NCBI GenBank assembly: GCA_027491435.1
Contig: JAOZFG010000004.1
Coordinates: 202,626-266,625 of the forward strand
Direction of reading: 5' to 3'
Source: Thermoproteota archaeon
Lineage (GTDB): Archaea > Korarchaeota > Korarchaeia > Korarchaeales > Korarchaeaceae
Length of the DNA: 64,000 nt
The translations under genes and the position numbers were made by a program. The notes under the pieces were generated by a model. That model was given only the letters and a program-made list of their open reading frames with translations, did no database searches and was not told the DNA's origin. Numbering within the stretch: position 1 is the first letter of the stretch; the number at the start of each line of letters is the position of its first letter. Of this stretch, positions 1 to 64,000 are shown one piece after another.

Positions 1-285
1 GCTGGCCACGTTACCTCCGTAGTACCTGATCACCTTGACTATCTCGTCGTAATCAAGCCCCTCTCCCTCTATGACAAGCCTCAACCTCTCTATGTTAGAG
101 TCGTAGTCCTTAACCTCTATGTCAACCCTCGTGACGTTCTTGAGCTCGGACAACCCCTCCGCTATGTCAACTATCGAGGGGTTGTGGGGCTTCACGACGT
201 CCAAGACCAACCTCTTAACGACGACCCTTTTTTCCTCATCGTCCTCAGAAGACGGGGCTTTGAATCCCAGCAACTCTTCTATCAT
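1..285 (-). CDS. DUF211 family protein (3' end runs off the window)
   Basis: Manual translation from ATG 285: MIEELLGF...VKRLVLDVVKPHNPSIVDIAEGLSELKNVTRVDIEV..., matching the RLVLDVxKP signature; G-rich SD upstream; not in the ORF track. Confidence 0.8.
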   Translation of the reverse strand, partial: MIEELLGFKAPSSEDDEEKRVVVKRLVLDVVKPHNPSIVDIAEGLSELKNVTRVDIEVKDYDSNIERLRLVIEGEGLDYDEIVKVIRYYGGNVAS

Positions 286-323
286 CCCCCCGTCTCCCTG
301 GAGGGGAGAGCTTAATTAATTTT

Positions 324-665
324 TCACCTCGTCGATTTCCTCAACTCCATGAAGAGTCGGGCTATTATCTTATTTACGGTCCTTCGGTTCCCTCCTTTAA
401 GCCTGATGACCTTAACCCTGCTTTCGTATCCTTCCGGTACTTCAAAGTCCTTGGAGAATGTGGCTATTATCTTTATTCCCCTCTTCAGGCAGTAGTCCAG
501 TATCTCCTCCTTGCGCCTGTTCCTACCCCTTACTGCACTCCTGGGTTGCCAGACAGCCCCATAACCTAGCATGTTTAACCTCCTCTGCACGCTGAAGTAT
601 AGGTCCCTAGGTACCGTCCTATCGAAGAAGAAAGGCGTCTTATACCTGGGCCTCCTCTTGGGCAT
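324..665 (-). CDS. Small PIN-like (DUF5615/Mut7-C-like) protein
   Basis: FFFD near N-terminus, EEILDYC helix and IATFSKDF resembling TxDxDF; overlaps dtdA end. Confidence 0.5.
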   Translation of the reverse strand: MPKRRPRYKTPFFFDRTVPRDLYFSVQRRLNMLGYGAVWQPRSAVRGRNRRKEEILDYCLKRGIKIIATFSKDFEVPEGYESRVKVIRLKGGNRRTVNKIIARLFMELRKSTR

Positions 666-1455
666 CTCTAAGTAACTTCTTGACCCTTACTCTTTTTAAC
701 CCCAGCTCGTCAAGGGCATCTTCTATTCTGCGCCTGTCATCGCCTCTTAATCCTTTAGCGTCCACTATTGCCAAAGAGGGCTTCTCCCCATTCCTATCGA
801 TGGCCATCTCTATCATAACCTTGTCTACGTGACCGGCGTCGTGCTTACGAGCCGCATGCCCTATCGCTATGTCAGTCATAAGCTCCACCTTGGTGAAGTG
901 ATCGTTCACATGGGGCCCGCCGAAGGCTATTGCTGCCCTGTATTTGTAGGGATTCCAAGACTCTAAAGCCTTTATAACTGCTTTAGCCGCGACCTTTATG
1001 GCCTTAGCGTCATTCCACGCCCTCTCATCACATCCTATTTCCAAGAAGGCCATAGGAACGTCCAAAGTCGGGCCATGATGTGTGGGCTCGAAGCCCACCT
1101 CGTAACCTATCTTCTCGGCCCCTTCCTTCACTGAGAGGAGATATTCCTTCATGAGCGAGGGAATCGCCACTCCAAGCTTGTAGGGCTCGCCCCCGTACCT
1201 AGCTGGACCGAAGTTCCCGGGAACGTGAGCTGTAAATATGGGCCTTCCGGGAGTCCCGCTGTGCCTTGAAAGGACGACTAAATAGTCGAACCCAGTGAAC
1301 TCATCGCCCTTCATGTACAGGACCTCCCTCTCGAAGGAAATGAGTTCGTACTTCCTACCAGACAGCGAGAATTGTTCGCCCATCACGGACTTTATCTCCC
1401 TCGCCATGTTGACTCCTGCAACGTCTCTCAACGAGTATAGCAGACCCACTTTCAT
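640..1455 (-). CDS. dtdA: D-aminoacyl-tRNA deacylase (archaeal DTD2)
   Basis: SRHS, TAHVPGN, EPTHHGPT, FLEIG and FGGPH motifs. Confidence 0.92.
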   Translation of the reverse strand: MKVGLLYSLRDVAGVNMAREIKSVMGEQFSLSGRKYELISFEREVLYMKGDEFTGFDYLVVLSRHSGTPGRPIFTAHVPGNFGPARYGGEPYKLGVAIPSLMKEYLLSVKEGAEKIGYEVGFEPTHHGPTLDVPMAFLEIGCDERAWNDAKAIKVAAKAVIKALESWNPYKYRAAIAFGGPHVNDHFTKVELMTDIAIGHAARKHDAGHVDKVMIEMAIDRNGEKPSLAIVDAKGLRGDDRRRIEDALDELGLKRVRVKKLLRDAQEEAQV

Positions 1456-1507
1456 AAACTGGTATACTGGCGACTCTTTTTTAAAGGCGAGCCATCAAAC
1501 TAGCTAG

Positions 1508-2068
1508 ATGGACTTACACAGGGCGATAGCACTCACCATATCCCCCATTACAGTGGCAGCCATAACGTCGGCGACCCTACTTAAAGGAGTAGACTTGCTG
1601 GTGGCCATGATACTGCTGGTTTTGCTACCTCCAGCTCCAATAGTACTTAAGTCGGTTAGGGATGAGGAAGGATTCGATCTGCTCGTGCCCGATAGGTTCA
1701 TGAGGGGGAAGTTCTTCCTTTTCGCCCTGATCAGCTATTTCCTGGCCACTGCCTACTTTTACCTCAGAAGGGTGACCCTGGGGACCATGCTATCCCTTTC
1801 CTACCTCTTAGTCACGGCCTCCATGTACCTGTTTAACAAGAGGCTCACTAAGGTGAGCGTTCACGCGGCTGGAATAGTGGGTCCTTCGACCCTGCTCACC
1901 TGCGTCGGCAAGTTAGAAGTAGCGGCGGCCCTATGGGCCTTAACCCCTGTGGTGCTCTGGTCTAGGTGGAAGTCCAAATCGCACAGCATGGGTCAGCTGG
2001 CCTTAGGGGTGACTCTGGCCGTAGCCCTGACCCTGCTCGTCTACTGGACTTTCCTCCCAGTATTTTAG
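1508..2068 (+). CDS. PAP2-superfamily membrane phosphatase-like protein
   Basis: About 6 TM segments; KVSVH and WSRWKSKSHS resemble PAP2 C2/C3 motifs. Confidence 0.65.
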   Translation: MDLHRAIALTISPITVAAITSATLLKGVDLLVAMILLVLLPPAPIVLKSVRDEEGFDLLVPDRFMRGKFFLFALISYFLATAYFYLRRVTLGTMLSLSYLLVTASMYLFNKRLTKVSVHAAGIVGPSTLLTCVGKLEVAAALWALTPVVLWSRWKSKSHSMGQLALGVTLAVALTLLVYWTFLPVF

Positions 2069-2824
2069 AAACAGGTCCTTAGACACTCTGTAGTAGATGT
2101 ACTCGCTCACATGGGGCTCTAAGGTGACGGTGCCCTTGTATCCAACGTCCCTTATCCTTCCTATTACCTCATGCCACGGTATCTTGCCGGCGCCAACGGG
2201 TAAGTGGAGGTCCCTCCTCATGTCATTATCATGGACGTGTATGTGGAGGATCCTGTTTGCGAGGCGCAAGTAGGACTTGAACTTGTCTAACCCCCCGTTA
2301 ATGAACGAATGGGCGACGTCAAATGTCATCCCTAAGTCAGGGATGTTATCCAGCAAGTACCTTATGTCAGATGGTGAGGAGAAGGCGCCGTGATCGACGT
2401 TCTCCACTAAGGGTAGTGAGCTATAGTTCTTGCTCAAGACCACTATCTCTCTAAAACCCTTCAAGTTGTACTCGCGAGCCTTATCCCTAACCGCGGCCAG
2501 CCAACCTGGAGTAAACGGGTGAAATGTTACGTAGGGGGACTCTATCCTGTCAGCAACTCTGAGGATCTCCTCTGCCACCTTCAAGGCCCCCCTCCTCACG
2601 TGCTCGTAGGGATGGCCTATCTCCAGGTACCAGGGCGCGTGTACTAGGAAGAAGGCGCCGGTGGAAGAGACGTCAGACAACCACCTCATCATTGATTCGT
2701 CTACTGTTCCCTTGGGCCATTCAACTGTTATCTCAACGTATTCAAATCCCAAGGACAATATAGATTCCACCTCGTCCTTAAGAGGGAGGTGCGGGTTGTT
2801 CATCACGCCGAACATTAAGTCCAT
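2003..2824 (-). CDS. Sugar phosphate isomerase/epimerase (AP endonuclease 2 TIM-barrel) family protein
   Basis: VHAP, VEN, FDVAH, HIHVHDN, DLHLPVGAG and LEP metal-binding motifs. Confidence 0.85.
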   Translation of the reverse strand: MDLMFGVMNNPHLPLKDEVESILSLGFEYVEITVEWPKGTVDESMMRWLSDVSSTGAFFLVHAPWYLEIGHPYEHVRRGALKVAEEILRVADRIESPYVTFHPFTPGWLAAVRDKAREYNLKGFREIVVLSKNYSSLPLVENVDHGAFSSPSDIRYLLDNIPDLGMTFDVAHSFINGGLDKFKSYLRLANRILHIHVHDNDMRRDLHLPVGAGKIPWHEVIGRIRDVGYKGTVTLEPHVSEYIYYRVSKDLFLKYWEESPVDEQGQGYGQSHP

Positions 2825-2979
2825 CTAGCTCCCCCTAATTTGAGTAAATCCCGGTAGGGGTCATAACCCTGACCTAGTAAAAACGTAGCTGACCTCCTCA
2901 GCAGGTGAGACGTGACCTCTAATACGGGGCCCCGACAAGAGGGGTCATAATTTTAACTGAAGGACGACGACTAACCCAG

Positions 2980-4188
2980 ATGAACTTATACGAAGCTGTG
3001 CTGGCTAGCGTGTTAGAGTGGTTCCCAGTACAGCCTACAGGCTCCGGACACTTAGCTGGTTTAGCTGGTTTACTCTTACTGAAGGAAAGGAGGATCTCAA
3101 AGGGAAGCGCGATCACTGGGCTGATTACATCAGCGGTTCTAGCTGTGATGGTAGGTTGGTGGGCCAATTACGAGGACGAAGTTATAGGAGGCCTTCTAGG
3201 GGTGGGACTGTCTGTTATAGGCCTATTCGCCCTATTCTTCCTAAAGTTAAACCTTCTCGCTGTTGAAGAGGGCAGATCCCCTGACGTGATGGACGCCTTC
3301 GTCTCCGGCTTTGCCCAAGGGATTAGCACGATAGGTTTCGGTGGAACGGGCCTCTCCATAGCCCTGCTGACCTCTTCAGGGGTGAACTTCAAAGACGCCG
3401 TGCTGCTCTCCTCAATAACATCGATTCCAGTGGCTCTAGTAACCATTAGACTCACTCCCGCGTCGCTAGCCCAATTAGCTTTAGGAGCCCTGATATCGCT
3501 GTCTCTTCACAAAATCGACGTCAAAGCAACTAAAGTAGGCCTGATGTACGACCTAATGATTTTAATGAACCTGAACCAGGTGTGGAAAGTTCAGGAGAGG
3601 ATGGAGTTCTATCAGCAGGTAGAAGAGGAGATAGTCGGCTGGGTTAAGAAGTACGGGGGCGCAGGAGTCTTCATGGCTATGGTAGCACAATCAGTAATTT
3701 CCCCTATACCTGCTGACGCCGTCTTAGTGGCCGCTGGAGCTCTTGGACTTTCTCCTATAGAAGTTGGGATATACGGTGGGCTGGGAATAGTGATTGGTTC
3801 GATGGTGAATTACGGCATAGGTAGGATGTTCGGGAAGAGGTTACTGGACTCTTACTTCAAGGAGGAGTTCTTAGAGGAAGTCCACAAGTGGTTTGACAAG
3901 TGGGGGGGCTGGATAGTCTTCTTTTCGAGGCTAATACCTTTTCTTCCAATAGATATAATCTCTTACGTGGCGGGCGCAACCTACATGAACCCGCTTGTGT
4001 TCTTCATGTCCAACTTGCTGGCCGTGGTGCCTAGAGCCATGTTCTTCGGGTACGTCGGCGAGATGCTTATGAAGGGCAGGTGGGAAATGCTAATAGCGGC
4101 CCTGGCCTTAATAGTTGGAGGGGCCCTAATAGGCTACAAGGTGCAGAGAAGGAGAAGGTCTAAGGGGCCCGTAGCTCAGCAAGGATAG
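2980..4188 (+). CDS. Fusion of degenerate UppP/BacA-like domain and DedA/VTT (SNARE-associated) domain
   Basis: N-terminal LEWFPVQPTGSGHL and DAFVSGFAQG resemble BacA motifs; C-terminal PIPAD, YGIGR and FFSRLIPFLP are DedA motifs. Confidence 0.75.
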   Translation: MNLYEAVLASVLEWFPVQPTGSGHLAGLAGLLLLKERRISKGSAITGLITSAVLAVMVGWWANYEDEVIGGLLGVGLSVIGLFALFFLKLNLLAVEEGRSPDVMDAFVSGFAQGISTIGFGGTGLSIALLTSSGVNFKDAVLLSSITSIPVALVTIRLTPASLAQLALGALISLSLHKIDVKATKVGLMYDLMILMNLNQVWKVQERMEFYQQVEEEIVGWVKKYGGAGVFMAMVAQSVISPIPADAVLVAAGALGLSPIEVGIYGGLGIVIGSMVNYGIGRMFGKRLLDSYFKEEFLEEVHKWFDKWGGWIVFFSRLIPFLPIDIISYVAGATYMNPLVFFMSNLLAVVPRAMFFGYVGEMLMKGRWEMLIAALALIVGGALIGYKVQRRRRSKGPVAQQG

Positions 4189-4239
4189 AGCGGCGGCCTT
4201 CGGAGCCGCAGGTCGGGGGTTCAAGTCCCCCCGGGCCCG
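4165..4239 (+). tRNA. tRNA-Arg (anticodon TCG), intronless, CCA not encoded
   Basis: Acceptor GGGCCCG/CGGGCCC, D arm TAGCTCAGCAAGGATAGAGC, anticodon arm GCGGC-CTTCGGA-GCCGC, T arm GGGGG-TTCAAGT-CCCCC; followed by a T-run. Confidence 0.96.
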
Positions 4240-4387
4240 TTTTTGCTCCAACCCTTAGCTGGACCCGCTATTTTAAGAGCTGACGGGCGCGGGCCTTCCT
4301 AAATTCAGTTTACTATACAACGAATATAATGTAAAAGGAATACATTAAAAAACAAAATATAAAAACTAGGGGGAGGCCGGCTGACCT

Positions 4388-4618
4388 TTACTTCTTCCAG
4401 ATAGCCTCGACGGCAAGCTCTATATCCCTGTCGGTTACGGTCTTCCTTTTGGCATGCCTAGCAAGGTCAACAGCATACTTGCTGACCTCATGGGCGAACT
4501 TCTCAAGGTAGTAGGCCAGTCTGGCCTTGGCCTCATCGCTAACCCTCTCGGCACCGGCCTCCTTAATTATCCTATATATGGGAGCTAGGGGTAGGTGCTT
4601 GGTCGGCCGCTGGGGCAT
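4388..4618 (-). CDS. Archaeal histone (HMf family)
   Basis: LPLAPIYRIIKEAGAERVS...HAKRKTVTDRDIELA; ATG 4618 chosen because GAGGTGA SD lies just upstream. Confidence 0.95.
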   Translation of the reverse strand: MPQRPTKHLPLAPIYRIIKEAGAERVSDEAKARLAYYLEKFAHEVSKYAVDLARHAKRKTVTDRDIELAVEAIWKK

Positions 4619-5269
4619 ACGTCTCACCTCTTAACAAACCCTACTATAGGGCTACGTATTCTCGTGGATGGATAAATATAAGTATTTCCCATGAGGGTGC
4701 ATCTCCACCTCCATAAAATCGGGTGAAACAGTTTCAACCAGCATCATGATGGGATCAGGTGAAATTATGGGAATTAAGGGGTCAAATCACCTGAGAGCTA
4801 GTATCATATATATCATCAATTATACCAAGAATTACAATCTAAAATAATATTATCCCAATTTAGTAACTATTATTTTTGTTAATAGTTATTGTTTACCTAA
4901 TTATGTTGATAAGCTCTCTCAATCATTGGATGATCGGTAGAGTCGCCATATGCCGCTATTTCATAGTTATATAAGTAGTTGGATGTATGATCATCGAGCA
5001 TTTGATTCAGGAAGCTTCATAAAGGATATGGCCTACATATGACAGTCACATGGTTAATGGAGCCTCTAATGACGATTATCAAAAAATATAATAATATTGG
5101 AAAATTTAATTAATTATATAAAATTAAAATGTTGACAGATGGACTCTAATTGGTCAATAAACTCCCGCAGGATCTAATTATGTTCCAAGCCGAACGGAGA
5201 TGCCAGAGCCACCACATGTCGGAACGGCACCAATAAATAGGGCCGTGTGGCCATGGAAGTGGGGATCAA

Positions 5270-5953
5270 ATGGAGAGTAAGGTGGCCATTCTCTGCTCAA
5301 CTGATTTCTTTTGGGGGACTGAGCCGGTCGATTTGATAAATTTTCTAAGAAAAAGCGGGTGTGATGGCATAATTTTGTCAACAGAACCTCCTCACTATTT
5401 CCCGCCTAACATGAACAAGGCAACCCTTTTAGAGCTGAGGGCCCTCCTTAAGAGGTTTGAGGGGATAGTGACCGTTAGAGCTCCCACAACAGATGTTAAC
5501 ATGTTTTCGAAAAATCCTTATGTGGCAAAAGCATCTCTCCAGTCCATACTTGAGGGAATTAACCTGGCAGCCAAGCTGGACCCTGACTTCGTTATAGTGA
5601 GGCCGAGTTACAGGCCTGTGGAGATGTCCCCTTACAACACCCACAAACTCAAGTCGCTGATCCAGAGGATCCCCCGTAGCATGTATGTGGCTTTTGAACT
5701 GTTCAACTCGCCAGAAGACCTCTCAATATTTGATGAGAGGACTGCATTAATTTCAGTGGCCGGGTACAGACCCGCTAGGCGGAGGGTCGTGGGAGTGGCC
5801 TACGAAGTTGAGGGTCCAGAGGAGATGAGGCTGATCCCCGGAATAACGTCCTTGAAGTACATGCTCCTTTACCCGAAGAGGAGGTTAATGGACCCAGATT
5901 TCCTGAAAAAAATAGTTGTTAGGGCGAGGGAGCTGAGGGAGAGGATCATTTAG
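5270..5953 (+). CDS. Degenerate AP endonuclease 2/sugar isomerase TIM-barrel protein
   Basis: N-terminal half (VRAPTTDVNMFSKNPYV...SILEGINLAAKL) follows the family pattern, but the metal-binding His/Asp residues are missing. Confidence 0.55.
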   Translation: MESKVAILCSTDFFWGTEPVDLINFLRKSGCDGIILSTEPPHYFPPNMNKATLLELRALLKRFEGIVTVRAPTTDVNMFSKNPYVAKASLQSILEGINLAAKLDPDFVIVRPSYRPVEMSPYNTHKLKSLIQRIPRSMYVAFELFNSPEDLSIFDERTALISVAGYRPARRRVVGVAYEVEGPEEMRLIPGITSLKYMLLYPKRRLMDPDFLKKIVVRARELRERII

Positions 5954-6696
5954 AGGTAAACCTCCTGCCTCTCCCATCCCTCCAAAATTCTCTCAATCTC
6001 CTCCTTGATTAGGCCGATCAACCTGTTTGCATACTCCTCAGCTTTTTCAGGTGAAGGCACGAAAACCCTAGTGTTCGGTTCGTAGGTTAGTATGGAGCCA
6101 GGAGCCGGCATGACGGATACTCCTTTGCTGTACTGGTAGACCTCTCCCTCGTCCACATTCCCCTTAACCAGCCTGTGGTCTACAGCCATTATCATGGCCG
6201 TCTCGTCAGTGCCAGCGTGGCCTCCAGGGGTACCAAAAACCTCCTTAGCCACTTCAGAGCCCAGCTCCCACCAATTGATTACGGCGCTCCTAACCCCGTG
6301 TTCCAACCAAGCTCTCTTCATGGCCGATTTTATGGCCTCCATGTGCCCTCCTCCGCCATGTCCGTTTATTATTATCACCTTCTCAAGCCCATTAGCGTGG
6401 AGCTCAACTAGGGCGTCGTAAATCAACGATTCGAAGGTCTCCTTCCTAAGAGTTAGGGACCCCCAGTAGCCGCTGAGGGAGCTGACAACCCCGTACCTTA
6501 TTGGAGGCGCTATAAGGGCGTTCAGGTCCTCAGCTATTCGCTCAGCGATCCACTCAGGTATTAGGAAGTCGGTGCCCAGGGGCAAGTGATTTCCATGGGC
6601 CTCATTTACTCCTACGGGGAGTAGAGCCACATCAGTGTCCTCCAAAGCCTCCCTGAATTCAGGCCAGCTCAAGAGCCACATCCTCCTCTCCATCAC
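5950..6696 (-). CDS. Creatininase-family amidohydrolase
   Basis: PVGxxEAHGNHLPLGTD, NGHGG and HAGTDET motifs. Confidence 0.9.
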   Translation of the reverse strand: MMERRMWLLSWPEFREALEDTDVALLPVGVNEAHGNHLPLGTDFLIPEWIAERIAEDLNALIAPPIRYGVVSSLSGYWGSLTLRKETFESLIYDALVELHANGLEKVIIINGHGGGGHMEAIKSAMKRAWLEHGVRSAVINWWELGSEVAKEVFGTPGGHAGTDETAMIMAVDHRLVKGNVDEGEVYQYSKGVSVMPAPGSILTYEPNTRVFVPSPEKAEEYANRLIGLIKEEIERILEGWERQEVYL

Positions 6697-8027
6697 ATCA
6701 CCTCCTTAAGAAACTCGTCTATAACATCTTCAAGGGTTAGCGGACCTATCTCCTGCAGTTCGTACTTGACGTGCACTGTCGGCTTGTTGACTTTGAGGTA
6801 GCGACCCAGGTCAGTGGGAGTGCCAAGCACTATAGAGTCGGCGGGTATCCTGTTCAATATGTCCTCCAGCTCCTTTATCTGCCTCTTGCTGTAGCCTACG
6901 GCTGGTAGGACCTCCCTAAGGTGGGTGTACTTCTCATAAACCTCCTTGTACGAGCCTGTCACGTAAGGCCTGGGGTCAACGATCTCAGCCCCTAACCTCT
7001 TGGATATCAAGTAACCGGCCCCGTAGCCCATCTCCCCATGGGTCACTGTTGGACCATCCTCGACGACCACTACCCTCTTGCCAGATACCAGATTCGGCTT
7101 GTCCACGATGAAGGGCACGGCAGCCATTATCACCTTGGCCTTCGGGTTCACCTTCCTGACGTTGCTCAACACCTCCTCCACCTGCTCGTTACATGCCGTG
7201 TCCACCTTACTCACTATTATGACGTCGGCCATCCTGACGTTTACGCTTCCTGGCCAATAAGTTAGCTCATGACCAGCCCTCAAGGGATCCACGACGGTTA
7301 TCATGAGGTCTGGCTTGAAGAACGGGAAGTCGTTGTTGCCCCCATCCCACAGAATTACGTCCCCCTCCTTCTCAGCCTCTCTCAACACCTTCTCGTAATC
7401 TACTCCGGCAAGTACAACGTTTCCTAGCCTTATATGGGGCTCATAGTCTTCCCTCTCCTCTATGGTAGCCTCATACCTGTCCAAATCATCCAGACTTGTG
7501 AACTTCTGCACTACCTGTTTTCTAAGGTCTCCATAGGGCATAGGATGCCTTACCACCGCAACCTTTAGCCCCCTGGCCTTCAAGATTTGCGAGACCCTCC
7601 GGCTAGTTGGACTCTTGCCTGCCCCCGTTCTAACCGCCGTTACCGCTATGACTGGCTTTGAGGCCTCTAACATGGTGCTTTTAGGACCTAGGAGCATGAA
7701 ATCAGCTCCATGAGCTTGGGCTAGGGCAGCTCTCTCCATTATGTACTGGTGAGACACGTCGCTGTAGGAGAAGACCACCAGGTCGACGTCGTTCTCCTCA
7801 ATCAGCTTTGGGAGCTCCTCTTCAGGAACTATGGGGATCCCTTCCGGATAAAGTCGGCCCGCCAGCTCTGGCGGATATGTCCGGCCGGCTATCTCAGGCA
7901 GCTGTGCGGCGGTAAAGGCTACTACCCTATAATCCTCGTTATCCCTGAAGAAGACGTTGAAGTTGTGGAAGTCCCTACCGGCCGCACCCATAATTATGAC
8001 TTTCCTTACCATGGTCACCCCCATCAC
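6693..8027 (-). CDS. cDPGS-like P-loop ligase (COG2403), arginine synthetase ArcE-like
   Basis: GAAGRDFHNFN N-terminus, RTGAGKS P-loop, RHPMPYGDL, TIEEREDYEPH, WDGGNND and EDGPT motifs. Confidence 0.85.
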   Translation of the reverse strand: MMGVTMVRKVIIMGAAGRDFHNFNVFFRDNEDYRVVAFTAAQLPEIAGRTYPPELAGRLYPEGIPIVPEEELPKLIEENDVDLVVFSYSDVSHQYIMERAALAQAHGADFMLLGPKSTMLEASKPVIAVTAVRTGAGKSPTSRRVSQILKARGLKVAVVRHPMPYGDLRKQVVQKFTSLDDLDRYEATIEEREDYEPHIRLGNVVLAGVDYEKVLREAEKEGDVILWDGGNNDFPFFKPDLMITVVDPLRAGHELTYWPGSVNVRMADVIIVSKVDTACNEQVEEVLSNVRKVNPKAKVIMAAVPFIVDKPNLVSGKRVVVVEDGPTVTHGEMGYGAGYLISKRLGAEIVDPRPYVTGSYKEVYEKYTHLREVLPAVGYSKRQIKELEDILNRIPADSIVLGTPTDLGRYLKVNKPTVHVKYELQEIGPLTLEDVIDEFLKEVM

Positions 8028-8070
8028 CTACTAGGAAAAGGCTTTAACGTTTACCTGCTCGGGAAAGCCC

Positions 8071-9033
8071 GTGAGGGGAGAGGAAGAGTTAATAGACCTA
8101 ATAAGGGAAATTGTCGGGAGGGACGAGGAAGAGCTTCTGGGAATTGGTAGGGACGACGCTTCAGCGAGGAAATTGGACAAAGGCGTGTACGTGTTCAACG
8201 TAGACTCGCTAGCAGAGTCCTCCGACATGCTTCCTGGCATGAGTTTGAGCGACTTCGGCAGGAAGGCCGTCATCTTCAGCTACTCTGATCTAGCCGCTAA
8301 GGGGGCAAGGCCCCTATTCTTTATGGCATCGCTGACGTTACAGAGATGGAGGTCCACGAGGGATTTTGAGGAGATCATCAGGGGGGTAGAGGAGGGAGCA
8401 CGAGAGTACAACACTCACTTGGTGGGAGGGGATCTAGGCTCCGGGGACGAATTAAATATAGCGGGCTTTGCGGTGGGTAAGGTGGTAAATAAGCTGGTGA
8501 GCAGGTCGGGATCAAAGCCCGGTGATCTAATTTACGTGATAGGGAAATTCGGCCTAACTTGGTTGGCCTTCAAACACCTGCTCGAGGGGATGGAGCTCCC
8601 GAAGAGGTTGGCCTCTAGAGCTCTAAGGTCAGTCTACAGGCCAATCGCTAGGGTCAGGGAGGGCCTCCTAATATCGAGTTATGCCACCTCATGCGTAGAC
8701 AGCAGTGACGGCCTGTACAGGTCCTTAAAGGAGCTATCCAAATCGTCGGGGCATGGATTTAATGTGGAGAGGCTCCCCATAGATGAGGAGGTCCTTAAGT
8801 TCGTCGAGAGGAAGGGAATAGACCCGATGGAGCCAACATTTTACGGCGGCGAGGAGTTCCATCTGGTGTTCACGGTTAGCGAGGATGTGGCCCCGGCGAT
8901 GGAGGCGGACCTGAGGAGAGAGGGGCTCTCCCCAATAGCTATAGGGAGGGTGGTAGAAGGTAAGGGGGTACTATATAAAGGAGAGGAGGTTCCAGCTGGC
9001 GGTTGGAACCACTTCTCTCAATCCAACTCGTAA
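8071..9033 (+). CDS. thiL: Thiamine-monophosphate kinase
   Basis: GRDDA, SDLAAKGA, VGGD, DSSDGL, GGEEFHLVFT and C-terminal GWNHF. Confidence 0.92.
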   Translation: MRGEEELIDLIREIVGRDEEELLGIGRDDASARKLDKGVYVFNVDSLAESSDMLPGMSLSDFGRKAVIFSYSDLAAKGARPLFFMASLTLQRWRSTRDFEEIIRGVEEGAREYNTHLVGGDLGSGDELNIAGFAVGKVVNKLVSRSGSKPGDLIYVIGKFGLTWLAFKHLLEGMELPKRLASRALRSVYRPIARVREGLLISSYATSCVDSSDGLYRSLKELSKSSGHGFNVERLPIDEEVLKFVERKGIDPMEPTFYGGEEFHLVFTVSEDVAPAMEADLRREGLSPIAIGRVVEGKGVLYKGEEVPAGGWNHFSQSNS

Positions 9034-9653
9034 ACCCTCCCTGGTTCAGGCACTATAACCTGGGTCTCCAGCCCCATGGCCTTCACCTTAATTGAGAAGT
9101 CCTCCATCTCCTGAGGCTCCCCGTGTATTGGCACAGATACCAGGGGGACGAGCTCTTTCGCCATTTTTGACGCATCTTTAGGGCTTGCATTGGGGGAAGG
9201 TTTACCTACTGGTAGAAAAGCCACATCAACCGGGGAAAACGCCTGGAAATAAGAGGAGTATCCGGAGCTGTCCCCATGGAATATGGCCTTCCCTCCGACC
9301 TCGATCAGGTATACCAGCGGATGAACCCCCGGGTGAACGGCCCTAAGGGCATGCACTTTAGCGAAGTCCAAGTCCACCATCTCGCCTGCCTTGAGCTTGG
9401 TTAACTTATCGTCAGGAACCTTTCTCCTTATCAGCTTAAAAACGCCCTTATTGACGACTAAGTGGGGCCTATGAGCCTCGTATATAGCCTTTAGGTTCAT
9501 ATAATCGTAATGGCCACTGTGTTCGTGCGTGTAGAGTAGGAGGTCTACTCTATCCACATCGCTGGGCTTCACGAGGTCTCCTGGGTCCACCAATATTGAT
9601 ATTCCCTCAACCTCTAGGAAAACAGCAGAACGCCCTGCCCAGAAGAACTTCAA
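9018..9653 (-). CDS. Metallo-beta-lactamase-fold hydrolase
   Basis: LVDP, THEHSGH (variant HxHxDH), FHGDS and PIHG motifs. Confidence 0.8.
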   Translation of the reverse strand: MKFFWAGRSAVFLEVEGISILVDPGDLVKPSDVDRVDLLLYTHEHSGHYDYMNLKAIYEAHRPHLVVNKGVFKLIRRKVPDDKLTKLKAGEMVDLDFAKVHALRAVHPGVHPLVYLIEVGGKAIFHGDSSGYSSYFQAFSPVDVAFLPVGKPSPNASPKDASKMAKELVPLVSVPIHGEPQEMEDFSIKVKAMGLETQVIVPEPGRVYELD

Positions 9654-10036
9654 TCAGATCCCCTCTTCAACTTGACCAGCTTCCCCGTGTACAGCCTCTC
9701 TAAAACTTCAAGTCCCTCTACAACCTTTCCTAGGTAGCTTACCGGTTCTTTGAGCTTGGCGTCCCTCAACGCTATCACTATCATGCCCTTTGCCGGGGAA
9801 TAGCCGACTTGCCCCTTCCTTAGGAACCTCTTCTCCTTCTCTATCCTGGTCTCTATAGGAAATCTTATGTAGACCAAGTCTTTATCCTTCACGATCATCC
9901 CGGTCCTTGGGAGGTTTCCGAAAATCCTCTCGGAGGTGAAGGGAGAGAGGTGCCTTAAGAGCTCCAGCCTGACCCTATCTTGGCCCTCCTCAATCAATAT
10001 TGTGTACTTCTCAAGCCCTTCCTGTTTAGCTCTCAA
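9650..10036 (-). CDS. Cyclophilin-like fold protein
   Basis: LSPFTSERIFGNLP, GQVGYSP and LGKVVEG pattern; TTG start with GGAGGTG SD; overlaps downstream MBL gene. Confidence 0.65.
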   Translation of the reverse strand: MRAKQEGLEKYTILIEEGQDRVRLELLRHLSPFTSERIFGNLPRTGMIVKDKDLVYIRFPIETRIEKEKRFLRKGQVGYSPAKGMIVIALRDAKLKEPVSYLGKVVEGLEVLERLYTGKLVKLKRGSD

Positions 10037-10207
10037 AAGCTTTAACCACCTCCTACATCGGATGGGAGGTCAAATCAGCCAGTAGAGTGTGAGTGAGGTA
10101 ACTAAATAAAGTTTCCCTTCAGATTCGCGTGCCCACTCAAATCAATTAATTTAACCGGAGAGAGATTGCACGAAATTAACTATAAATTGGGGGGCCTTAA
10201 GGTACCT

Positions 10208-10477
10208 CTAAGATCCCTCAGACTCCCTTTCAACCTTGACTTTTGCCTTGGCCCCTCTATATATCCTCAACCTTGAGTTGCCGTCCACGTAGACGACTAG
10301 TCCCTCCTCCTGGAACTGCCTCAACAACTTCCTAGCGACGCTCACCCTTATGTTGTACTTCATGGCCAGCGACTGAGGGGTCACAACCCTAGCCCTGGAA
10401 ACTTCCTTTCTTATCTGCTCCATGACCTTAGGGGAAACTTCTAGCTCCCTAGTTACCTTCTCAGCCTCGGCGCTCAT
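10208..10477 (-). CDS. rps25e: 30S ribosomal protein S25e
   Basis: KEVSRARVVTPQSLAMKYNIRVSVARKLLRQF...IY winged-helix signature. Confidence 0.88.
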   Translation of the reverse strand: MSAEAEKVTRELEVSPKVMEQIRKEVSRARVVTPQSLAMKYNIRVSVARKLLRQFQEEGLVVYVDGNSRLRIYRGAKAKVKVERESEGS

Positions 10478-10567
10478 ACCGACACCGGGTTATCCACAAC
10501 ACGTCAGTATAAAAACTCGCCGCCTGACGCGTGGAACTAGAAAATTAGGGAAAGGGGATTGCTCCCC

Positions 10568-11674
10568 CTACTCAGATCCCTTCTCGGCCTTATAGCCGAC
10601 AACCTTGTCCTTGATCTCCTCAATTCTCTTCCTAGAAAGTGGCAGCTCTGGGCGCTCCGGCAGTATTCCCTGAGGCCTGAAGAGGGCTATGAGTACTATT
10701 ATTGAACCTATTAACATGTACTCAAGCCAGTTCGGGTTTATTGGTATGTAGTTGGTCAGCTCCGACTTGTAAGCGTATATCAAGCTCCTGAATATTGAGA
10801 ATATCAGAGTTCCCAAGACTATGCCGTAGTTGTTACCGGTCCCCCCTAACATCATGAAGGCCCATGGCCAGAAGGTCCAGGTCAACCTGTTGTAAGTCAG
10901 GGCCTTAAAGCTACCGGTGTATGTGGCCCAAAGGGCTCCTCCTATAGCTGCTAGAGCTCCACCTATTATAAGGGCTTGAGCCCTCAGCTTAACTATGTCC
11001 TTGCCGTACACCTTAGCGGCCAGCTCATTATCCCTCATGGCCTTGAGGGCCCTTCCAAACGGGGACTTAGCCAAGCTCTGAACGTAAATTAGAACTAGTA
11101 TTGCTATCCCCAGTATTATCATGGTGCTCCCAAGGTACTTTATCTTACCTGTGCCAACGAACCTGAACAGGTCGGGGACAACTATACCAGCAGTACCGCC
11201 AGCTAGCGGGTCATAGTACTTCCCTATTATCTGGAGAGCGTCTCCGAAGGCGAGGAGGGTTATCCCTAGGTAAGCCTCTTTAAGCCTTATGGCAGGGTAC
11301 GAGACTATGTAGCCTATGAAGCCGCCAAAGGCTGCAGCTATTATCAGGGACATGATCAACATAGCTATTGAGAGTCCAGGATTCTGGGAGAATATTGAGT
11401 TCAGCTTCTCCACTATCTGTAGGTTCTGATCCCCTACGTATTCCACGCCCCAAGGCATTCCGAACATGGCCGCCATTATCCTTCCTGCTATCGCTCCAGC
11501 AGCTATCGCTCCAGCTAGTACAGCAAGCACCCTGCCGAACTGAGGTATGCCGGCGAACCCAGTCTCTAGGTTAAGGCTCAGGGTCACTATAAGGAATATG
11601 GCCATGTTTATTAGAATGCTTAACAGGAGTGGGTTAGTTAGTAAGTCCAACACATCGCTCAACATAGGAATCAC
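10568..11674 (-). CDS. livM: Branched-chain amino acid ABC transporter permease LivM-like
   Basis: SLNLETGFAG, RLKEAYLGITL, SPFGRALKAMRDNE and LGGTGN motifs. Confidence 0.9.
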   Translation of the reverse strand: MIPMLSDVLDLLTNPLLLSILINMAIFLIVTLSLNLETGFAGIPQFGRVLAVLAGAIAAGAIAGRIMAAMFGMPWGVEYVGDQNLQIVEKLNSIFSQNPGLSIAMLIMSLIIAAAFGGFIGYIVSYPAIRLKEAYLGITLLAFGDALQIIGKYYDPLAGGTAGIVVPDLFRFVGTGKIKYLGSTMIILGIAILVLIYVQSLAKSPFGRALKAMRDNELAAKVYGKDIVKLRAQALIIGGALAAIGGALWATYTGSFKALTYNRLTWTFWPWAFMMLGGTGNNYGIVLGTLIFSIFRSLIYAYKSELTNYIPINPNWLEYMLIGSIIVLIALFRPQGILPERPELPLSRKRIEEIKDKVVGYKAEKGSE

Positions 11675-12630
11675 CTCCTCTTTAACTTACTGAAGACCTT
11701 CTCCCAGTTTATCCCTGCCAATCCCTGCGGGTATACTAGGAGCGTGGCGGCCATGGCGAGTAGAGGGATCAAGGGCTCATAGACCACTAGTTGCCTACCG
11801 AAGATGCTGGCTATTAAGTTTATCAGAATGTACTCGCTAAGGCCTATCAGATATCCGCCTAGAAAGGACCCGTATATGGAGTAGAGACCACCGACTATGG
11901 AGGCAGCGAACTCAGGAACTATCACCACGTTACCTGTGTATGGGTTGCCACTTATGACTAGGGAAAGGACAGCCCCACCTAGTCCGGCCAAGGCCCCTCC
12001 AACGAACCAGGATACTAAGTATATCACCTCGGTGTTAATTCCTAGGATTGAGGCTAAGTCTGGGTTCTCCACGGTGACTCTGAAAGCTATACCAAACTTG
12101 GTTCTGGTTAGCGTGAAGTAAAAGAACAGCGCTATGGCTACCACTATCAGCACTGATACTATGGTTATCGCCTTCAATTTGAAACCAGCTACCTCGCCCA
12201 ACACCATGTCGTGAGTGGTGAGCACTATTAGCCTTGAGTTAACCTTGTATTCACTCGTCAGATAATCGGCGAACACGTTTATAAATGCAAAGAATATAAG
12301 GTCTATGCCTAGAGTTGACATCATTAAGGTGACCATGTCGGCCCCCTTCTTCAAGAGCCACTTGTTGACTACCACGTAAGTTATGACTCCCAAAATTCCT
12401 GAGAACAGAAAGGCTACTGGGAAGTAATAGTAGGGGTTCCCTCCGAAGAAGACCTTGTAGAGGGAGAATATTATGTAGAAGCCCCACGCCGTCATTGACG
12501 CGTGAGCGAAGTTGAAGGTGCCTGTGGTCATGTAGATTAGCGTAATACCAGCAGCTGCGAGGGCTATTCCCCCGGAGTAGCCTATGGCCGTCATGATCAC
12601 CTGAATGAAAGAGCTTGAAACCATCAGCAT
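11671..12630 (-). CDS. livH: Branched-chain amino acid ABC transporter permease LivH-like
   Basis: GITLIY..FNFAH, TKFGIAFR...LASILGIN and IVGG motifs. Confidence 0.9.
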   Translation of the reverse strand: MLMVSSSFIQVIMTAIGYSGGIALAAAGITLIYMTTGTFNFAHASMTAWGFYIIFSLYKVFFGGNPYYYFPVAFLFSGILGVITYVVVNKWLLKKGADMVTLMMSTLGIDLIFFAFINVFADYLTSEYKVNSRLIVLTTHDMVLGEVAGFKLKAITIVSVLIVVAIALFFYFTLTRTKFGIAFRVTVENPDLASILGINTEVIYLVSWFVGGALAGLGGAVLSLVISGNPYTGNVVIVPEFAASIVGGLYSIYGSFLGGYLIGLSEYILINLIASIFGRQLVVYEPLIPLLAMAATLLVYPQGLAGINWEKVFSKLKRR

Positions 12631-12682
12631 ATTTACAACCTCCCGCCGAGGCTGGGGACGTGAATTGTGTCGGACCTACATA

Positions 12683-12690
12683 TTATAAAA
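12683..12690 (-). promoter_or_regulatory. Probable TATA box of livH-livM
   Basis: TTTTATAA on the minus strand about 55 nt upstream of the livH start. Confidence 0.45.
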
Positions 12691-12804
12691 CTTAAAGGTT
12701 TGTCTAAAGGGCCTTAAAGCCTGTTTTCTAGGTCCCGTTTACCTGATACTCAAAATCTAATACTTTTGGGTTCGAAAACGCTTCCGAAAGCCCCCGCTTA
12801 CATA

Positions 12805-12820
12805 GAAACGGTTATATATA
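12805..12820 (+). promoter_or_regulatory. Probable BRE-TATA promoter of livK
   Basis: GAAACGG-TTATATATA about 55 nt before the ATG; GGGGTGA SD directly before the ATG. Confidence 0.5.
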
Positions 12821-12872
12821 ACACTTCCCTCGATGCCCGGGGTTATTCCCCGACGTATGATGGGGTGATATT

Positions 12873-14276
12873 ATGTCCCAGAAAACCGCCTACGTACTCA
12901 TGTTAGTACTCCTTCTAGTGGGCATTGGAATAGGATACGCCATCGGAGGTGGAGGAGGCGCTGCCAAGACCGTCACCGTCACCGGTCCTGCCAAGACTGT
13001 CACAGTCACGATTACCAAGACCGCTGCCACAACTCCTGCTAAGACCACCACCCAAGCTCCAGCAAGCAAGCTCAAGGGTGAGATACCCATAGGGGCTCTG
13101 CTCGGCCTGACTGGAGGTTTGTCTTCCTACGGAGAGAATAGCAAGGCAGCCTTGGAGCTGGCTGAGAAGGAGATAAATGACTGGCTCGCCTCTAAGGGAG
13201 CTGCCTGGAGGATAAAGGTCTACTATGAGGACACCGCCACTGACCCCAAGACCGCTCTGGACAAGGTTCAGGCCCTGCAGGCCAGAGGCGTCAAGATATT
13301 CATAGGTCCCATGAGCAGCGCCGAGGTTAAGGAGATAAAGAGCTACGCAGATAGCAACAAGTTGCTGATAATATCCCAGTCCTCAACTTCACCTAGGCTG
13401 GCCATACCCAACGATATGATATACAGGTTCTGTCCCACCGACGAGATACAGGGTCCTGCCACCGCCACTGCTATGTATGAGTTGGGAGTTAGGTACGTCG
13501 TCCAGGTCTGGAGAGGCGACGAGTGGGGTGACGCTCTAGCCGCTAGGATAGACGAAGACTTCGAGGCCATACTTAAGAAGAAGGGTGAGCAGGGCGAGAT
13601 ATACGGCAAGAAGAACGGCAAGGGTATAAGGTATGACCCGCAGGCCGCTGAGTTCTCTGCAGTCGTGGCTCAGCTTGATGCCCTCGTCAGCGAGCTCATA
13701 GACAAGTACGGAGCCGACAAGGTTGGAGTCTCCTTCATAGGGTTCAACGAGTACGTGCAGTTTGCCGCCGTTGCCTCTCAGTACGAGTCCCTCAAGAAGG
13801 TCAAGTGGTTCGGATCTGATGGGACTGCTCTGCTCAGTGAGATAGTTGAGAACAAGGATGCTGCAGCCTTCGGATACGAGACCAAGTTCATAAGCCCGAT
13901 ATTCGGTGCTGAGTCCCCGGTGAAGAAGAAGGTCGAGGAGTACGTCAAGAAGAAGCTCGGTAGGGCACCTGACAGCTACGCCTACGCTGCTTATGACGCT
14001 CTCTGGGCTGTTGCTAAGGCCCTCGATCAGATAGGTGAGTACGATCCCGTTAAGGTCGCCAAGCTCCTGCCCGAGATAGTGAAGAACCTCAACGGAGCCA
14101 CCGGAAACTTCGAGCTCAACGAGAACGGCGATAGGGCCGCTTCAGACTACCTGTTCTGGATGCCCTACAAGAAGTCCGACGGCACCTACGAGTGGAGGCT
14201 TGCCGGCATCTACAAGTACACCACTTCCAGCATGGTCTGGGAGGACTGGTTCTTAAAAGAGATTGGCAGGAAATAA
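12873..14276 (+). CDS. livK: Branched-chain amino acid ABC transporter substrate-binding protein (membrane-anchored, Thr-rich linker)
   Basis: N-terminal TM helix, Thr-rich spacer, IPIGALLGLTG, EDTATDP, GPMSS and AYDA motifs. Confidence 0.9.
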   Translation: MSQKTAYVLMLVLLLVGIGIGYAIGGGGGAAKTVTVTGPAKTVTVTITKTAATTPAKTTTQAPASKLKGEIPIGALLGLTGGLSSYGENSKAALELAEKEINDWLASKGAAWRIKVYYEDTATDPKTALDKVQALQARGVKIFIGPMSSAEVKEIKSYADSNKLLIISQSSTSPRLAIPNDMIYRFCPTDEIQGPATATAMYELGVRYVVQVWRGDEWGDALAARIDEDFEAILKKKGEQGEIYGKKNGKGIRYDPQAAEFSAVVAQLDALVSELIDKYGADKVGVSFIGFNEYVQFAAVASQYESLKKVKWFGSDGTALLSEIVENKDAAAFGYETKFISPIFGAESPVKKKVEEYVKKKLGRAPDSYAYAAYDALWAVAKALDQIGEYDPVKVAKLLPEIVKNLNGATGNFELNENGDRAASDYLFWMPYKKSDGTYEWRLAGIYKYTTSSMVWEDWFLKEIGRK

Positions 14277-14407
14277 ACAAAAATACTCATCTTCTCTATT
14301 TTTATATTGATTGTTATTGACTATATATCATTGATTCGTATATGCTTATACCAAAATTTTACTGATCGATTCCATAAACTTATTATTTATACTGATCGAG
14401 TAGCGAG

Positions 14408-15184
14408 GTGGTGGGCTTGACCAACGAGAAATCCGAGTACATCTTGATCACTGAGAACCTCACCAAGAGGTTCGGTGGGCTAATAGCAGTGAACAATGTG
14501 TCAATTAAGGTTAAGAGGAACTCCCTGACCATGTTGATGGGCCCCAACGGTGCTGGTAAATCCACTTTCGTTAATACTTGTACTGGAGTGCTCAAGCCTG
14601 ATGGAGGGAAGGTAATATTCGACGGCGTCGACATAACTGGATGGCCGCCCCACAAAGTTTACAGGGCCGGCTTCGTGAGAACTTTCCAAATTCCAGCCCC
14701 CTTCCAGAAGCTTACTGTGCTTGAAAACGTGCTTGCTTCAATGAGTCACAGTGGAGAAAGCCCGATAAGGGCTCCAATAAGGCCTCTTTGGATCAAAGAG
14801 GAAGAGGAGAAGGTTGAAAGGGCGTTTGAAATACTGAAGAACGTGGGCCTAGAGGATCACTGGGACGTCGAGGCCTTCAGGCTTGGAGGGGGGCAACTTA
14901 AGATGTTGGAGGTCTCAAGAGCGTTAGCTACGGGAGCTAAGCTAATAGCCCTGGACGAGCCGATAGGAGGAGTGGACCCAGCCTACGCCGGAAACATACT
15001 AACCTACGTGAGCAACTTAAGGAAGAAGTGGGATGTCACCTTCCTGTTGATAGAGCACAGAATAGACATAGCTCTGCCCTTCGCCGATTACGTTTATGTG
15101 ATGGACAGGGGCAAGCTGATAGCGGAAGGCCTACCGGATGAGGTTGCAAATAACCCGAAGGTTATAGAAATATACATAGGGTGA
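14408..15184 (+). CDS. livG: Branched-chain amino acid ABC transporter ATP-binding protein LivG
   Basis: FGGLIAV, GPNGAGKST, RTFQ, LDEP and IEH motifs. Confidence 0.93.
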   Translation: MVGLTNEKSEYILITENLTKRFGGLIAVNNVSIKVKRNSLTMLMGPNGAGKSTFVNTCTGVLKPDGGKVIFDGVDITGWPPHKVYRAGFVRTFQIPAPFQKLTVLENVLASMSHSGESPIRAPIRPLWIKEEEEKVERAFEILKNVGLEDHWDVEAFRLGGGQLKMLEVSRALATGAKLIALDEPIGGVDPAYAGNILTYVSNLRKKWDVTFLLIEHRIDIALPFADYVYVMDRGKLIAEGLPDEVANNPKVIEIYIG

Positions 15185-15188
15185 TCCT

Positions 15189-15905
15189 ATGGTCCTTCTG
15201 GAGACAAAAAATCTTTACTCAGGTTATGGCAAACTCAAGGTTCTTTTTGATATAAACTTCCAAGCCAGGGAGGGGGAGATCACCGTAGTGGTAGGCCCTA
15301 ACGGGGCCGGCAAGACGACCCTTCTTAACAGCATAATGGGCATAGCCACAATTCACAGCGGTAACGTTTACTTTGAGGGACAGGATGTAACTAGAATTCC
15401 CCCCTATAAGAAGGCTAGGATGGGTATCGCCTACCTACCACAGCTAGGCAACGTAGCGGCTGGCTTGAGCGTGGAGGAGAATCTGAAAATAGCTGGTTAC
15501 CTAATGCCTAAGGATGAGGTTCCTGAGAGAGTTGAGGAAATACTTGATATGTTTCCTAAGCTAAGAGAGCTTAGGAAGAGAAAGGCTGGCACTCTAAGTG
15601 GTGGAGAGAGGCGTATGTTGGCTATAGGCATGGCCCTCATGAGGAAGCCCAAAATACTTATGCTGGACGAGATGACCACGGACTTAGCACCAATACTCGT
15701 CAAGCAGGTCCTCAACACAGTAGTTGAGCTGAGGGATGAGCACAAACAGACCATACTCATGGTGGAGCAGCACGCTAAGAGGGCCCTCGAGATAGGGGAC
15801 AGAGGGTACTTGCTGGTCAGCGGTGAGATAAGGTATGAAGGCAACGCTAAGGAACTTCTCGAGCACCCGCAGTTCGCCAAACTGTACCTGGGTATAATAA
15901 GGTGA
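15189..15905 (+). CDS. livF: Branched-chain amino acid ABC transporter ATP-binding protein LivF
   Basis: GPNGAGKTT, AGTLSGGE, LDE and VEQ motifs. Confidence 0.93.
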   Translation: MVLLETKNLYSGYGKLKVLFDINFQAREGEITVVVGPNGAGKTTLLNSIMGIATIHSGNVYFEGQDVTRIPPYKKARMGIAYLPQLGNVAAGLSVEENLKIAGYLMPKDEVPERVEEILDMFPKLRELRKRKAGTLSGGERRMLAIGMALMRKPKILMLDEMTTDLAPILVKQVLNTVVELRDEHKQTILMVEQHAKRALEIGDRGYLLVSGEIRYEGNAKELLEHPQFAKLYLGIIR

Positions 15906-15949
15906 GTGCCCTACCACACACAATCTTTATTAGACTCTAACCTGGGAGT

Positions 15950-16390
15950 GTGGTCGAGGAGATACCCTTGGATAAAGTGGAGGAGATAGGGATAAACTGG
16001 AACAAAATAGCTGAGAGGATCAACGAGGACCCCTATGAATTCTTGGAGATGGGTCCCACCAGAATGAGGAAACTGGTAATGGAGAACCTGAAGCCGCTGG
16101 CGCGCTTCGTCGGTGCCAAGGCAATAGTCTACGAGTGCGGCAAGTGGTACGCTAGAATTGAGAGGGTCGAGCTCGATGAGGACTACCCAGAGGTGAGCGA
16201 GGTGATAGACAAGGAGTGCTATGTATCACTTGAAGACGAAAACGGCTGCGAGGTCGTAGTGCTGGCTATCAGGGAGGACGAGACCGGTGAGTTGGAGGGC
16301 TTTGCCAGGTCGGCTGGCGAAATACTGGAGATCTTCTTGAGGGGGCAGGTCTGTGACAGCCAAGACCTAGACTTCGACGACGCGTGGTGA
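15950..16390 (+). CDS. Hypothetical acidic protein
   Basis: 146-aa ORF with host-like codon usage, 1 nt upstream of the CDF gene. Confidence 0.7.
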   Translation: MVEEIPLDKVEEIGINWNKIAERINEDPYEFLEMGPTRMRKLVMENLKPLARFVGAKAIVYECGKWYARIERVELDEDYPEVSEVIDKECYVSLEDENGCEVVVLAIREDETGELEGFARSAGEILEIFLRGQVCDSQDLDFDDAW

Positions 16391-16391
16391 G

Positions 16392-17264
16392 ATGAGACTA
16401 GCTGAGAGGGTAGCCATAGCCTCCTTGCTAGTTTCATTGATAATAGCCTTAACAAAGGTTTATATATTCCTAGTCACCAGCAGCGTCGTCGTACTAGCTG
16501 AGACTGTTGACTCCTTAGGAGATGTGTTAACCTCTGCTATAGCGTTAATTAGTGTGAGGTTCTCGGGGGTTCCCCCGGACGAGGACCACCCTTACGGACA
16601 TGAAAAGATTGACAGCCTCTTCGGGATGCTCTCCTCCTTTCTCCTAATAGAGCTAGAGATTGTTGTCTTATTTAACGCTTTGACCTCTCTAGTAAAGGGC
16701 CCTAACCCCCCTAGGGTTGACAATTGGGTCCTGGCGACCTTCGCATCGCTCTCATTGGTAAACCTCTTAAGGTCTCTATACCTCTGGAGGGCGGGAGAAG
16801 AGGAGACCAGCAGGACTCTTAAATCAGAGGCAATAAATTACGGTTGGGATTCGGGCAGGACTATTTTGGTGGCCGGCTTACTTCTTATAGCTAGGGAGTT
16901 TGCGCCTTGGGTTGATCCGACCTCGGCCCTGGTTATAACATCTCTAGTTATTCCATCAACCCTGAGGGTGTTCATCTCCTCAGCAAAGGACCTGATAGAT
17001 ATGATAGAACCTAAGATCCTAGTGGAGGTTGGCTCGGTGATAGGCTCCATCAAGGGAGTGAGGTCGGTGAAGTACGTTAGGGCTAGGAGGGTCGGTGGAA
17101 AGCTGTTTGTTGACTCCTTGATATGCGTGGAAGACCACATGAAGCCCGAGGATATAAAGAGGATGCATAGGGAGGTGAGGGCCGAGTTGGAGAGGAGGTT
17201 TGGTAAGGTGGACGTGGTACTTTCAGTCACCCCACCTGAAACTCACAGTTTGAACTCCTCATAA
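16392..17264 (+). CDS. Cation diffusion facilitator (FieF-like) transporter
   Basis: PPDEDHPYGHEK motif, 6 TM segments and C-terminal ZT dimer domain (VRARRVG). Confidence 0.9.
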   Translation: MRLAERVAIASLLVSLIIALTKVYIFLVTSSVVVLAETVDSLGDVLTSAIALISVRFSGVPPDEDHPYGHEKIDSLFGMLSSFLLIELEIVVLFNALTSLVKGPNPPRVDNWVLATFASLSLVNLLRSLYLWRAGEEETSRTLKSEAINYGWDSGRTILVAGLLLIAREFAPWVDPTSALVITSLVIPSTLRVFISSAKDLIDMIEPKILVEVGSVIGSIKGVRSVKYVRARRVGGKLFVDSLICVEDHMKPEDIKRMHREVRAELERRFGKVDVVLSVTPPETHSLNSS

Positions 17265-18595
17265 ATTGCTCTGGCTGCCTCAACCCCATCCTTCCCATCT
17301 ACCACGAAGGATATATTTATCTCGGAGGATCCCTGGGATATCATCTTCACGTTAATACCCCTCTCGGCAACCGCTTTAAAGACCCTGGCAGCAACCCCTG
17401 GGGTGCCCCTCATACCGGCCCCTATGGCTGAAACCACCGACAAGTTATCCTCAACACTTATCTCAGAGAATATAGGCCCTAGCAGCAAGTCCTCAAGCAC
17501 GTTAGAGGTCATGGAAGAGTCCTTTCCGTCTACAACTAAGGATATGGACGACTCAGAGACACTCTGAGAGATCATCAACACGTTAATTCCGTGATCTCCC
17601 AACACCGTGAACAACCTTCCAGCCGTCCCGGGCCTCCCTATCATCCCCACTCCCCTCACTGTTATTATGGAAACGTCCTCTCTGAGACCTACGGCCTTAA
17701 CTATGCCCTCCTTCACCTCCTCCTCTTTACTGACTAGCGTTCCCGGGTCCTCTCTCTTCCAGAAGTTCCTTATCCTGACGGGGACCTCCTTTCTCATCGC
17801 AGGCTCCAGAAACTTGGGGTGCATTCCCTTTGCCCCGAAGAAGGAGAGCTCAATTGCCTCCCTGTAGGAGACCTTCCTTAAGACCCTGGGATTCTTGACA
17901 ACTTTAGGGCTCACTGACAGGAGGCCGTCTACGTCAGTCCATAGCACGACTTCATCAGCCCTCAAGGCTGCCCCAATTAAGGTGGCCGTTAAGTCGCTAC
18001 CTCCCCTGCCTAGAGTAGTTACCCTGCCATCTTGGGTTTCCCCAGTGAATCCAGCGACTACTGGAAGGGTGTCAGGCAGCAAAGCCCCAAGCCTATTCCT
18101 TATGTAGACTTCTGAAGCCCTGTAAAGGGGGTTAGCGTCTCCAAACCTGTCATCTGTTACAATTCCAGCCTCCCCTCCCATCATGAACCTGGCGTTTATC
18201 CCCCTCCTCCTCAGCTCCTTGACCACTATATTACCGACGAGCCTTTCACCGAAAGATGCTACGAAATCCCTGGACTTGGGGCTCAACTCTCCCAAGTAGA
18301 AGATGCCAGTTAACGCCCTCTCCAATATTGAGAGGTCCTCGTCTATCGCGCCTCTAAGGTCTAAAGCCGCCATAACTTCATCGTGTATCTCCCTAAGCTT
18401 TAGAAACTTGTTTTTGAGCTCCTCTTCCTTTCCTTCACTGGCTAAGTAAGCCATGTCTAGCAGCAAATCTGTGACCCCCTTAACGGCCGAGACTACAGCT
18501 ACATTTCCCTGGCCTTGACCCTCGAGGTAGTCTATTACCTTCAGGACGTCCTCAGGTAGCCTCATCACCGAGCCTCCAAATTTCATTACAAGCAT
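17243..18595 (-). CDS. lysC: Aspartate kinase
   Basis: MKFGGS, SFGER, TLGRGGSD, WTDVDG and two ACT domains. Confidence 0.96.
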   Translation of the reverse strand: MLVMKFGGSVMRLPEDVLKVIDYLEGQGQGNVAVVSAVKGVTDLLLDMAYLASEGKEEELKNKFLKLREIHDEVMAALDLRGAIDEDLSILERALTGIFYLGELSPKSRDFVASFGERLVGNIVVKELRRRGINARFMMGGEAGIVTDDRFGDANPLYRASEVYIRNRLGALLPDTLPVVAGFTGETQDGRVTTLGRGGSDLTATLIGAALRADEVVLWTDVDGLLSVSPKVVKNPRVLRKVSYREAIELSFFGAKGMHPKFLEPAMRKEVPVRIRNFWKREDPGTLVSKEEEVKEGIVKAVGLREDVSIITVRGVGMIGRPGTAGRLFTVLGDHGINVLMISQSVSESSISLVVDGKDSSMTSNVLEDLLLGPIFSEISVEDNLSVVSAIGAGMRGTPGVAARVFKAVAERGINVKMISQGSSEINISFVVDGKDGVEAARAIYEEFKL

Positions 18596-19596
18596 CTCCC
18601 ATCACCTGCAAGCCTGACCTTTAACTCTACCAAGTCCCTGATAACGGCGGCAGCGGTCTCCCTGCCGCCAGCACCCTTACCGACTAAAGTTTGTTTGCCA
18701 GAGATCTCCGCCTCAACTTGAAGGGCGTTTAAAGCCCCCTTCACGTTTAAGGGGCTCTTCAAGCTGATCCTCTGGGGTTTCACGAGGTGACTTTCCCCGT
18801 CGGAGTAGGCGATGAGCTTGTAGGTTTCGCCATTTCTTAAGGCATCGCTCACGTTTTCAAGCCCTATGTCCCTAATTCCCTCTACTTCGACGTCTCTTAA
18901 GGTTACCCCGCTCTGAAACGCCACGTTCGACAGGATTACGAGCTTGGCAGCGGAGTCCCACCCATCGACGTCGGCGCTGGGATCAGCCTCGGCATACCCC
19001 AATTTCTGAGCCTCTTTCAACGCTTTCTCAAAGCTAAGGCCCTCTTCCATCCTAGTCAGGATGTAGTTAGTGGTCCCATTTATTATCCCCCTGATTCTGA
19101 TAACTCTCTCGCCTAGGAGGCACCTGCTAACGAACCTTATGAAGGGAGTACCTCCTCCCACAGCCCCGCTGAACAGGAAGTGAACCCCGTTATATTCGGC
19201 CAGCTCCATCAGAGCTGGCATCTCGACGGCTAACGGGCCTTTATTGGCGGTGATCACATGCTTGCCCGCCGAGAGGGCCTCCCTTATGTACCTCACTGCT
19301 GGCATCCCGTCTTTCAGGTTAGTTGGGGTGAGCTCCACTAAGACGTCCGTACCCCCCTTGATCAACTCGGTCAGGCTAGCTCTGTTAGGATGGTCGTTCA
19401 GGATCCCCCTTTCCTTCATCTTCAGGATCTCTGCTATGTTAAGGCCTTCTTCGTTATACACGGCGGTCTTCGAGTCGGCAACTCCCACCACCTTCAAGTT
19501 TAACCCATATTTGCTCTTCAACTCATGCCCTCTCTCCTGTACTTCCCTCAGCAGGGCCCTACCTACTGTCCCAAGCCCTATGATCACCGCTTTCAT
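18586..19596 (-). CDS. hom: Homoserine dehydrogenase
   Basis: GLGTVG, TANKGP, NGTTNYIL, GYAEADP and GAGGRETA motifs. Confidence 0.96.
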   Translation of the reverse strand: MKAVIIGLGTVGRALLREVQERGHELKSKYGLNLKVVGVADSKTAVYNEEGLNIAEILKMKERGILNDHPNRASLTELIKGGTDVLVELTPTNLKDGMPAVRYIREALSAGKHVITANKGPLAVEMPALMELAEYNGVHFLFSGAVGGGTPFIRFVSRCLLGERVIRIRGIINGTTNYILTRMEEGLSFEKALKEAQKLGYAEADPSADVDGWDSAAKLVILSNVAFQSGVTLRDVEVEGIRDIGLENVSDALRNGETYKLIAYSDGESHLVKPQRISLKSPLNVKGALNALQVEAEISGKQTLVGKGAGGRETAAAVIRDLVELKVRLAGDGRCL

Positions 19597-19647
19597 TAAC
19601 CATGCCTAATAGTCTAGAATTAAAAAGGGGAGGCCCCTAAAATACCA

Positions 19648-20298
19648 GTGATAAAAATGTCGCTGATTAAGGAGGAGATAAAAATCTTATTGTATGAGAT
19701 CAGGAAATTGAGTAATATTGCATTGGAGTTAACGGGACTTTGCGTAGAAGTTTTCGTCAATAAGAGAAAAGTAGACGGGTTAGTTAAGCAGGTGGAGGAG
19801 AAGAGCAACGTGATAAGTTTCTCATACATGGAGCTTAAGGAGAAGGTTTCTCAGGTTATAGCCAGGTATCAGCCGATGGCTGATGACCTGAGAACCCTGA
19901 TCTCCATCATGGAGATTGGGTACGGGCTTAATAGGCTGGGCAGGTACTCAAGGAATATAGCTCAGGTGTTGGAGGCCTTCCAAGAGGTGGAGAGGTGCGA
20001 CACGTCAATAGTGGTGACCCCGGCTGAAGTGGTCAACAGGATGGTTGAGATGGCCCTGAAGGCCTACGAGGAGAGGGACGCTTCCTTGGCTAGGGAGGTT
20101 ATCTCCATGGACGACACAGTGGATGGAGCTTACAACTCCTACATGAAGAAGGTTATCGAGGGTGAGGAGAAAGATCCCAAGTGCGCCGTGGCCAACACCC
20201 TCATACTCAGGTATCTGGAGAGGATGGCGGATCACGCCGTTCAGATAGCCGAAGAGTCCCTCTACATGATAGAGGGCTCCTATCTAATCGGACGCTAG
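19648..20298 (+). CDS. phoU: PhoU-family phosphate uptake regulator
   Basis: ARYQPMADDLR and LERMADHAVQIAE repeats. Confidence 0.9.
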   Translation: MIKMSLIKEEIKILLYEIRKLSNIALELTGLCVEVFVNKRKVDGLVKQVEEKSNVISFSYMELKEKVSQVIARYQPMADDLRTLISIMEIGYGLNRLGRYSRNIAQVLEAFQEVERCDTSIVVTPAEVVNRMVEMALKAYEERDASLAREVISMDDTVDGAYNSYMKKVIEGEEKDPKCAVANTLILRYLERMADHAVQIAEESLYMIEGSYLIGR

Positions 20299-21309
20299 CC
20301 TCTTCCTCAGCTCTTCTAATAGGAGGGGGATCACCTCTCTGTAATCTGCCACCACCCCATAGTCACAACTCTCGAATATGGGGGCTTTGGGGTCCCTGTT
20401 TATGGCCACTATCACCTTGGCCGATTGGACGCCGACCATGTGCTGGGAGGTACCTGATATGCCTACAGCTATGTAGAGGTCCGGCCTTATGGTCTTCCCA
20501 GTCTGTCCAACTTGTCTACTTCTGGGAAGCCATCCCAGGTCTACTATCTTCCTGCTACCGGCCAAGGCCCCGCCCAATAGGCGAGCCAGCTCCCTTAACA
20601 TTTCCAGCCCTTTAGGGATGCCCAACCCGTATCCGCCTGCGACCACCACCTTGGCCTTGTCGATGGGCATCTCAACCTGAGACGTCTCCCTAAACTCCAG
20701 AAGCTCAACTTCTGAGGGATCAACCTTAACGGGCTCTCTTATTACCTCACCACTTCTGTTCTCATCTCTCGGCGGTGTTGGAAAGACGTTGGGCCTGACT
20801 GAGGCCATCTGAGGCCTCCTATCTGGCGTCACTATCTTAGCAAATATCTTGCCGCCGAAGGCGGGCCTAATCTGGATCAAGTTTCCCCTCTCATCCACGT
20901 CAAAGGCGGTGCAGTCGGCAGTCAACCCCGTCCTCAAGGGAATAGCTACTGAGCTAGCAACCTCCCTGCCCCTTCTCGTCCCGGGAAAGAGCACTATTTC
21001 GGGTTTGTACTTCACTATTAGTTTGTAGAGGGCTTGGGAGTACTTCTGTGGGTTATACGTGAGTAAATCGGGACTATCAGCGACGATCACCTGATCGGCC
21101 CCCCGATAAATGGCCTCCTTGGGCAGATCTCCCAGATCATGCCCTACGATTATTCCCGTTAGGGGAACCTCCAACCTGTCAGCCAGCCTTCTCCCCTCTC
21201 CTAAGAGTTGGAGGGACGCCTCCTCTATCGAGTCTCCCCAAGTCTCCAGGAAGACCCATACGCCCCTCCACTCATCCTTGTTGACGGGGGGCCATTCCTT
21301 ACAGACCAC
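20284..21309 (-). CDS. etfA: Electron transfer flavoprotein alpha subunit (set 1)
   Basis: GVWVFLE, GLTADCT, RPAFGG, QVGQTGK and GISG motifs. Confidence 0.93.
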   Translation of the reverse strand: MVCKEWPPVNKDEWRGVWVFLETWGDSIEEASLQLLGEGRRLADRLEVPLTGIIVGHDLGDLPKEAIYRGADQVIVADSPDLLTYNPQKYSQALYKLIVKYKPEIVLFPGTRRGREVASSVAIPLRTGLTADCTAFDVDERGNLIQIRPAFGGKIFAKIVTPDRRPQMASVRPNVFPTPPRDENRSGEVIREPVKVDPSEVELLEFRETSQVEMPIDKAKVVVAGGYGLGIPKGLEMLRELARLLGGALAGSRKIVDLGWLPRSRQVGQTGKTIRPDLYIAVGISGTSQHMVGVQSAKVIVAINRDPKAPIFESCDYGVVADYREVIPLLLEELRKRLASD

Positions 21310-22087
21310 CCTTCAACACCTCCAGAATCTTATCCGCCAACCACTTAGCAGCCTCAGCCGCCTCGCCCTGAAAGATCTCCCCCCTCCTCTTAGGAGGCTC
21401 TACCACAACCATGTCAACTACTCTAGTGGGAGATCCGGGAAATCCTACGCACTCGGGATCTATTCCAAGGTCATCCAAGCTCCAGAAATCGATGGCCCTC
21501 TTGGCCCTTATCTTACCCCTTATGGTGGGCCTCCTCGGCTTGTTCGCCCCTAGCACTACGGTTAGCAGGGCGGGAAGCCCAAGCCTCCAGACTTCAACCC
21601 CTCTCTCGCTTTCCCTCTCAACGGTTATGCTCTCATCCCCTATCTCAAGCACCTTGTGAACGTAGCTTATGAACGGAATCCCTAGGTGAACTGCAATTCC
21701 AGGTCCAACTTGACCGGTGGCGCTATCTATAGTCTCCTCACCGACCAATATCAGATCAGCCTTCAACTTCTTGGCGGCTTCAGCCAACACCCTTGAGGTG
21801 GCTAGGGTATCAGCCCCCGCCATTCTCCTATCCGTTAGCAGGATTCCCCTATCAGCCCCCATGGACACGGCTTCCATCAGCCCCTCCTTAGCCACTGGAG
21901 GGGCCATGCTAACGGCTATGACCTCCCCTCCAACCTTATCCCTTATCTGAAGGCCCATCTCCAGGGCGTTTAAGTCTGGGGGGTTTACTACGCTCTCTAC
22001 CCCGACTCTAACCAAAGTCTTAGTCACCGGGTCGAACTTCATCTGGTCTACTCTGGGCACCCACTTTATTCCAACCAGAATTCTCAT
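21299..22087 (-). CDS. etfB: Electron transfer flavoprotein beta subunit (set 1)
   Basis: MRILVGIKWVP start (ATG 22087), AGADTLATS, IDSATGQVGP and GSPTRV motifs. Confidence 0.92.
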   Translation of the reverse strand: MRILVGIKWVPRVDQMKFDPVTKTLVRVGVESVVNPPDLNALEMGLQIRDKVGGEVIAVSMAPPVAKEGLMEAVSMGADRGILLTDRRMAGADTLATSRVLAEAAKKLKADLILVGEETIDSATGQVGPGIAVHLGIPFISYVHKVLEIGDESITVERESERGVEVWRLGLPALLTVVLGANKPRRPTIRGKIRAKRAIDFWSLDDLGIDPECVGFPGSPTRVVDMVVVEPPKRRGEIFQGEAAEAAKWLADKILEVLKGGL

Positions 22088-22115
22088 TTTTAAAGCCCCT
22101 AAAAAAGAAAAGGGG

Positions 22116-23318
22116 TTACTTTTTGTAGGGAAGGTGCTCCTTACCCAGCAGGAACCTGGCAATTATCAACCTCATTATGTTCTGTCCGCCCTCAGCTCCG
22201 ACGTAGTAACTCATGACTCCTCTAAGGGCCATCTCTAGTGGGGTATCCTTAGTATAACCGTAGGCACCTGTGGCCTTCATGAACTCCTTTATAGCATCAA
22301 CTGAGAGTTCTGGAGCCAGCAGCTTAGCCATAGCAGCCCATAAACCTACTTCCTTTATTGTAGCGTTACCCTTGTCAAATTGATCTATCATCCAAGCGGC
22401 CTTGTATATCACCAGCCTAGTAGCTTCCAGCTTAGAGTAGTAATCCACCAGCGGGAACTGTATACCCTCGAAGGAGGCTAAAGACCTACCAAAGACGTTC
22501 CTGTTCTTCACGTACTCAGCAGTATAATCGAACATGCCCATTGCAGCCCCAGTGCAACCAGCAGCTACGAATACTCTAGCCCTGTTGAACCCCTCCATGG
22601 CTATCTTGAACCCCTCGTTAACCTCACCTATCAGGTAGTCGTCCGGCAGCTTGACGTTGTTTAACCTCATCCACCCGGTGCTTATCCCGCACCTGCCCAT
22701 ATCCTCGAAGAGCCCTGTTTCTATCCCAGGAGCGTCTATGGGAAGCCAGAAGATGCTCATCCCCCTGGAACCAGCCTCCGGCTTTGTCTTAACTAGCGTA
22801 ACGTAGCCTCCACCCAGCTCTTGTGCCTCAACTATGCCACTTATGAAGGTCTTCTCCCCGTTTAACACCCAGTGGTCGTCCTCCTTCTTAGCTAATGTCT
22901 TGAAACCGGCCACGTCACTTCCGCTCTGAGGCTCAGTTGAGTTAATCCCTACAAACCCCTCCCCCCTAGCCGCCTTACTCAGGACCTCCTTAGCCAACTC
23001 GGGCTTAGCGTATCTCTCCACTATTTTACCCCAAGAGGCCTCCACCAAGTGGAACACGGCAGTAGCCACGCTGGGATCAGCCCGAGCTAACTCCTCGGTG
23101 GCGATGGTTCCCATGACCCAGCTCGCACCCTGCCCTCCATACTCGGGCTTTATCGTCAACAGCAAAATTCCATTCTCTGCTAAGGCCTTTATGACTTCCT
23201 CAGGAATTCTGCATTTGGTGTCAATCTCCCTAGCCCTCGGAGCCAGAACCTCTGAGAGGAGTTCCCTCAAACTAGACCTGAAGACCTCTTCCTCCTCAGT
23301 AAAACCAAAGTCCACCAA
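22116..23318 (-). CDS. Acyl-CoA dehydrogenase
   Basis: PEYGG, TEPQSGSD, LNGEKTFIS, R..FG and GAEGG motifs. Confidence 0.93.
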   Translation of the reverse strand: MVDFGFTEEEEVFRSSLRELLSEVLAPRAREIDTKCRIPEEVIKALAENGILLLTIKPEYGGQGASWVMGTIATEELARADPSVATAVFHLVEASWGKIVERYAKPELAKEVLSKAARGEGFVGINSTEPQSGSDVAGFKTLAKKEDDHWVLNGEKTFISGIVEAQELGGGYVTLVKTKPEAGSRGMSIFWLPIDAPGIETGLFEDMGRCGISTGWMRLNNVKLPDDYLIGEVNEGFKIAMEGFNRARVFVAAGCTGAAMGMFDYTAEYVKNRNVFGRSLASFEGIQFPLVDYYSKLEATRLVIYKAAWMIDQFDKGNATIKEVGLWAAMAKLLAPELSVDAIKEFMKATGAYGYTKDTPLEMALRGVMSYYVGAEGGQNIMRLIIARFLLGKEHLPYKK

Positions 23319-23364
23319 TCGGGGTTCACCCCGTCCCTATTAAACAGGAAAAATTTAAAGTATC

Positions 23365-23661
23365 TTAACCGAACCGGTAGACCACTCCCTTGCCTCCCCT
23401 AGGGTAGCTCCAATGCAAATTGTTGTAAGGACATATTAGGAGGCAGGTGCCACACTCTAAGCAGCCCTCGTAGTTGTACATCATCTCGTTCGTGTGGGAG
23501 TTCCACTCATAAAGCTTAGCTGGACATCCCCTCTCACAGGCTCTAGTTTCACATTTTCTGCAGACTTCCTGATCAAGTATCCATATGTGGGGCTCCTCAT
23601 CAACCTCGAAGTGGGTGGAAGCTAGCTTATCCTCCACGGAGAGCTCGAACAGCTTAGACAT
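23365..23661 (-). CDS. fixX: FixX ferredoxin-like protein
   Basis: CxxC...CPA and CLECGTCxxxC clusters; WSYPRGGKGV.YRFG C-terminus. Confidence 0.92.
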   Translation of the reverse strand: MSKLFELSVEDKLASTHFEVDEEPHIWILDQEVCRKCETRACERGCPAKLYEWNSHTNEMMYNYEGCLECGTCLLICPYNNLHWSYPRGGKGVVYRFG

Positions 23662-23734
23662 GTTAACCCCTGTTAACTGAAGGCCATAACTAATAATTTT
23701 TTGATATTCCCCTTCCTAGACAGCCGGTGATCCC

Positions 23735-24511
23735 ATGAACATAGCGGTTCTCCTTAAGCAGTCAATTGACGTTCAGGAGCTTATGGTAGATCCAGACTCA
23801 GATAAGATCTACCTGGAGGAAGCTCCGACGAAACCTGGGGAGATAGACCTCAATGCCGTGGAAGAGGCCGTCAGGATTAAGGAGAAGGTCGGGGGCAAGG
23901 CCACTCTTATAATGTTGTCCACTTGGGGATCGTCAGGGAAGAGGAAGAGGGAAGCGAGGGAGGCGATTAAGCGGTCTCTAGCCATGGGCCTCGACGACGC
24001 CATCTTCATATTTGGAGCCGATGGCAGGGAGGTAGACACCTACGTTTCAGCCAAGGTGATCGCCGAGAAGGTTAGGGAGATAGAAGCTAATCTAGTTCTG
24101 GCTGGGGAGGGAAGTGAGGACAACTTCACAGGCCTTCTACCAGCTAGGGTAGCTGCTGAGCTGGGCTGGCCCTACGTGGCCTACGCCACCTCGATAGAGG
24201 TTGAGGGAGATCACCTAATAGTGACCAGAAGCCTGGAGGACTACGAGGAGAAGGTTAAGGTGAAGCTGCCCGCCGTTATCTCAGTTACCCAGGAGATAAA
24301 CAAGCCCAGGATACCCAAGCTGATGGAGATAGTAAAGGCTGGGAAAAAACCTGTTAAAGAGGAGGAATTTAATAAGAAACATGAATCAAAACTGAAGATT
24401 AAGTCTATAAAAGTTCCTAAAGTAGAGAGGAAAAAAGTGGTTATTGAGGGAGATTTAGACGAGGTCCTGGACAAACTCCTGCAGGCTCTCAAAGAGGAGG
24501 GAGTGATATAG
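23735..24511 (+). CDS. fixA: Electron transfer flavoprotein beta subunit FixA (set 2)
   Basis: NAVEEAVRIKE, LAMGLD, GEGSED and INKPRIP motifs. Confidence 0.9.
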   Translation: MNIAVLLKQSIDVQELMVDPDSDKIYLEEAPTKPGEIDLNAVEEAVRIKEKVGGKATLIMLSTWGSSGKRKREAREAIKRSLAMGLDDAIFIFGADGREVDTYVSAKVIAEKVREIEANLVLAGEGSEDNFTGLLPARVAAELGWPYVAYATSIEVEGDHLIVTRSLEDYEEKVKVKLPAVISVTQEINKPRIPKLMEIVKAGKKPVKEEEFNKKHESKLKIKSIKVPKVERKKVVIEGDLDEVLDKLLQALKEEGVI

Positions 24512-24523
24512 GGGGGCGTTGTC

Positions 24524-25417
24524 ATGAGGGTGGTCATCTATTCTGACGTGTTGGACCTGGCCAAAGAGCTTATTGGGCTTGCTAACGAGCTTAATGCTGA
24601 AACTGAGCTAATTTTAGCTGGAATGGAGCCTGATAACGTGGTGGGAGTCGATAGAATCACGCTTTACAGGGGCATTTCTCCGGAGGACCAGGAACTAGTG
24701 TTAGAGGCGCTGAAACAGGCTGAAGCAGACCTCTACCTGCTCTCTAATGACAGAAGGGGTAGGGAGTTAGTGGGGTTGCTGGCCCACTCTAAAGGAGGGG
24801 CTTCAATTGTAGATGCCACCAGCGTTAAGGTGGAAGGGGACAGGGTGATAGCCGAGAGGATGACTCTGGGCGGTAAGGGCGTGGCCGTGGAGGAGGCCAA
24901 GATGCCTGCGGTCATATCTGTGATGGCAGGCAAGTACAAGCCGCCAGAGGAGGGTAAATCCCCTGAAATAATTGAGAAGGAAGCTCCTTCAATAGAGAGG
25001 AGGGTTGAACTCGTCGACAAGAAGGAAAAGCCCAAGGTAGGGGTTCCCCTGGATAAGGCGGATGTGGTGATAGCTGTAGGCAGGGGCTTCAAGAAGAAGG
25101 AGGATCTTAAGATGGCCTACGAGCTGGCCGAAATCCTGGGGGGCGTGGTCGGCGCCACCAGGCCACTGGCCGCTGACCTCAAGTGGATGCCCGAGGAGGT
25201 CTGGATAGGAATAAGCGGAGTTAGGATAAGGCCAAAGCTCCTCATAGTCATTGGGGCATCTGGACAACAGCAGTTCTCGGCAGGCATAATGGACTCCAAG
25301 GTTGTCGTGGCCATAAACAACGACGAGAAGGCCCCCATATTTGAGGTCTCCGACTACGGCATAGTGGCTGACTTGTATGAGGCGGTTCCCAAGCTTATAG
25401 AGAAGCTGAAAAGGTGA
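24524..25417 (+). CDS. fixB: Electron transfer flavoprotein alpha subunit FixB (set 2)
   Basis: GRGF, TRP, IGISG, GASGQ and APIF..SDYGIV motifs. Confidence 0.9.
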   Translation: MRVVIYSDVLDLAKELIGLANELNAETELILAGMEPDNVVGVDRITLYRGISPEDQELVLEALKQAEADLYLLSNDRRGRELVGLLAHSKGGASIVDATSVKVEGDRVIAERMTLGGKGVAVEEAKMPAVISVMAGKYKPPEEGKSPEIIEKEAPSIERRVELVDKKEKPKVGVPLDKADVVIAVGRGFKKKEDLKMAYELAEILGGVVGATRPLAADLKWMPEEVWIGISGVRIRPKLLIVIGASGQQQFSAGIMDSKVVVAINNDEKAPIFEVSDYGIVADLYEAVPKLIEKLKR

Positions 25418-25422
25418 ACTTG

Positions 25423-26709
25423 ATGGCTGATTTCGACGTAATAGTTGTGGGCGCGGGCCCTGCCGGGTCCGTCGCCTCCTACCTACTAGCTAAAAAGGGG
25501 TACACCGTGCTACTAGTTGATAGAGGGAAGAGGGTAGGCTCCAAGAACATGTTCGGTGGGAGGCTGTACGCTTGGTCCCTTCAGGAGGTCTTCCCTAACT
25601 TCTGGGAAGAAGCTCCAGTAGAGAGAGAGGTTAAGAAGGAAGTTTTGGGATTCATCTCGGGAAACGAGGGGGTGGAGGTATCCCTGAGCTGGGAACCTCA
25701 GGCTAAGAGCTTCACTCTCCTCAGGGCCAAATTCGACGAGTGGCTCTCACAGAAGGCTGAAGACGCTGGAGTTGAGGTTATATCAGGCATAAGGGTGGAA
25801 AGTCCGCTAATAGAAGGCGGCAAGGTTAAGGGGATAGTGGCGGAAGGGGATGAGCGACTGGAATCAGAGGTGGTGGTGGCTGCTGACGGGGTCCTCAGTT
25901 TTATGGCAGAGAAAGCGGGTCTGCGACCGCCCTTAAGGAAAGAAGACTTTGCAGTTGGCGTTAAAGAGGTAATTGAGCTTCCCAAGGAGAAGATAGAGGA
26001 CAGGTTCGGGCTGGAAGGTAAGGAAGGCGCAGCTCAACTTTACATAGGCTTCACGGGAGGGGTTATAGGAGGTGGCTTCATATACACGAACCTGAACACG
26101 ATATCCCTGGGAGTGGTGGCCAGAATAGGCTCCCTTTACGAGAGCTTGGACAAGGTTCAGTACTCAATGTGGAACTTGCTGGATGAGTTTAAAGCGCACC
26201 CCATGATCAGGAAGTACGTGAGGGGCGGTAAGCTCGTTGAGTACTCTGCACACCTGATACCTGAGACGCAGTTCCTTAGGGAGGTAAAGCTCTATAGCGA
26301 TGGGATAGTCTTAGTAGGCGACGCCGCTGGTTTCTGCGTTAACTACGGAGTCACCGTCAGGGGAATGGACTTCGCAATAGAGAGCGCCAAGGCAGCCGCC
26401 GAAGCAATAGATCATGCCCTCAAATCTGGAGGGGCTACCTCATCTAACTTGTCCAAATATCTGGAGCTGCTCAACAAGGGCATGATGAGGGAGCTGGACC
26501 AGGCTAAGAAAGCAGTAGATCTGATGGAGAACCCCAGAATATACACCTCCTACCCGAACCTAATCATTAAGCTTATGAAGCACATGTTCCACGTTAGTGG
26601 TAGGCCCAGGAAGAGCCTCTACGAAGCTTCAAAGGAGTTCATGAAGGAAGAAAGCATTTCCTTGTTTACAGCAATTAGGGACATCTGGAAAATGTTAAGG
26701 AGCTTGTAG
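25423..26709 (+). CDS. fixC: FixC-family FAD-dependent ETF:quinone oxidoreductase
   Basis: GAGPAG, GSKNMFGG, EYSAHLIPE, GDAAG and RGMDFAI motifs. Confidence 0.92.
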   Translation: MADFDVIVVGAGPAGSVASYLLAKKGYTVLLVDRGKRVGSKNMFGGRLYAWSLQEVFPNFWEEAPVEREVKKEVLGFISGNEGVEVSLSWEPQAKSFTLLRAKFDEWLSQKAEDAGVEVISGIRVESPLIEGGKVKGIVAEGDERLESEVVVAADGVLSFMAEKAGLRPPLRKEDFAVGVKEVIELPKEKIEDRFGLEGKEGAAQLYIGFTGGVIGGGFIYTNLNTISLGVVARIGSLYESLDKVQYSMWNLLDEFKAHPMIRKYVRGGKLVEYSAHLIPETQFLREVKLYSDGIVLVGDAAGFCVNYGVTVRGMDFAIESAKAAAEAIDHALKSGGATSSNLSKYLELLNKGMMRELDQAKKAVDLMENPRIYTSYPNLIIKLMKHMFHVSGRPRKSLYEASKEFMKEESISLFTAIRDIWKMLRSL

Positions 26710-26721
26710 CAGGGTGATCTT

Positions 26722-27909
26722 ATGGAGGTGGGCGAGGTTTACATAGTAGGCATGGCTAGAACTCCCATAGGGAAGTTCGGCAAATCCCTAGTTAAGTACT
26801 CGGCCACAGACCTTGGGGCCGTGGCGATATCCGCGGCCCTCAGGAGGAGTGGCCTAGATCCATCGGATGTGGATGAGGTGATAATGGGAAATGTTCTTCA
26901 AGCCCTATTGGGTCAGAACCCAGCTAGACAGGCTGCCTTAAAGGCAGGAATACCTGTACATGTCCCAGGGTACACCGTCAACAAGGTGTGCGCGTCGAGC
27001 CTTAAAGCAGTCTCCCTGGCAGCCCAGAGCATAGCCTTAGGCGAGAACAGGGTAGTGGTAGCGGGCGGAATGGAAAGCATGAGCAACGCCCCCTATGCGC
27101 TACCTTCAGCCTGGAGGAGGGGGGTCAGATTCTCCTTCGCCGGCGAGAAGATTTACGACGTGATGATACACGACGGCTTGACGGACCCCCATACGGGTAT
27201 GCTCATGGGCGAGGAGGCCGAGCTGACGGCGAGGAAGTGGGGGATAACCAGGGAGGAGTCGGATGAGTTCGCAGTGATGAGTCACATGAGGGCGGCCGAG
27301 GCCACGAAGAGAGGCTACTTCTCTAGGGAGATAGAGCCCATCAAGCGGGGAGACGAGGTGATTCTGGATTACGACGAGGGAATAAGGCCTGACACTAGCA
27401 TAGAGGCAGTAGCTAAGTTGAAACCCGTGTTCAGGCCGGACGGGATAATAACCGCAGCTAATGCCTCTCAGCTGAGCGACGGGGCTGCCGCCTTGGTGCT
27501 AGCCTCCAAAGAGGTTGTAGAGGAGAAAGGGCTCAGACCTCTGGCTAGGATACTAGGGTACGCCTCTGCCTCGGTGGAGCCCCAGGACTTCGTTGAAGCT
27601 CCCATATACGCCACTAAAAAACTGTTAAACAGGCTTAACATGAACATAAATGAATTCGATCTCATAGAGGACAATGAGGCCTTTGCTCTAGCGGTCTTAG
27701 TGGTGGCGCGCGGCCTCGGAATCTCCTTGGATAAAGTCAACGTGTTCGGCGGAGCGGTTGCCTTGGGACACCCAATAGGGGCTAGCGGGGCTAGGATACT
27801 AGTAACGTTAATAAACGCTCTGTCCATCAGGGGAGGTAAGAAGGGCCTAGCCACCATATGCCACGGCGGCGGAGGCGCCCACAGCTTGGCAATAGAGCTA
27901 GTGACTTAG
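26722..27909 (+). CDS. Acetyl-CoA C-acyltransferase (classical thiolase)
   Basis: NKVCAS, NEAF, GHPIGASG and CHGGG catalytic motifs intact. Confidence 0.95.
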   Translation: MEVGEVYIVGMARTPIGKFGKSLVKYSATDLGAVAISAALRRSGLDPSDVDEVIMGNVLQALLGQNPARQAALKAGIPVHVPGYTVNKVCASSLKAVSLAAQSIALGENRVVVAGGMESMSNAPYALPSAWRRGVRFSFAGEKIYDVMIHDGLTDPHTGMLMGEEAELTARKWGITREESDEFAVMSHMRAAEATKRGYFSREIEPIKRGDEVILDYDEGIRPDTSIEAVAKLKPVFRPDGIITAANASQLSDGAAALVLASKEVVEEKGLRPLARILGYASASVEPQDFVEAPIYATKKLLNRLNMNINEFDLIEDNEAFALAVLVVARGLGISLDKVNVFGGAVALGHPIGASGARILVTLINALSIRGGKKGLATICHGGGGAHSLAIELVT

Positions 27910-27982
27910 ACAAATGTCGTTTTTTCCACGTACAATAAACGTTTTTATAGAGGAGCCGCTGGATATGGTCAAGGTGAGATTC

Positions 27983-28186
27983 ATGAACCAGCAGGTGACG
28001 CTGAGCGTTGAGAGAGATCTCATCGATGCCATCGATGCTCTCGTAGCTGAGGGGATGTTTAAGAGTAGATCTGAGGCCATAAAGGCTGCTCTCTTAGGCT
28101 TCATAAGGACTAAGAACGCTGAAAGGGTTAAGGAGCTTTTCGAGCAGGCCATTGATGATGTTATTTCCGATTACAGGAGGAAGTAG
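27983..28186 (+). CDS. Ribbon-helix-helix (CopG/NikR-like) protein
   Basis: VTLSVE..LIDAIDALV..G.FKSRSEAIK; GGTGA SD before ATG 27983. Confidence 0.85.
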   Translation: MNQQVTLSVERDLIDAIDALVAEGMFKSRSEAIKAALLGFIRTKNAERVKELFEQAIDDVISDYRRK

Positions 28187-28247
28187 GACCTATTTCACCT
28201 ATCGTCAGCCTTGAGCTTTTTATTTTTCTCCACATTGAGGATTAGAG

Positions 28248-28889
28248 ATGCCCATCTCGATTAAGGGGTTCAGGTTAACCGCCTCCCTTGACCTTGATGA
28301 GGCCCTAGACAAGATGTCGAAATGGGCCGAGGTTCAGGAGAGAGAAGGGTTTAAGCTGACGACAAATTTCGAGGAACTTGTCCTGGGGGATTACTATTTG
28401 CAGGGAGTCCTCCTCAAAGATTCTTTAAGGACTAATAGGAGCAGGTTAGGGACTCAGAGGGTCATCGTGACGGAATCACACCCATTCAGAATATCAGAAG
28501 TTGACGACTCTCGCTACGTGATGATCTCATCTAACAGGAAGCAAGCCTACAACCTCGCCTCCAAGATCCTCTCTCCCTTGAAACTGATCGGAGAGCTAGA
28601 GGATTGCGTGATATCGGAGCTCGAATCCTTGGGATCAGACTATAGGGCGGTACACCTCTCCGGGGTTGGCGGCCTATCCAGGCTAGTGATGGTAGGGCGC
28701 TCAGTTGACGCCACATTCATTTACAGAGAGCTCTCCAAAGGGGCGAGGATAACTTACGTTCAGTTTTACGATGACGAGTTGGGGGCAACCGTGGGAGTAA
28801 GCTGGGACATGTCGATCCTCATATTCTCTAGGGTCGATTTAGATGCTGCCTTCAACTACGTAGAGGGATTAATGGGCAGGCTGTGTTAA
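28248..28889 (+). CDS. Uncharacterised archaeal protein
   Basis: 213-aa ORF with normal codon usage; no recognised catalytic motif. Confidence 0.7.
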   Translation: MPISIKGFRLTASLDLDEALDKMSKWAEVQEREGFKLTTNFEELVLGDYYLQGVLLKDSLRTNRSRLGTQRVIVTESHPFRISEVDDSRYVMISSNRKQAYNLASKILSPLKLIGELEDCVISELESLGSDYRAVHLSGVGGLSRLVMVGRSVDATFIYRELSKGARITYVQFYDDELGATVGVSWDMSILIFSRVDLDAAFNYVEGLMGRLC

Positions 28890-28920
28890 CCTTTTAGGGA
28901 GGGTAATTCCTTCTCCCCCT

Positions 28921-29163
28921 ATGGAACTCAGGTTACAGAGGGGCCCCCTAACGGTGAAATGCGAGCTAAATGAAAATATCTTAAGATTAATCCTGTATAG
29001 AGGATCAAGAATAGGACTCAGAATCCATGAAAGGTTAAAGAACGTGTTGAAGGATGTGAGGGAGCTCAGGTCCAGGCCGAGGTGGCTAGGGGAGGATAGC
29101 GATTCTCTCATCAGGGAGTGCCTGCTGAAACTAGAGGAGATGATCAGGGATGAGGAAGGCTAA
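28921..29163 (+). CDS. Hypothetical protein
   Basis: 80-aa basic ORF overlapping the next gene. Confidence 0.5.
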   Translation: MELRLQRGPLTVKCELNENILRLILYRGSRIGLRIHERLKNVLKDVRELRSRPRWLGEDSDSLIRECLLKLEEMIRDEEG

Positions 29164-29440
29164 GCTACTAAAGAAGATAAGCATGATATGCGTCGGAGCA
29201 AACAGAGTTGACTCTTATGAGGCCGAAGGTTATGTGGTGAGGGACGGCTCCAGGTATCTCACGTTCATTGTGGAGAAAGAGCGGGATAAAACTGAGAAGG
29301 TCTTGGGAGTGTGGTTTGGGGAGTTCTCCAGCCTGGACGAGGCCCTTAAGACCATGAGGAACATCCAATACGATTTAGGAAGGATGAATGACAGGGGCTT
29401 CGGTTGTCATGAGGCCATCGACTACTCCAATGACGCATAA
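29150..29440 (+). CDS. Hypothetical protein
   Basis: 96-aa ORF coupled to the previous ORF. Confidence 0.5.
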   Translation: MRKAKLLKKISMICVGANRVDSYEAEGYVVRDGSRYLTFIVEKERDKTEKVLGVWFGEFSSLDEALKTMRNIQYDLGRMNDRGFGCHEAIDYSNDA

Positions 29441-29490
29441 CTTTATTAACGCGTCGAGGGTAAAGTTGCAATTCGTAACGGGCGAGTCGT

Positions 29491-29895
29491 ATGTCTGTCG
29501 AGAAGAAGGTATCTGATTTGAAGCCCGGCGAGGACGGAGTCAACCTGAAAGTCCGAGTTTTAAGCGTTGGCGAGTCAAGGGTTGTCGAGACGAGGAGTGG
29601 CCCGAGAACCCTCTCTGAGGCTATTGTAGGGGACGAAACTGGTAGAGTTACCCTCACCCTCTGGGGAGATCACGCGGGTGCGCTTGAAGAAGGTCAGGCT
29701 GTGGAGGTTCAGAACGCCTTCACCACAGTCTTCAGGGGAAAGGTTCAGCTCAACGTAGGCAGGAGGGGTAAACTCGAACAAATAGATGATTCGGAAGTGG
29801 TATCAGCTGAAGAAGTTCCTGAGAGCTTTCCTGAGGCTCCCGACGGGTATAGACCCTACAAGAGAAGGTATGGGGGTTACCGGAAGAGGTGGTAA
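29491..29895 (+). CDS. ssb: Single-stranded DNA-binding protein (crenarchaeal single-OB type)
   Basis: KVSDLKPG, VGDETGRV.LTLW, NAFTTVFRGKVQLNVG and a disordered tail. Confidence 0.92.
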   Translation: MSVEKKVSDLKPGEDGVNLKVRVLSVGESRVVETRSGPRTLSEAIVGDETGRVTLTLWGDHAGALEEGQAVEVQNAFTTVFRGKVQLNVGRRGKLEQIDDSEVVSAEEVPESFPEAPDGYRPYKRRYGGYRKRW

Positions 29896-29953
29896 CTCCC
29901 CTCTCTTTTTAAGTTCGATCCCACTACCTAACAGCTAAAACTTAAGTTATTCA

Positions 29954-31258
29954 GTGGGGCACCCATCAAGGGTGTTTCAACTGGTTAACGTGGAGTTCGC
30001 AGAATGGACCAAGCTGATACCAGAATCTGAGATTAGGAGGCTCCTCAGGTATAAAGTGAAGTATTACTTTGCTGGAGGCAAGCCAGGAGTTTTACCCCTC
30101 GGCGCGTTTCCACTAATAATGATGGAGATAGCCAAGGCGGAGCTTGAAGCTATATTCTCGGGTCACGAGAAGAGGGTGATCGACGATTACAATTACGGAC
30201 CAACTGAGGGGCTTCCAGAGGTCAGGAAGGTTATGGCTAGGATAATGAGGGAAAGGGACGGCCTAGATCTGGATCCCGAAGAGGGTTGGAAGGACGTGCT
30301 CATCACTACTGGATCACAGCAGGCGATACACCTTATAATGGACGTTCTTACGAACCCTGGAGACCTTGTGGTTGTCCCTCAGCCCGTCTACTTGGGCTTC
30401 GTCAACGTGGTCAGCAAGTTCCTATCCAACGTGATAACAGTTCCCTCAGATCTCAATGGAGTAATTCCTGAGTACGTTGAGGAGGCGATTACAGCGGCTG
30501 AGAAGCAGTTGGGCAAGAAGCCTAAGATGGTTTACGTGGTTCCGGACTCGGACAACCCTTCGGGGACTACCATGCCAGAGGACAGGAGGAGGAAGCTCTT
30601 GGACATAGTTAAGGACAAGGACATCTACCTGGTGGAGGACGCTGCCTATAGGGAGATACAGTTCAGGGGAGAGAAGCTCAAGCCGATAAGGCACCTGGAT
30701 AAGGAGGGGACTCACGTGATATACTTGAGGTCCACAAGCAAGGAGGTCGCCGTGCTCAGGGTTGGCTACAGCTTGATGCCTCCGGAGGTTAGGGAGCAGG
30801 TGATAAAAGCCAAGGGTTACAACGACCTGTGTACTCCAACCATAACTCAGAAGATAGCGGCCCTCTACTACGAGAGGTACTTTGAGGAGTACATAAAGAA
30901 GGTCAGAGAGGGCTACAGGAAGAGGTACGAGGCCATGGCCAAGGCGATAGATGAAAACTTCCCGGAGGGCATTAGGACTGATCCAACAGGGGGCTTCTTC
31001 ATATGGTGGATCTCCGAAAACAAGGAGTTCGACGCTAAGAAGTTCTTGGAGGAGGTGGCCATACCAAACGAAGTACTTTATGTCCCTGGAGAGGCCTTCT
31101 ACCCAATAAAGGGGTACTCTTACGACCCGGAGAGCGGCAAGCTAGTCAATGCCACGAGGAAGAAGAACGAGATGAGGTTAAGCTACTCCTACTCCACCGT
31201 GGAGGAGATAGAGGAGGGCATCTCCTTCCTAGGGAGGCTGCTCAGGCAGCACTCCTAA
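29954..31258 (+). CDS. PLP-dependent class I/II aminotransferase
   Basis: YGPTEG, TTGSQQA, NPSG, EDAAY and STSK...RVG motifs. Confidence 0.9.
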   Translation: MGHPSRVFQLVNVEFAEWTKLIPESEIRRLLRYKVKYYFAGGKPGVLPLGAFPLIMMEIAKAELEAIFSGHEKRVIDDYNYGPTEGLPEVRKVMARIMRERDGLDLDPEEGWKDVLITTGSQQAIHLIMDVLTNPGDLVVVPQPVYLGFVNVVSKFLSNVITVPSDLNGVIPEYVEEAITAAEKQLGKKPKMVYVVPDSDNPSGTTMPEDRRRKLLDIVKDKDIYLVEDAAYREIQFRGEKLKPIRHLDKEGTHVIYLRSTSKEVAVLRVGYSLMPPEVREQVIKAKGYNDLCTPTITQKIAALYYERYFEEYIKKVREGYRKRYEAMAKAIDENFPEGIRTDPTGGFFIWWISENKEFDAKKFLEEVAIPNEVLYVPGEAFYPIKGYSYDPESGKLVNATRKKNEMRLSYSYSTVEEIEEGISFLGRLLRQHS

Positions 31259-31341
31259 CACCACAAAATTTTTAACGACCGTTTTCCCGGCCGGATAACT
31301 ATAAATTAAAGCCTTTTCCTTTTCCTGAGGGGGTAACCCCG

Positions 31342-32220
31342 ATGAGTGACTTGAGAGAGTCTCTTATCAATGGAGTGTTCGAGATGATGAAACTCGCTGC
31401 TTTTAACGTCCCCGACGACGTTAAAAATGCCCTTAAGAGGGCATATGAGATAGAAGATAACCCAGTAGCCAAGGCCAACCTAGGCGCCATCGTTAGGAAC
31501 TTGGAAGTAGCGTCAACCGAGAGGATACCCATATGTCAGGACACAGGTACACCAACTTTCTTTGTGGAGCTGGGCGAGGACTTCCCGTTGAAAGCAGGTC
31601 TCAGGGAGATAATTGAACAGGCAACCGTAAAGGCTACCCAGGAGATCCCCCTGAGACCTAACGCAGTTAATCCCTGGACTTATGAGAACTCAGGGAACAA
31701 CGTTGGGAGGTTCGTCCCAATCATACACTGGGAGGTGGTACCCGGAGATGAGCTGAAGATAACATACCTGGCTAAGGGAGGGGGTAGCGAGAACACCAGC
31801 AAACTGTACATGTTAAGCCCAGTTCTCGGACTTAAGGGTATAAAGAAGGCTGTAATAGACGCTGTTGTGGAAGCGGGCCCCAAACCATGTCCACCGATAA
31901 TAGTGGGCGTGGGAGTGGGCGGAGGAGCCGATATGGCCATGAAGTTAGCTAAGAAGGCCACTCTCAGGAGGTTAGATGACAAGAACCCAGATCCCAAGCT
32001 GGCAGAGCTTGAAGAGGAGCTCCTACATAAGATAAACTCCTTAGGCCTCGGACCTATGGGCCTAGGTGGAAAGACCTACGCCTTAGCTGTCAAAATAGAG
32101 TGGGCCCACAAACACCCTGCCAGCTTGCCAGTGGGCATATCCACCTTGTGTTGGGCAGCTAGGAAGTCCATAGCCGTGTTCAAACCGGATGGAAGCATGA
32201 AGGTGCTTATGCCTCCATGA
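31342..32220 (+). CDS. Class I fumarate hydratase/tartrate dehydratase alpha subunit
   Basis: PICQDTG, KGGGSEN, CPP..VGVG, GPMGLGG and CWAAR motifs. Confidence 0.93.
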   Translation: MSDLRESLINGVFEMMKLAAFNVPDDVKNALKRAYEIEDNPVAKANLGAIVRNLEVASTERIPICQDTGTPTFFVELGEDFPLKAGLREIIEQATVKATQEIPLRPNAVNPWTYENSGNNVGRFVPIIHWEVVPGDELKITYLAKGGGSENTSKLYMLSPVLGLKGIKKAVIDAVVEAGPKPCPPIIVGVGVGGGADMAMKLAKKATLRRLDDKNPDPKLAELEEELLHKINSLGLGPMGLGGKTYALAVKIEWAHKHPASLPVGISTLCWAARKSIAVFKPDGSMKVLMPP

Positions 32221-32223
32221 GAG

Positions 32224-32832
32224 GTGATGGTTATGGCCGAGTATAGGTTGAAGACTCCCTTATCGGAGGAGGATGTTAGGCAGCTCAAGGTTGGTGATAT
32301 AGTCTACATATCCGGGATAATAGTTACGGGCAGGGATCAGGTTCACAGGAGGGCCTTAGAGCTAGCAGCAAAAGGGGAGAAAGACAAGGTTCCAGTTAAC
32401 CTTGAAGGGGCAGTCCTCTATCACTGCGGTCCCATAGTTAAGAAGGTGGACGGTGAGTGGAAGATATTCGGGTTCGGCCCAACCACTAGCGCTAGGATGG
32501 AGAGCGTAGAGGCCGATTTCATAAAGGAGTTTGGGGTTAGGGCGATAATAGGTAAAGGAGGGATGTTCGAGAGGACTACTCAAGCCATGAAGGAGTACGG
32601 GGCAGTTTACCTCGCTCACCCAGGGGGCGTGTCTGCGGTGGCCACTAAATCAGTCAAGAGGGTGATAGACGTCCACTGGCTTGATCTTGGCACTCCAGAG
32701 GCTATGTGGGTAGTTGAGGTGGAGAACTTCGGTCCTACAATGGTTGCCATAGACTCTCACGGGAACAACCTGTTCCTGGACGTCATGAACAAGGCCAAGG
32801 AGAAAGTCCAGGAAGTCTATAAGACCCTCTAA
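32224..32832 (+). CDS. Class I fumarate hydratase/tartrate dehydratase beta subunit
   Basis: GRDQVH, HCGP, GPTTSARM, GKGG and DSHGN motifs. Confidence 0.93.
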   Translation: MMVMAEYRLKTPLSEEDVRQLKVGDIVYISGIIVTGRDQVHRRALELAAKGEKDKVPVNLEGAVLYHCGPIVKKVDGEWKIFGFGPTTSARMESVEADFIKEFGVRAIIGKGGMFERTTQAMKEYGAVYLAHPGGVSAVATKSVKRVIDVHWLDLGTPEAMWVVEVENFGPTMVAIDSHGNNLFLDVMNKAKEKVQEVYKTL

Positions 32833-32867
32833 CACCCATTTTTATATTTCTGACAATTTTACTCGCG

Positions 32868-33788
32868 ATGAAGGTAAGGCCCATTCTAGTGATCTTGCTG
32901 TTGTTGCCCTTTGTTGAACTCGGAGCCTCAGGACCTGAGATAATAGATGAGATAGACGCTCGTGACGGGTTGATTGCAGTTGTTTACGTGAGGGATGGGC
33001 TAAAGCAGCTAGTAGTTTACAGGGACTCTAGAGCTATCTGGAGCTCGGCAAGGTACAGGCACTTAGAGTTCAACTGGTCGTCCAAAGGGGTTTTAGCGGT
33101 GAGGCTTTGTGAGGAACCATGTTACAACATGAACAGGCAGATGGTGCAGGTGTTCGATCCTTACACTATGCTAACCTGGAATTCCTCGGAGGGAAGGCTT
33201 ACAAGGTTCTGGTGGTCCCCTACAGGGAAGCTAGCCGTGGTCATATGGAGAAGTCCCTGTGGAGATTACAGAGAACACTGGATAGAAGTTTACGACCCCT
33301 CCACTGGCAGGGTCAGCAGGTCTGAGATGAAGGGATACCTCTACGTTACCTGGTCCCCAGATGGAAACCTCGTAGCGGCTACAGTTAAGGGGAAGAAAGG
33401 TTACTACGTGGAGGTGATGGACTCTCACTTAAACAGTTTATGGAAGAGTTACGAGGCCGGAATTGCCGACTTCAGGTGGTCTAACGACGGTAAACTTGCG
33501 GTAAGGCTTCAAGAAAACGGAACTCAATGGTTAGAAGTCTACATCAGGGGCACAACTTGGAGATCTGAGAGGGCTAGGGAGGTCAGGTACGACTGGACTG
33601 AGGACGGCAGGCTAATCTACTCCCTAGACGGAGAACTCAGGGTGGAGGACTTCTTAGGATCAGATCTGCTGTTCTTGGCCCTAGCCGTCATAATTCTGTT
33701 GGCAATAGCCTTAGCATCCGTCAAGCTGATCAACAGGAAGATAGGCATATCTTGTCCAGAAGAAGGGGGTGTGGAACTCCCCTGCTAA
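32868..33788 (+). CDS. Exported, C-terminally anchored beta-propeller-like repeat protein
   Basis: Signal peptide, 5-6 repeats of W(S/T)xxGxL(A/V/I) about 42-46 aa apart, C-terminal TM helix. Confidence 0.7.
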   Translation: MKVRPILVILLLLPFVELGASGPEIIDEIDARDGLIAVVYVRDGLKQLVVYRDSRAIWSSARYRHLEFNWSSKGVLAVRLCEEPCYNMNRQMVQVFDPYTMLTWNSSEGRLTRFWWSPTGKLAVVIWRSPCGDYREHWIEVYDPSTGRVSRSEMKGYLYVTWSPDGNLVAATVKGKKGYYVEVMDSHLNSLWKSYEAGIADFRWSNDGKLAVRLQENGTQWLEVYIRGTTWRSERAREVRYDWTEDGRLIYSLDGELRVEDFLGSDLLFLALAVIILLAIALASVKLINRKIGISCPEEGGVELPC

Positions 33789-33958
33789 TGTTTGACCCTT
33801 TCAACCCTAACTCTGCTCAACTTCTTAACTATAATTTCAGATACCGCCAGCAAGGCCGCCACCTCTTCCCTGTTCTCAAAGTGTATTTCTTCAAGCTTCT
33901 TCATGTACTCCCGAACCCTTCTGTTGAATAGACGTTCATCTCTACTCGTTAAATCCAT
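33785..33958 (-). CDS. Small hypothetical protein (57 aa)
   Basis: Manual translation MDLTSRDERLFNRRVREYMKKLEEIHFENREEVAALLAVSEIIVKKLSRVRVERVKH*; GAGGTGA SD 3 nt before the ATG; below the ORF-track cutoff. Confidence 0.7.
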   Translation of the reverse strand: MDLTSRDERLFNRRVREYMKKLEEIHFENREEVAALLAVSEIIVKKLSRVRVERVKH

Positions 33959-34027
33959 GGTTCACCTCTAATATCATACCCGGGTATCTCTAAAAAGGAT
34001 TTCTAGGGAATTGGACGTTAAAATGAT

Positions 34028-34783
34028 CTATTTCGTTAAGTCACCATCTCTAGTTATCAGTTTACCTTCTGGCGTCAGGGCTATTTTTGGAAAAATATTG
34101 TTTGAATAAAGCCTCCTCTTAACCCCCTCATAAAGCACTATTATCTCAGGTTCGAAGCTCTCGACGAGCTCCTCGCTCAGGTTGGTCAGGATGCCAAGCA
34201 ATCTAACTAACCTATCTTTACTTGTGAAGCTTACAACTGCTGAAACGTGCACGCTAACGCCGGCTTCTACCAAATTTCTTACTCCCTCTATCTGCGACCA
34301 GAAGAACTCTGGCCTAGCTCCCGTAAGCCTAGAGAACTCCTCTGGGTTTGTCCCCTTTAGAGAGACCCTTACGTGTAGATTTTTGAACCCTGAAAGTTCA
34401 CTCGCGTAGTTCCTATCTATCAGTATCCCATTGGTCTCCAAGATGAAGTGCAGGTCGGGAGGGACTTCCCTTAATACGGAGATTAGGTGCTCCTTGCCGA
34501 TAGTGGGCTCAGCCCCGCTTATCCTTACCCTCTTGTAACCGCGCCTGCGGGCCCCTTCCGTTAGAATCTTAGCCACTTCATGGCTGCCGTAAAACTTTCC
34601 CTGGGTCAGGTCGCTGGCGTACCTGTAGCTCCAGCAAAAGATGCACCTCAGATTACACCCCACAGCATCAGCAGTATAAATCCCGCCATAGTACCTTGAA
34701 GGCCTGAACCTGTAGTACTTCCTCCGGTCACCCGAGACGACCTGTCTTTCCACCGCCCTCGCCAACTCTAGGGGGTCGTACAT
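34028..34783 (-). CDS. Radical SAM protein (uncharacterised archaeal family)
   Basis: GCNLRCIFCW CxxxCxxC motif, ISGAEP, LETNG and RVSLKG. Confidence 0.9.
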   Translation of the reverse strand: MYDPLELARAVERQVVSGDRRKYYRFRPSRYYGGIYTADAVGCNLRCIFCWSYRYASDLTQGKFYGSHEVAKILTEGARRRGYKRVRISGAEPTIGKEHLISVLREVPPDLHFILETNGILIDRNYASELSGFKNLHVRVSLKGTNPEEFSRLTGARPEFFWSQIEGVRNLVEAGVSVHVSAVVSFTSKDRLVRLLGILTNLSEELVESFEPEIIVLYEGVKRRLYSNNIFPKIALTPEGKLITRDGDLTK

Positions 34784-34784
34784 T

Positions 34785-36182
34785 CTAGAGCCTCTTGGCT
34801 ATATCCCTTCCTATCCACACCCCTGAGGCGGCCGCTTGAACTAGGCCTCTAGACACGCCTGCCCCGTCCCCTCCGGCGTAAAGTCCTCTCACATTTCTAA
34901 TCTCTAAGTTCTCCTTCAAATCAAGCTTGGCTGTGTGAAGCTTAACCTCTATTCCGTAAAGGAGCGTGTGATCACTTGCTATCCCTGGCATTATCTCGTT
35001 TAACGCTTCTAGCATTTCTATCACGTCCTTAAGGTATCTGTAAGGCAGGACGAAGCTCAAATCTCCGGGGACAGCTGACTCCAGCGTGGGCCTGACTATG
35101 CTCCTTTTCAACCTCTCTTGAGTGGACCTCCTACCCCTCCTCAAATCTCCATACCTCTGAACCAGAGGTTGGTTCCCAGCTATGTTATTAGCCATCTTAG
35201 CTATGCTCAAGGCGTAGGATATGGTGTCCTTGTAAGGCTCGGTGAACTTGGTGGTAACCAGTATGGCGAAGTTCGTGTTGTCTGTCTTGTAATCCTCTCT
35301 AGCCATCCCGTTGACGGTGACTATTCCCCAATAGGATTCAGCGACTACAACTCCTCCTGGGTTAACGCAGAACACCCTCACCCTATCGTCAAACGTTTCG
35401 CTGTAGTAGATCAACTTAGGCTCGTATAGCACGTCTGTGAACTCGCTCATCACCTCAGACGGGACCTCTACCCTAACTCCGAGGTCTACTTTGCCCTCCT
35501 CAACTCTGATCCCCAACCTTTTAGCCTCTTTAACCAACCAGCTCGATCCAACCCTGCCAGGGGCCACCACTACGAACCTGCTGGTGAGTTCCTGCCCGTC
35601 ATTCAGGGTGACGCCCTTAACCACGCCTCCCTGGACGTTTATTCTCTCAACTCTCTTGTTGAAGATGAACTCCACGTTAAGCCTCTTAAGCTCCCTCTTG
35701 AAGTTCTGAAGGACCCTGAACCCGCCATCGCTGCCCATGTGTCTTATCTTAAAGGGTATCAACAGCAGCCCATGTCTCAAGGCCTTTCTCCTCAGCCTCT
35801 CTACTTCCCTTTCGTCAGTCCCGTAGAGTTTTTGAGGGGCGCCCATCTCTAGAAATACCTTATCTACGTAGTTTATCAGCTCTATAACTCTAGAATGGTC
35901 TCCTATAACTGTGTCAAGCTCGCCTCCCACCTCGGTGGTCAGGTTGAGCTTACCGTCGCTAAAGGTTCCCGCCCCGCCGAAGCCAGACACTATGTCGCAT
36001 ACGGGACAAGTTATACACCTTCCAACTTTGCTTATTGGGCAGTTCCTCCTCTCCAAATCCTTGCCCATCTCGATTATCAACACCCTGGCGTCAGGCTTAG
36101 CCCTCTTTATCTCTAAAGCGGCGAAAAGTCCTGTAGGGCCGGCACCAACTATCAAGACGTCCCAGTCAACGTCCCCTTTCAA
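34785..36182 (-). CDS. FAD-dependent oxidoreductase with N-terminal Cys cluster (COG2509-like)
   Basis: GAGPTG, C-x6-CxxCxxC, GGAGTFSDGK, FCVNPGG and GDGAG motifs. Confidence 0.88.
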   Translation of the reverse strand: MKGDVDWDVLIVGAGPTGLFAALEIKRAKPDARVLIIEMGKDLERRNCPISKVGRCITCPVCDIVSGFGGAGTFSDGKLNLTTEVGGELDTVIGDHSRVIELINYVDKVFLEMGAPQKLYGTDEREVERLRRKALRHGLLLIPFKIRHMGSDGGFRVLQNFKRELKRLNVEFIFNKRVERINVQGGVVKGVTLNDGQELTSRFVVVAPGRVGSSWLVKEAKRLGIRVEEGKVDLGVRVEVPSEVMSEFTDVLYEPKLIYYSETFDDRVRVFCVNPGGVVVAESYWGIVTVNGMAREDYKTDNTNFAILVTTKFTEPYKDTISYALSIAKMANNIAGNQPLVQRYGDLRRGRRSTQERLKRSIVRPTLESAVPGDLSFVLPYRYLKDVIEMLEALNEIMPGIASDHTLLYGIEVKLHTAKLDLKENLEIRNVRGLYAGGDGAGVSRGLVQAAASGVWIGRDIAKRL

Positions 36183-36915
36183 CAGGTTTCCCTTTTTCTC
36201 TGCGGGACCCCCTAGAGAATTTATGTTTTTCTATCAGCTCGCCTAGCACACCTATGAGTTCACCGCTTAAATCAAAGACATACGCCTCATCAAGATCCAC
36301 GCATTTAGGAAATATCGGCCCCTTTACTTCCAAGTTATTTAACATCCCGTAGCCTGTAAGCTCGTTAAATGGAGGCATTATCAACACCTTGGGAGGAACC
36401 CCCTCGCATGAGGTCTCCGCCAGCACCCAAACAGGTTCAGAGAACCCCCTAACCCTGATAGTCGGGTGAACGTGGCCCATTATCCCTATTCTAAAGTTGC
36501 TTGACTCCTCCGGCGGCATAGCGTGGCCATGGAATAGCCAAGAGTCATCCAGCGGGAGCCCCCTTCCATCCACAACTTTAGTTTCCTGTGTATTCACCAA
36601 CCCGCCGTCGTGGTTACCCTTTACCACAACTACCTCATCGAACTGCTCCCTCACGACCTCAAAGAACCTAGATACCCTATCCAGGGAAGAGGAGGTCAGA
36701 CCAATGTCGTGCTTTAAATCACCATTGACGACGAGCTTCCTTGCTCCTGTGAGCTTTCCAAGTGAGATCACCCTCCTAGCCAGTTTTTCCGTCTGATCTG
36801 GCAGATATACCCCCGAGAACATTAATTCTAGCTCAAACCCGAGGTGTAGATCGCTGATCACAAGGGTCCCACCTTTAATTATGACTGCCCTCTCCTTCCA
36901 CAGGGGTTCTATCAT
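36166..36915 (-). CDS. Calcineurin-like metallophosphoesterase (COG1407-like)
   Basis: SDLHLG, NGDLKH, GNHD, HGH and GHVHP motifs. Confidence 0.9.
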   Translation of the reverse strand: MIEPLWKERAVIIKGGTLVISDLHLGFELELMFSGVYLPDQTEKLARRVISLGKLTGARKLVVNGDLKHDIGLTSSSLDRVSRFFEVVREQFDEVVVVKGNHDGGLVNTQETKVVDGRGLPLDDSWLFHGHAMPPEESSNFRIGIMGHVHPTIRVRGFSEPVWVLAETSCEGVPPKVLIMPPFNELTGYGMLNNLEVKGPIFPKCVDLDEAYVFDLSGELIGVLGELIEKHKFSRGSRREKGKPVERGR

Positions 36916-37270
36916 TTCAGACGAGGCCTCCTACATATTTGAGGTGCTGAGGGAATTACCTTGGGCAAGCTCTATAAAAGCTCTTAAGGCGGCCTTGGGG
37001 ATGAAGGTTAGGAAGGTGAGGTTCAAACCAAGCAATAGGACCCTTCACCTGGTTTCAGGTGTTACGGGGGATCACTTAGTCACCGACTGGTACTGTAGCT
37101 GTCTCGACTTCTACGTTAGAGTTCTAGTCAGGGAGGAGAGGAATTACTGCTACCACATTGCTGCAAAGAAAATAGCGGAAAAATTAAATTTAATAATTGA
37201 AAATAAGGTAACTGACAGAAAGTACCCTGAAATAATACTTAAAGTAGCCAGGGACGACAATATATTGTAG
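36881..37270 (+). CDS. SWIM zinc-finger protein (start uncertain)
   Basis: YCSCLDF...CYHIAA motif. Confidence 0.8.
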   Translation: MTALSFHRGSIISDEASYIFEVLRELPWASSIKALKAALGMKVRKVRFKPSNRTLHLVSGVTGDHLVTDWYCSCLDFYVRVLVREERNYCYHIAAKKIAEKLNLIIENKVTDRKYPEIILKVARDDNIL

Positions 37271-37330
37271 ATTTAACCTCGACAAATAACGTAATCCTTA
37301 TATTACCAAATCTCCCTATTTAAGTAGTGG

Positions 37331-38101
37331 ATGAAAATGTCTCTTGATATAGAGGATGACCAGGAGATCCTCTCCACTTACCACAGGAGGATTCTCAAAG
37401 AGATGGTCGCGAAGAAGATAGCAGGCGACATATTGTTCAGTCAGAACATAGGAATGGCCATGAGGAAGTGGAGAGAATATTTCGGCGTTAAGCAAAGTGA
37501 ACTGGCCAGGATGCTCGGCGTGTCAGCTTCCGTGGTCTCCGACTATGAGTCCAGCAGGAGGAAGAGCCCTGGATCCTTAGTTTTGAGGAGGTTCATCCTT
37601 ACCCTGATAGAGGAGGATGAGAAGAGAGGGGGCAACGTGATAAAAACCCTGGCGAAGACCTCAGGCATGATACCGATGCTCTCAAGCGTCATTGATATGA
37701 ACGAGCTGACCGTCCCGATGGAGCTGGATAAGTTCATTGAGATAATAGATGGTATCCTGCTGGTGGAAGCGCCTCAAAAGACCTACATTCACGGTTACAC
37801 AGTGATAGACAGTCTTAAGGCCATAGAAAACCTTTCAGGTAATGACTTCATGAGGTTATTCGGCATGTCCACCGAGAGGGCCCTCATATTCACTAAGGTG
37901 ACCATTGGGAGGAGCCCCATGGTGGCCTTAAAGGTCACAGACATAAGGCCAAGCCTAGTGGTCCTTCATGGGCCTGATCCAGACAAGGTGGATAGGCTGG
38001 GCATAAAGCTAGCCCACCTTATGAGGATCCCCTTAGCAGTTACCAGAATTGAAAACATTTATAATTTGGTGGAGAGGCTCAGGTCTCACCTAGGTGAGTA
38101 G
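37331..38101 (+). CDS. HTH transcriptional regulator (COG1709-like)
   Basis: IAGDI, KWRE.FGVKQSELA, SDYESSRRKSPG and GRSPMVA motifs. Confidence 0.88.
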   Translation: MKMSLDIEDDQEILSTYHRRILKEMVAKKIAGDILFSQNIGMAMRKWREYFGVKQSELARMLGVSASVVSDYESSRRKSPGSLVLRRFILTLIEEDEKRGGNVIKTLAKTSGMIPMLSSVIDMNELTVPMELDKFIEIIDGILLVEAPQKTYIHGYTVIDSLKAIENLSGNDFMRLFGMSTERALIFTKVTIGRSPMVALKVTDIRPSLVVLHGPDPDKVDRLGIKLAHLMRIPLAVTRIENIYNLVERLRSHLGE

Positions 38102-38593
38102 ATGAACACGAGAGAGGTCACGCTGTCCGCCGTAATAGCAGCCGCTTACGCGGCCTTAACCCTGTTACTGGCTCCAATATCATACTACCAAGTGCAAGTA
38201 AGAGTCGCAGACTCCTTACTAGCCCTATCTTTGTTGTTCGGATGGCCTTCCATAGTAGGGGTGACTGTGGGTTGCTTCATAGCAAATATCTTAGGTCCCT
38301 TCGGGCTAGTAGACGCTGTGGGAGGGAGCATAGCTAATTTAGTGGCTACACTGATTGGATGGAAGCTCAGAAGAAACAAACTCGTCTCTTTAGTTTCTAT
38401 GGCGGTGGTGGTGTCGGCTATAGTTTCATCTTACCTCTACGCGCTGTTCAACGTTCCCTATCTTGTGACATTCGCTTATATACTCGCGGGATCATTAATA
38501 TCGATAACAGGTATAGGGTACGTCCTCCTCAAAGCTTTAGAGAGGACCACCAGGGCGATCAGGCTAGAGGCTGCCGTTCACAATCTTAGCTAA
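38102..38593 (+). CDS. queT: QueT-family transporter
   Basis: AAAYAALT...PISY..VQVRVA and GCFIAN motifs. Confidence 0.85.
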   Translation: MNTREVTLSAVIAAAYAALTLLLAPISYYQVQVRVADSLLALSLLFGWPSIVGVTVGCFIANILGPFGLVDAVGGSIANLVATLIGWKLRRNKLVSLVSMAVVVSAIVSSYLYALFNVPYLVTFAYILAGSLISITGIGYVLLKALERTTRAIRLEAAVHNLS

Positions 38594-38811
38594 AAGCTCC
38601 AAAACTTCCCCCCGTTTTCTAAAATTAATGTTTCTGAAAACTCTAAATTAGGATATCTTCAACCTACCAGACACGTTAAGAGATAGTTAATTTAATTCGT
38701 TAATCGTTGATTTTCGTCTAAAACATAAATATTTTTAGATTATCCCCGCGGGACCCCGAGGTCTCCTATAGGACCTATTCTCCCGATTCTATAAGAGCCT
38801 TGGTGGGTGAT

Positions 38812-39897
38812 ATGAAACCGAGCAGAGAAGTAGGCATCGTAGGATGGGGGGTATACGTTCCTCAATGGAGGATAACTTCAGAGGAGCTCGCTAGAGGGTG
38901 GGGCAGGGAGTGGAAGAGGTACGCCGCTGGCATAATGGTGGAAGAGAAGAGCCTACCTGGCCTTGACGAGGACACATTCACCATAGCCTATGAAGCATCT
39001 GTGAACGCTCTAAAGAGGGCTAGGATAGACCCCGCAAAGATAAGGGCCGTATACGTTGGGACCGAGTCCAAACCCTACGCGGTAAAGACCACAGCTTCGA
39101 TACTAGTCGAGGCCCTAGGTGCCGGTGGCGATGCTAGGATGACCACTGGGGCGGACTACGAGTTCGCGTGCAAGGCCGGGACGGAGGCAATACAGACCTC
39201 CATAGGGCTGATAGGTTCGGGCATGATCGACTACGCCCTGGTGGTGGGAGCTGACACGGCTCAGGGCGCGCCTGGAGATGCCCTAGAGTACACAGCTTCA
39301 GCAGGAGGGGCCGCATTTGTGCTGGGCCCATCTTCTGAGTCCGTAGCGGTTATCAAAGCGTCCTTGTCACACGTGACCGACACTCCTGACTTCTGGAGGA
39401 GGCAGCATGAGAGGTATCCGGCCCACACCAGGTCATTTACCGGCGAGCCAGCCTATTTCAAACACATAATGGCTGCTGCGAAAGCACTAATGGAGGAGGT
39501 AGGCACCACGCCGGACGATTACGATTACGCCATATTCCACCAGCCCAACGGGAAGTTTCCCCTCAGGGTGGGGCAACGGCTGGGCTTCACCCCCGACAAG
39601 ATAAAACCAGGCCTGATAACCCCCTACATAGGTAACACCTACAGCGGCTCGGCCTTAGTGGGCCTGTCTGCTGTGCTGGATCAGGCTGAACCGGGCAGCA
39701 AGATACTGATGGTATCCTTCGGTTCAGGGGCCGGAAGCGACGCTTTTCACATAGAGGTCACCGACAAGGTGGTGGAAGTGAGGGACCTTGCCCCTAAGGT
39801 CATGGATTACGTTAACAGGAAGAGGTACGTGGATTACTCCACCTACGCCAGGTACAGGAGGATGATAAAGATGTTACACGACTTCAGCTCGTACTGA
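38812..39897 (+). CDS. Hydroxymethylglutaryl-CoA synthase (archaeal)
   Basis: [14 protein letters not shown] (catalytic Cys), HQPN, GNTYSG and FGSGAGS motifs. Confidence 0.96.
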
Positions 39898-39906
39898 GGT
39901 GATGAT

Positions 39907-41055
39907 ATGAGGGATGTTTACGTTGTAGGGGCTGGTCTAACCCCTGTGGGCAACCACTGGAGGCTAGGGATTAGAGATCTGGCAGTTCAGGCATCGATAA
40001 AGGCTATGGAAGCCGCTGATAATCCGAAAATAGACTATATAGTGGTGGCTAACGCCTTATCCGGTATAGTGGACGGACAGGAGAACTTAGGGGCCTTAAT
40101 AAGCGACTACTTAGGGATGATAGGAACACCCTCACTAAAGGTTGAGGCAGCTGGAGCTTCAGGAGCCGCTGCCGCCGTCACGGCAGCTGGCCTGATAAAG
40201 TCCGGCATGGCTGACAACGTTTTGCTGGTTGGCGTTGAAAAGATGACTGATTATACGGCCCTTGAGGACTCTAACATGGCGTTGAGCACGTCTATCGAGA
40301 GGGAATATGAGGCTTTCTTCGGGGCCACCTTGGAAAGCTTACACGCCATGGTCATGCGCTCCTACATGAGGAAGTATAACGTAGAGGAGGAGGCCTTCGC
40401 GGCAGTACCGGTTCTAATGCATGAGCACGCCTCTACAAACCCATACGCGCAGTTCAAGTTCAAGCTGAAGAGAGAGTCTTACATGAGGTCCCCCTACCTG
40501 GCCGAACCGCTCAAACTTCTGGACGCTCCCTCTATAGGGGATGGGGCCGCAGCTGTAATCCTTTCAGTCTCACCCAACTCTCCCGGGGGTGCCGTCAGGG
40601 TTTCATCATGGGGTCAGGCCACTGACCACGTGAGCCTTTACATGAGGAAAAGCGTGACCGAATTCCCAGCTGTTAGGCTCGCTGTTAAAAGGGCCTTGGA
40701 GAGGGCCGACCTTAAGCTCAGCGACATCTCCTTCTACAAGATACACGATAGCTCATCAGTAGCTGCTCTCATAGAGATTGAAGAAATGGGCTTAACTGAG
40801 AGGGGCAAGGCCATAGAGCTGGTTGACAGCGAGGACTCCAGGAGAAATGGGTCAACTCCGATAAACCCTGACGGAGGTCTTAAAGCCAGGGGACATCCCT
40901 TGGGAGCCACTGGAGTTTATCAGATAGCTGAAACCTATCTACAGCTCACTGACAAGGCAGAGGGGACCCAGGTTAGCGGGGCTAGAAGGGCCCTACTACT
41001 ATCAGCCGGAGGGTTGGCCTCTAACGTGGTGGTTCACGTTCTAGAGAGGGTGTGA
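39907..41055 (+). CDS. Archaeal thiolase-family protein lacking catalytic cysteines
   Basis: GVEKM, DGAAA, NPDGGL and GHPLGATG present; EAAGAS and HDS replace EAACAS and HDC. Confidence 0.88.
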   Translation: MRDVYVVGAGLTPVGNHWRLGIRDLAVQASIKAMEAADNPKIDYIVVANALSGIVDGQENLGALISDYLGMIGTPSLKVEAAGASGAAAAVTAAGLIKSGMADNVLLVGVEKMTDYTALEDSNMALSTSIEREYEAFFGATLESLHAMVMRSYMRKYNVEEEAFAAVPVLMHEHASTNPYAQFKFKLKRESYMRSPYLAEPLKLLDAPSIGDGAAAVILSVSPNSPGGAVRVSSWGQATDHVSLYMRKSVTEFPAVRLAVKRALERADLKLSDISFYKIHDSSSVAALIEIEEMGLTERGKAIELVDSEDSRRNGSTPINPDGGLKARGHPLGATGVYQIAETYLQLTDKAEGTQVSGARRALLLSAGGLASNVVVHVLERV

Positions 41056-41468
41056 CCATGTGGGCCTACTGGTTAAGCGTTCCCGAACACTGGAGGGAGA
41101 TCCCCGCGAGGTATAGGCTGGAAGGAGGACAGTGTGAAGACTGCGGATTTAAAATGATACCTAAGAGGGACGTCTGTCCCAGATGTGGATCTAAAAACGT
41201 GAAGACAGTCAAGCTCCCTAGGAGAGGGAGGGTTCTGGAGTACACCAAAGTCTGGAACCCGCCTAGAGGGTATGAGTACTACACCCCCTACGTGATAGCC
41301 TTGGTGGAGTTAGAGGACGGTACAAGGCTGACCGCCCAGCTAACGGACGTGGACCCCGACGAGGTCGAGGAGGGCATGGAAGTGGAGATGGTCCTCAGGA
41401 AAGTGAGGGTCAGCGGAGAATCAGGCCTCATAGCCTACGCCTACAAGTTCAGGCCGCTTCTTAAATGA
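41052..41468 (+). CDS. DUF35 Zn-ribbon/OB-fold protein (thiolase-HMGS scaffold)
   Basis: CxxC...CPxC, PYVIALVELEDG and AYKFRP motifs. Confidence 0.92.
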   Translation: MTMWAYWLSVPEHWREIPARYRLEGGQCEDCGFKMIPKRDVCPRCGSKNVKTVKLPRRGRVLEYTKVWNPPRGYEYYTPYVIALVELEDGTRLTAQLTDVDPDEVEEGMEVEMVLRKVRVSGESGLIAYAYKFRPLLK

Positions 41469-41504
41469 TTAATAAATCCCCTCCCCATTTTTTCGTGTGG
41501 TTAC

Positions 41505-42845
41505 ATGCTCCACTACAGGGGAAGGGCTAAACGGGTTCTGGAATCCCTGGGCATACAGGATTACGACAGGATACGCGTTAGGAGGGGCAGATTAACATAT
41601 GAGGGAATCTTGATACCTCGGCCTGAGATACTGGACGACGATCACATAATCCTCAAACTGGACAACGGCTATAACGTAGGAATAAGCCTAAATGGGGCTG
41701 AGATAGAGCTTGTTAAGAGAAGCTCCATTATCAAGGAGGAGAGGGCGGAGCTAGGCAGGTTTGACCCCAGGAAACCGAAGGTCCCGCTGATAGTGACGGG
41801 AGGTACCATAACTTCTAGGGTAGAGTACTCAACCGGGGCGGTCAAATCTTATGAGAGGCCTGAGGAGCTACTGGATAAAGTTCCAGAACTTGCCGACATA
41901 GCCTACGTTGAGTATGTTCCACTATTCGCCGAGTTCAGCGAGAACCTGACCAAGGATCACTGGACTAGAATAGCTGAAGAGGTGTATAAAATGCTGAAGG
42001 GGGGCGCGGAAGGGGTGATAATAGCCCACGGAACTGATACGATGCACTACACCGCTGCGGCCCTCTCCTTCATGTTGAGAAACTTGGACAAGCCCGTCAT
42101 ACTGGTTGGGTCTCAGAGGTCTATAGACAGGCCTTCCTCAGATGCCGTACTTAACCTGATAGCTTCAGCTAAGATGGCAGCCGAAGGGGAAATAGCTGAC
42201 GTAATGATAGTTATGCATGGGAGCCCGTCAGATGAATTCGCCTACGCTATCAGGGGGACCAGGGCTAGGAAGATGCATACCTCGAGGAGGGACGCCTTCC
42301 AACCGGTTAACGAGCCTCCCCTGGCCTTAGTGAGCAGGAACTCCATAAAGGTGATCAACCCTAGGTACAGGAGGAGAGTTAAGGGGGAGAGCCATGTGTT
42401 TTTAGACGCTAAGATGGACGATAAGGTCGCCTTGCTTTATGTATGGCCTGGAATGCCTGCAGAGCTCTTATCTGACGTGGCAGATAGGTTCAACGGTTTT
42501 GTCCTGGCGGGAACTGGTTTAGGACATACTCCCAAGTGGATAATTCCGAAAATTAAGGAAATAGTTGGAATGGGGAAGCCGGTGGTGATAGCCTCCCAAT
42601 GCCTCTTTGGCAGAGTTGACTTGAAGGTCTATGAGACTGGAAGGAGGCTTCTAGAGGCGGGAGCGATTCCAGCTGATGACATGTTACCTGAAGTGGCCTT
42701 GGTGAAGCTTATGTACGTTTTAGGTCACACGAAGGACATGGATGAGGTCTCCAAGATGATGAGGGCCAACCTCTCCTTTGAGATAGGGTCTAGAATCAGC
42801 TTGAGGGACTTCCCCCCGTGCTGGGGTGTCTGCAATGGACTATAG
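41505..42845 (+). CDS. gatD: Glutamyl-tRNA(Gln) amidotransferase subunit D
   Basis: KLDNGYNVG, TGGTI, HGTDTM, GSQRS and KMHTSRRDAF motifs. Confidence 0.96.
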   Translation: MLHYRGRAKRVLESLGIQDYDRIRVRRGRLTYEGILIPRPEILDDDHIILKLDNGYNVGISLNGAEIELVKRSSIIKEERAELGRFDPRKPKVPLIVTGGTITSRVEYSTGAVKSYERPEELLDKVPELADIAYVEYVPLFAEFSENLTKDHWTRIAEEVYKMLKGGAEGVIIAHGTDTMHYTAAALSFMLRNLDKPVILVGSQRSIDRPSSDAVLNLIASAKMAAEGEIADVMIVMHGSPSDEFAYAIRGTRARKMHTSRRDAFQPVNEPPLALVSRNSIKVINPRYRRRVKGESHVFLDAKMDDKVALLYVWPGMPAELLSDVADRFNGFVLAGTGLGHTPKWIIPKIKEIVGMGKPVVIASQCLFGRVDLKVYETGRRLLEAGAIPADDMLPEVALVKLMYVLGHTKDMDEVSKMMRANLSFEIGSRISLRDFPPCWGVCNGL

Positions 42846-44736
42846 GGGGCTAGGTCTTAAGGTGGGGTTGGAGATCCACCAAAGGCTCAAGACTCACAAG
42901 CTGTTCTGTGGGTGCCCCTCTCACCTGAGGGAAGACGAACCCCATCAGTGGGTTAAGAGGAAGCTCGGCGTCTCGTACAGCGAGCTAGGGGCCATAGATC
43001 CAGCTGCGAGGTTTGAGTCAATCAGGGCCAGAGATTTCTTCTATGGGGTGTACCACGACACCACGTGCGAGGTTGAGATAGACGAAGCCCCTCCCGTTCC
43101 CCTCAATAGGGAAGCCCTAGAAATCTCACTTCAGATAGCTGAGATGTTCAACATGGAAGTGGTGGACGAGGTACACGTGATGAGGAAGATAGTGGTGGAC
43201 GGAAGCAATACGACCGGGTTCCAGAGGACGGCTCTAGTAGCTTTAGGTGGAGATTTCAGCGCAATATCAACTAAGTGGGGTGACGTCAGGATAGCAACCT
43301 TGTGTCTAGAGGAAGAATCCGCCTACATAGTTGAGAGCAAGCCCTCTTACGCCAAGTACAGGCTGGACCGATTGGGTATACCCCTTGTTGAGATAGCCAC
43401 CTACCCGGACATATGGCACCCCGATCAGGCCAAGGAAGCGGCCCTTAAGATAGGCAGGATGTTGAGGGCCACCGACAGGGTGCTTAGGGGGATAGGAACC
43501 ATAAGGCAGGACATAAACGTCAGCATAGAGGAGGGGGCTAGGCAGGAGATAAAAGGGGTGCAGGAGCTAGATCTCATCCCCAAGATAATTGAAAGGGAAG
43601 TCCAGAGGCAGCTGAACCTGCTCAAGATCAGGGATGCGATGAGGGGTAGGGGGTTAGGCGAGGGAGACTTCAACCAGTCCGTGAGGGACGTCACTCACCT
43701 GCTTGTGGAATCTAAGTCGAAGCTGGTTAGGAAAGCCCTATCCTCCGGTAAAAAAGCCCTGGCAGTCAGGCTTCCTGGGATGAAGGGGCTCTTAGGCGTG
43801 GAACTCCAGCCTAACAGGAGGTTTGGCACCGAGCTTTCAGATTACGCCAAGGTTTTCGGCGGCGTTAAGGGCATACTTCACGGGGACGAACTGCCTGGCT
43901 ACGGGATAAGTGAAGAGAAGGTCTCAGCAGTTAGGGAGGAGCTAGACTGCCAGGGAGATGACAACTTCGTTATAGTGCTAGCCGATCCCGACAGCGGGAA
44001 GTTGGCTCTACAGGCCGTTTTGGATAGGGTAAAGCAGGCCCTTAAAGGAGTTCCAAACGAGACCAGGAGAGCACTACCTGACGGTAATACATCCTTCCTG
44101 AGGCCGATGCCAGGATCAGCCAGGATGTACCCGGAAACGGACATACTGCCTGTGATAACCAGGCCTTACTTAGAGGTGGTCAGGTCTGTCAGGGTGAAGA
44201 CCCCCGAGCAAGTCATCGGGGAACTCGTGGAGGGCTACGGGCTCACTGAAGAACTGGCCTGGGAACTCTTTGATTCAGAGAAGGACAGGCTGTTCATCAG
44301 GGCTTACTTAGAAAACAAGGGCCTTCCCTCCAGGTTCTTCGCCTCCGTTCTAACGGGCCTAATGAAGTCCTTGAAGAGGGAGGGCTTTGACGTTGACAGG
44401 ATCAGCGATAAGCACCTGCTGGATATAGCCACCCTGCTGGCCAAAGGTGAGCTGGCTAAGGAGGCGGTAGAGGAGGTGCTCAAGGGGATTGCTCAGGGTA
44501 AATACAAGGACGTCCTACAGTACCTGAGAGAGGCCAGGATATCAGACCAGGAGCTTGAGAGGGTCGTGGACGAGGCTATTAACAGGTTGGAGGCGAAGAT
44601 AAAGGAGAAGGGCGAGAGGGCTTTCAGCGCAGTGATGGGCGAGGTCATGAAAGTGGTTAGGGGTAAGGTGGACGGGGCCAAGGTGAGCAAGCTGGTCAGG
44701 AGGAAGATAAAGGAGAAGTTAGAAGAAGTCAGTTAG
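42835..44736 (+). CDS. gatE: Glutamyl-tRNA(Gln) amidotransferase subunit E
   Basis: GLEIHQ, DGSNTTGFQRT, RQDINVS and RMYPETD motifs. Confidence 0.96.
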   Translation: MDYRGLGLKVGLEIHQRLKTHKLFCGCPSHLREDEPHQWVKRKLGVSYSELGAIDPAARFESIRARDFFYGVYHDTTCEVEIDEAPPVPLNREALEISLQIAEMFNMEVVDEVHVMRKIVVDGSNTTGFQRTALVALGGDFSAISTKWGDVRIATLCLEEESAYIVESKPSYAKYRLDRLGIPLVEIATYPDIWHPDQAKEAALKIGRMLRATDRVLRGIGTIRQDINVSIEEGARQEIKGVQELDLIPKIIEREVQRQLNLLKIRDAMRGRGLGEGDFNQSVRDVTHLLVESKSKLVRKALSSGKKALAVRLPGMKGLLGVELQPNRRFGTELSDYAKVFGGVKGILHGDELPGYGISEEKVSAVREELDCQGDDNFVIVLADPDSGKLALQAVLDRVKQALKGVPNETRRALPDGNTSFLRPMPGSARMYPETDILPVITRPYLEVVRSVRVKTPEQVIGELVEGYGLTEELAWELFDSEKDRLFIRAYLENKGLPSRFFASVLTGLMKSLKREGFDVDRISDKHLLDIATLLAKGELAKEAVEEVLKGIAQGKYKDVLQYLREARISDQELERVVDEAINRLEAKIKEKGERAFSAVMGEVMKVVRGKVDGAKVSKLVRRKIKEKLEEVS

Positions 44737-47664
44737 GGAGGTGCTCTTCCTCTTACTCACTATCTCGTCGAAGTCCACGTCGAGGGCGTCCAAGATCTGC
44801 TCGAAGGTGCTCCTCATAATCTCCACATATTTGTCTACGTCTATGTCGCTCTTCTTAGCCATCTCCACAGGATACACCCCCTCTCCTCCCCTAACCTTCA
44901 CGTAACTTATTACCTGACCGGGGACCACCACCACACCACGGGCCCTCAACATCCTAGCCACCTTAACGTGTTGGGGCGTGGTCTTTACGTAGCTGTCCAA
45001 ATCCTTGGTTAACATTGTCCTGAAGGCTAAATCCTCGACTTTAAAGTCACCCGATTTGAGCCTCTCCACGTAATCCCTTATTATCTGGGATATCTTCTCC
45101 TTGGCCCTCTCGAAGTCTTCGGGGGTCTCAACCTCTTTTAGGACGTTCAAGACCTCCTGAAAAGCCTGCTTTACGAAGTCAGGTATGTTCCTCTTCTTTC
45201 CAAGAAGCCCCTTGACCACAACGGCCCCATCTTTAGTGACTCCCAGGTAGTTCTTCTTGAGGCTGGAGAAGACCACGTACCTGAACCAGTTGTCCAACTC
45301 CAAGTCAATGCCCAGTAGGCTTTCCACCCTCTCCTCAAGCCTCCTTATCTGCTCTTCAGTGGCGTCCTTTATGAACAGAGAGTCCGTATTGTGAAGCAGA
45401 ATCCCGTTTCCGAAGAACGTGTGGGTGCCTTCCACCTCCAGATCGTAGACGTACTCAGGCGTGTCAACCCTTGAGACTTGAAGGGGCCTCACCTTCTGGA
45501 CTTTGTAAGCTAAGAGGCCGCTATCTTCTACGGGGACAAGCCTCACCAGGTAGCCTCTAAGAGCTTTGGGTTTTGCTGGCCTTAGGGAGCCGTCTAGCAC
45601 CATTAAAGAGTGGTCCTCGGTTACGTCCACGTGCCCTCCAGGAAACTCCACCCTGTACATCTCCTTGTCGGTCCTGTGCCTCATCACGTATCTCACCCTC
45701 TTAAAGGCCGGCTCGCCGGAATCAAGCGATAGAACGTAGAGGTCTTCTGGGAAGTAGTACTCCTTGCCGCCCGAGACTAGATGGACCTCCTTGAAGAGGT
45801 CCTCTATCCTAACCTGACCGTCCCTTGTGATGACCAAGGTGTCAGGGGATACGCTGTCCCCATATATGACCTTTAACCCCATCTCCTCAGCCATCTTAAC
45901 TGAAAGGGTTATTGCCTTCCTTCCTAAAGCCGTTATCATCTCAGCCACTGGGGGCGAGTAAAGCGGGAAGTTTTCGTAACCGAAGACGCCGTAAGAGGCG
46001 TTCAGAAACACCTTAAGGCTACTCTGGACGGTGTCATACCACTCCTTAAGCTCCCCTTGGCTTGTCTTAGCGAGCCTCTTGTACCTCTTAACCCTCACGT
46101 CCCTCAGGGCCCTTATGATCTTCGGTATTATGCCAAGGTCCTTAGTACAGATCCAATGCGGAAGCTCTTCCACTGGCCTGTTTTCCCTACACTCCTTGTG
46201 GGGGCAATTAATGGTCTCGAAGCTCACACCCCACCTCCCTATTATCGAGGGGTACAGGCTAGCGAAGTCCATGACAGCAACCCTGAAGTGCACCCCAGGC
46301 ACGGGGTTCAGCACTATCGCTCCCATGTACTTCTTGCCCTTTATTAGGGCCTTTGAGTAAGTCCTCTCCCCTCTAACCTTCATAATCTCCTCCTTCTCGG
46401 GGATTAGCCAGTTCCTCCTCCTGTACTCGAAGAATATCATGTTCTTTATCCACTGAGACACTCCCTGCCTGGAGACCTCCTCCAGGGACATCTTGCTTAT
46501 CCTGGCGAGCAGGAAGAGGAGTCTGATTATCTCTCCAGAGTTTATGTTTCCGAGCTTATGAGTGAGGACGGCGTCTTGGAGGCAGTACTTGGCCAAGGTC
46601 ACGCTATCCACTTTGGAGAAGTCGTAAGTGCTTATCTCAACTTTCCTCTCCCCCAACAAGGCTTCCGATATCTCGTCCAGCGTGTATCCCAGGTACCTGT
46701 TTTTGAAGACGTACCCCTGAATGGACCTGTTGTTGAAGAACTTGTACAGGTCTACGTGTATTCCCGTATCCAGTAGAGCCCTATCCCTCTCAAGCCTTAT
46801 GGGCTTGGGGCTAACCCCGAGCTCCTTGGCCCTCCTGGCCAGATACGGGAAGTCGAAGTTATCCCCGTTATAAGTGAACACCAATGGGTAGGAGGAGATC
46901 AGATCTAAGGCGTCCCTGAGCATCTTCCCTTCAGACTCATAAACCCTCACCTTCGCCCCGTTAAGTTCTTCAGGGGGCTCCTTACCCCTGCTTAACATGA
47001 AAACTTCCCTTCTGCCATCACTTCCTACAAAAGCTATGGCCAACACGGGCTTAACTGGGTTAGAGGGGTCAGGAACCTTTCCCTCGGTGGTCAGGACCTC
47101 TATGTCCACCGCCAAGTTCCTCAGGTTTGGCGATGGCTGGTCGAAGAGCGGCATCAAGCCCTCAAGTATCCTAACGGTCTCTTGGTCTAGATCCCTGAAC
47201 TCCTCCCCAATTTCCCCCCTCTCATGTATCCTCTTTACCTCATCACCCACTTCATAGTAACAGCCGGGTACGAGCTGTCTGTCGTAGACGTAACAATCGT
47301 AGTACTTTATCTTGGCCTCCCACACCCTGTATCCCTTCTTGGAGAGCTCCTCCCTTATGTTCTTCCCAGAGCCGCCTATTGCTAAGGGGTCCTTGGCCTC
47401 AAGTTTGGTGAGCTCAACCCATCTATCCCTCAACACGTCGTACTTCTTCACCCTGTAGGCCCCCTCAACCCTAGCCTGCAGGTTTCCTGGTAAAAGCTCT
47501 TCAATCTTGTCGTGGGGAGCGTCTGTCAGCAGGTAGGGCCTATGACCAGTATTGTCCTTTATCAGGAAGACCTCGTCCCTCTCAGGATCGTAAAACTTCA
47601 TGACCGCGGACCTATCATCTCCAGAGTAGAACACCGACAGGAGCACACCTTTCCTAACGCCCAT
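44719..47664 (-). CDS. polB: Family B DNA polymerase (PolB1-type), intein-containing
   Basis: Exonuclease DIE, YNGDNFD and YCLQDA; polymerase DFASLYPS, KVFLNASYG and YGD|TDS split by an intein. Confidence 0.95.
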   Translation of the reverse strand: MGVRKGVLLSVFYSGDDRSAVMKFYDPERDEVFLIKDNTGHRPYLLTDAPHDKIEELLPGNLQARVEGAYRVKKYDVLRDRWVELTKLEAKDPLAIGGSGKNIREELSKKGYRVWEAKIKYYDCYVYDRQLVPGCYYEVGDEVKRIHERGEIGEEFRDLDQETVRILEGLMPLFDQPSPNLRNLAVDIEVLTTEGKVPDPSNPVKPVLAIAFVGSDGRREVFMLSRGKEPPEELNGAKVRVYESEGKMLRDALDLISSYPLVFTYNGDNFDFPYLARRAKELGVSPKPIRLERDRALLDTGIHVDLYKFFNNRSIQGYVFKNRYLGYTLDEISEALLGERKVEISTYDFSKVDSVTLAKYCLQDAVLTHKLGNINSGEIIRLLFLLARISKMSLEEVSRQGVSQWIKNMIFFEYRRRNWLIPEKEEIMKVRGERTYSKALIKGKKYMGAIVLNPVPGVHFRVAVMDFASLYPSIIGRWGVSFETINCPHKECRENRPVEELPHWICTKDLGIIPKIIRALRDVRVKRYKRLAKTSQGELKEWYDTVQSSLKVFLNASYGVFGYENFPLYSPPVAEMITALGRKAITLSVKMAEEMGLKVIYGDSVSPDTLVITRDGQVRIEDLFKEVHLVSGGKEYYFPEDLYVLSLDSGEPAFKRVRYVMRHRTDKEMYRVEFPGGHVDVTEDHSLMVLDGSLRPAKPKALRGYLVRLVPVEDSGLLAYKVQKVRPLQVSRVDTPEYVYDLEVEGTHTFFGNGILLHNTDSLFIKDATEEQIRRLEERVESLLGIDLELDNWFRYVVFSSLKKNYLGVTKDGAVVVKGLLGKKRNIPDFVKQAFQEVLNVLKEVETPEDFERAKEKISQIIRDYVERLKSGDFKVEDLAFRTMLTKDLDSYVKTTPQHVKVARMLRARGVVVVPGQVISYVKVRGGEGVYPVEMAKKSDIDVDKYVEIMRSTFEQILDALDVDFDEIVSKRKSTSLTDFF
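45388..45855 (-). mobile_element. Mini-intein (156 aa, no homing endonuclease) in PolB motif C
   Basis: Starts SVSPDT after YGD; block B VTEDHS, block F VYDLEV; ends LLHN before extein T(DS). Confidence 0.93.
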
Positions 47665-47797
47665 TTCCCTCCTACTAGGAGAGAGCACACTAAAAATGTG
47701 CCGTCTTAAAGTCGACCGGGAGATTACGACCTTATGGATAAGCTAATTCGCCGAGCCCTTGCAATGCTTAAATAAAGGGGCGGGGTCTGGTGAAGGG

Positions 47798-48769
47798 GTG
47801 CTCCTGTTGAAAAGGGCGCTAACGTTTGCGTTGCTACTGCTCATTGTCCCGCTGATCCGACTGGATGCTCAACCGAGGGGCCCTAGGATTAGCGTTGTAA
47901 TCGACGAGAGCCTCAGGGCTCACGTGAAGGCCGAGCTGATAAGGGTAATCCATCACTCCGAGTCCATATACTTGAGCAACAAGCTTAAGATACCCCTGAT
48001 GCCCTGGCTCCACTACAAGGGCAACGTGACGGCGAAGAACGAGGGAGGGAGGTTAACGGGCACATACCAGGTGCTGGTGATACCCAGGCCGGGACAGGCC
48101 AAGGTGAGAGCTCTTTTCTTCCCCAACATCAGGGCTAGAGGACTTCTGACTAACGTGACCGTCTACGGCATGATGAAGTTCTTGTACGGCTCCTCCCTGA
48201 CATACTACGGGCTGAACTGGTACTTCGTCAACGTGACTTACCAGGTATCGCCCAACATAAATTACACGGGAATAGCCGGCGTTGTAACTTTGTCGGACCC
48301 TGACAGCTACATAGATACCCTGAACGTCTCATTTGACTCCTTCAACGAACCTGACGAGAACACCTTGGTCATCAGGTACACGATAGACGCTGTAAGCGTT
48401 CCACTTAAACTTCAGGAGGCTGAGGAAGGCTACTTAACGCTAGACCTGAGCCCCGTTCTAAAGATAATCCCAGATGACGTTGCTGGAGTCCTTCAGGTGA
48501 ACTTCACAGATCCGTCCATAGAGGTGTTAGGCGGAGTTCCAGCGCCTAAACTGACCCTGTGGAACTCGGCAACGTGGGAGTACGTCCCTCAGCTACAGGA
48601 TACCGGAAAGGGTGTGGTCGTGATAGTGAAGAAACCCGGCGCCGTGATAAACCCCTCATACCTGCTGTCCTTCATCCTGCCCGTGGTAGTGGGCACCTAC
48701 CTTTACTGGAGGCGCGAGTACGAGGCCAAATCAAAGGGAGTTAAGGAGAAGGGCCAGAGCAAGGGTTAG
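47798..48769 (+). CDS. Exported protein with C-terminal membrane anchor
   Basis: KR plus hydrophobic signal peptide, several N-x-T/S sequons, C-terminal TM helix followed by WRR. Confidence 0.7.
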   Translation: MLLLKRALTFALLLLIVPLIRLDAQPRGPRISVVIDESLRAHVKAELIRVIHHSESIYLSNKLKIPLMPWLHYKGNVTAKNEGGRLTGTYQVLVIPRPGQAKVRALFFPNIRARGLLTNVTVYGMMKFLYGSSLTYYGLNWYFVNVTYQVSPNINYTGIAGVVTLSDPDSYIDTLNVSFDSFNEPDENTLVIRYTIDAVSVPLKLQEAEEGYLTLDLSPVLKIIPDDVAGVLQVNFTDPSIEVLGGVPAPKLTLWNSATWEYVPQLQDTGKGVVVIVKKPGAVINPSYLLSFILPVVVGTYLYWRREYEAKSKGVKEKGQSKG

Positions 48770-49432
48770 ACTCTCTCCGTAACCTCTTCCCGGGGCAACG
48801 AAGTCCGCTCTCCTTTTTACCTCTTCTGGGGACTGGGGTAAAGTTATAGAGGTTCCAGCCACTTCGAACATGTCCACGTCGTTGTAGGAGTCGCCTATCG
48901 CCACAACCTTGGAGCAAGGAGTTCCGGTCATTAGACACAACTGCTTCAGCCCGGAACCCTTGTTCACACCCTTGGGCATGATGTGCAGGGCGTAACCGCT
49001 GTACCTGATCACGGCTTCAGGGAACTCCCCCTGTAGCTCCTCTTGTACCCTTAAAAGAATTCTTTCATCGCCTCTCAAGGCCAGATCAGCTGCCCTGAGG
49101 TAGGAATCCTCAGAAATTAGCCCCTCATACCCCCTCTCCCTCAAGTAGCTTAACAAGCGTTTCCTCAGCTCGCCCCCATCCACCTTCCTTACCTCATCAC
49201 CGACAATTACCACGCAACCGTTCTCCGCAATTATAAGCCTCTCTTTGGACGGCCTGACGTACCTGAATATGGATATAGCTATAGGGTAGGCGTTCCCGGT
49301 AACTAACGCCACCTTCACCTTTTTCCCCAGCTCCCTCAACGCCTTGACTGCAGTGAGATCCAGGCTCAAATCCGGACCTGTAATGGTACCGTCAACATCA
49401 ACTGCGATTAGCTCAAAGTCCCGGACCATCAT
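48731..49432 (-). CDS. HAD-superfamily phosphoglycolate phosphatase (archaeal Cof type)
   Basis: DVDGT, TGN, AENG, NKG and GDSYND motifs. Confidence 0.88.
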   Translation of the reverse strand: MMVRDFELIAVDVDGTITGPDLSLDLTAVKALRELGKKVKVALVTGNAYPIAISIFRYVRPSKERLIIAENGCVVIVGDEVRKVDGGELRKRLLSYLRERGYEGLISEDSYLRAADLALRGDERILLRVQEELQGEFPEAVIRYSGYALHIMPKGVNKGSGLKQLCLMTGTPCSKVVAIGDSYNDVDMFEVAGTSITLPQSPEEVKRRADFVAPGRGYGESLTLALALLLNSL

Positions 49433-49476
49433 TCTTTATAAACGCCCTCCCTTCCATCCATGTGAGGGGATAAGGC

Positions 49477-49953
49477 TTGCCTTCATGGGGATACTCCTAT
49501 AAAACCTTAAATGAGAGACAGGCTAAAGCCTCTGGAAGAGACCTGAGAGTCTCTTTCAAGGAGATGGTGGAGCTCCTCAGGGAGATTAGGGGAAAGAAGC
49601 TTGAGGATGCCTACAAACTTCTAGACGACGTGATAGCCCTGAAGAGGGCCATACCCTTCAAGAGGTACAAGAAGGGAGTAGGGCATAGGAGGGAGCTCAC
49701 CGGCTGGAAGCCCGGGAGATACCCAGTAAAGGCCGCAAAGTTGGTCAAGAAAGTGCTAAAGAACGCTGAACATAACGCTATGGAGAAGGGGCTTGAGGCG
49801 GACAACCTATATATAGTACACGCCGCCGCTCAGCAAGGAAGGAAGTTGAGGAGGATATTCTACAGGGCCTACGGTAGGGCCACCCCCAGAATAGAGCAGC
49901 TGGTCCACGTGGAGATTGTGGTGGAGGAGCGGACTGAGGAGGGTGAGGAGTGA
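49477..49953 (+). CDS. rpl22: 50S ribosomal protein L22
   Basis: GRYPVKAA, NAEHNA and RAYGRATP motifs; TTG start. Confidence 0.96.
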   Translation: MPSWGYSYKTLNERQAKASGRDLRVSFKEMVELLREIRGKKLEDAYKLLDDVIALKRAIPFKRYKKGVGHRRELTGWKPGRYPVKAAKLVKKVLKNAEHNAMEKGLEADNLYIVHAAAQQGRKLRRIFYRAYGRATPRIEQLVHVEIVVEERTEEGEE

Positions 49954-50726
49954 TGACCTTCTACAAGAAGTTCGTTCAGGACGGCCTGGTTAAGTACGCC
50001 CTTCATGAGCTAATGGAGAGGCACCTGGAGAGAGCGGGCTTTCACAAAGTGGAACTGTCCAGCACGGCTGTCAGGGACGTGATAACGATATACGTGGAGA
50101 AGCCTGGCATAGTAATAGGGAGAGGAGGTAGGGCGTCGAAGAAGCTCGGAGAGATCGTGAAAGAGAAGATAGGGATACAGAACCCTTACATACAGGCGAA
50201 GAAGGTCGAGGAACCCTTCCTAAGCGCTAAGATAGTCGCCTCCTATATAGCCAGGAGGATAGCCAAGGGAGAGAGGCACAAGAGGGTGGCCTTCGCCGCC
50301 CTGAGGAGGGTCATGGCTGCCGGCGCTAAGGGAGTTGAGATAAGGCTTTCAGGGAAGTTCGGAAGCCAGAGGGCTAGGGAGGAGAGGTTCAGGGCCGGTG
50401 TGATATACAGGTGTGGGCAGGATCAGATAGAGAAGACCGAATACGCTGTGAAACACGTGATCATGCCCCAAGGCGTGATAGGAGTTAGGGTCAGGATCAT
50501 AAGGCCTGACGTGACAAGCCCTGATAAGCTCGTACTCAAAGAGGATAAGGTGGAGGAGTTGCTAGAAAAGATGAGGGCCGAGTCCTCCTCTGAGGTCGTG
50601 GAGGTTGAGATACCGGAGGAGCTTAAGGAGGAGGTGGAGGCCGTTAAGTCCGAGGGCGGAGGTTCAGAGGAGAGTGGAGAGGAGAAAGGTGAGGAGGTGA
50701 GCGGAGATGCCGTCGAAGGAAGCTGA
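49950..50726 (+). CDS. rps3: 30S ribosomal protein S3
   Basis: KPGIVIGRGG KH domain, GAKGVEIRLSGK and GVIGVRV; acidic tail. Confidence 0.96.
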   Translation: MMTFYKKFVQDGLVKYALHELMERHLERAGFHKVELSSTAVRDVITIYVEKPGIVIGRGGRASKKLGEIVKEKIGIQNPYIQAKKVEEPFLSAKIVASYIARRIAKGERHKRVAFAALRRVMAAGAKGVEIRLSGKFGSQRAREERFRAGVIYRCGQDQIEKTEYAVKHVIMPQGVIGVRVRIIRPDVTSPDKLVLKEDKVEELLEKMRAESSSEVVEVEIPEELKEEVEAVKSEGGGSEESGEEKGEEVSGDAVEGS

Positions 50727-50910
50727 GGAGCTGAGGGGTTTATCCATAGAGGAGCTCCTGGAGAAGCTTAGGGAGGTTAAAAGGGAACAGTTCCTCGAGG
50801 AAATGAAGTTCAAGGTAGGGGCAGCTGAGAAGCCTCACCTAAGGAGGGCTCTAAGGAGGAGAAGGGCCAGGATTCTGACCATACTCAGGGAGAGGGGAGT
50901 TAAGCTATAA
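50707..50910 (+). CDS. rpl29: 50S ribosomal protein L29
   Basis: ELRGLS.EEL...RRRARILTILRE pattern and operon position. Confidence 0.92.
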   Translation: MPSKEAEELRGLSIEELLEKLREVKREQFLEEMKFKVGAAEKPHLRRALRRRRARILTILRERGVKL

Positions 50911-51170
50911 GGCGACCGACGGACCTGCTCTACCACGAGCTAATAGGCTATAGGGTGAAGGTCGTGAGATCCCCTAACTTCCATGAGCTGGGTATGGAGG
51001 GCCTGATCCTTTATGAGACTAGGAATACCTTTATAATCAGGACTGATCGGGGTGACAAGGTAATACCTAAGGCCGGGAGGATCTTCGTGATAGACGTAGG
51101 CGGGGTTAAATACACCCTGCTGGGAGATCGCCTGGTAGGTAGGCCTGAGGAAAGGGTGAAGAGAGCATGA
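50907..51170 (+). CDS. rnp1: Ribonuclease P protein component 1 (Rpp29/Pop4); probable ATA start
   Basis: DLLYHELIG.RVKVV, G.I..ETRNT, IPK and GRPEER motifs; conserved HELIG lies upstream of the first NTG. Confidence 0.88.
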   Translation: MRRPTDLLYHELIGYRVKVVRSPNFHELGMEGLILYETRNTFIIRTDRGDKVIPKAGRIFVIDVGGVKYTLLGDRLVGRPEERVKRA

Positions 51171-51511
51171 GCTTACTGAGAAAGCTCCCTGAGAGCTTAA
51201 TATATGATGTAATCCCCCCGGATAAGGAATGTGATGACGATAAGTGCCCATGGCATGGGAACATATCGCTCAGGACCAGGACGATAGTGGGTAAGGTGGT
51301 CTCCACTAAGATGACCAGAACCGTCACCGTGCTGGTTGAGTACCTTCACTACATCCCCAAGTATAAGAGGTATGAGAGAAAGAGGAGCAAGATACACGCC
51401 CACCTTCCCCCGTGTATAGAGGTCAAGGAGGGCGATGTGGTAAAAATAGTGGAGACGAGGAGGCTGGCCAAGACAGTAAGTCACGTGGTCTTAGGGAAGG
51501 TCAAGAAGTAG
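51167..51511 (+). CDS. rps17: 30S ribosomal protein S17 (uS17)
   Basis: CDDDKCPWHG, KYKRYE, AHLPPC and ETRRLAKT motifs. Confidence 0.96.
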   Translation: MSLLRKLPESLIYDVIPPDKECDDDKCPWHGNISLRTRTIVGKVVSTKMTRTVTVLVEYLHYIPKYKRYERKRSKIHAHLPPCIEVKEGDVVKIVETRRLAKTVSHVVLGKVKK

Positions 51512-52604
51512 GAGGAGCAGGAACCTTCCTCCTCCACCCATACTTGTCCTCATCGTAGAAGGGCATCTTGTGAACCCTAACCTTTATTTCCTTGACTCCC
51601 TTGACCAGAAGTTCGGTTCCCTCCTCTGAATACTTCTTAATTACGTATCCCATGGCAATGCCCCTCCTCACCGTAGGACTATAGTTCCCGCTGGTGATGA
51701 ACCCCACTTCCTCCCCCTTTAGGTTGGTTATCACGTTACCCGGCCTTGGGGCGCTTCTTCCCTCGCTTAGGAGGCCCACTCTAACTTTCTCAACCTCCCT
51801 GTTGATTAGGGCTTCTTTACCGAAGAATTCCTTGCTCATATCCACTGCGAAGTCCAGCCTGGCCTCGAACGGGTTTGTCTCCTCGTTTATGTCGTTACCG
51901 TAGAGTACGAGGCCTGCTTCCAGCCTAAGTATGTCCCTAGCCACTAGCCCGCAGGGCCTAACCCCTTGACTCACTAGGGATCTGACGAACTCCTCTGCCA
52001 GTTCCACGTCCCCGAATATCAACTCGTATCCGTCCTCCCCCGTATAACCGGTCCTGCTAATCAGAACCTTCTTCCCGCGATGCTCGACCTCCCTAACCCG
52101 AAACTTCTTCACCTTTACATCAAAACCCAGAATTTGGTGGACCTTCTGCCTGGCCCTGGGGCCCTGGATTGCTACCATGATCGTCTCCTCGGTTACGTCC
52201 TCAACTTTAACTTCGAAGTCTGAATTTCCCAACAGATGGCCGAACCAGTTCAATATCTTCTCCCTGTTGGCAGCGTTGACTACGAACAGCAAGGGGTCAA
52301 CCAAGAAGGCAACGTTGTCGTCCTTTATCCCCCCTAACTCGTTGAGGGTTAGCGTGTACCTAGTCCTGCCACCTTCAACCATTAAGTTAGAGGTGGTAGC
52401 CCAATTCAGAAATTTGAGGGCGTCTCGACCCCTCAGCACGAACCTGGCCATGTGGGACACGTCGAAGAAGCCAGCATCCTCCCTAACGGCCATCGCCTCC
52501 TTTATGGAATTAGTGTACTTCATAGGGGTTCTCCACCCCGCAAACTCGAAGAAATGGGCCCCCAACTCTTCGTGTAAAGGCTCTAAAGGCAACGTTTTTA
52601 TCAT
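51501..52604 (-). CDS. gcvT: Glycine cleavage system aminomethyltransferase T
   Basis: FAGW, FDVSHM, SRTGYTGEDGYE and RDILRLEAG motifs. Confidence 0.92.
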   Translation of the reverse strand: MIKTLPLEPLHEELGAHFFEFAGWRTPMKYTNSIKEAMAVREDAGFFDVSHMARFVLRGRDALKFLNWATTSNLMVEGGRTRYTLTLNELGGIKDDNVAFLVDPLLFVVNAANREKILNWFGHLLGNSDFEVKVEDVTEETIMVAIQGPRARQKVHQILGFDVKVKKFRVREVEHRGKKVLISRTGYTGEDGYELIFGDVELAEEFVRSLVSQGVRPCGLVARDILRLEAGLVLYGNDINEETNPFEARLDFAVDMSKEFFGKEALINREVEKVRVGLLSEGRSAPRPGNVITNLKGEEVGFITSGNYSPTVRRGIAMGYVIKKYSEEGTELLVKGVKEIKVRVHKMPFYDEDKYGWRRKVPAPPTS

Positions 52605-52683
52605 TAGAAACCCCCTTCCATACATTAGGGGTAAAGGTTATTACGATTCTCACCGGTTGGTCCTGGAAGTTGCGGGTGTTACG

Positions 52684-54012
52684 ATGGAAGAACTGGTTGG
52701 GAAGTTAGAAGGAATTCTCGGGGAAGGGGAAGTTCTGACTGATGAGATAAGCCTAGCTTCCTACTCATACGACGCCTCAGGCTACATATATAGACCAGAA
52801 GTAGTCATCAGGCCAGGAAATATTGACGAACTCACCGAAGTCGTGAAGGTTCTGATGGATTACAGAGTCCCCATAACCCCAAGGGGGGCCGGCACCTCCC
52901 TGGTTGGAGGGCCCCTGCCAGTTAACGGAGGCGCGGTTATAGACCTACAGATGTTAAACGAAGTCTTGGAAGTTGATGAGGATCAGGGGATAGTGCAGGT
53001 AGAAGCCGGGGTCAAAGTAGCTGAGCTCAATGAGCTTATAGACGGTAGGTTCATGCCAATAAACCCGGATGGAACGGGTTCGTCCACTATAGGGGGCCTA
53101 GCGGCTGAGGACGCGGCCTCCCCACTGTCCTCGGTTTACGGAACCGTTAAAGACCTGATCTTGGGGATGGAGGTCCTCCTGCCCAACGGAGACCTAGTCT
53201 CCCTGGACGGGCCGGTCAATCGGAGCAGGAGGAACTTGATTGACCTGCTCATTGGCTCTGAGGGGACCTTGGGAATAGTGACTTCCGTTACCCTCAAGCT
53301 CCCCACCGAACCCGAGGAGAGGATGGCTTACGAGATAACCTTCAACGACCTAATGGACGCCATGTCCCTGGCAGAAGAGATGGAGAAGGCCGGAATAAGG
53401 CAGGCTGCCTTTGAAGTCTACCACAACCTGGGGCTGGTGATGGGCTCAGCCGAGACCGAGGCGGTAGGTTACCTGGAGATAATGGGCCCCCCGGAGTGCG
53501 TGAACGCATGGGACTCAAGGATCAGGGAGCTCTCTAACAGGGTGGGGGTTACATCAATAAACCCGATAGACCCCTACGAAGCCGATACGATATGGAAGGA
53601 GAGGGCGAAGATCTATGAAGTGGCTAAAGCCACCAAGAGCGCCCTAAAGGTAGGGAGCTTCAAGGTTAGCCCTTCGTCCACAAGGGATTTTGTCCAAGAA
53701 GTTGACAGGACGTCCAACAGGATGAAGCTCAAGAGCATCAGCGTGATCAACCCTTTGCTGGGTTGGGTAATAGCTATCTTGCTTCACAAAAGGTCCGAAT
53801 CTAAAGAGGTGGAGAGGGCCGAGAAGGGGATGTCTGAGATAGTAAGGATCTCCAACAACATGGAATCCTCCATGGGCTATGGGTTGGGCGTGGGGATAAA
53901 CAGGATCTCTGCTGATATAGATGAGGGATTCGTTCAGATATACTCGGCTATAAAGAGGAGCTTTGATCCTTACTGGCTGTTCAACCCTGGAAAGCTTATA
54001 GAGAGGGATTGA
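52684..54012 (+). CDS. FAD-binding oxidoreductase, GlcD/D-lactate dehydrogenase family
   Basis: PRGAGTSLVGG, STIGG, GSEGTLGIVT and FNPGK motifs; true start ATG 52684. Confidence 0.88.
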   Translation: MEELVGKLEGILGEGEVLTDEISLASYSYDASGYIYRPEVVIRPGNIDELTEVVKVLMDYRVPITPRGAGTSLVGGPLPVNGGAVIDLQMLNEVLEVDEDQGIVQVEAGVKVAELNELIDGRFMPINPDGTGSSTIGGLAAEDAASPLSSVYGTVKDLILGMEVLLPNGDLVSLDGPVNRSRRNLIDLLIGSEGTLGIVTSVTLKLPTEPEERMAYEITFNDLMDAMSLAEEMEKAGIRQAAFEVYHNLGLVMGSAETEAVGYLEIMGPPECVNAWDSRIRELSNRVGVTSINPIDPYEADTIWKERAKIYEVAKATKSALKVGSFKVSPSSTRDFVQEVDRTSNRMKLKSISVINPLLGWVIAILLHKRSESKEVERAEKGMSEIVRISNNMESSMGYGLGVGINRISADIDEGFVQIYSAIKRSFDPYWLFNPGKLIERD

Positions 54013-54016
54013 GGTT

Positions 54017-55099
54017 ATGATGTTAGGAGAAGACTTATCCTTTGAGGTCAACAGGTGCATATCCTGCGGAGCCTGTAATATAGTCTGTCCTCTTTTCATA
54101 GTCACCGGCTTTCAGGAAACGGCCGGCCCAAGGGCTAGGCTCAGGCTTCTATCCATGGTGAACACGGGCGCCCTGGAATTCTCAGTCGAGTTCCTAGAGT
54201 ACCTTTATGATTGCATGTCCTGTGGTAAGTGTAACGAAGCTTGCCCCGTGGAATTGAAGATCTCCGACCTAATAGTCAAGGTCAGGGAGTTCTTCATAGG
54301 CCAAGGGTACGTGCCCCCCTTCAACATAGTTCAGCTCCCCAGAAAGGTTAAGGACTCCAACTCATTCTTCGGGGATTCTCAGGCGAAGGGAGTCTGGTTG
54401 CCTCCGGACTTCAAGCCGGAGAAGGCTTCCATCCTGTACTACGCGGGTTGCTGGGCTCAGGAGTACCCTGAGATACCCCTATCCTCCTTCGAGCTGATAA
54501 AGAGGGTAGAGGGGAACGTCACCACCTTGGGTTATGAGGAGCCGTGCTCAGGCCGCATACTTGAGATGGCCGGTTACTCCGACGTCGTTGAGGAGATTAG
54601 GCCCAGGCTTGTTGAGAGGGTGAGGGAAGTCTCCCCAGAGAAGGTGGTATCCTCTTGTAGCGTCAGCGTCAGGGCTTTCAAGTTTATGGGCCTTGAAGCA
54701 ACTTCTCTCTCTAACTTCCTGCTGGAGGCCCTGAGATCAGGGAAGATAAAGCTGAAGCAACCCATCAGGTTGAGAAAGCACAAGGTGTCCGTTATACCAT
54801 CTTGCCAGAGCGAATGGGAGGCCAAGGAGATAGTGGAGATGGTAGAAGGGGAGAATTTTACAGAGCTTCCCGACTGGGCGTGTTGCGATTGTGGGGCGGT
54901 GCTCTCTTCTCTACTTGACGGGAGCTCATTCAATAAGTGGGCGGAGAGGGTGCTGAAGGAGGCCAAGGAGAGGCAGGTCAACGTACTTGTAGTAGAGGAA
55001 CCATCATGCTTTGGGCTTATAACAAAATATATCAATGAGAATAAGGTAAAGGGGATAAAGATTATACCATTATCCCAGTTTATACTTAATAGAACTTAA
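54017..55099 (+). CDS. Fe-S oxidoreductase, GlcF/HdrD-like
   Basis: Two CxxCxxCxxxCP motifs plus degenerate CCG domains. Confidence 0.85.
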   Translation: MMLGEDLSFEVNRCISCGACNIVCPLFIVTGFQETAGPRARLRLLSMVNTGALEFSVEFLEYLYDCMSCGKCNEACPVELKISDLIVKVREFFIGQGYVPPFNIVQLPRKVKDSNSFFGDSQAKGVWLPPDFKPEKASILYYAGCWAQEYPEIPLSSFELIKRVEGNVTTLGYEEPCSGRILEMAGYSDVVEEIRPRLVERVREVSPEKVVSSCSVSVRAFKFMGLEATSLSNFLLEALRSGKIKLKQPIRLRKHKVSVIPSCQSEWEAKEIVEMVEGENFTELPDWACCDCGAVLSSLLDGSSFNKWAERVLKEAKERQVNVLVVEEPSCFGLITKYINENKVKGIKIIPLSQFILNRT

Positions 55100-56455
55100 T
55101 TTCTTTGTGAGGGGGCTGACCCTCAACGGGGCCCCGGGCCCTACGTATATAAACCCGGCCTCCTCAGCCTCCCTTCTGGTAAACATCATCCTCCCATCGA
55201 AAAGGACAGCCACTCCGTTGCCAATTATCTCCCTATATTTCTTAAGGTTCGTGTACTTGAACACGTCGTGGTCAGCCAAGAAGGCCACGGCCACTGAACC
55301 CTCAAGGGCCTCCTCTAAGTTCTCCGCCTTGGGGGCGCCGAACGACTCTTCGGTGAACGGGTCGTAAACAACTACTTCCATGCCCCTCTCCATAAGCCTC
55401 CTTATAAAGTCCCTGGCAGGCGACTCCCTGGTGTCCGACACGTTTCCCTTATAGGTCACCCCCAAGACCGCCACCTTCCCTCTCTTAATGCCCAGTATGG
55501 AGAGGGCCTTTATCAGCTGGTCAGCGCTGTACAAAGGCATCTCGTCATTTATCCTTCTAGACTCTAGTATTACCCTAGGCTCGAAGCCTCTGTCCGTGCT
55601 GGCCCAGTAGAGGAACAGTGGATCCTTCGTCAGACAGCTCCCGCCCACTCCTACTCCAGGCCTTAACATGTTGACCCTGGGGTGCTTGTTAGCGAGCTCT
55701 ATCACTCTGTGGACGTCTATTCCTAGGACGTCGCATATTCTAGCCACTTCGTTGGCGAAAGCTATGTTAACATCCCTGAAAGAGTTCTCCACAAGCTTTA
55801 CCACCTCAACTACCCTGACGTCCTCCAGTATTATCTCCCCTTCCACGAAGTAGCTGTAAAGCAGCCTGGTGGCCTCTCCAGAGTACCTATCGAGGGAACC
55901 TATTATCCTGTAATTCTCCCTCAGCTCCCTTATCAGCTTGCCGGGGAGGGCTCTCTCTGGGCAGTAAGACATGAACAGATCAACTCCTACCTTGAAACCC
56001 CTCCTCTCCGCTCTCCTAACCAAAGAGTCGAAAGTGCCAGGTGGGAGGGTGCTCTCTACCACTATTAGGCCTCCTCTGCCTACCGACTCTAAAGCCGTGT
56101 CGAATGCTGAGAGGAGCATGGACAAGTTGGGCCCGTCCTTAGATTTCGGGGTGGGCACAGCAATTATTATGACGTCCGAGCCCTTAACGTCCTCAGCCTT
56201 AGAGGTGGGTCGGTATCTCTCAGCCACTAAATTCCTTTTGAGCATGTCCTCTAGCCCGTCCTCTTGGAAGGGCGTCTTACCCTTACTTAGTAGGTCTATA
56301 AGCCTCTCGTTTATATCGTACCCTATCACCTTAAATCCGGAGTCAGCTATTAGGAGGGCGGTCGGCAGGCCTATGTAACCCTGGCCCACGACAGATACCT
56401 TAGCCGTCTTCCTGCTGATCTTCCCTATTAAGCCAGGCTCCCCTGGAATGGTCAT
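55070..56455 (-). CDS. Nucleotide-sugar dehydrogenase (UDP-ManNAc/GlcNAc dehydrogenase, WecC-like)
   Basis: GQGYIGLP, VPTP, ESTLPPG, CPER, KLVENSFRDVNIA and GGSCLTKD motifs. Confidence 0.9.
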   Translation of the reverse strand: MTIPGEPGLIGKISRKTAKVSVVGQGYIGLPTALLIADSGFKVIGYDINERLIDLLSKGKTPFQEDGLEDMLKRNLVAERYRPTSKAEDVKGSDVIIIAVPTPKSKDGPNLSMLLSAFDTALESVGRGGLIVVESTLPPGTFDSLVRRAERRGFKVGVDLFMSYCPERALPGKLIRELRENYRIIGSLDRYSGEATRLLYSYFVEGEIILEDVRVVEVVKLVENSFRDVNIAFANEVARICDVLGIDVHRVIELANKHPRVNMLRPGVGVGGSCLTKDPLFLYWASTDRGFEPRVILESRRINDEMPLYSADQLIKALSILGIKRGKVAVLGVTYKGNVSDTRESPARDFIRRLMERGMEVVVYDPFTEESFGAPKAENLEEALEGSVAVAFLADHDVFKYTNLKKYREIIGNGVAVLFDGRMMFTRREAEEAGFIYVGPGAPLRVSPLTKKLSSIKYKLG

Positions 56456-56539
56456 TTTACATCGTGGTAAACTGGAATATCAGGGGATAAAGGGTACCCC
56501 TGAAAACTTAGAAATCGACAGAAAATGAGGTTAAAGAGC

Positions 56540-56743
56540 TCAAACCAGGGTTCCCTGGAGCTCCCTTACCTTTAATCTCGTGATATAACCGGCAATTCTG
56601 TTCCTGTAGACCTTAGATTTGATTTCAGCTATCTCGGACAACACCTTCTTGTTATGCTCGAAATCGGTGGTCCAGAGGTTCGGATACTCCTTTACCAGCT
56701 TATAGGCAGTCCTCTTTATTATCTTCTCCCTCACAGTCCCCAT
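56540..56743 (-). CDS. rps17e: 30S ribosomal protein S17e
   Basis: MGTVR...DFEHNKK...RNRIAGYIT. Confidence 0.96.
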   Translation of the reverse strand: MGTVREKIIKRTAYKLVKEYPNLWTTDFEHNKKVLSEIAEIKSKVYRNRIAGYITRLKVRELQGTLV

Positions 56744-56885
56744 GCTTTCACCACGGGGTAGTGTGGACAAGGACGTTAATAAGCTTTCCCACTAGGAGGA
56801 ACCTAATCTGGGCCCTAAGTGCTTGAGCACTGGTATTTAACCTTTTATTTTTCAGTTCGGAGCAGCTAGCGGAAGGTGGCTTTTA

Positions 56886-57836
56886 ATGGGAAAGTACTTG
56901 AGATCTCTACTTGAGCCCTTTGGAGGCTTAAGGGAGGACGAGAGGTTTTTGGACCTAATCTTCACAAATCAAAAGTTGATCGAGTTGATGAAACCTCTCA
57001 ACTCGTTCTCACAGCTAGTCTCATCTCTAGACGAAGAGACCAAAACTCTGGCCAGGGAGTACCTCAGGCTTAGGAGGGAGAGCCTCCAAAACGCGGATAA
57101 ACTCGTTAAGAAGGCGTGTGAGAACGTGGAAGAAAATAAGGGGCACTGTTACACTGCTAAGGATAGGGAGGAGGCCAGAAAGATAATAGGGGAGGTTGTA
57201 GGTGAAGGGGTGGTTGTAAGATCCTTAGACTTGACCGTCGAGGAGGTTAACGTGGACTTAGCCCTAAAGGAGAACGAGGTGGTAGAGTCTTTCCTACCCT
57301 CCCTAGCCGAGAGGTTAAGTAAAGCTGGGTATAACGTCGGCAGTCCCATGGGTAAAGGCCTGTTATCCTTCATCAGGGAGAAGCTGTACGAGGCCCATGC
57401 GGGCATCACAGGGGTTACGGCCTTCGCCGCCGACCCCGGATCTATGTTCATAGTCTCAGACACCGGGCTGGATAGGCTGGCGTCTATGACCCCCTTGATT
57501 CACGTAGCCATAGTTGGGTACGATGAGGTGCTCCCCAGCTACTCTGATGCCTTCAAGGTTTCGGAGTTTGTAGTGAGGGCTACTAACTCCCTGTACCTGG
57601 GGGTGATAGGAGGGCCCAGCAAGACGGGCGATATAGAGAAGAGGGTGACCTACGGAGCCCACGGGCCCAAAGAGGTTCACGTCATATTCCTGGATGACGG
57701 AAGGACCAACGCCGAGGAGGACAGGGTGAGCTGCCTGAGGGTGGGCAAGCTGCCCTTTGTGAGCACCTATCAAACTTGGAAAAAGATGATCGGAGAGGGT
57801 GGGGAGTGGGGGGAGGAGTGCAAGGTGAACTCATAA
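56886..57836 (+). CDS. LUD-domain protein (LutB/LutC-like) without ferredoxin domain
   Basis: GPSKTGDIEK...GAHGPKEVHVI motif. Confidence 0.85.
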   Translation: MGKYLRSLLEPFGGLREDERFLDLIFTNQKLIELMKPLNSFSQLVSSLDEETKTLAREYLRLRRESLQNADKLVKKACENVEENKGHCYTAKDREEARKIIGEVVGEGVVVRSLDLTVEEVNVDLALKENEVVESFLPSLAERLSKAGYNVGSPMGKGLLSFIREKLYEAHAGITGVTAFAADPGSMFIVSDTGLDRLASMTPLIHVAIVGYDEVLPSYSDAFKVSEFVVRATNSLYLGVIGGPSKTGDIEKRVTYGAHGPKEVHVIFLDDGRTNAEEDRVSCLRVGKLPFVSTYQTWKKMIGEGGEWGEECKVNS

Positions 57837-58997
57837 CTTCTCCATGAGCCTCTTCCTTATTTCCCTCAGCACCTTCGGCTGATCTATCTTCATGGGACAG
57901 GCCTCCTTACACCTCCCGCACAGTAGGCAGGCGAAAGCATGATAGGAGGCCTGAACCTCATCCTCGGTTATGTACTCCCACATGACCCCTATCCCGCCTG
58001 AGTATGCCGAGCTGAGGCCAGCCCAGAATCCCCCAACAACTCCGAATACGGGGCACATGTACTGGCAGGCTCCACACCTAAGGCAGTACAACGTCTCCTT
58101 TAACACGGGGTCTTTAGAGGCATTAAGCCTCCCATTGTCGAGGAAGATCACATGATACTCTTTGGGCCCTAAGTCATTCTCAGCAGCTGGACCTCTGACC
58201 AGGCTTACGTAGGAGGTCACCTTGTAGCCTCCGAACCTGGTTATCACCTCAACAACTTTCCAGGCATCCTCCATGGTCGGGACCACCTTCTCCATCCCCA
58301 CCACAGCTATGTGCTTCTCAGGCAACGAAATGCTCAGCCTTATGTTGGATTCGTTCTCTATCAGGAAGAGCCCCCCATCGGCCGAGAAGACGTTGGCCCC
58401 GCTTATGCCCACGTCTGCCCTGAAGTACTTGTCCCTGAGGAACTTCCTGACCAGAGCTACCATGCCCTCTATGTCGTCCTTGTCAACCTCCACCTTCATG
58501 AACTCCCTCAGGAACTCGGCAACCTTCTCCCTGGTTATGTGAATGGCAGGGGAGATGAAGTGCATAGGCTTGGTCTTGAGGAACTGTATCAGGAACTCCC
58601 CTAAGTCCGTCTCGTAGACCTCATTCCCCATCTCTATGAGGTACTCCCTGAGCTTTAACTCCTCCGTGGTCATGCTCTTCGCCTTCACAATAGTTTTACC
58701 CGTCCCCACAACTTCTCCTATTATCCTCCTGGCCTCATCGGCAGTCTTAGCCACGTAGGCCCTACCGCCCTGCCTTTCAACGCTTTCTACAGCCATATTC
58801 ACGAGCTCTTCCATCCTGGCCACGGAATCCTCCTTTATCCTCCTGACCTCCTCGGCAAGATCGAGCACGTAAGGGTACCTTTCCAGCACGGCCTTCCTCT
58901 TCTTCCAGTAGGAGGATATCCCCCTATCTAAACCAGTCCTGAGGACAGGATCTCTGCTGGCCTTAACTAGAAGCTTACTAACGTCTGAAATGTCCAT
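57831..58997 (-). CDS. LutB-like LUD plus 2x[4Fe-4S] protein
   Basis: KSMTTEE, ETDLGE, PAIH, NESN, CLRCGACxxxCP and CLLCGRCxxxCP motifs. Confidence 0.9.
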   Translation of the reverse strand: MDISDVSKLLVKASRDPVLRTGLDRGISSYWKKRKAVLERYPYVLDLAEEVRRIKEDSVARMEELVNMAVESVERQGGRAYVAKTADEARRIIGEVVGTGKTIVKAKSMTTEELKLREYLIEMGNEVYETDLGEFLIQFLKTKPMHFISPAIHITREKVAEFLREFMKVEVDKDDIEGMVALVRKFLRDKYFRADVGISGANVFSADGGLFLIENESNIRLSISLPEKHIAVVGMEKVVPTMEDAWKVVEVITRFGGYKVTSYVSLVRGPAAENDLGPKEYHVIFLDNGRLNASKDPVLKETLYCLRCGACQYMCPVFGVVGGFWAGLSSAYSGGIGVMWEYITEDEVQASYHAFACLLCGRCKEACPMKIDQPKVLREIRKRLMEKL

Positions 58998-59001
58998 ACG
59001 A

Positions 59002-59952
59002 TCACCCCAAAAACTCGGCAAGGTCCAGGACCTCCATACCCAGCTTGCCAGCCTCCCTTCCCAGGTTTGTCAGGCATATCGGGCACATGACCACTACCCT
59101 GTTAGCCCCCGTCTCCTTGAGCTCGTGGAGCCTCTTCTCGGCTATAGTAGAGGCTAATGTGGGGAACAGAGACTCAATGGGTCCACCACAACATCCCGTG
59201 AACTTCTTAGTAAACTCGGGCTCCCTGACCTCAACGCTCATGGACTCCAGTAGGCTCCTGGGCTCCTCAAGTATTCCGTTCCACCTCGCTAAGTAGCATG
59301 GATCATGTATGGCCACCACTCCCCCCTTAGGACTCCCCCTGTAGCCCTTGCTGTGTAAGAGCTCTAGGTAATGGACTACCTCAACGTTCCAATCGTCTAC
59401 GAACTCGGGGATCAGTTGCCTGAGAGAGTAGGTGGTGTGAGGATCGACCGTGATAACTCTCTTAGCTCCGGAAGCCTTTATCTTGTCAGCTATCCTCATG
59501 GCTTGAACCTCGAAGAGCTTGTCCATCCCCAAGTCGTGGTAAAGCACGCCGTTGTATGGCTCTTCCCTGAGGTAAGCAAACTCCACGCCTGCCTGCCTCA
59601 AAGAGGTCGCTATGTTCCTGAGTATCCTGTGGTACCTCTCCTTGCTAACCCCTATCATCAAGATTTTTGATAAATCAATCCCGATCCTTCTGAGTCCTAT
59701 AGTTAATTTGAGGGACACGCTGAAAATCGTCCCCCCTAATGACTCGAGCTTCTTCAACATTTTGGAGAAGGACTCTATATAAGGAACCATCTGGTAGAGA
59801 CATCCGGTGTAGAGGAGGGTCTCCCCCCTCTCCGGCAGGTTAAGCCCCCTAGCCCACTCTGAGCAGCTGGATTCCCTAACCCCCAGGGGATTCCAGGTCC
59901 TTTTAGCGTTATCCTCCAGCAGGGTTTTTACCGCCTTGAGGCTCATCAACAC
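59002..59952 (-). CDS. CCG-domain Fe-S protein (LutA/GlcF-like)
   Basis: YTGC, HDPCYLAR, CCGG and CPIC motifs. Confidence 0.85.
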   Translation of the reverse strand: MLMSLKAVKTLLEDNAKRTWNPLGVRESSCSEWARGLNLPERGETLLYTGCLYQMVPYIESFSKMLKKLESLGGTIFSVSLKLTIGLRRIGIDLSKILMIGVSKERYHRILRNIATSLRQAGVEFAYLREEPYNGVLYHDLGMDKLFEVQAMRIADKIKASGAKRVITVDPHTTYSLRQLIPEFVDDWNVEVVHYLELLHSKGYRGSPKGGVVAIHDPCYLARWNGILEEPRSLLESMSVEVREPEFTKKFTGCCGGPIESLFPTLASTIAEKRLHELKETGANRVVVMCPICLTNLGREAGKLGMEVLDLAEFLG

Positions 59953-60334
59953 ATCGCCCAGTCCCCAGTGAGGGTAAAAATAATAATCGCTTCTTTCAAC
60001 GCCATCCTAGTCAGGTTGGAAACCCATATAGTGTCAGAGAAGTTCGCTATTTCCTTAATATACAATAATTCTCTCACCTTATCGCCTATTACTAACCAGT
60101 TTTGTAGTAAAAATCAATTTCATGTTATAAACTATTACTTCAGCAGACTCTAATATAACCGCTTAACCTTATCATAAATTGCCGGTTATTCATCTAAAGG
60201 TAACGGGATTATCGTAGATTTAATTATAGGGTTGTAACTTTACCGCCTTTTGACGGTCAATTGGGTGGACATCCTGCAGTCAGGGAGCCAACTACGATTT
60301 TAACTTTTTTAATGAGCGGTTCTACTGTGTACCC

Positions 60335-60805
60335 GTGTCAAGACATAAGGGAAAAACAGGAAAACTGGATGAGCTAGACCTGAACATACTCAAGATACTT
60401 CAGAGGAATTCACGGGAATCATTTTCCGAAATATCCAAGAAGTTGGGCGTTCCTGAGGCCACCATCAGGTACAGGGTCAAAAAGTTAGTTAACTCTGGCG
60501 TGATAAAGGGTTTCTACGCCTTAATCGATCCCAGGAAAGTGGGCCTGCCATTCTCCATGATCATATTGATAGATACAGATCCGGGTCACCTGGATGATAT
60601 ATTCGAGAAACTAAAATCCATGCCCGAGACGAGCCACGCGTTCAGACTGACCGGCAAGTACAACGTCGTAGCGATATTTCATGCTAGAGACATGGAACAC
60701 GTTAACATGATAAACGAAAGGGTTAGGTCTTTCAAGGGAATAAGGTCTGTCGAGACGCTGCTAGTCACGGGCCTGGTCTACATAAACCCTGAGCTACCTC
60801 TTTAA
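60335..60805 (+). CDS. Lrp/AsnC family transcriptional regulator
   Basis: LDELDLNILKILQ HTH, GVIKGF and LTGKYN RAM domain. Confidence 0.93.
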   Translation: MSRHKGKTGKLDELDLNILKILQRNSRESFSEISKKLGVPEATIRYRVKKLVNSGVIKGFYALIDPRKVGLPFSMIILIDTDPGHLDDIFEKLKSMPETSHAFRLTGKYNVVAIFHARDMEHVNMINERVRSFKGIRSVETLLVTGLVYINPELPL

Positions 60806-60833
60806 GTATAACCGGTCGTACCGCTGGATAGGA

Positions 60834-62216
60834 ATGAAAAGTAAAACCAAGATAGTGGCGACCATAGGGCCCTCCTCAGAGAGTAAAGAGGTAATTGCCG
60901 CCATGATAAGGGAGGGCATGTCCGTTGCCAGGATGAACTTCTCCCATGGCACCCTTGAGGAGAAAGTGAGGCACATAAGGGCTGTGAAGGAGGCCTCTGC
61001 AGAGATGGGCGCGACAGTTGGACTCATGTCGGACCTTCAGGGTCCCGAGGTAAGGACTCATATGGGCAGGAAGGAGCTTAAGGTGAACGAGGGAGACGTG
61101 GTAACGGTCTCGGGCAAAGAGGGATACGGCGAAATAAAGATAAAGCCCTCCAGCGTCTTAGCCGAAGTCCAAGAGGGAGATGAGCTCTACATAGATGGAG
61201 GTAAAATAGTCCTTCTAGTTAAGGAGAAGGAGGAAGGGCTGCTTAAGTGTGAGGTCGTGCACGGAGGCGTTATAAAGGATAGGAGGTCCGTGCACTCCTC
61301 TAGGACGTTCAACCTGAGGGGGCTCACGGAGGAGGACAAAGAGGCCATAAAGGTTTCAATAGCCGAGGGCGTGGACTTCATAGCACTGTCTTTTGTGAAG
61401 ACTCCCGAGGACGTCTTAGAGGCCAAAGAGTTCATGAAATCGCTAACTGATGACCCTCCAGAGATAATAGCTAAAATAGAAACCGAAGAGGCCGTTAAGA
61501 ACATAAAGGGAATACTTGAGGAATCTTACGGTATCATGGTCGCCAGAGGCGACCTGGGAGTAGAAATCCCCCTTCAGGAGGTCCCTAACGTTCAGAAGAA
61601 GCTAATAAGACTGGCCAATGAGTACGCCAAACCGGTTATAACGGCTACTGAAATGCTGGAGTCGATGACATCCAGCCCAGTGCCTACTAGAGCTGAGGTT
61701 ACTGACGTGTTCAACGCCATACTGGACGGCAGCGACGCTGTGATGCTATCTGCCGAGACGGCGGTAGGCAAGTACCCAGTCCTGAGCGTAAGGTGGATGA
61801 GGCTAATAGCCTTGGAAGCTGAGAAGAGGTTAGAAGCTAAACTAGACTACCCCATAGATAGGGTAGATGCGTTCATAGGTAAGGCCGCCGTAGAGGCGGC
61901 TGAGCTCCTGAAAAGTCCTCTCATAGCCTGTTTCACTTACTCAGGATTCACCGCTAGAAACGTGGTTAGACACAGGCCTAAGGCCAGGATACTGGCCTTA
62001 GTCAGTAGGGAGAGGACCAAGAGAATTCTAACGATAAGCTGGGGCGTGGAGTCCATTGAAGTTGGTGAGGAAGAGGAGCTAGCAGTACGACAGGCCATAC
62101 AGTACGGCATGAGGGAAGGGTTCCTGAGGGAGGGAGACAAACTGGTTCTGACGATGGGTTACCCACACGGTAAGGCCAAGACGAACACTCTAAGGATAAT
62201 TGAAGTGACCAAATAG
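60834..62216 (+). CDS. pyk: Pyruvate kinase
   Basis: TKIVATIGP, RMNFSHG, AKIE, MVARGDLG and MLSAETAVG motifs. Confidence 0.97.
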   Translation: MKSKTKIVATIGPSSESKEVIAAMIREGMSVARMNFSHGTLEEKVRHIRAVKEASAEMGATVGLMSDLQGPEVRTHMGRKELKVNEGDVVTVSGKEGYGEIKIKPSSVLAEVQEGDELYIDGGKIVLLVKEKEEGLLKCEVVHGGVIKDRRSVHSSRTFNLRGLTEEDKEAIKVSIAEGVDFIALSFVKTPEDVLEAKEFMKSLTDDPPEIIAKIETEEAVKNIKGILEESYGIMVARGDLGVEIPLQEVPNVQKKLIRLANEYAKPVITATEMLESMTSSPVPTRAEVTDVFNAILDGSDAVMLSAETAVGKYPVLSVRWMRLIALEAEKRLEAKLDYPIDRVDAFIGKAAVEAAELLKSPLIACFTYSGFTARNVVRHRPKARILALVSRERTKRILTISWGVESIEVGEEEELAVRQAIQYGMREGFLREGDKLVLTMGYPHGKAKTNTLRIIEVTK

Positions 62217-62398
62217 GTAACCAACAGCTTCCTAACTTGGAGCGAAGTCTCCTGGAAAGGAGGGTGGGGGATGTCCAACTATAGGGCATGGGAATCTAAC
62301 GGTATTTTAGAAGTGATCGAGAGGGACCATTTAAAGACCTTTGACGAGTCAGTAGCATTTCACTAAGGCAATGCATCAGTTAAAGCGCTGAAAATGCG

Positions 62399-62947
62399 CT
62401 AAGGCGGGACGTAAACGTAGATCGACTTGACGGCTCCAGGGCCAATTACCATCACCGTGAACATCTCATTTGGGTCCTGGGCCATTCCGGGGTAATAGAT
62501 GGCCCACATCTCCCCTGGATCTAGGTCTGGGGATACGTCATCCCCGCCAACGGTTTTAGCACAAGTGGTCCAGAGATCCCTGTTCCCATAAAGTCCAGTC
62601 TCGTTTCTGACCATGACAGGCCACCTCACCAGCGGGCCTCCTGTGTACCAACAAGTCCCGGGGTTGTCATCCTTTATTGTAGTCCTGGGTATTGGTCGAT
62701 CTCCCTCGTTTACCACGTAAACTGCTAGAGCCGGCCCATATGATGAATAGCCAGGGTAGCTATCATCGTAAGGGTTTACGTTAACTATTTTTAGCTTGTA
62801 ATTCGGGGAGGTAGAGGGAGTCATACCCAGTATACCGAATATGTAGGTGCCAGCTGGAGTAAAAGCCATTATGACGAGCATCACTCCAAGGACAAGTATT
62901 AGAGATTCAGCAACTAACTTCGAGATCCCAGCCCTCAAAAACATCAC
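62399..62947 (-). CDS. Type IV pilin/archaellin-like protein (class III signal peptide)
   Basis: LRAG|ISKLVAESLILVLGV hydrophobic N-terminal helix; later YVVNEG motif. Confidence 0.7.
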   Translation of the reverse strand: MMFLRAGISKLVAESLILVLGVMLVIMAFTPAGTYIFGILGMTPSTSPNYKLKIVNVNPYDDSYPGYSSYGPALAVYVVNEGDRPIPRTTIKDDNPGTCWYTGGPLVRWPVMVRNETGLYGNRDLWTTCAKTVGGDDVSPDLDPGEMWAIYYPGMAQDPNEMFTVMVIGPGAVKSIYVYVPP

Positions 62948-62948
62948 C

Positions 62949-63488
62949 TCACGGCGAGTATAGGTAATTGGCTTGAGTACCTTCTGGCCCGCTTACCTCT
63001 ACTTTTATTGAGATAGTCTTGGGATTCGCTAACTCTAAACTCCACAGAACCCATATCTCCACATGGTTGAAGTCGTAATAGTTGCCTGAATCGTACCAGG
63101 CGGCCACTAAGTAGTGCTGAGCAGCGTACCTGCCGGTGGAGTTTTCAATCACTATAAGCCATTTACTCTCAGCTCCTGGTCCCCCAATTCCTGTCAGGTC
63201 CTTGGGTCCGACGTTCATTACATAAATCCACATTGCAGGCCTGTCAAGCAGATAGGACCTCAGAGCTGGATCGTTACAGGGCCATTCAGTTGAAGTCTCG
63301 GTGCATATGGGCCTACTGGGATCCACACCTATTATCTCAATCCTAGTGGAGCCCGTGAGCGAGCTTGTTTTAGCGTAGGATCCTAATATGTAGCCACCAA
63401 GAGGTGTAAACATCATTAATACAAAGAAGGTCACCATGACCACTAGTATCACTTCCACGACTGCCCTGGAAAGCCCTGCTCTTTTCAA
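62949..63488 (-). CDS. Type IV pilin/archaellin-like protein (class III signal peptide)
   Basis: TTG 63488 after GGTGA SD gives MKRAG|LSRAVVEVILVV; later YVMNVG motif; paralog of the neighbouring gene. Confidence 0.7.
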   Translation of the reverse strand: MKRAGLSRAVVEVILVVMVTFFVLMMFTPLGGYILGSYAKTSSLTGSTRIEIIGVDPSRPICTETSTEWPCNDPALRSYLLDRPAMWIYVMNVGPKDLTGIGGPGAESKWLIVIENSTGRYAAQHYLVAAWYDSGNYYDFNHVEIWVLWSLELANPKTISIKVEVSGPEGTQANYLYSP

Positions 63489-64000
63489 TTTTTCACCTTT
63501 TAAAGTGGTCATAGCTAAATTAAAAAGGTGGCCTTTCAGCCGGTCACCCGTAAGTGCTCTCGGTGGGCTCTGTAACTTAAGGTTCCTCATGCTTTGACCA
63601 CAGTAAATTTTAGTTGTAGGCCGATCAACCGCTTAATTTTCTCAAGGGATACGCTAACGAATTTTAGGATGAACCAAAGCTTCTCCAACTTGTTAGCAGT
63701 AGTGCTTGTTTAGATAGAGCAACCTCAGCTTGTCTTAAGCCTCCTAGATAAATGTTCTCTCACTCTAACGTACTTCTAAAGAACTGCATCACCCTCTCTT
63801 CACTTCTTGGAAGGATTGTCCTTATCTTATGCTTTTCTCGCTCCTTAGCTAGATCAAGCTCAGTGAAACCCTACAGCAAAGTTATAGATTTCGTCTAAAA
63901 TGTCACACCATTTTTCGACGTCATAACCAGTCAATCGACCCCAAAGTACACTCCCTATGCTATGACCTAGCAAGGCGAAGCTGTTGATATGCCAGGGGTC

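Follow-up and report, generated by a model that had tools for sequence, protein, structure and literature searches.

Two genes of a korarchaeal contig raise the question of why an ArcE-like ligase should be encoded directly ahead of, and overlapping with, a creatininase-family protein. Both are located in a window of 64,000 nucleotides, the whole stretch of DNA that was analysed. A sequence-only reading had proposed that the pair could convert creatinine to creatine and then to N-carbamoylsarcosine with a gain of ATP. Our results do not support a creatinine/creatine pathway, and instead point to a lineage-specific, uncharacterised amidohydrolase that is the partner of an ordinary ArcE.

The two overlapping minus-strand ORFs, listed at 444 and 248 amino acids (Table 1), are confirmed, as is the overlap of the ligase stop with the creatininase-family start that had been noted at 6693-6696. 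Database versions of the proteins measure 439 amino acids for ArcE (100% identical) and 247 for the hydrolase, which makes the downstream ATG codons the likely starts. The letters AAG GAG GTG ATG TGA close the arcE reading frame, and the hydrolase can begin either at GTG 6696, with an overlap of four nucleotides, or at ATG 6693, with an overlap of one. A Shine-Dalgarno-like string, GGAGGTGA, is located at 6698-6705, before these starts. We predict from this arrangement that the two genes form a korarchaeal operon wherein the second is translationally coupled to the first. Also as described previously, oppositely oriented genes bound the unit: thiL is divergent on one side, and on the other a gene for a 227-amino-acid protein is convergent with the hydrolase gene and overlaps it by four nucleotides. 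No public sequencing runs, including RNA runs, are listed as containing the region 5900-8100 of the window.

Table 1. Features of the arcE-hydrolase locus in window coordinates
Feature	Position	Strand	Remarks
arcE, arginine synthetase orthologue	6693..8027	-	Listed ORF from GTG 8027; likely start ATG 8012, 439 aa
Creatininase-family (PF02633) binuclear-metal amidohydrolase, no characterised subfamily	5950..6696	-	Likely start ATG 6693, 247 aa
Coupling junction	6693..6705	-	arcE TGA 6695-6693 overlapped by GTG 6696 or ATG 6693; GGAGGTGA ahead
thiL (thiamine-phosphate kinase)	8071..9033	+	TIGR01379, 217.5 bits, cut-off 184.15; syntenic in korarchaeal loci
Conserved 227-aa gene	5270..5953	+	Sub-threshold weak PF01261 match, 23.4 bits, cut-off 31.1

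The first gene codes for what is, by sequence, a normal arginine synthetase ArcE with predicted enzyme activity. The korarchaeal protein shares 64-66% identity with Pyrococcus and Thermococcus proteins across 98% of its length. Of 80 Thermococcaceae genomes, 79 have a lone full-length ArcE match at 62-66% identity. The match in the 80th genome is a contig-end fragment, and identity to T. kodakarensis TK2200 is taken from these order-level (Thermococcales) values. A second arcE copy, for which a genome-wide search had been suggested, did not turn up in the 99.5%-complete genome, where the gene is single. The motif GAAGRDFHNFN (residues 14-24), by which the protein had correctly been assigned to the ArcE family, and the P-loop GAGKS (residues 135-139) are invariant across the ArcE alignment (A2). 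In addition, 181 of the 182 columns that are conserved in at least 95% of 81 non-korarchaeal ArcE proteins are kept in the 52 korarchaeal proteins compared with them. The sole column that differs consistently is 419, where Arg is replaced by His. We considered this position as a specificity switch and rejected it, since the korarchaeal families other than Korarchaeaceae, all of which are without the pairing, carry His (family f4), Arg (f3) and Asn (f2). Our literature search found no publication of an ArcE structure.

ArcE would interconvert L-arginine, ADP and Pi with L-citrulline, NH3 and ATP, alongside the unlinked arcB and arcC genes. When ornithine carbamoyltransferase (OTC, arcB) and carbamate kinase (arcC) were sought genome-wide, as had been proposed, both were located elsewhere in the genome (368.7 bits, cut-off 280.85, and 421 bits, cut-off 358, respectively) and outside the annotated portion of the window, 1-16000. 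The earlier statement that the window carries neither gene holds for this portion, whose ORFs include no carbamoyltransferase or carbamate kinase. The genome also carries argG (513.6 bits), and arginine deiminase (ADI) was not found in the 99.5% that is represented. With OTC, carbamate kinase and argG present and ADI absent, the known arginine synthetase pathway is complete, and the presence of argG together with the absence of ADI indicates that ArcE most probably operates in the catabolic direction. The arcE, OTC and arcC genes occur together in all 32 Korarchaeota genomes searched, with arcC above its cut-off in 31. For now, the locus is chiefly evidence that Korarchaeota possess the known arginine synthetase pathway. 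Ca. Korarchaeum cryptofilum was already given as an arcE carrier in the legend to Table 1 of PMC11032458.

The available portions of the reports on the T. kodakarensis system (PMC11032458, PMC13260591) describe several features in common with the korarchaeal one, including a full-length ArcE with its motif and P-loop, one arcE per genome, the presence of arcB and arcC, and no ADI. However, arcE of Korarchaeaceae differs in being translationally coupled to a creatininase-family hydrolase. According to the available text on the characterised enzyme (PMC11032458), recombinant T. kodakarensis ArcE is active alone, uses free ammonia exclusively (Ks ~3.7 mM), catalyses a reaction with a deltaG0' of just -6.8 kJ/mol, and is inactive on D-arginine, agmatine, guanidine, Ala-Arg and Arg-Ala. 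Since the recombinant enzyme works alone, and 43 of 100 Thermococci-phylum genomes are without any creatininase-family gene, ArcE needs no such partner. No publication naming both 'creatininase' and 'arginine synthetase' was found in our literature search.

The second gene indeed belongs to the creatininase family, as had been read from the sequence. Its product matches PF02633 at 162 bits (gathering cut-off 31.3), and its predicted structure (pLDDT 91.1) has creatininase entries as its best Foldseek matches, with TM values of 0.74-0.78. A protein atlas search with the hydrolase returned creatininase-family clusters exclusively. Within the clade alignment (A1), residues E32, H34, D43, H113, H160 and E165 do not vary; they comprise the metal ligands and the catalytic His. 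The fold is shared with Pseudomonas putida creatininase (PDB 1j2t, 1q3k, 3a6d-3a6l). Residues E34, H36, D45, H120, E183 and W154 of that enzyme, as well as its catalytic H178, all have equivalents in the hydrolase. However, the two proteins are just 24-26% identical, and Tyr121, Glu122 and Trp174 of creatininase, which we take to be substrate-pocket residues, are replaced by Gly114, Gly115 and Thr156. Titles of structure entries identify E122 and W174 as published mutant targets.

The proposal that the partner is a true creatininase (EC 3.5.2.10, TIGR04448) did not hold, since the hydrolase scores 94.2 bits where the cut-off is 235. Other members that have PF02633 and a GHGG-type motif in common with the hydrolase were likewise rejected, namely ArfB (FAPy deformylase; 20.9 bits, cut-off 180), MftE (mycofactocin peptidase; 72.3 bits, cut-off 172) and IolN (57.3 bits, cut-off 245). 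GTP cyclohydrolase III (GCH_III) and lumazine (DMRL) synthase were not found in the 99.5%-complete genome, and a genome without the riboflavin pathway argues against an ArfB role. We therefore regard the hydrolase as a creatininase-fold metallo-amidohydrolase that is predicted to be catalytically intact and that is not creatininase, ArfB, MftE or IolN.

The pairing is found throughout the examined loci of one archaeal family. In Korarchaeaceae (f1), arcE is located directly upstream of the hydrolase gene in all 22 loci, and the same is true for 17 of 17 named korarchaeal loci, a set that overlaps these 22. An NTGA start/stop overlap is possible in 23 of the 26 distinct korarchaeal junctions, and a gap of one nucleotide occurs in the other 3. 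Because every junction keeps one arrangement or the other, the gene overlap is not due to chance. The pairing is absent from the arcE loci of families f2-f4 (6 of 6) and of Asgard archaea (30 of 30). It is also absent from all 57 genomes with a creatininase-family gene among the 100 Thermococci-phylum genomes searched, where the closest arcE/creatininase-family pair sharing a contig is ~70 kb apart. Thus, the neighbourhood conservation that had been put forward for examination holds for every Korarchaeaceae locus examined and does not extend to the other korarchaeal families, Thermococci or Asgard.

Nearest bacterial and Asgard homologues of the hydrolase are not beside arcE in any of 63 loci. 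Directly upstream of them is a DUF2064/TIGR04282-like gene in 22 of the 63, and a Lactamase_B_3 neighbour is present in 14-15. Genomes of these homologues carry arcE in 4 of 5 cases, adjacent in none; this co-occurrence carries no information, since arcE is frequent in those lineages in any case. Asgard arcE genes are neighboured by unrelated genes such as those for proteasome alpha and MsrA. In f3, a sister family, arcE is followed with an 8-nucleotide overlap by a gene for a different C-N hydrolase, which is PH0642/nitrilase-like (E 3e-82; PF00795, 164.8 bits). This same nitrilase-like gene is located beside arcE in none of the 93 Thermococci-phylum genomes carrying it, the closest being ~13 kb away.

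We assign a probability of about 0.7 to the reading that the operon encodes an ordinary ArcE acting within a complete pathway and a coupled hydrolase of an uncharacterised subfamily. The gene identities, their coupling, its Korarchaeaceae-wide conservation and the complete pathway are established parts of this reading, whereas we suggest with low confidence that the hydrolase, expressed together with arginine breakdown, has an accessory function in it. Its most plausible task would be to release L-arginine, or a different intermediate of the pathway, from a form that is amide-blocked, peptidyl or a lactam. The characterised ArcE accepts free L-arginine alone. A predicted complex of ArcE and the hydrolase (alignments A2 and A1) scored 0.00, which is not evidence either way. 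A bolder version, which we consider doubtful, is that the hydrolase serves the arginine synthetase pathway of Korarchaeaceae as a dedicated fourth enzyme, and that non-homologous C-N hydrolases are repeatedly recruited by arcE and translationally coupled to it. As such a fourth enzyme, an amide or lactam hydrolase might deliver free L-arginine to ArcE or clear a product, and recurrent recruitment would place a creatininase-type partner in one korarchaeal family and a nitrilase-type partner in another.

The accessory reading has to be weighed against one in which the hydrolase is unrelated to arginine, being a housekeeping amidohydrolase that landed behind arcE in the ancestor of Korarchaeaceae and is merely co-transcribed. 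This is possible, and we would still bet against it. Restriction of the pairing to Korarchaeaceae is consistent with such an accident, as are the quite different contexts of the nearest hydrolase homologues and the unrelated neighbours of Asgard arcE. Moreover, the flanking genes for ThiL, an MBL-fold hydrolase and a cyclophilin-like protein are equally syntenic across the family, and so the conserved adjacency is partly plain shared ancestry. However, the junction has been kept in 26 of 26 cases while the hydrolase diverged to 46-65% identity. Furthermore, both genes are adjacent in 22 f1 genomes, and the two genomes without arcE (each ~70% complete) are also without an orthologous hydrolase. 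We find it improbable that the partner acts after ArcE as a hydrolase of ureido or amide groups, for example by converting citrulline to ornithine, CO2 and NH3 and thereby pulling the near-equilibrium ArcE reaction forward, which would yield a two-enzyme path from arginine to ornithine. The small free-energy change of the ArcE reaction and the C-N hydrolase gene overlapping arcE in f3 might favour this idea. However, all 32 Korarchaeota genomes searched, f1 and f3 included, encode OTC and carbamate kinase, so no replacement route is needed and ATP would be lost, and the nitrilase-like gene is never beside arcE in the Thermococci phylum. To our knowledge, no creatininase-family enzyme hydrolyses a ureido group.

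Very improbable is an amidase role in which the partner would release ammonia for an ArcE working towards arginine, much as a nitrilase-type domain acts as the glutaminase of NAD+ synthetase. The exclusive use of free ammonia by ArcE would suit this arrangement, as would the nitrilase superfamily membership of the f3 partner, and a nitrilase fold acts as a glutaminase in NadE. However, argG is present and arginine can thus be made in the usual way, and we know of no creatininase-family reaction that releases ammonia. We consider it extremely improbable that the partner converts creatinine, or a different cyclic guanidine, to creatine by ring opening, and that an ArcE-like enzyme then deiminates the creatine with ATP formation. 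In favour of this idea, creatinine is a cyclic acyl-guanidine and the group on which ArcE acts is of the guanidino type, the partner has the fold and catalytic residues of creatininase, and the list of compounds tried on ArcE, in the available text of PMC11032458, does not include creatine. However, the lone ArcE of this genome keeps its conserved columns, the arginine pathway is complete (OTC and carbamate kinase are encoded and ADI was not found), the partner falls far short of the TIGR04448 cut-off and has Gly and Thr in place of Glu122 and Trp174, and the characterised ArcE rejects agmatine, guanidine and D-arginine. Korarchaeota are known from hot springs, where creatinine is an unlikely substrate. 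At the locus and genome levels examined, we found nothing that points to a creatinine pathway.

ArcE was described as late as 2024, and a hydrolase that is conserved across Korarchaeaceae and tightly coupled to it offers a concrete and cheap target for biochemistry. The hydrolase could supply an additional pathway step, or its study could assign a function for the first time within a branch of the creatininase family that is widespread and unstudied. This locus also shows that the annotations "creatininase" and "cDPG synthase" are misleading here. Identification of ArcE as cyclic 2,3-diphosphoglycerate synthetase was rejected, since just a 114-residue stretch (residues 213-326) aligns (E 9.4e-10), and the relationship of korarchaeal ArcE to cDPGS (PDB 9sxb) is one of distant homology inside the P-loop domain. 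The "cDPG synthase" labels on close ArcE homologues are probably carried-over annotation. Cyclic 2,3-diphosphoglycerate synthetase is the name that many databases give to ArcE homologues. The convergent 227-amino-acid gene (cluster 11) is present in 13 of 17 korarchaeal loci, and its weak PF01261 match reflects a resemblance to a xylose-isomerase-like TIM barrel.

A known gene, arcE, here shares an operon with an uncharacterised hydrolase of the creatininase family, an arrangement that is undescribed and restricted to one lineage. The sequence-only reading of an overlapping two-gene unit between oppositely oriented genes is borne out by the open reading frames, the arcE stop codon and the two bounding genes. 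The 3' end of arcE reads AAG GAG GTG ATG TGA, with the stop at 6695-6693, and the hydrolase can start at GTG 6696 (4-nt overlap with arcE) or at ATG 6693 (1-nt overlap), both preceded by the string GGAGGTGA at 6698-6705. The protein lengths held in the database make ATG 8012 and ATG 6693 the likely starts of arcE and the hydrolase, respectively. The closest homologues of both proteins carry the database labels Candidatus Korarchaeum or Korarchaeota, and the source assembly (1.64 Mb) is 99.5% complete.

Genes of the window in and around the arcE-hydrolase pair
Feature	Position	Strand	Remarks
D-aminoacyl-tRNA deacylase, archaeal type	640-1455	minus	PF04414, 206.5 bits
Xylose-isomerase-like TIM-barrel gene	2003-2824	minus	PF01261
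Conserved 227-aa gene	5270-5953	plus	convergent, bounds pair; sub-threshold match to xylose-isomerase-like TIM barrel, PF01261
Hydrolase	5950-6696	minus	248 aa as listed; database version 247 aa (P0123)
arcE	6693-8027	minus	444 aa as listed; database version 439 aa (P0003)
thiL	8071-9033	plus	divergent, bounds pair; TIGR01379, 217.5 bits
Lactamase_B_3 gene	9018-9653	minus	two genes away
Ribosomal protein S25e	10208-10477	minus	
ABC importer cluster	10568-15905		branched-chain-amino-acid type

ArcE has only a partial CobW-type P-loop match in Pfam and reaches the cut-off of no NCBIfam model. Cyclic 2,3-diphosphoglycerate synthetase is the sole relative with a solved structure, and its likeness is limited to a stretch of 114 residues; public records commonly name close ArcE homologues 'cyclic 2,3-diphosphoglycerate synthase' or 'GTPase'. 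Pyrococcus and Thermococcus proteins align with 98% of its length at 64-66% identity. When 100 Thermococci-type genomes were searched, 99 gave a match, and 79 of 80 Thermococcaceae hits are full-length and 62-66% identical to the window protein, the 80th being a contig-end fragment. T. kodakarensis TK2200 is the arginine synthetase that has been characterised (PMC11032458), and the likeness to it is deduced from that to other members of its order. One cluster at 90% identity has 201 members and covers Thermococcus and Palaeococcus species. An alignment of 22 sequences shows no variation in the GAAGRDFHNFN motif or the P-loop. In 81 non-korarchaeal homologues, 182 columns reach 95% conservation or more; from these, 52 korarchaeal sequences consistently deviate at one, position 419 (R to H). 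No remodelling of the substrate site is apparent. Position 419 is not tied to the pairing, as His, Arg or Asn occurs there in korarchaeal families without it.

The source genome carries one arcE and one creatininase-family gene. Thus, the second arcE copy looked for genome-wide is absent, but the ornithine carbamoyltransferase (OTC, arcB; 368.7 bits versus a cut-off of 280.85) and carbamate kinase (arcC; 421 versus 358, about 30 kb before the window) sought with it are present. The genome also has argG (513.6 bits) and, at another site, pyrB, pyrI and pyrE; a genome search found no arginine deiminase-family gene. All 32 Korarchaeota genomes at least 80% complete have arcE, OTC and arcC, the last above its cut-off in 31. 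The known arginine synthetase pathway is therefore complete, and the ligase is predicted to be an ordinary ArcE acting on L-arginine together with unlinked arcB and arcC. Because argG is present, the gene is read as catabolic by the logic of the Discussion of PMC11032458, where arcE alongside argG in one genome is taken to indicate catabolism. The arcC gene (171337-172254 of the contig) comes after a topoisomerase gene, and a single OTC was found; in many genomes of the genus OTC lies directly beside arcC, with a second OTC elsewhere.

The hydrolase matches PF02633 at 162 bits, but falls below the cut-offs for creatininase (94.2 versus 235), MftE (72.3 versus 172), IolN (57.3 versus 245) and ArfB (20.9 versus 180). 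With every curated cut-off missed, it appears to belong to no characterised creatininase-family subfamily. An ArfB role is further ruled out because GTP cyclohydrolase III and lumazine synthase are both missing from the genome. The predicted structure (pLDDT 91.1) best matches P. putida creatininase entries (TM 0.74-0.78, 24-26% identity). In a HMMER alignment to 1q3k, equivalents of E34, H36, D45, H120, H178, E183 and W154 are present, and these are invariant across the hydrolase clade. At the positions of Y121, E122 and W174 the protein has Gly, Gly and Thr. In creatininase, E122 and W174 have substrate-binding roles. Titles of structure entries show both to be targets of published mutants.

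Family f1, the korarchaeal family of the window, comprises five genera; at 22 of 22 loci in it, arcE is the gene immediately upstream of the hydrolase on the same strand, and the two genomes without arcE (about 70% complete) also lack the orthologous hydrolase. In a set that overlaps with this one, the same order holds at all 17 korarchaeal loci (46-65% identity, Methanodesulfokora included) among 80 named loci gathered with a hydrolase alignment. An NTGA overlap is possible in 23 of 26 distinct junctions, and the other three have a 1-nt gap. Identity across paired loci is 72-87% for ArcE and 46-65% for the hydrolase. The partner is a predicted active metallo-amidohydrolase, and its translational coupling to arcE is strictly preserved within a single archaeal family. 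Two relatives depart from intact genes: arcE at G020:C45:94286-95610 is divided between two frames that adjoin each other, one covering residues 2-180 and the other 181-443, and the hydrolase gene at G001:C53:8051-8794 has one in-frame TGA. Both may be assembly errors or decay.

Neighbourhood conservation is thus upheld within f1, but the pairing was not found beyond it in the loci examined. It is absent from six arcE loci of three other korarchaeal families (f2, f3 and f4), whose neighbours differ, and arcE lies within 4 kb of a hydrolase homologue at none of the 63 non-korarchaeal loci (Zixibacteria, Ignavibacteria, WOR-3, Njordarchaeia and others, 37-44% identity). At 22 of these 63 bacterial or Asgard loci, the gene directly before the creatininase-family gene is DUF2064/TIGR04282-like and glycosyltransferase-like, the two overlapping by a median of 3 nt, and at 14-15 it is a Lactamase_B_3 gene; the window's own Lactamase_B_3 gene is weakly similar to the bacterial ones (23-28% identity). 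Creatininase-family genes occur in 57 of 100 Thermococci-type genomes, none near arcE as judged by eye (closest same-contig pair about 70 kb, the rest on different contigs). Asgard genomes carry arcE in 167 of 201 cases; 30 fetched loci (±1.5 kb) contain no creatininase-family, nitrilase-type, OTC or carbamate kinase gene, and recurrent neighbours are proteasome alpha and MsrA.

In family f3 (two genomes, both from the same genus; L118:1171-3334 and L119:2172-4335), arcE overlaps by 8 nt with a downstream gene of the nitrilase superfamily (PF00795, 164.8 bits), whose product resembles Pyrococcus PH0642 (E 3e-82). This is a second C-N hydrolase coupled to arcE in the same phylum, non-homologous to the f1 partner. 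The gene occurs in 93 of 100 Thermococci-type genomes, never adjoining arcE (nearest about 13 kb), and the source genome has its own copy elsewhere. These few cases are no more than a hint that arcE may repeatedly acquire C-N hydrolase partners.

The proposed route from creatinine through creatine to N-carbamoylsarcosine and NH3 with ATP gain is unsupported, given that ArcE is single-copy and conserved, that the arginine pathway is complete, that the partner fails creatininase membership and that the specificity reported in PMC11032458 speaks against it. There, TK2200p is reported to accept none of D-arginine, agmatine, guanidine, Ala-Arg and Arg-Ala, and creatine is not among the compounds named. 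With low confidence, we prefer an accessory role for the hydrolase in arginine breakdown: acting on an amide, peptide or lactam, it would set free L-arginine or some other intermediate, and the characterised ArcE takes free L-arginine only. That the operon is coincidental is nearly as likely: synteny with the pair extends to thiL, to an MBL-fold gene and to one that is cyclophilin-like, so part of the conservation reflects shared ancestry. In the literature searched, 'creatininase' and 'arginine synthetase' occur together in no paper; gene-neighbourhood figures in the supplement of PMC11032458 may show the pairing.

Of the two PF01261 genes near arcE, one is a clear match and one sub-threshold; at 3 of the 30 Asgard loci (e.g. 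L125:282-1193), such a gene also comes immediately before arcE, probably by coincidence. In the importer cluster, a periplasmic binding protein (PF13458/PF01094) accompanies two minus-strand genes called permease-like from sequence alone and two ATPase-like genes, and the cluster fits a lifestyle of peptide and amino-acid fermentation.
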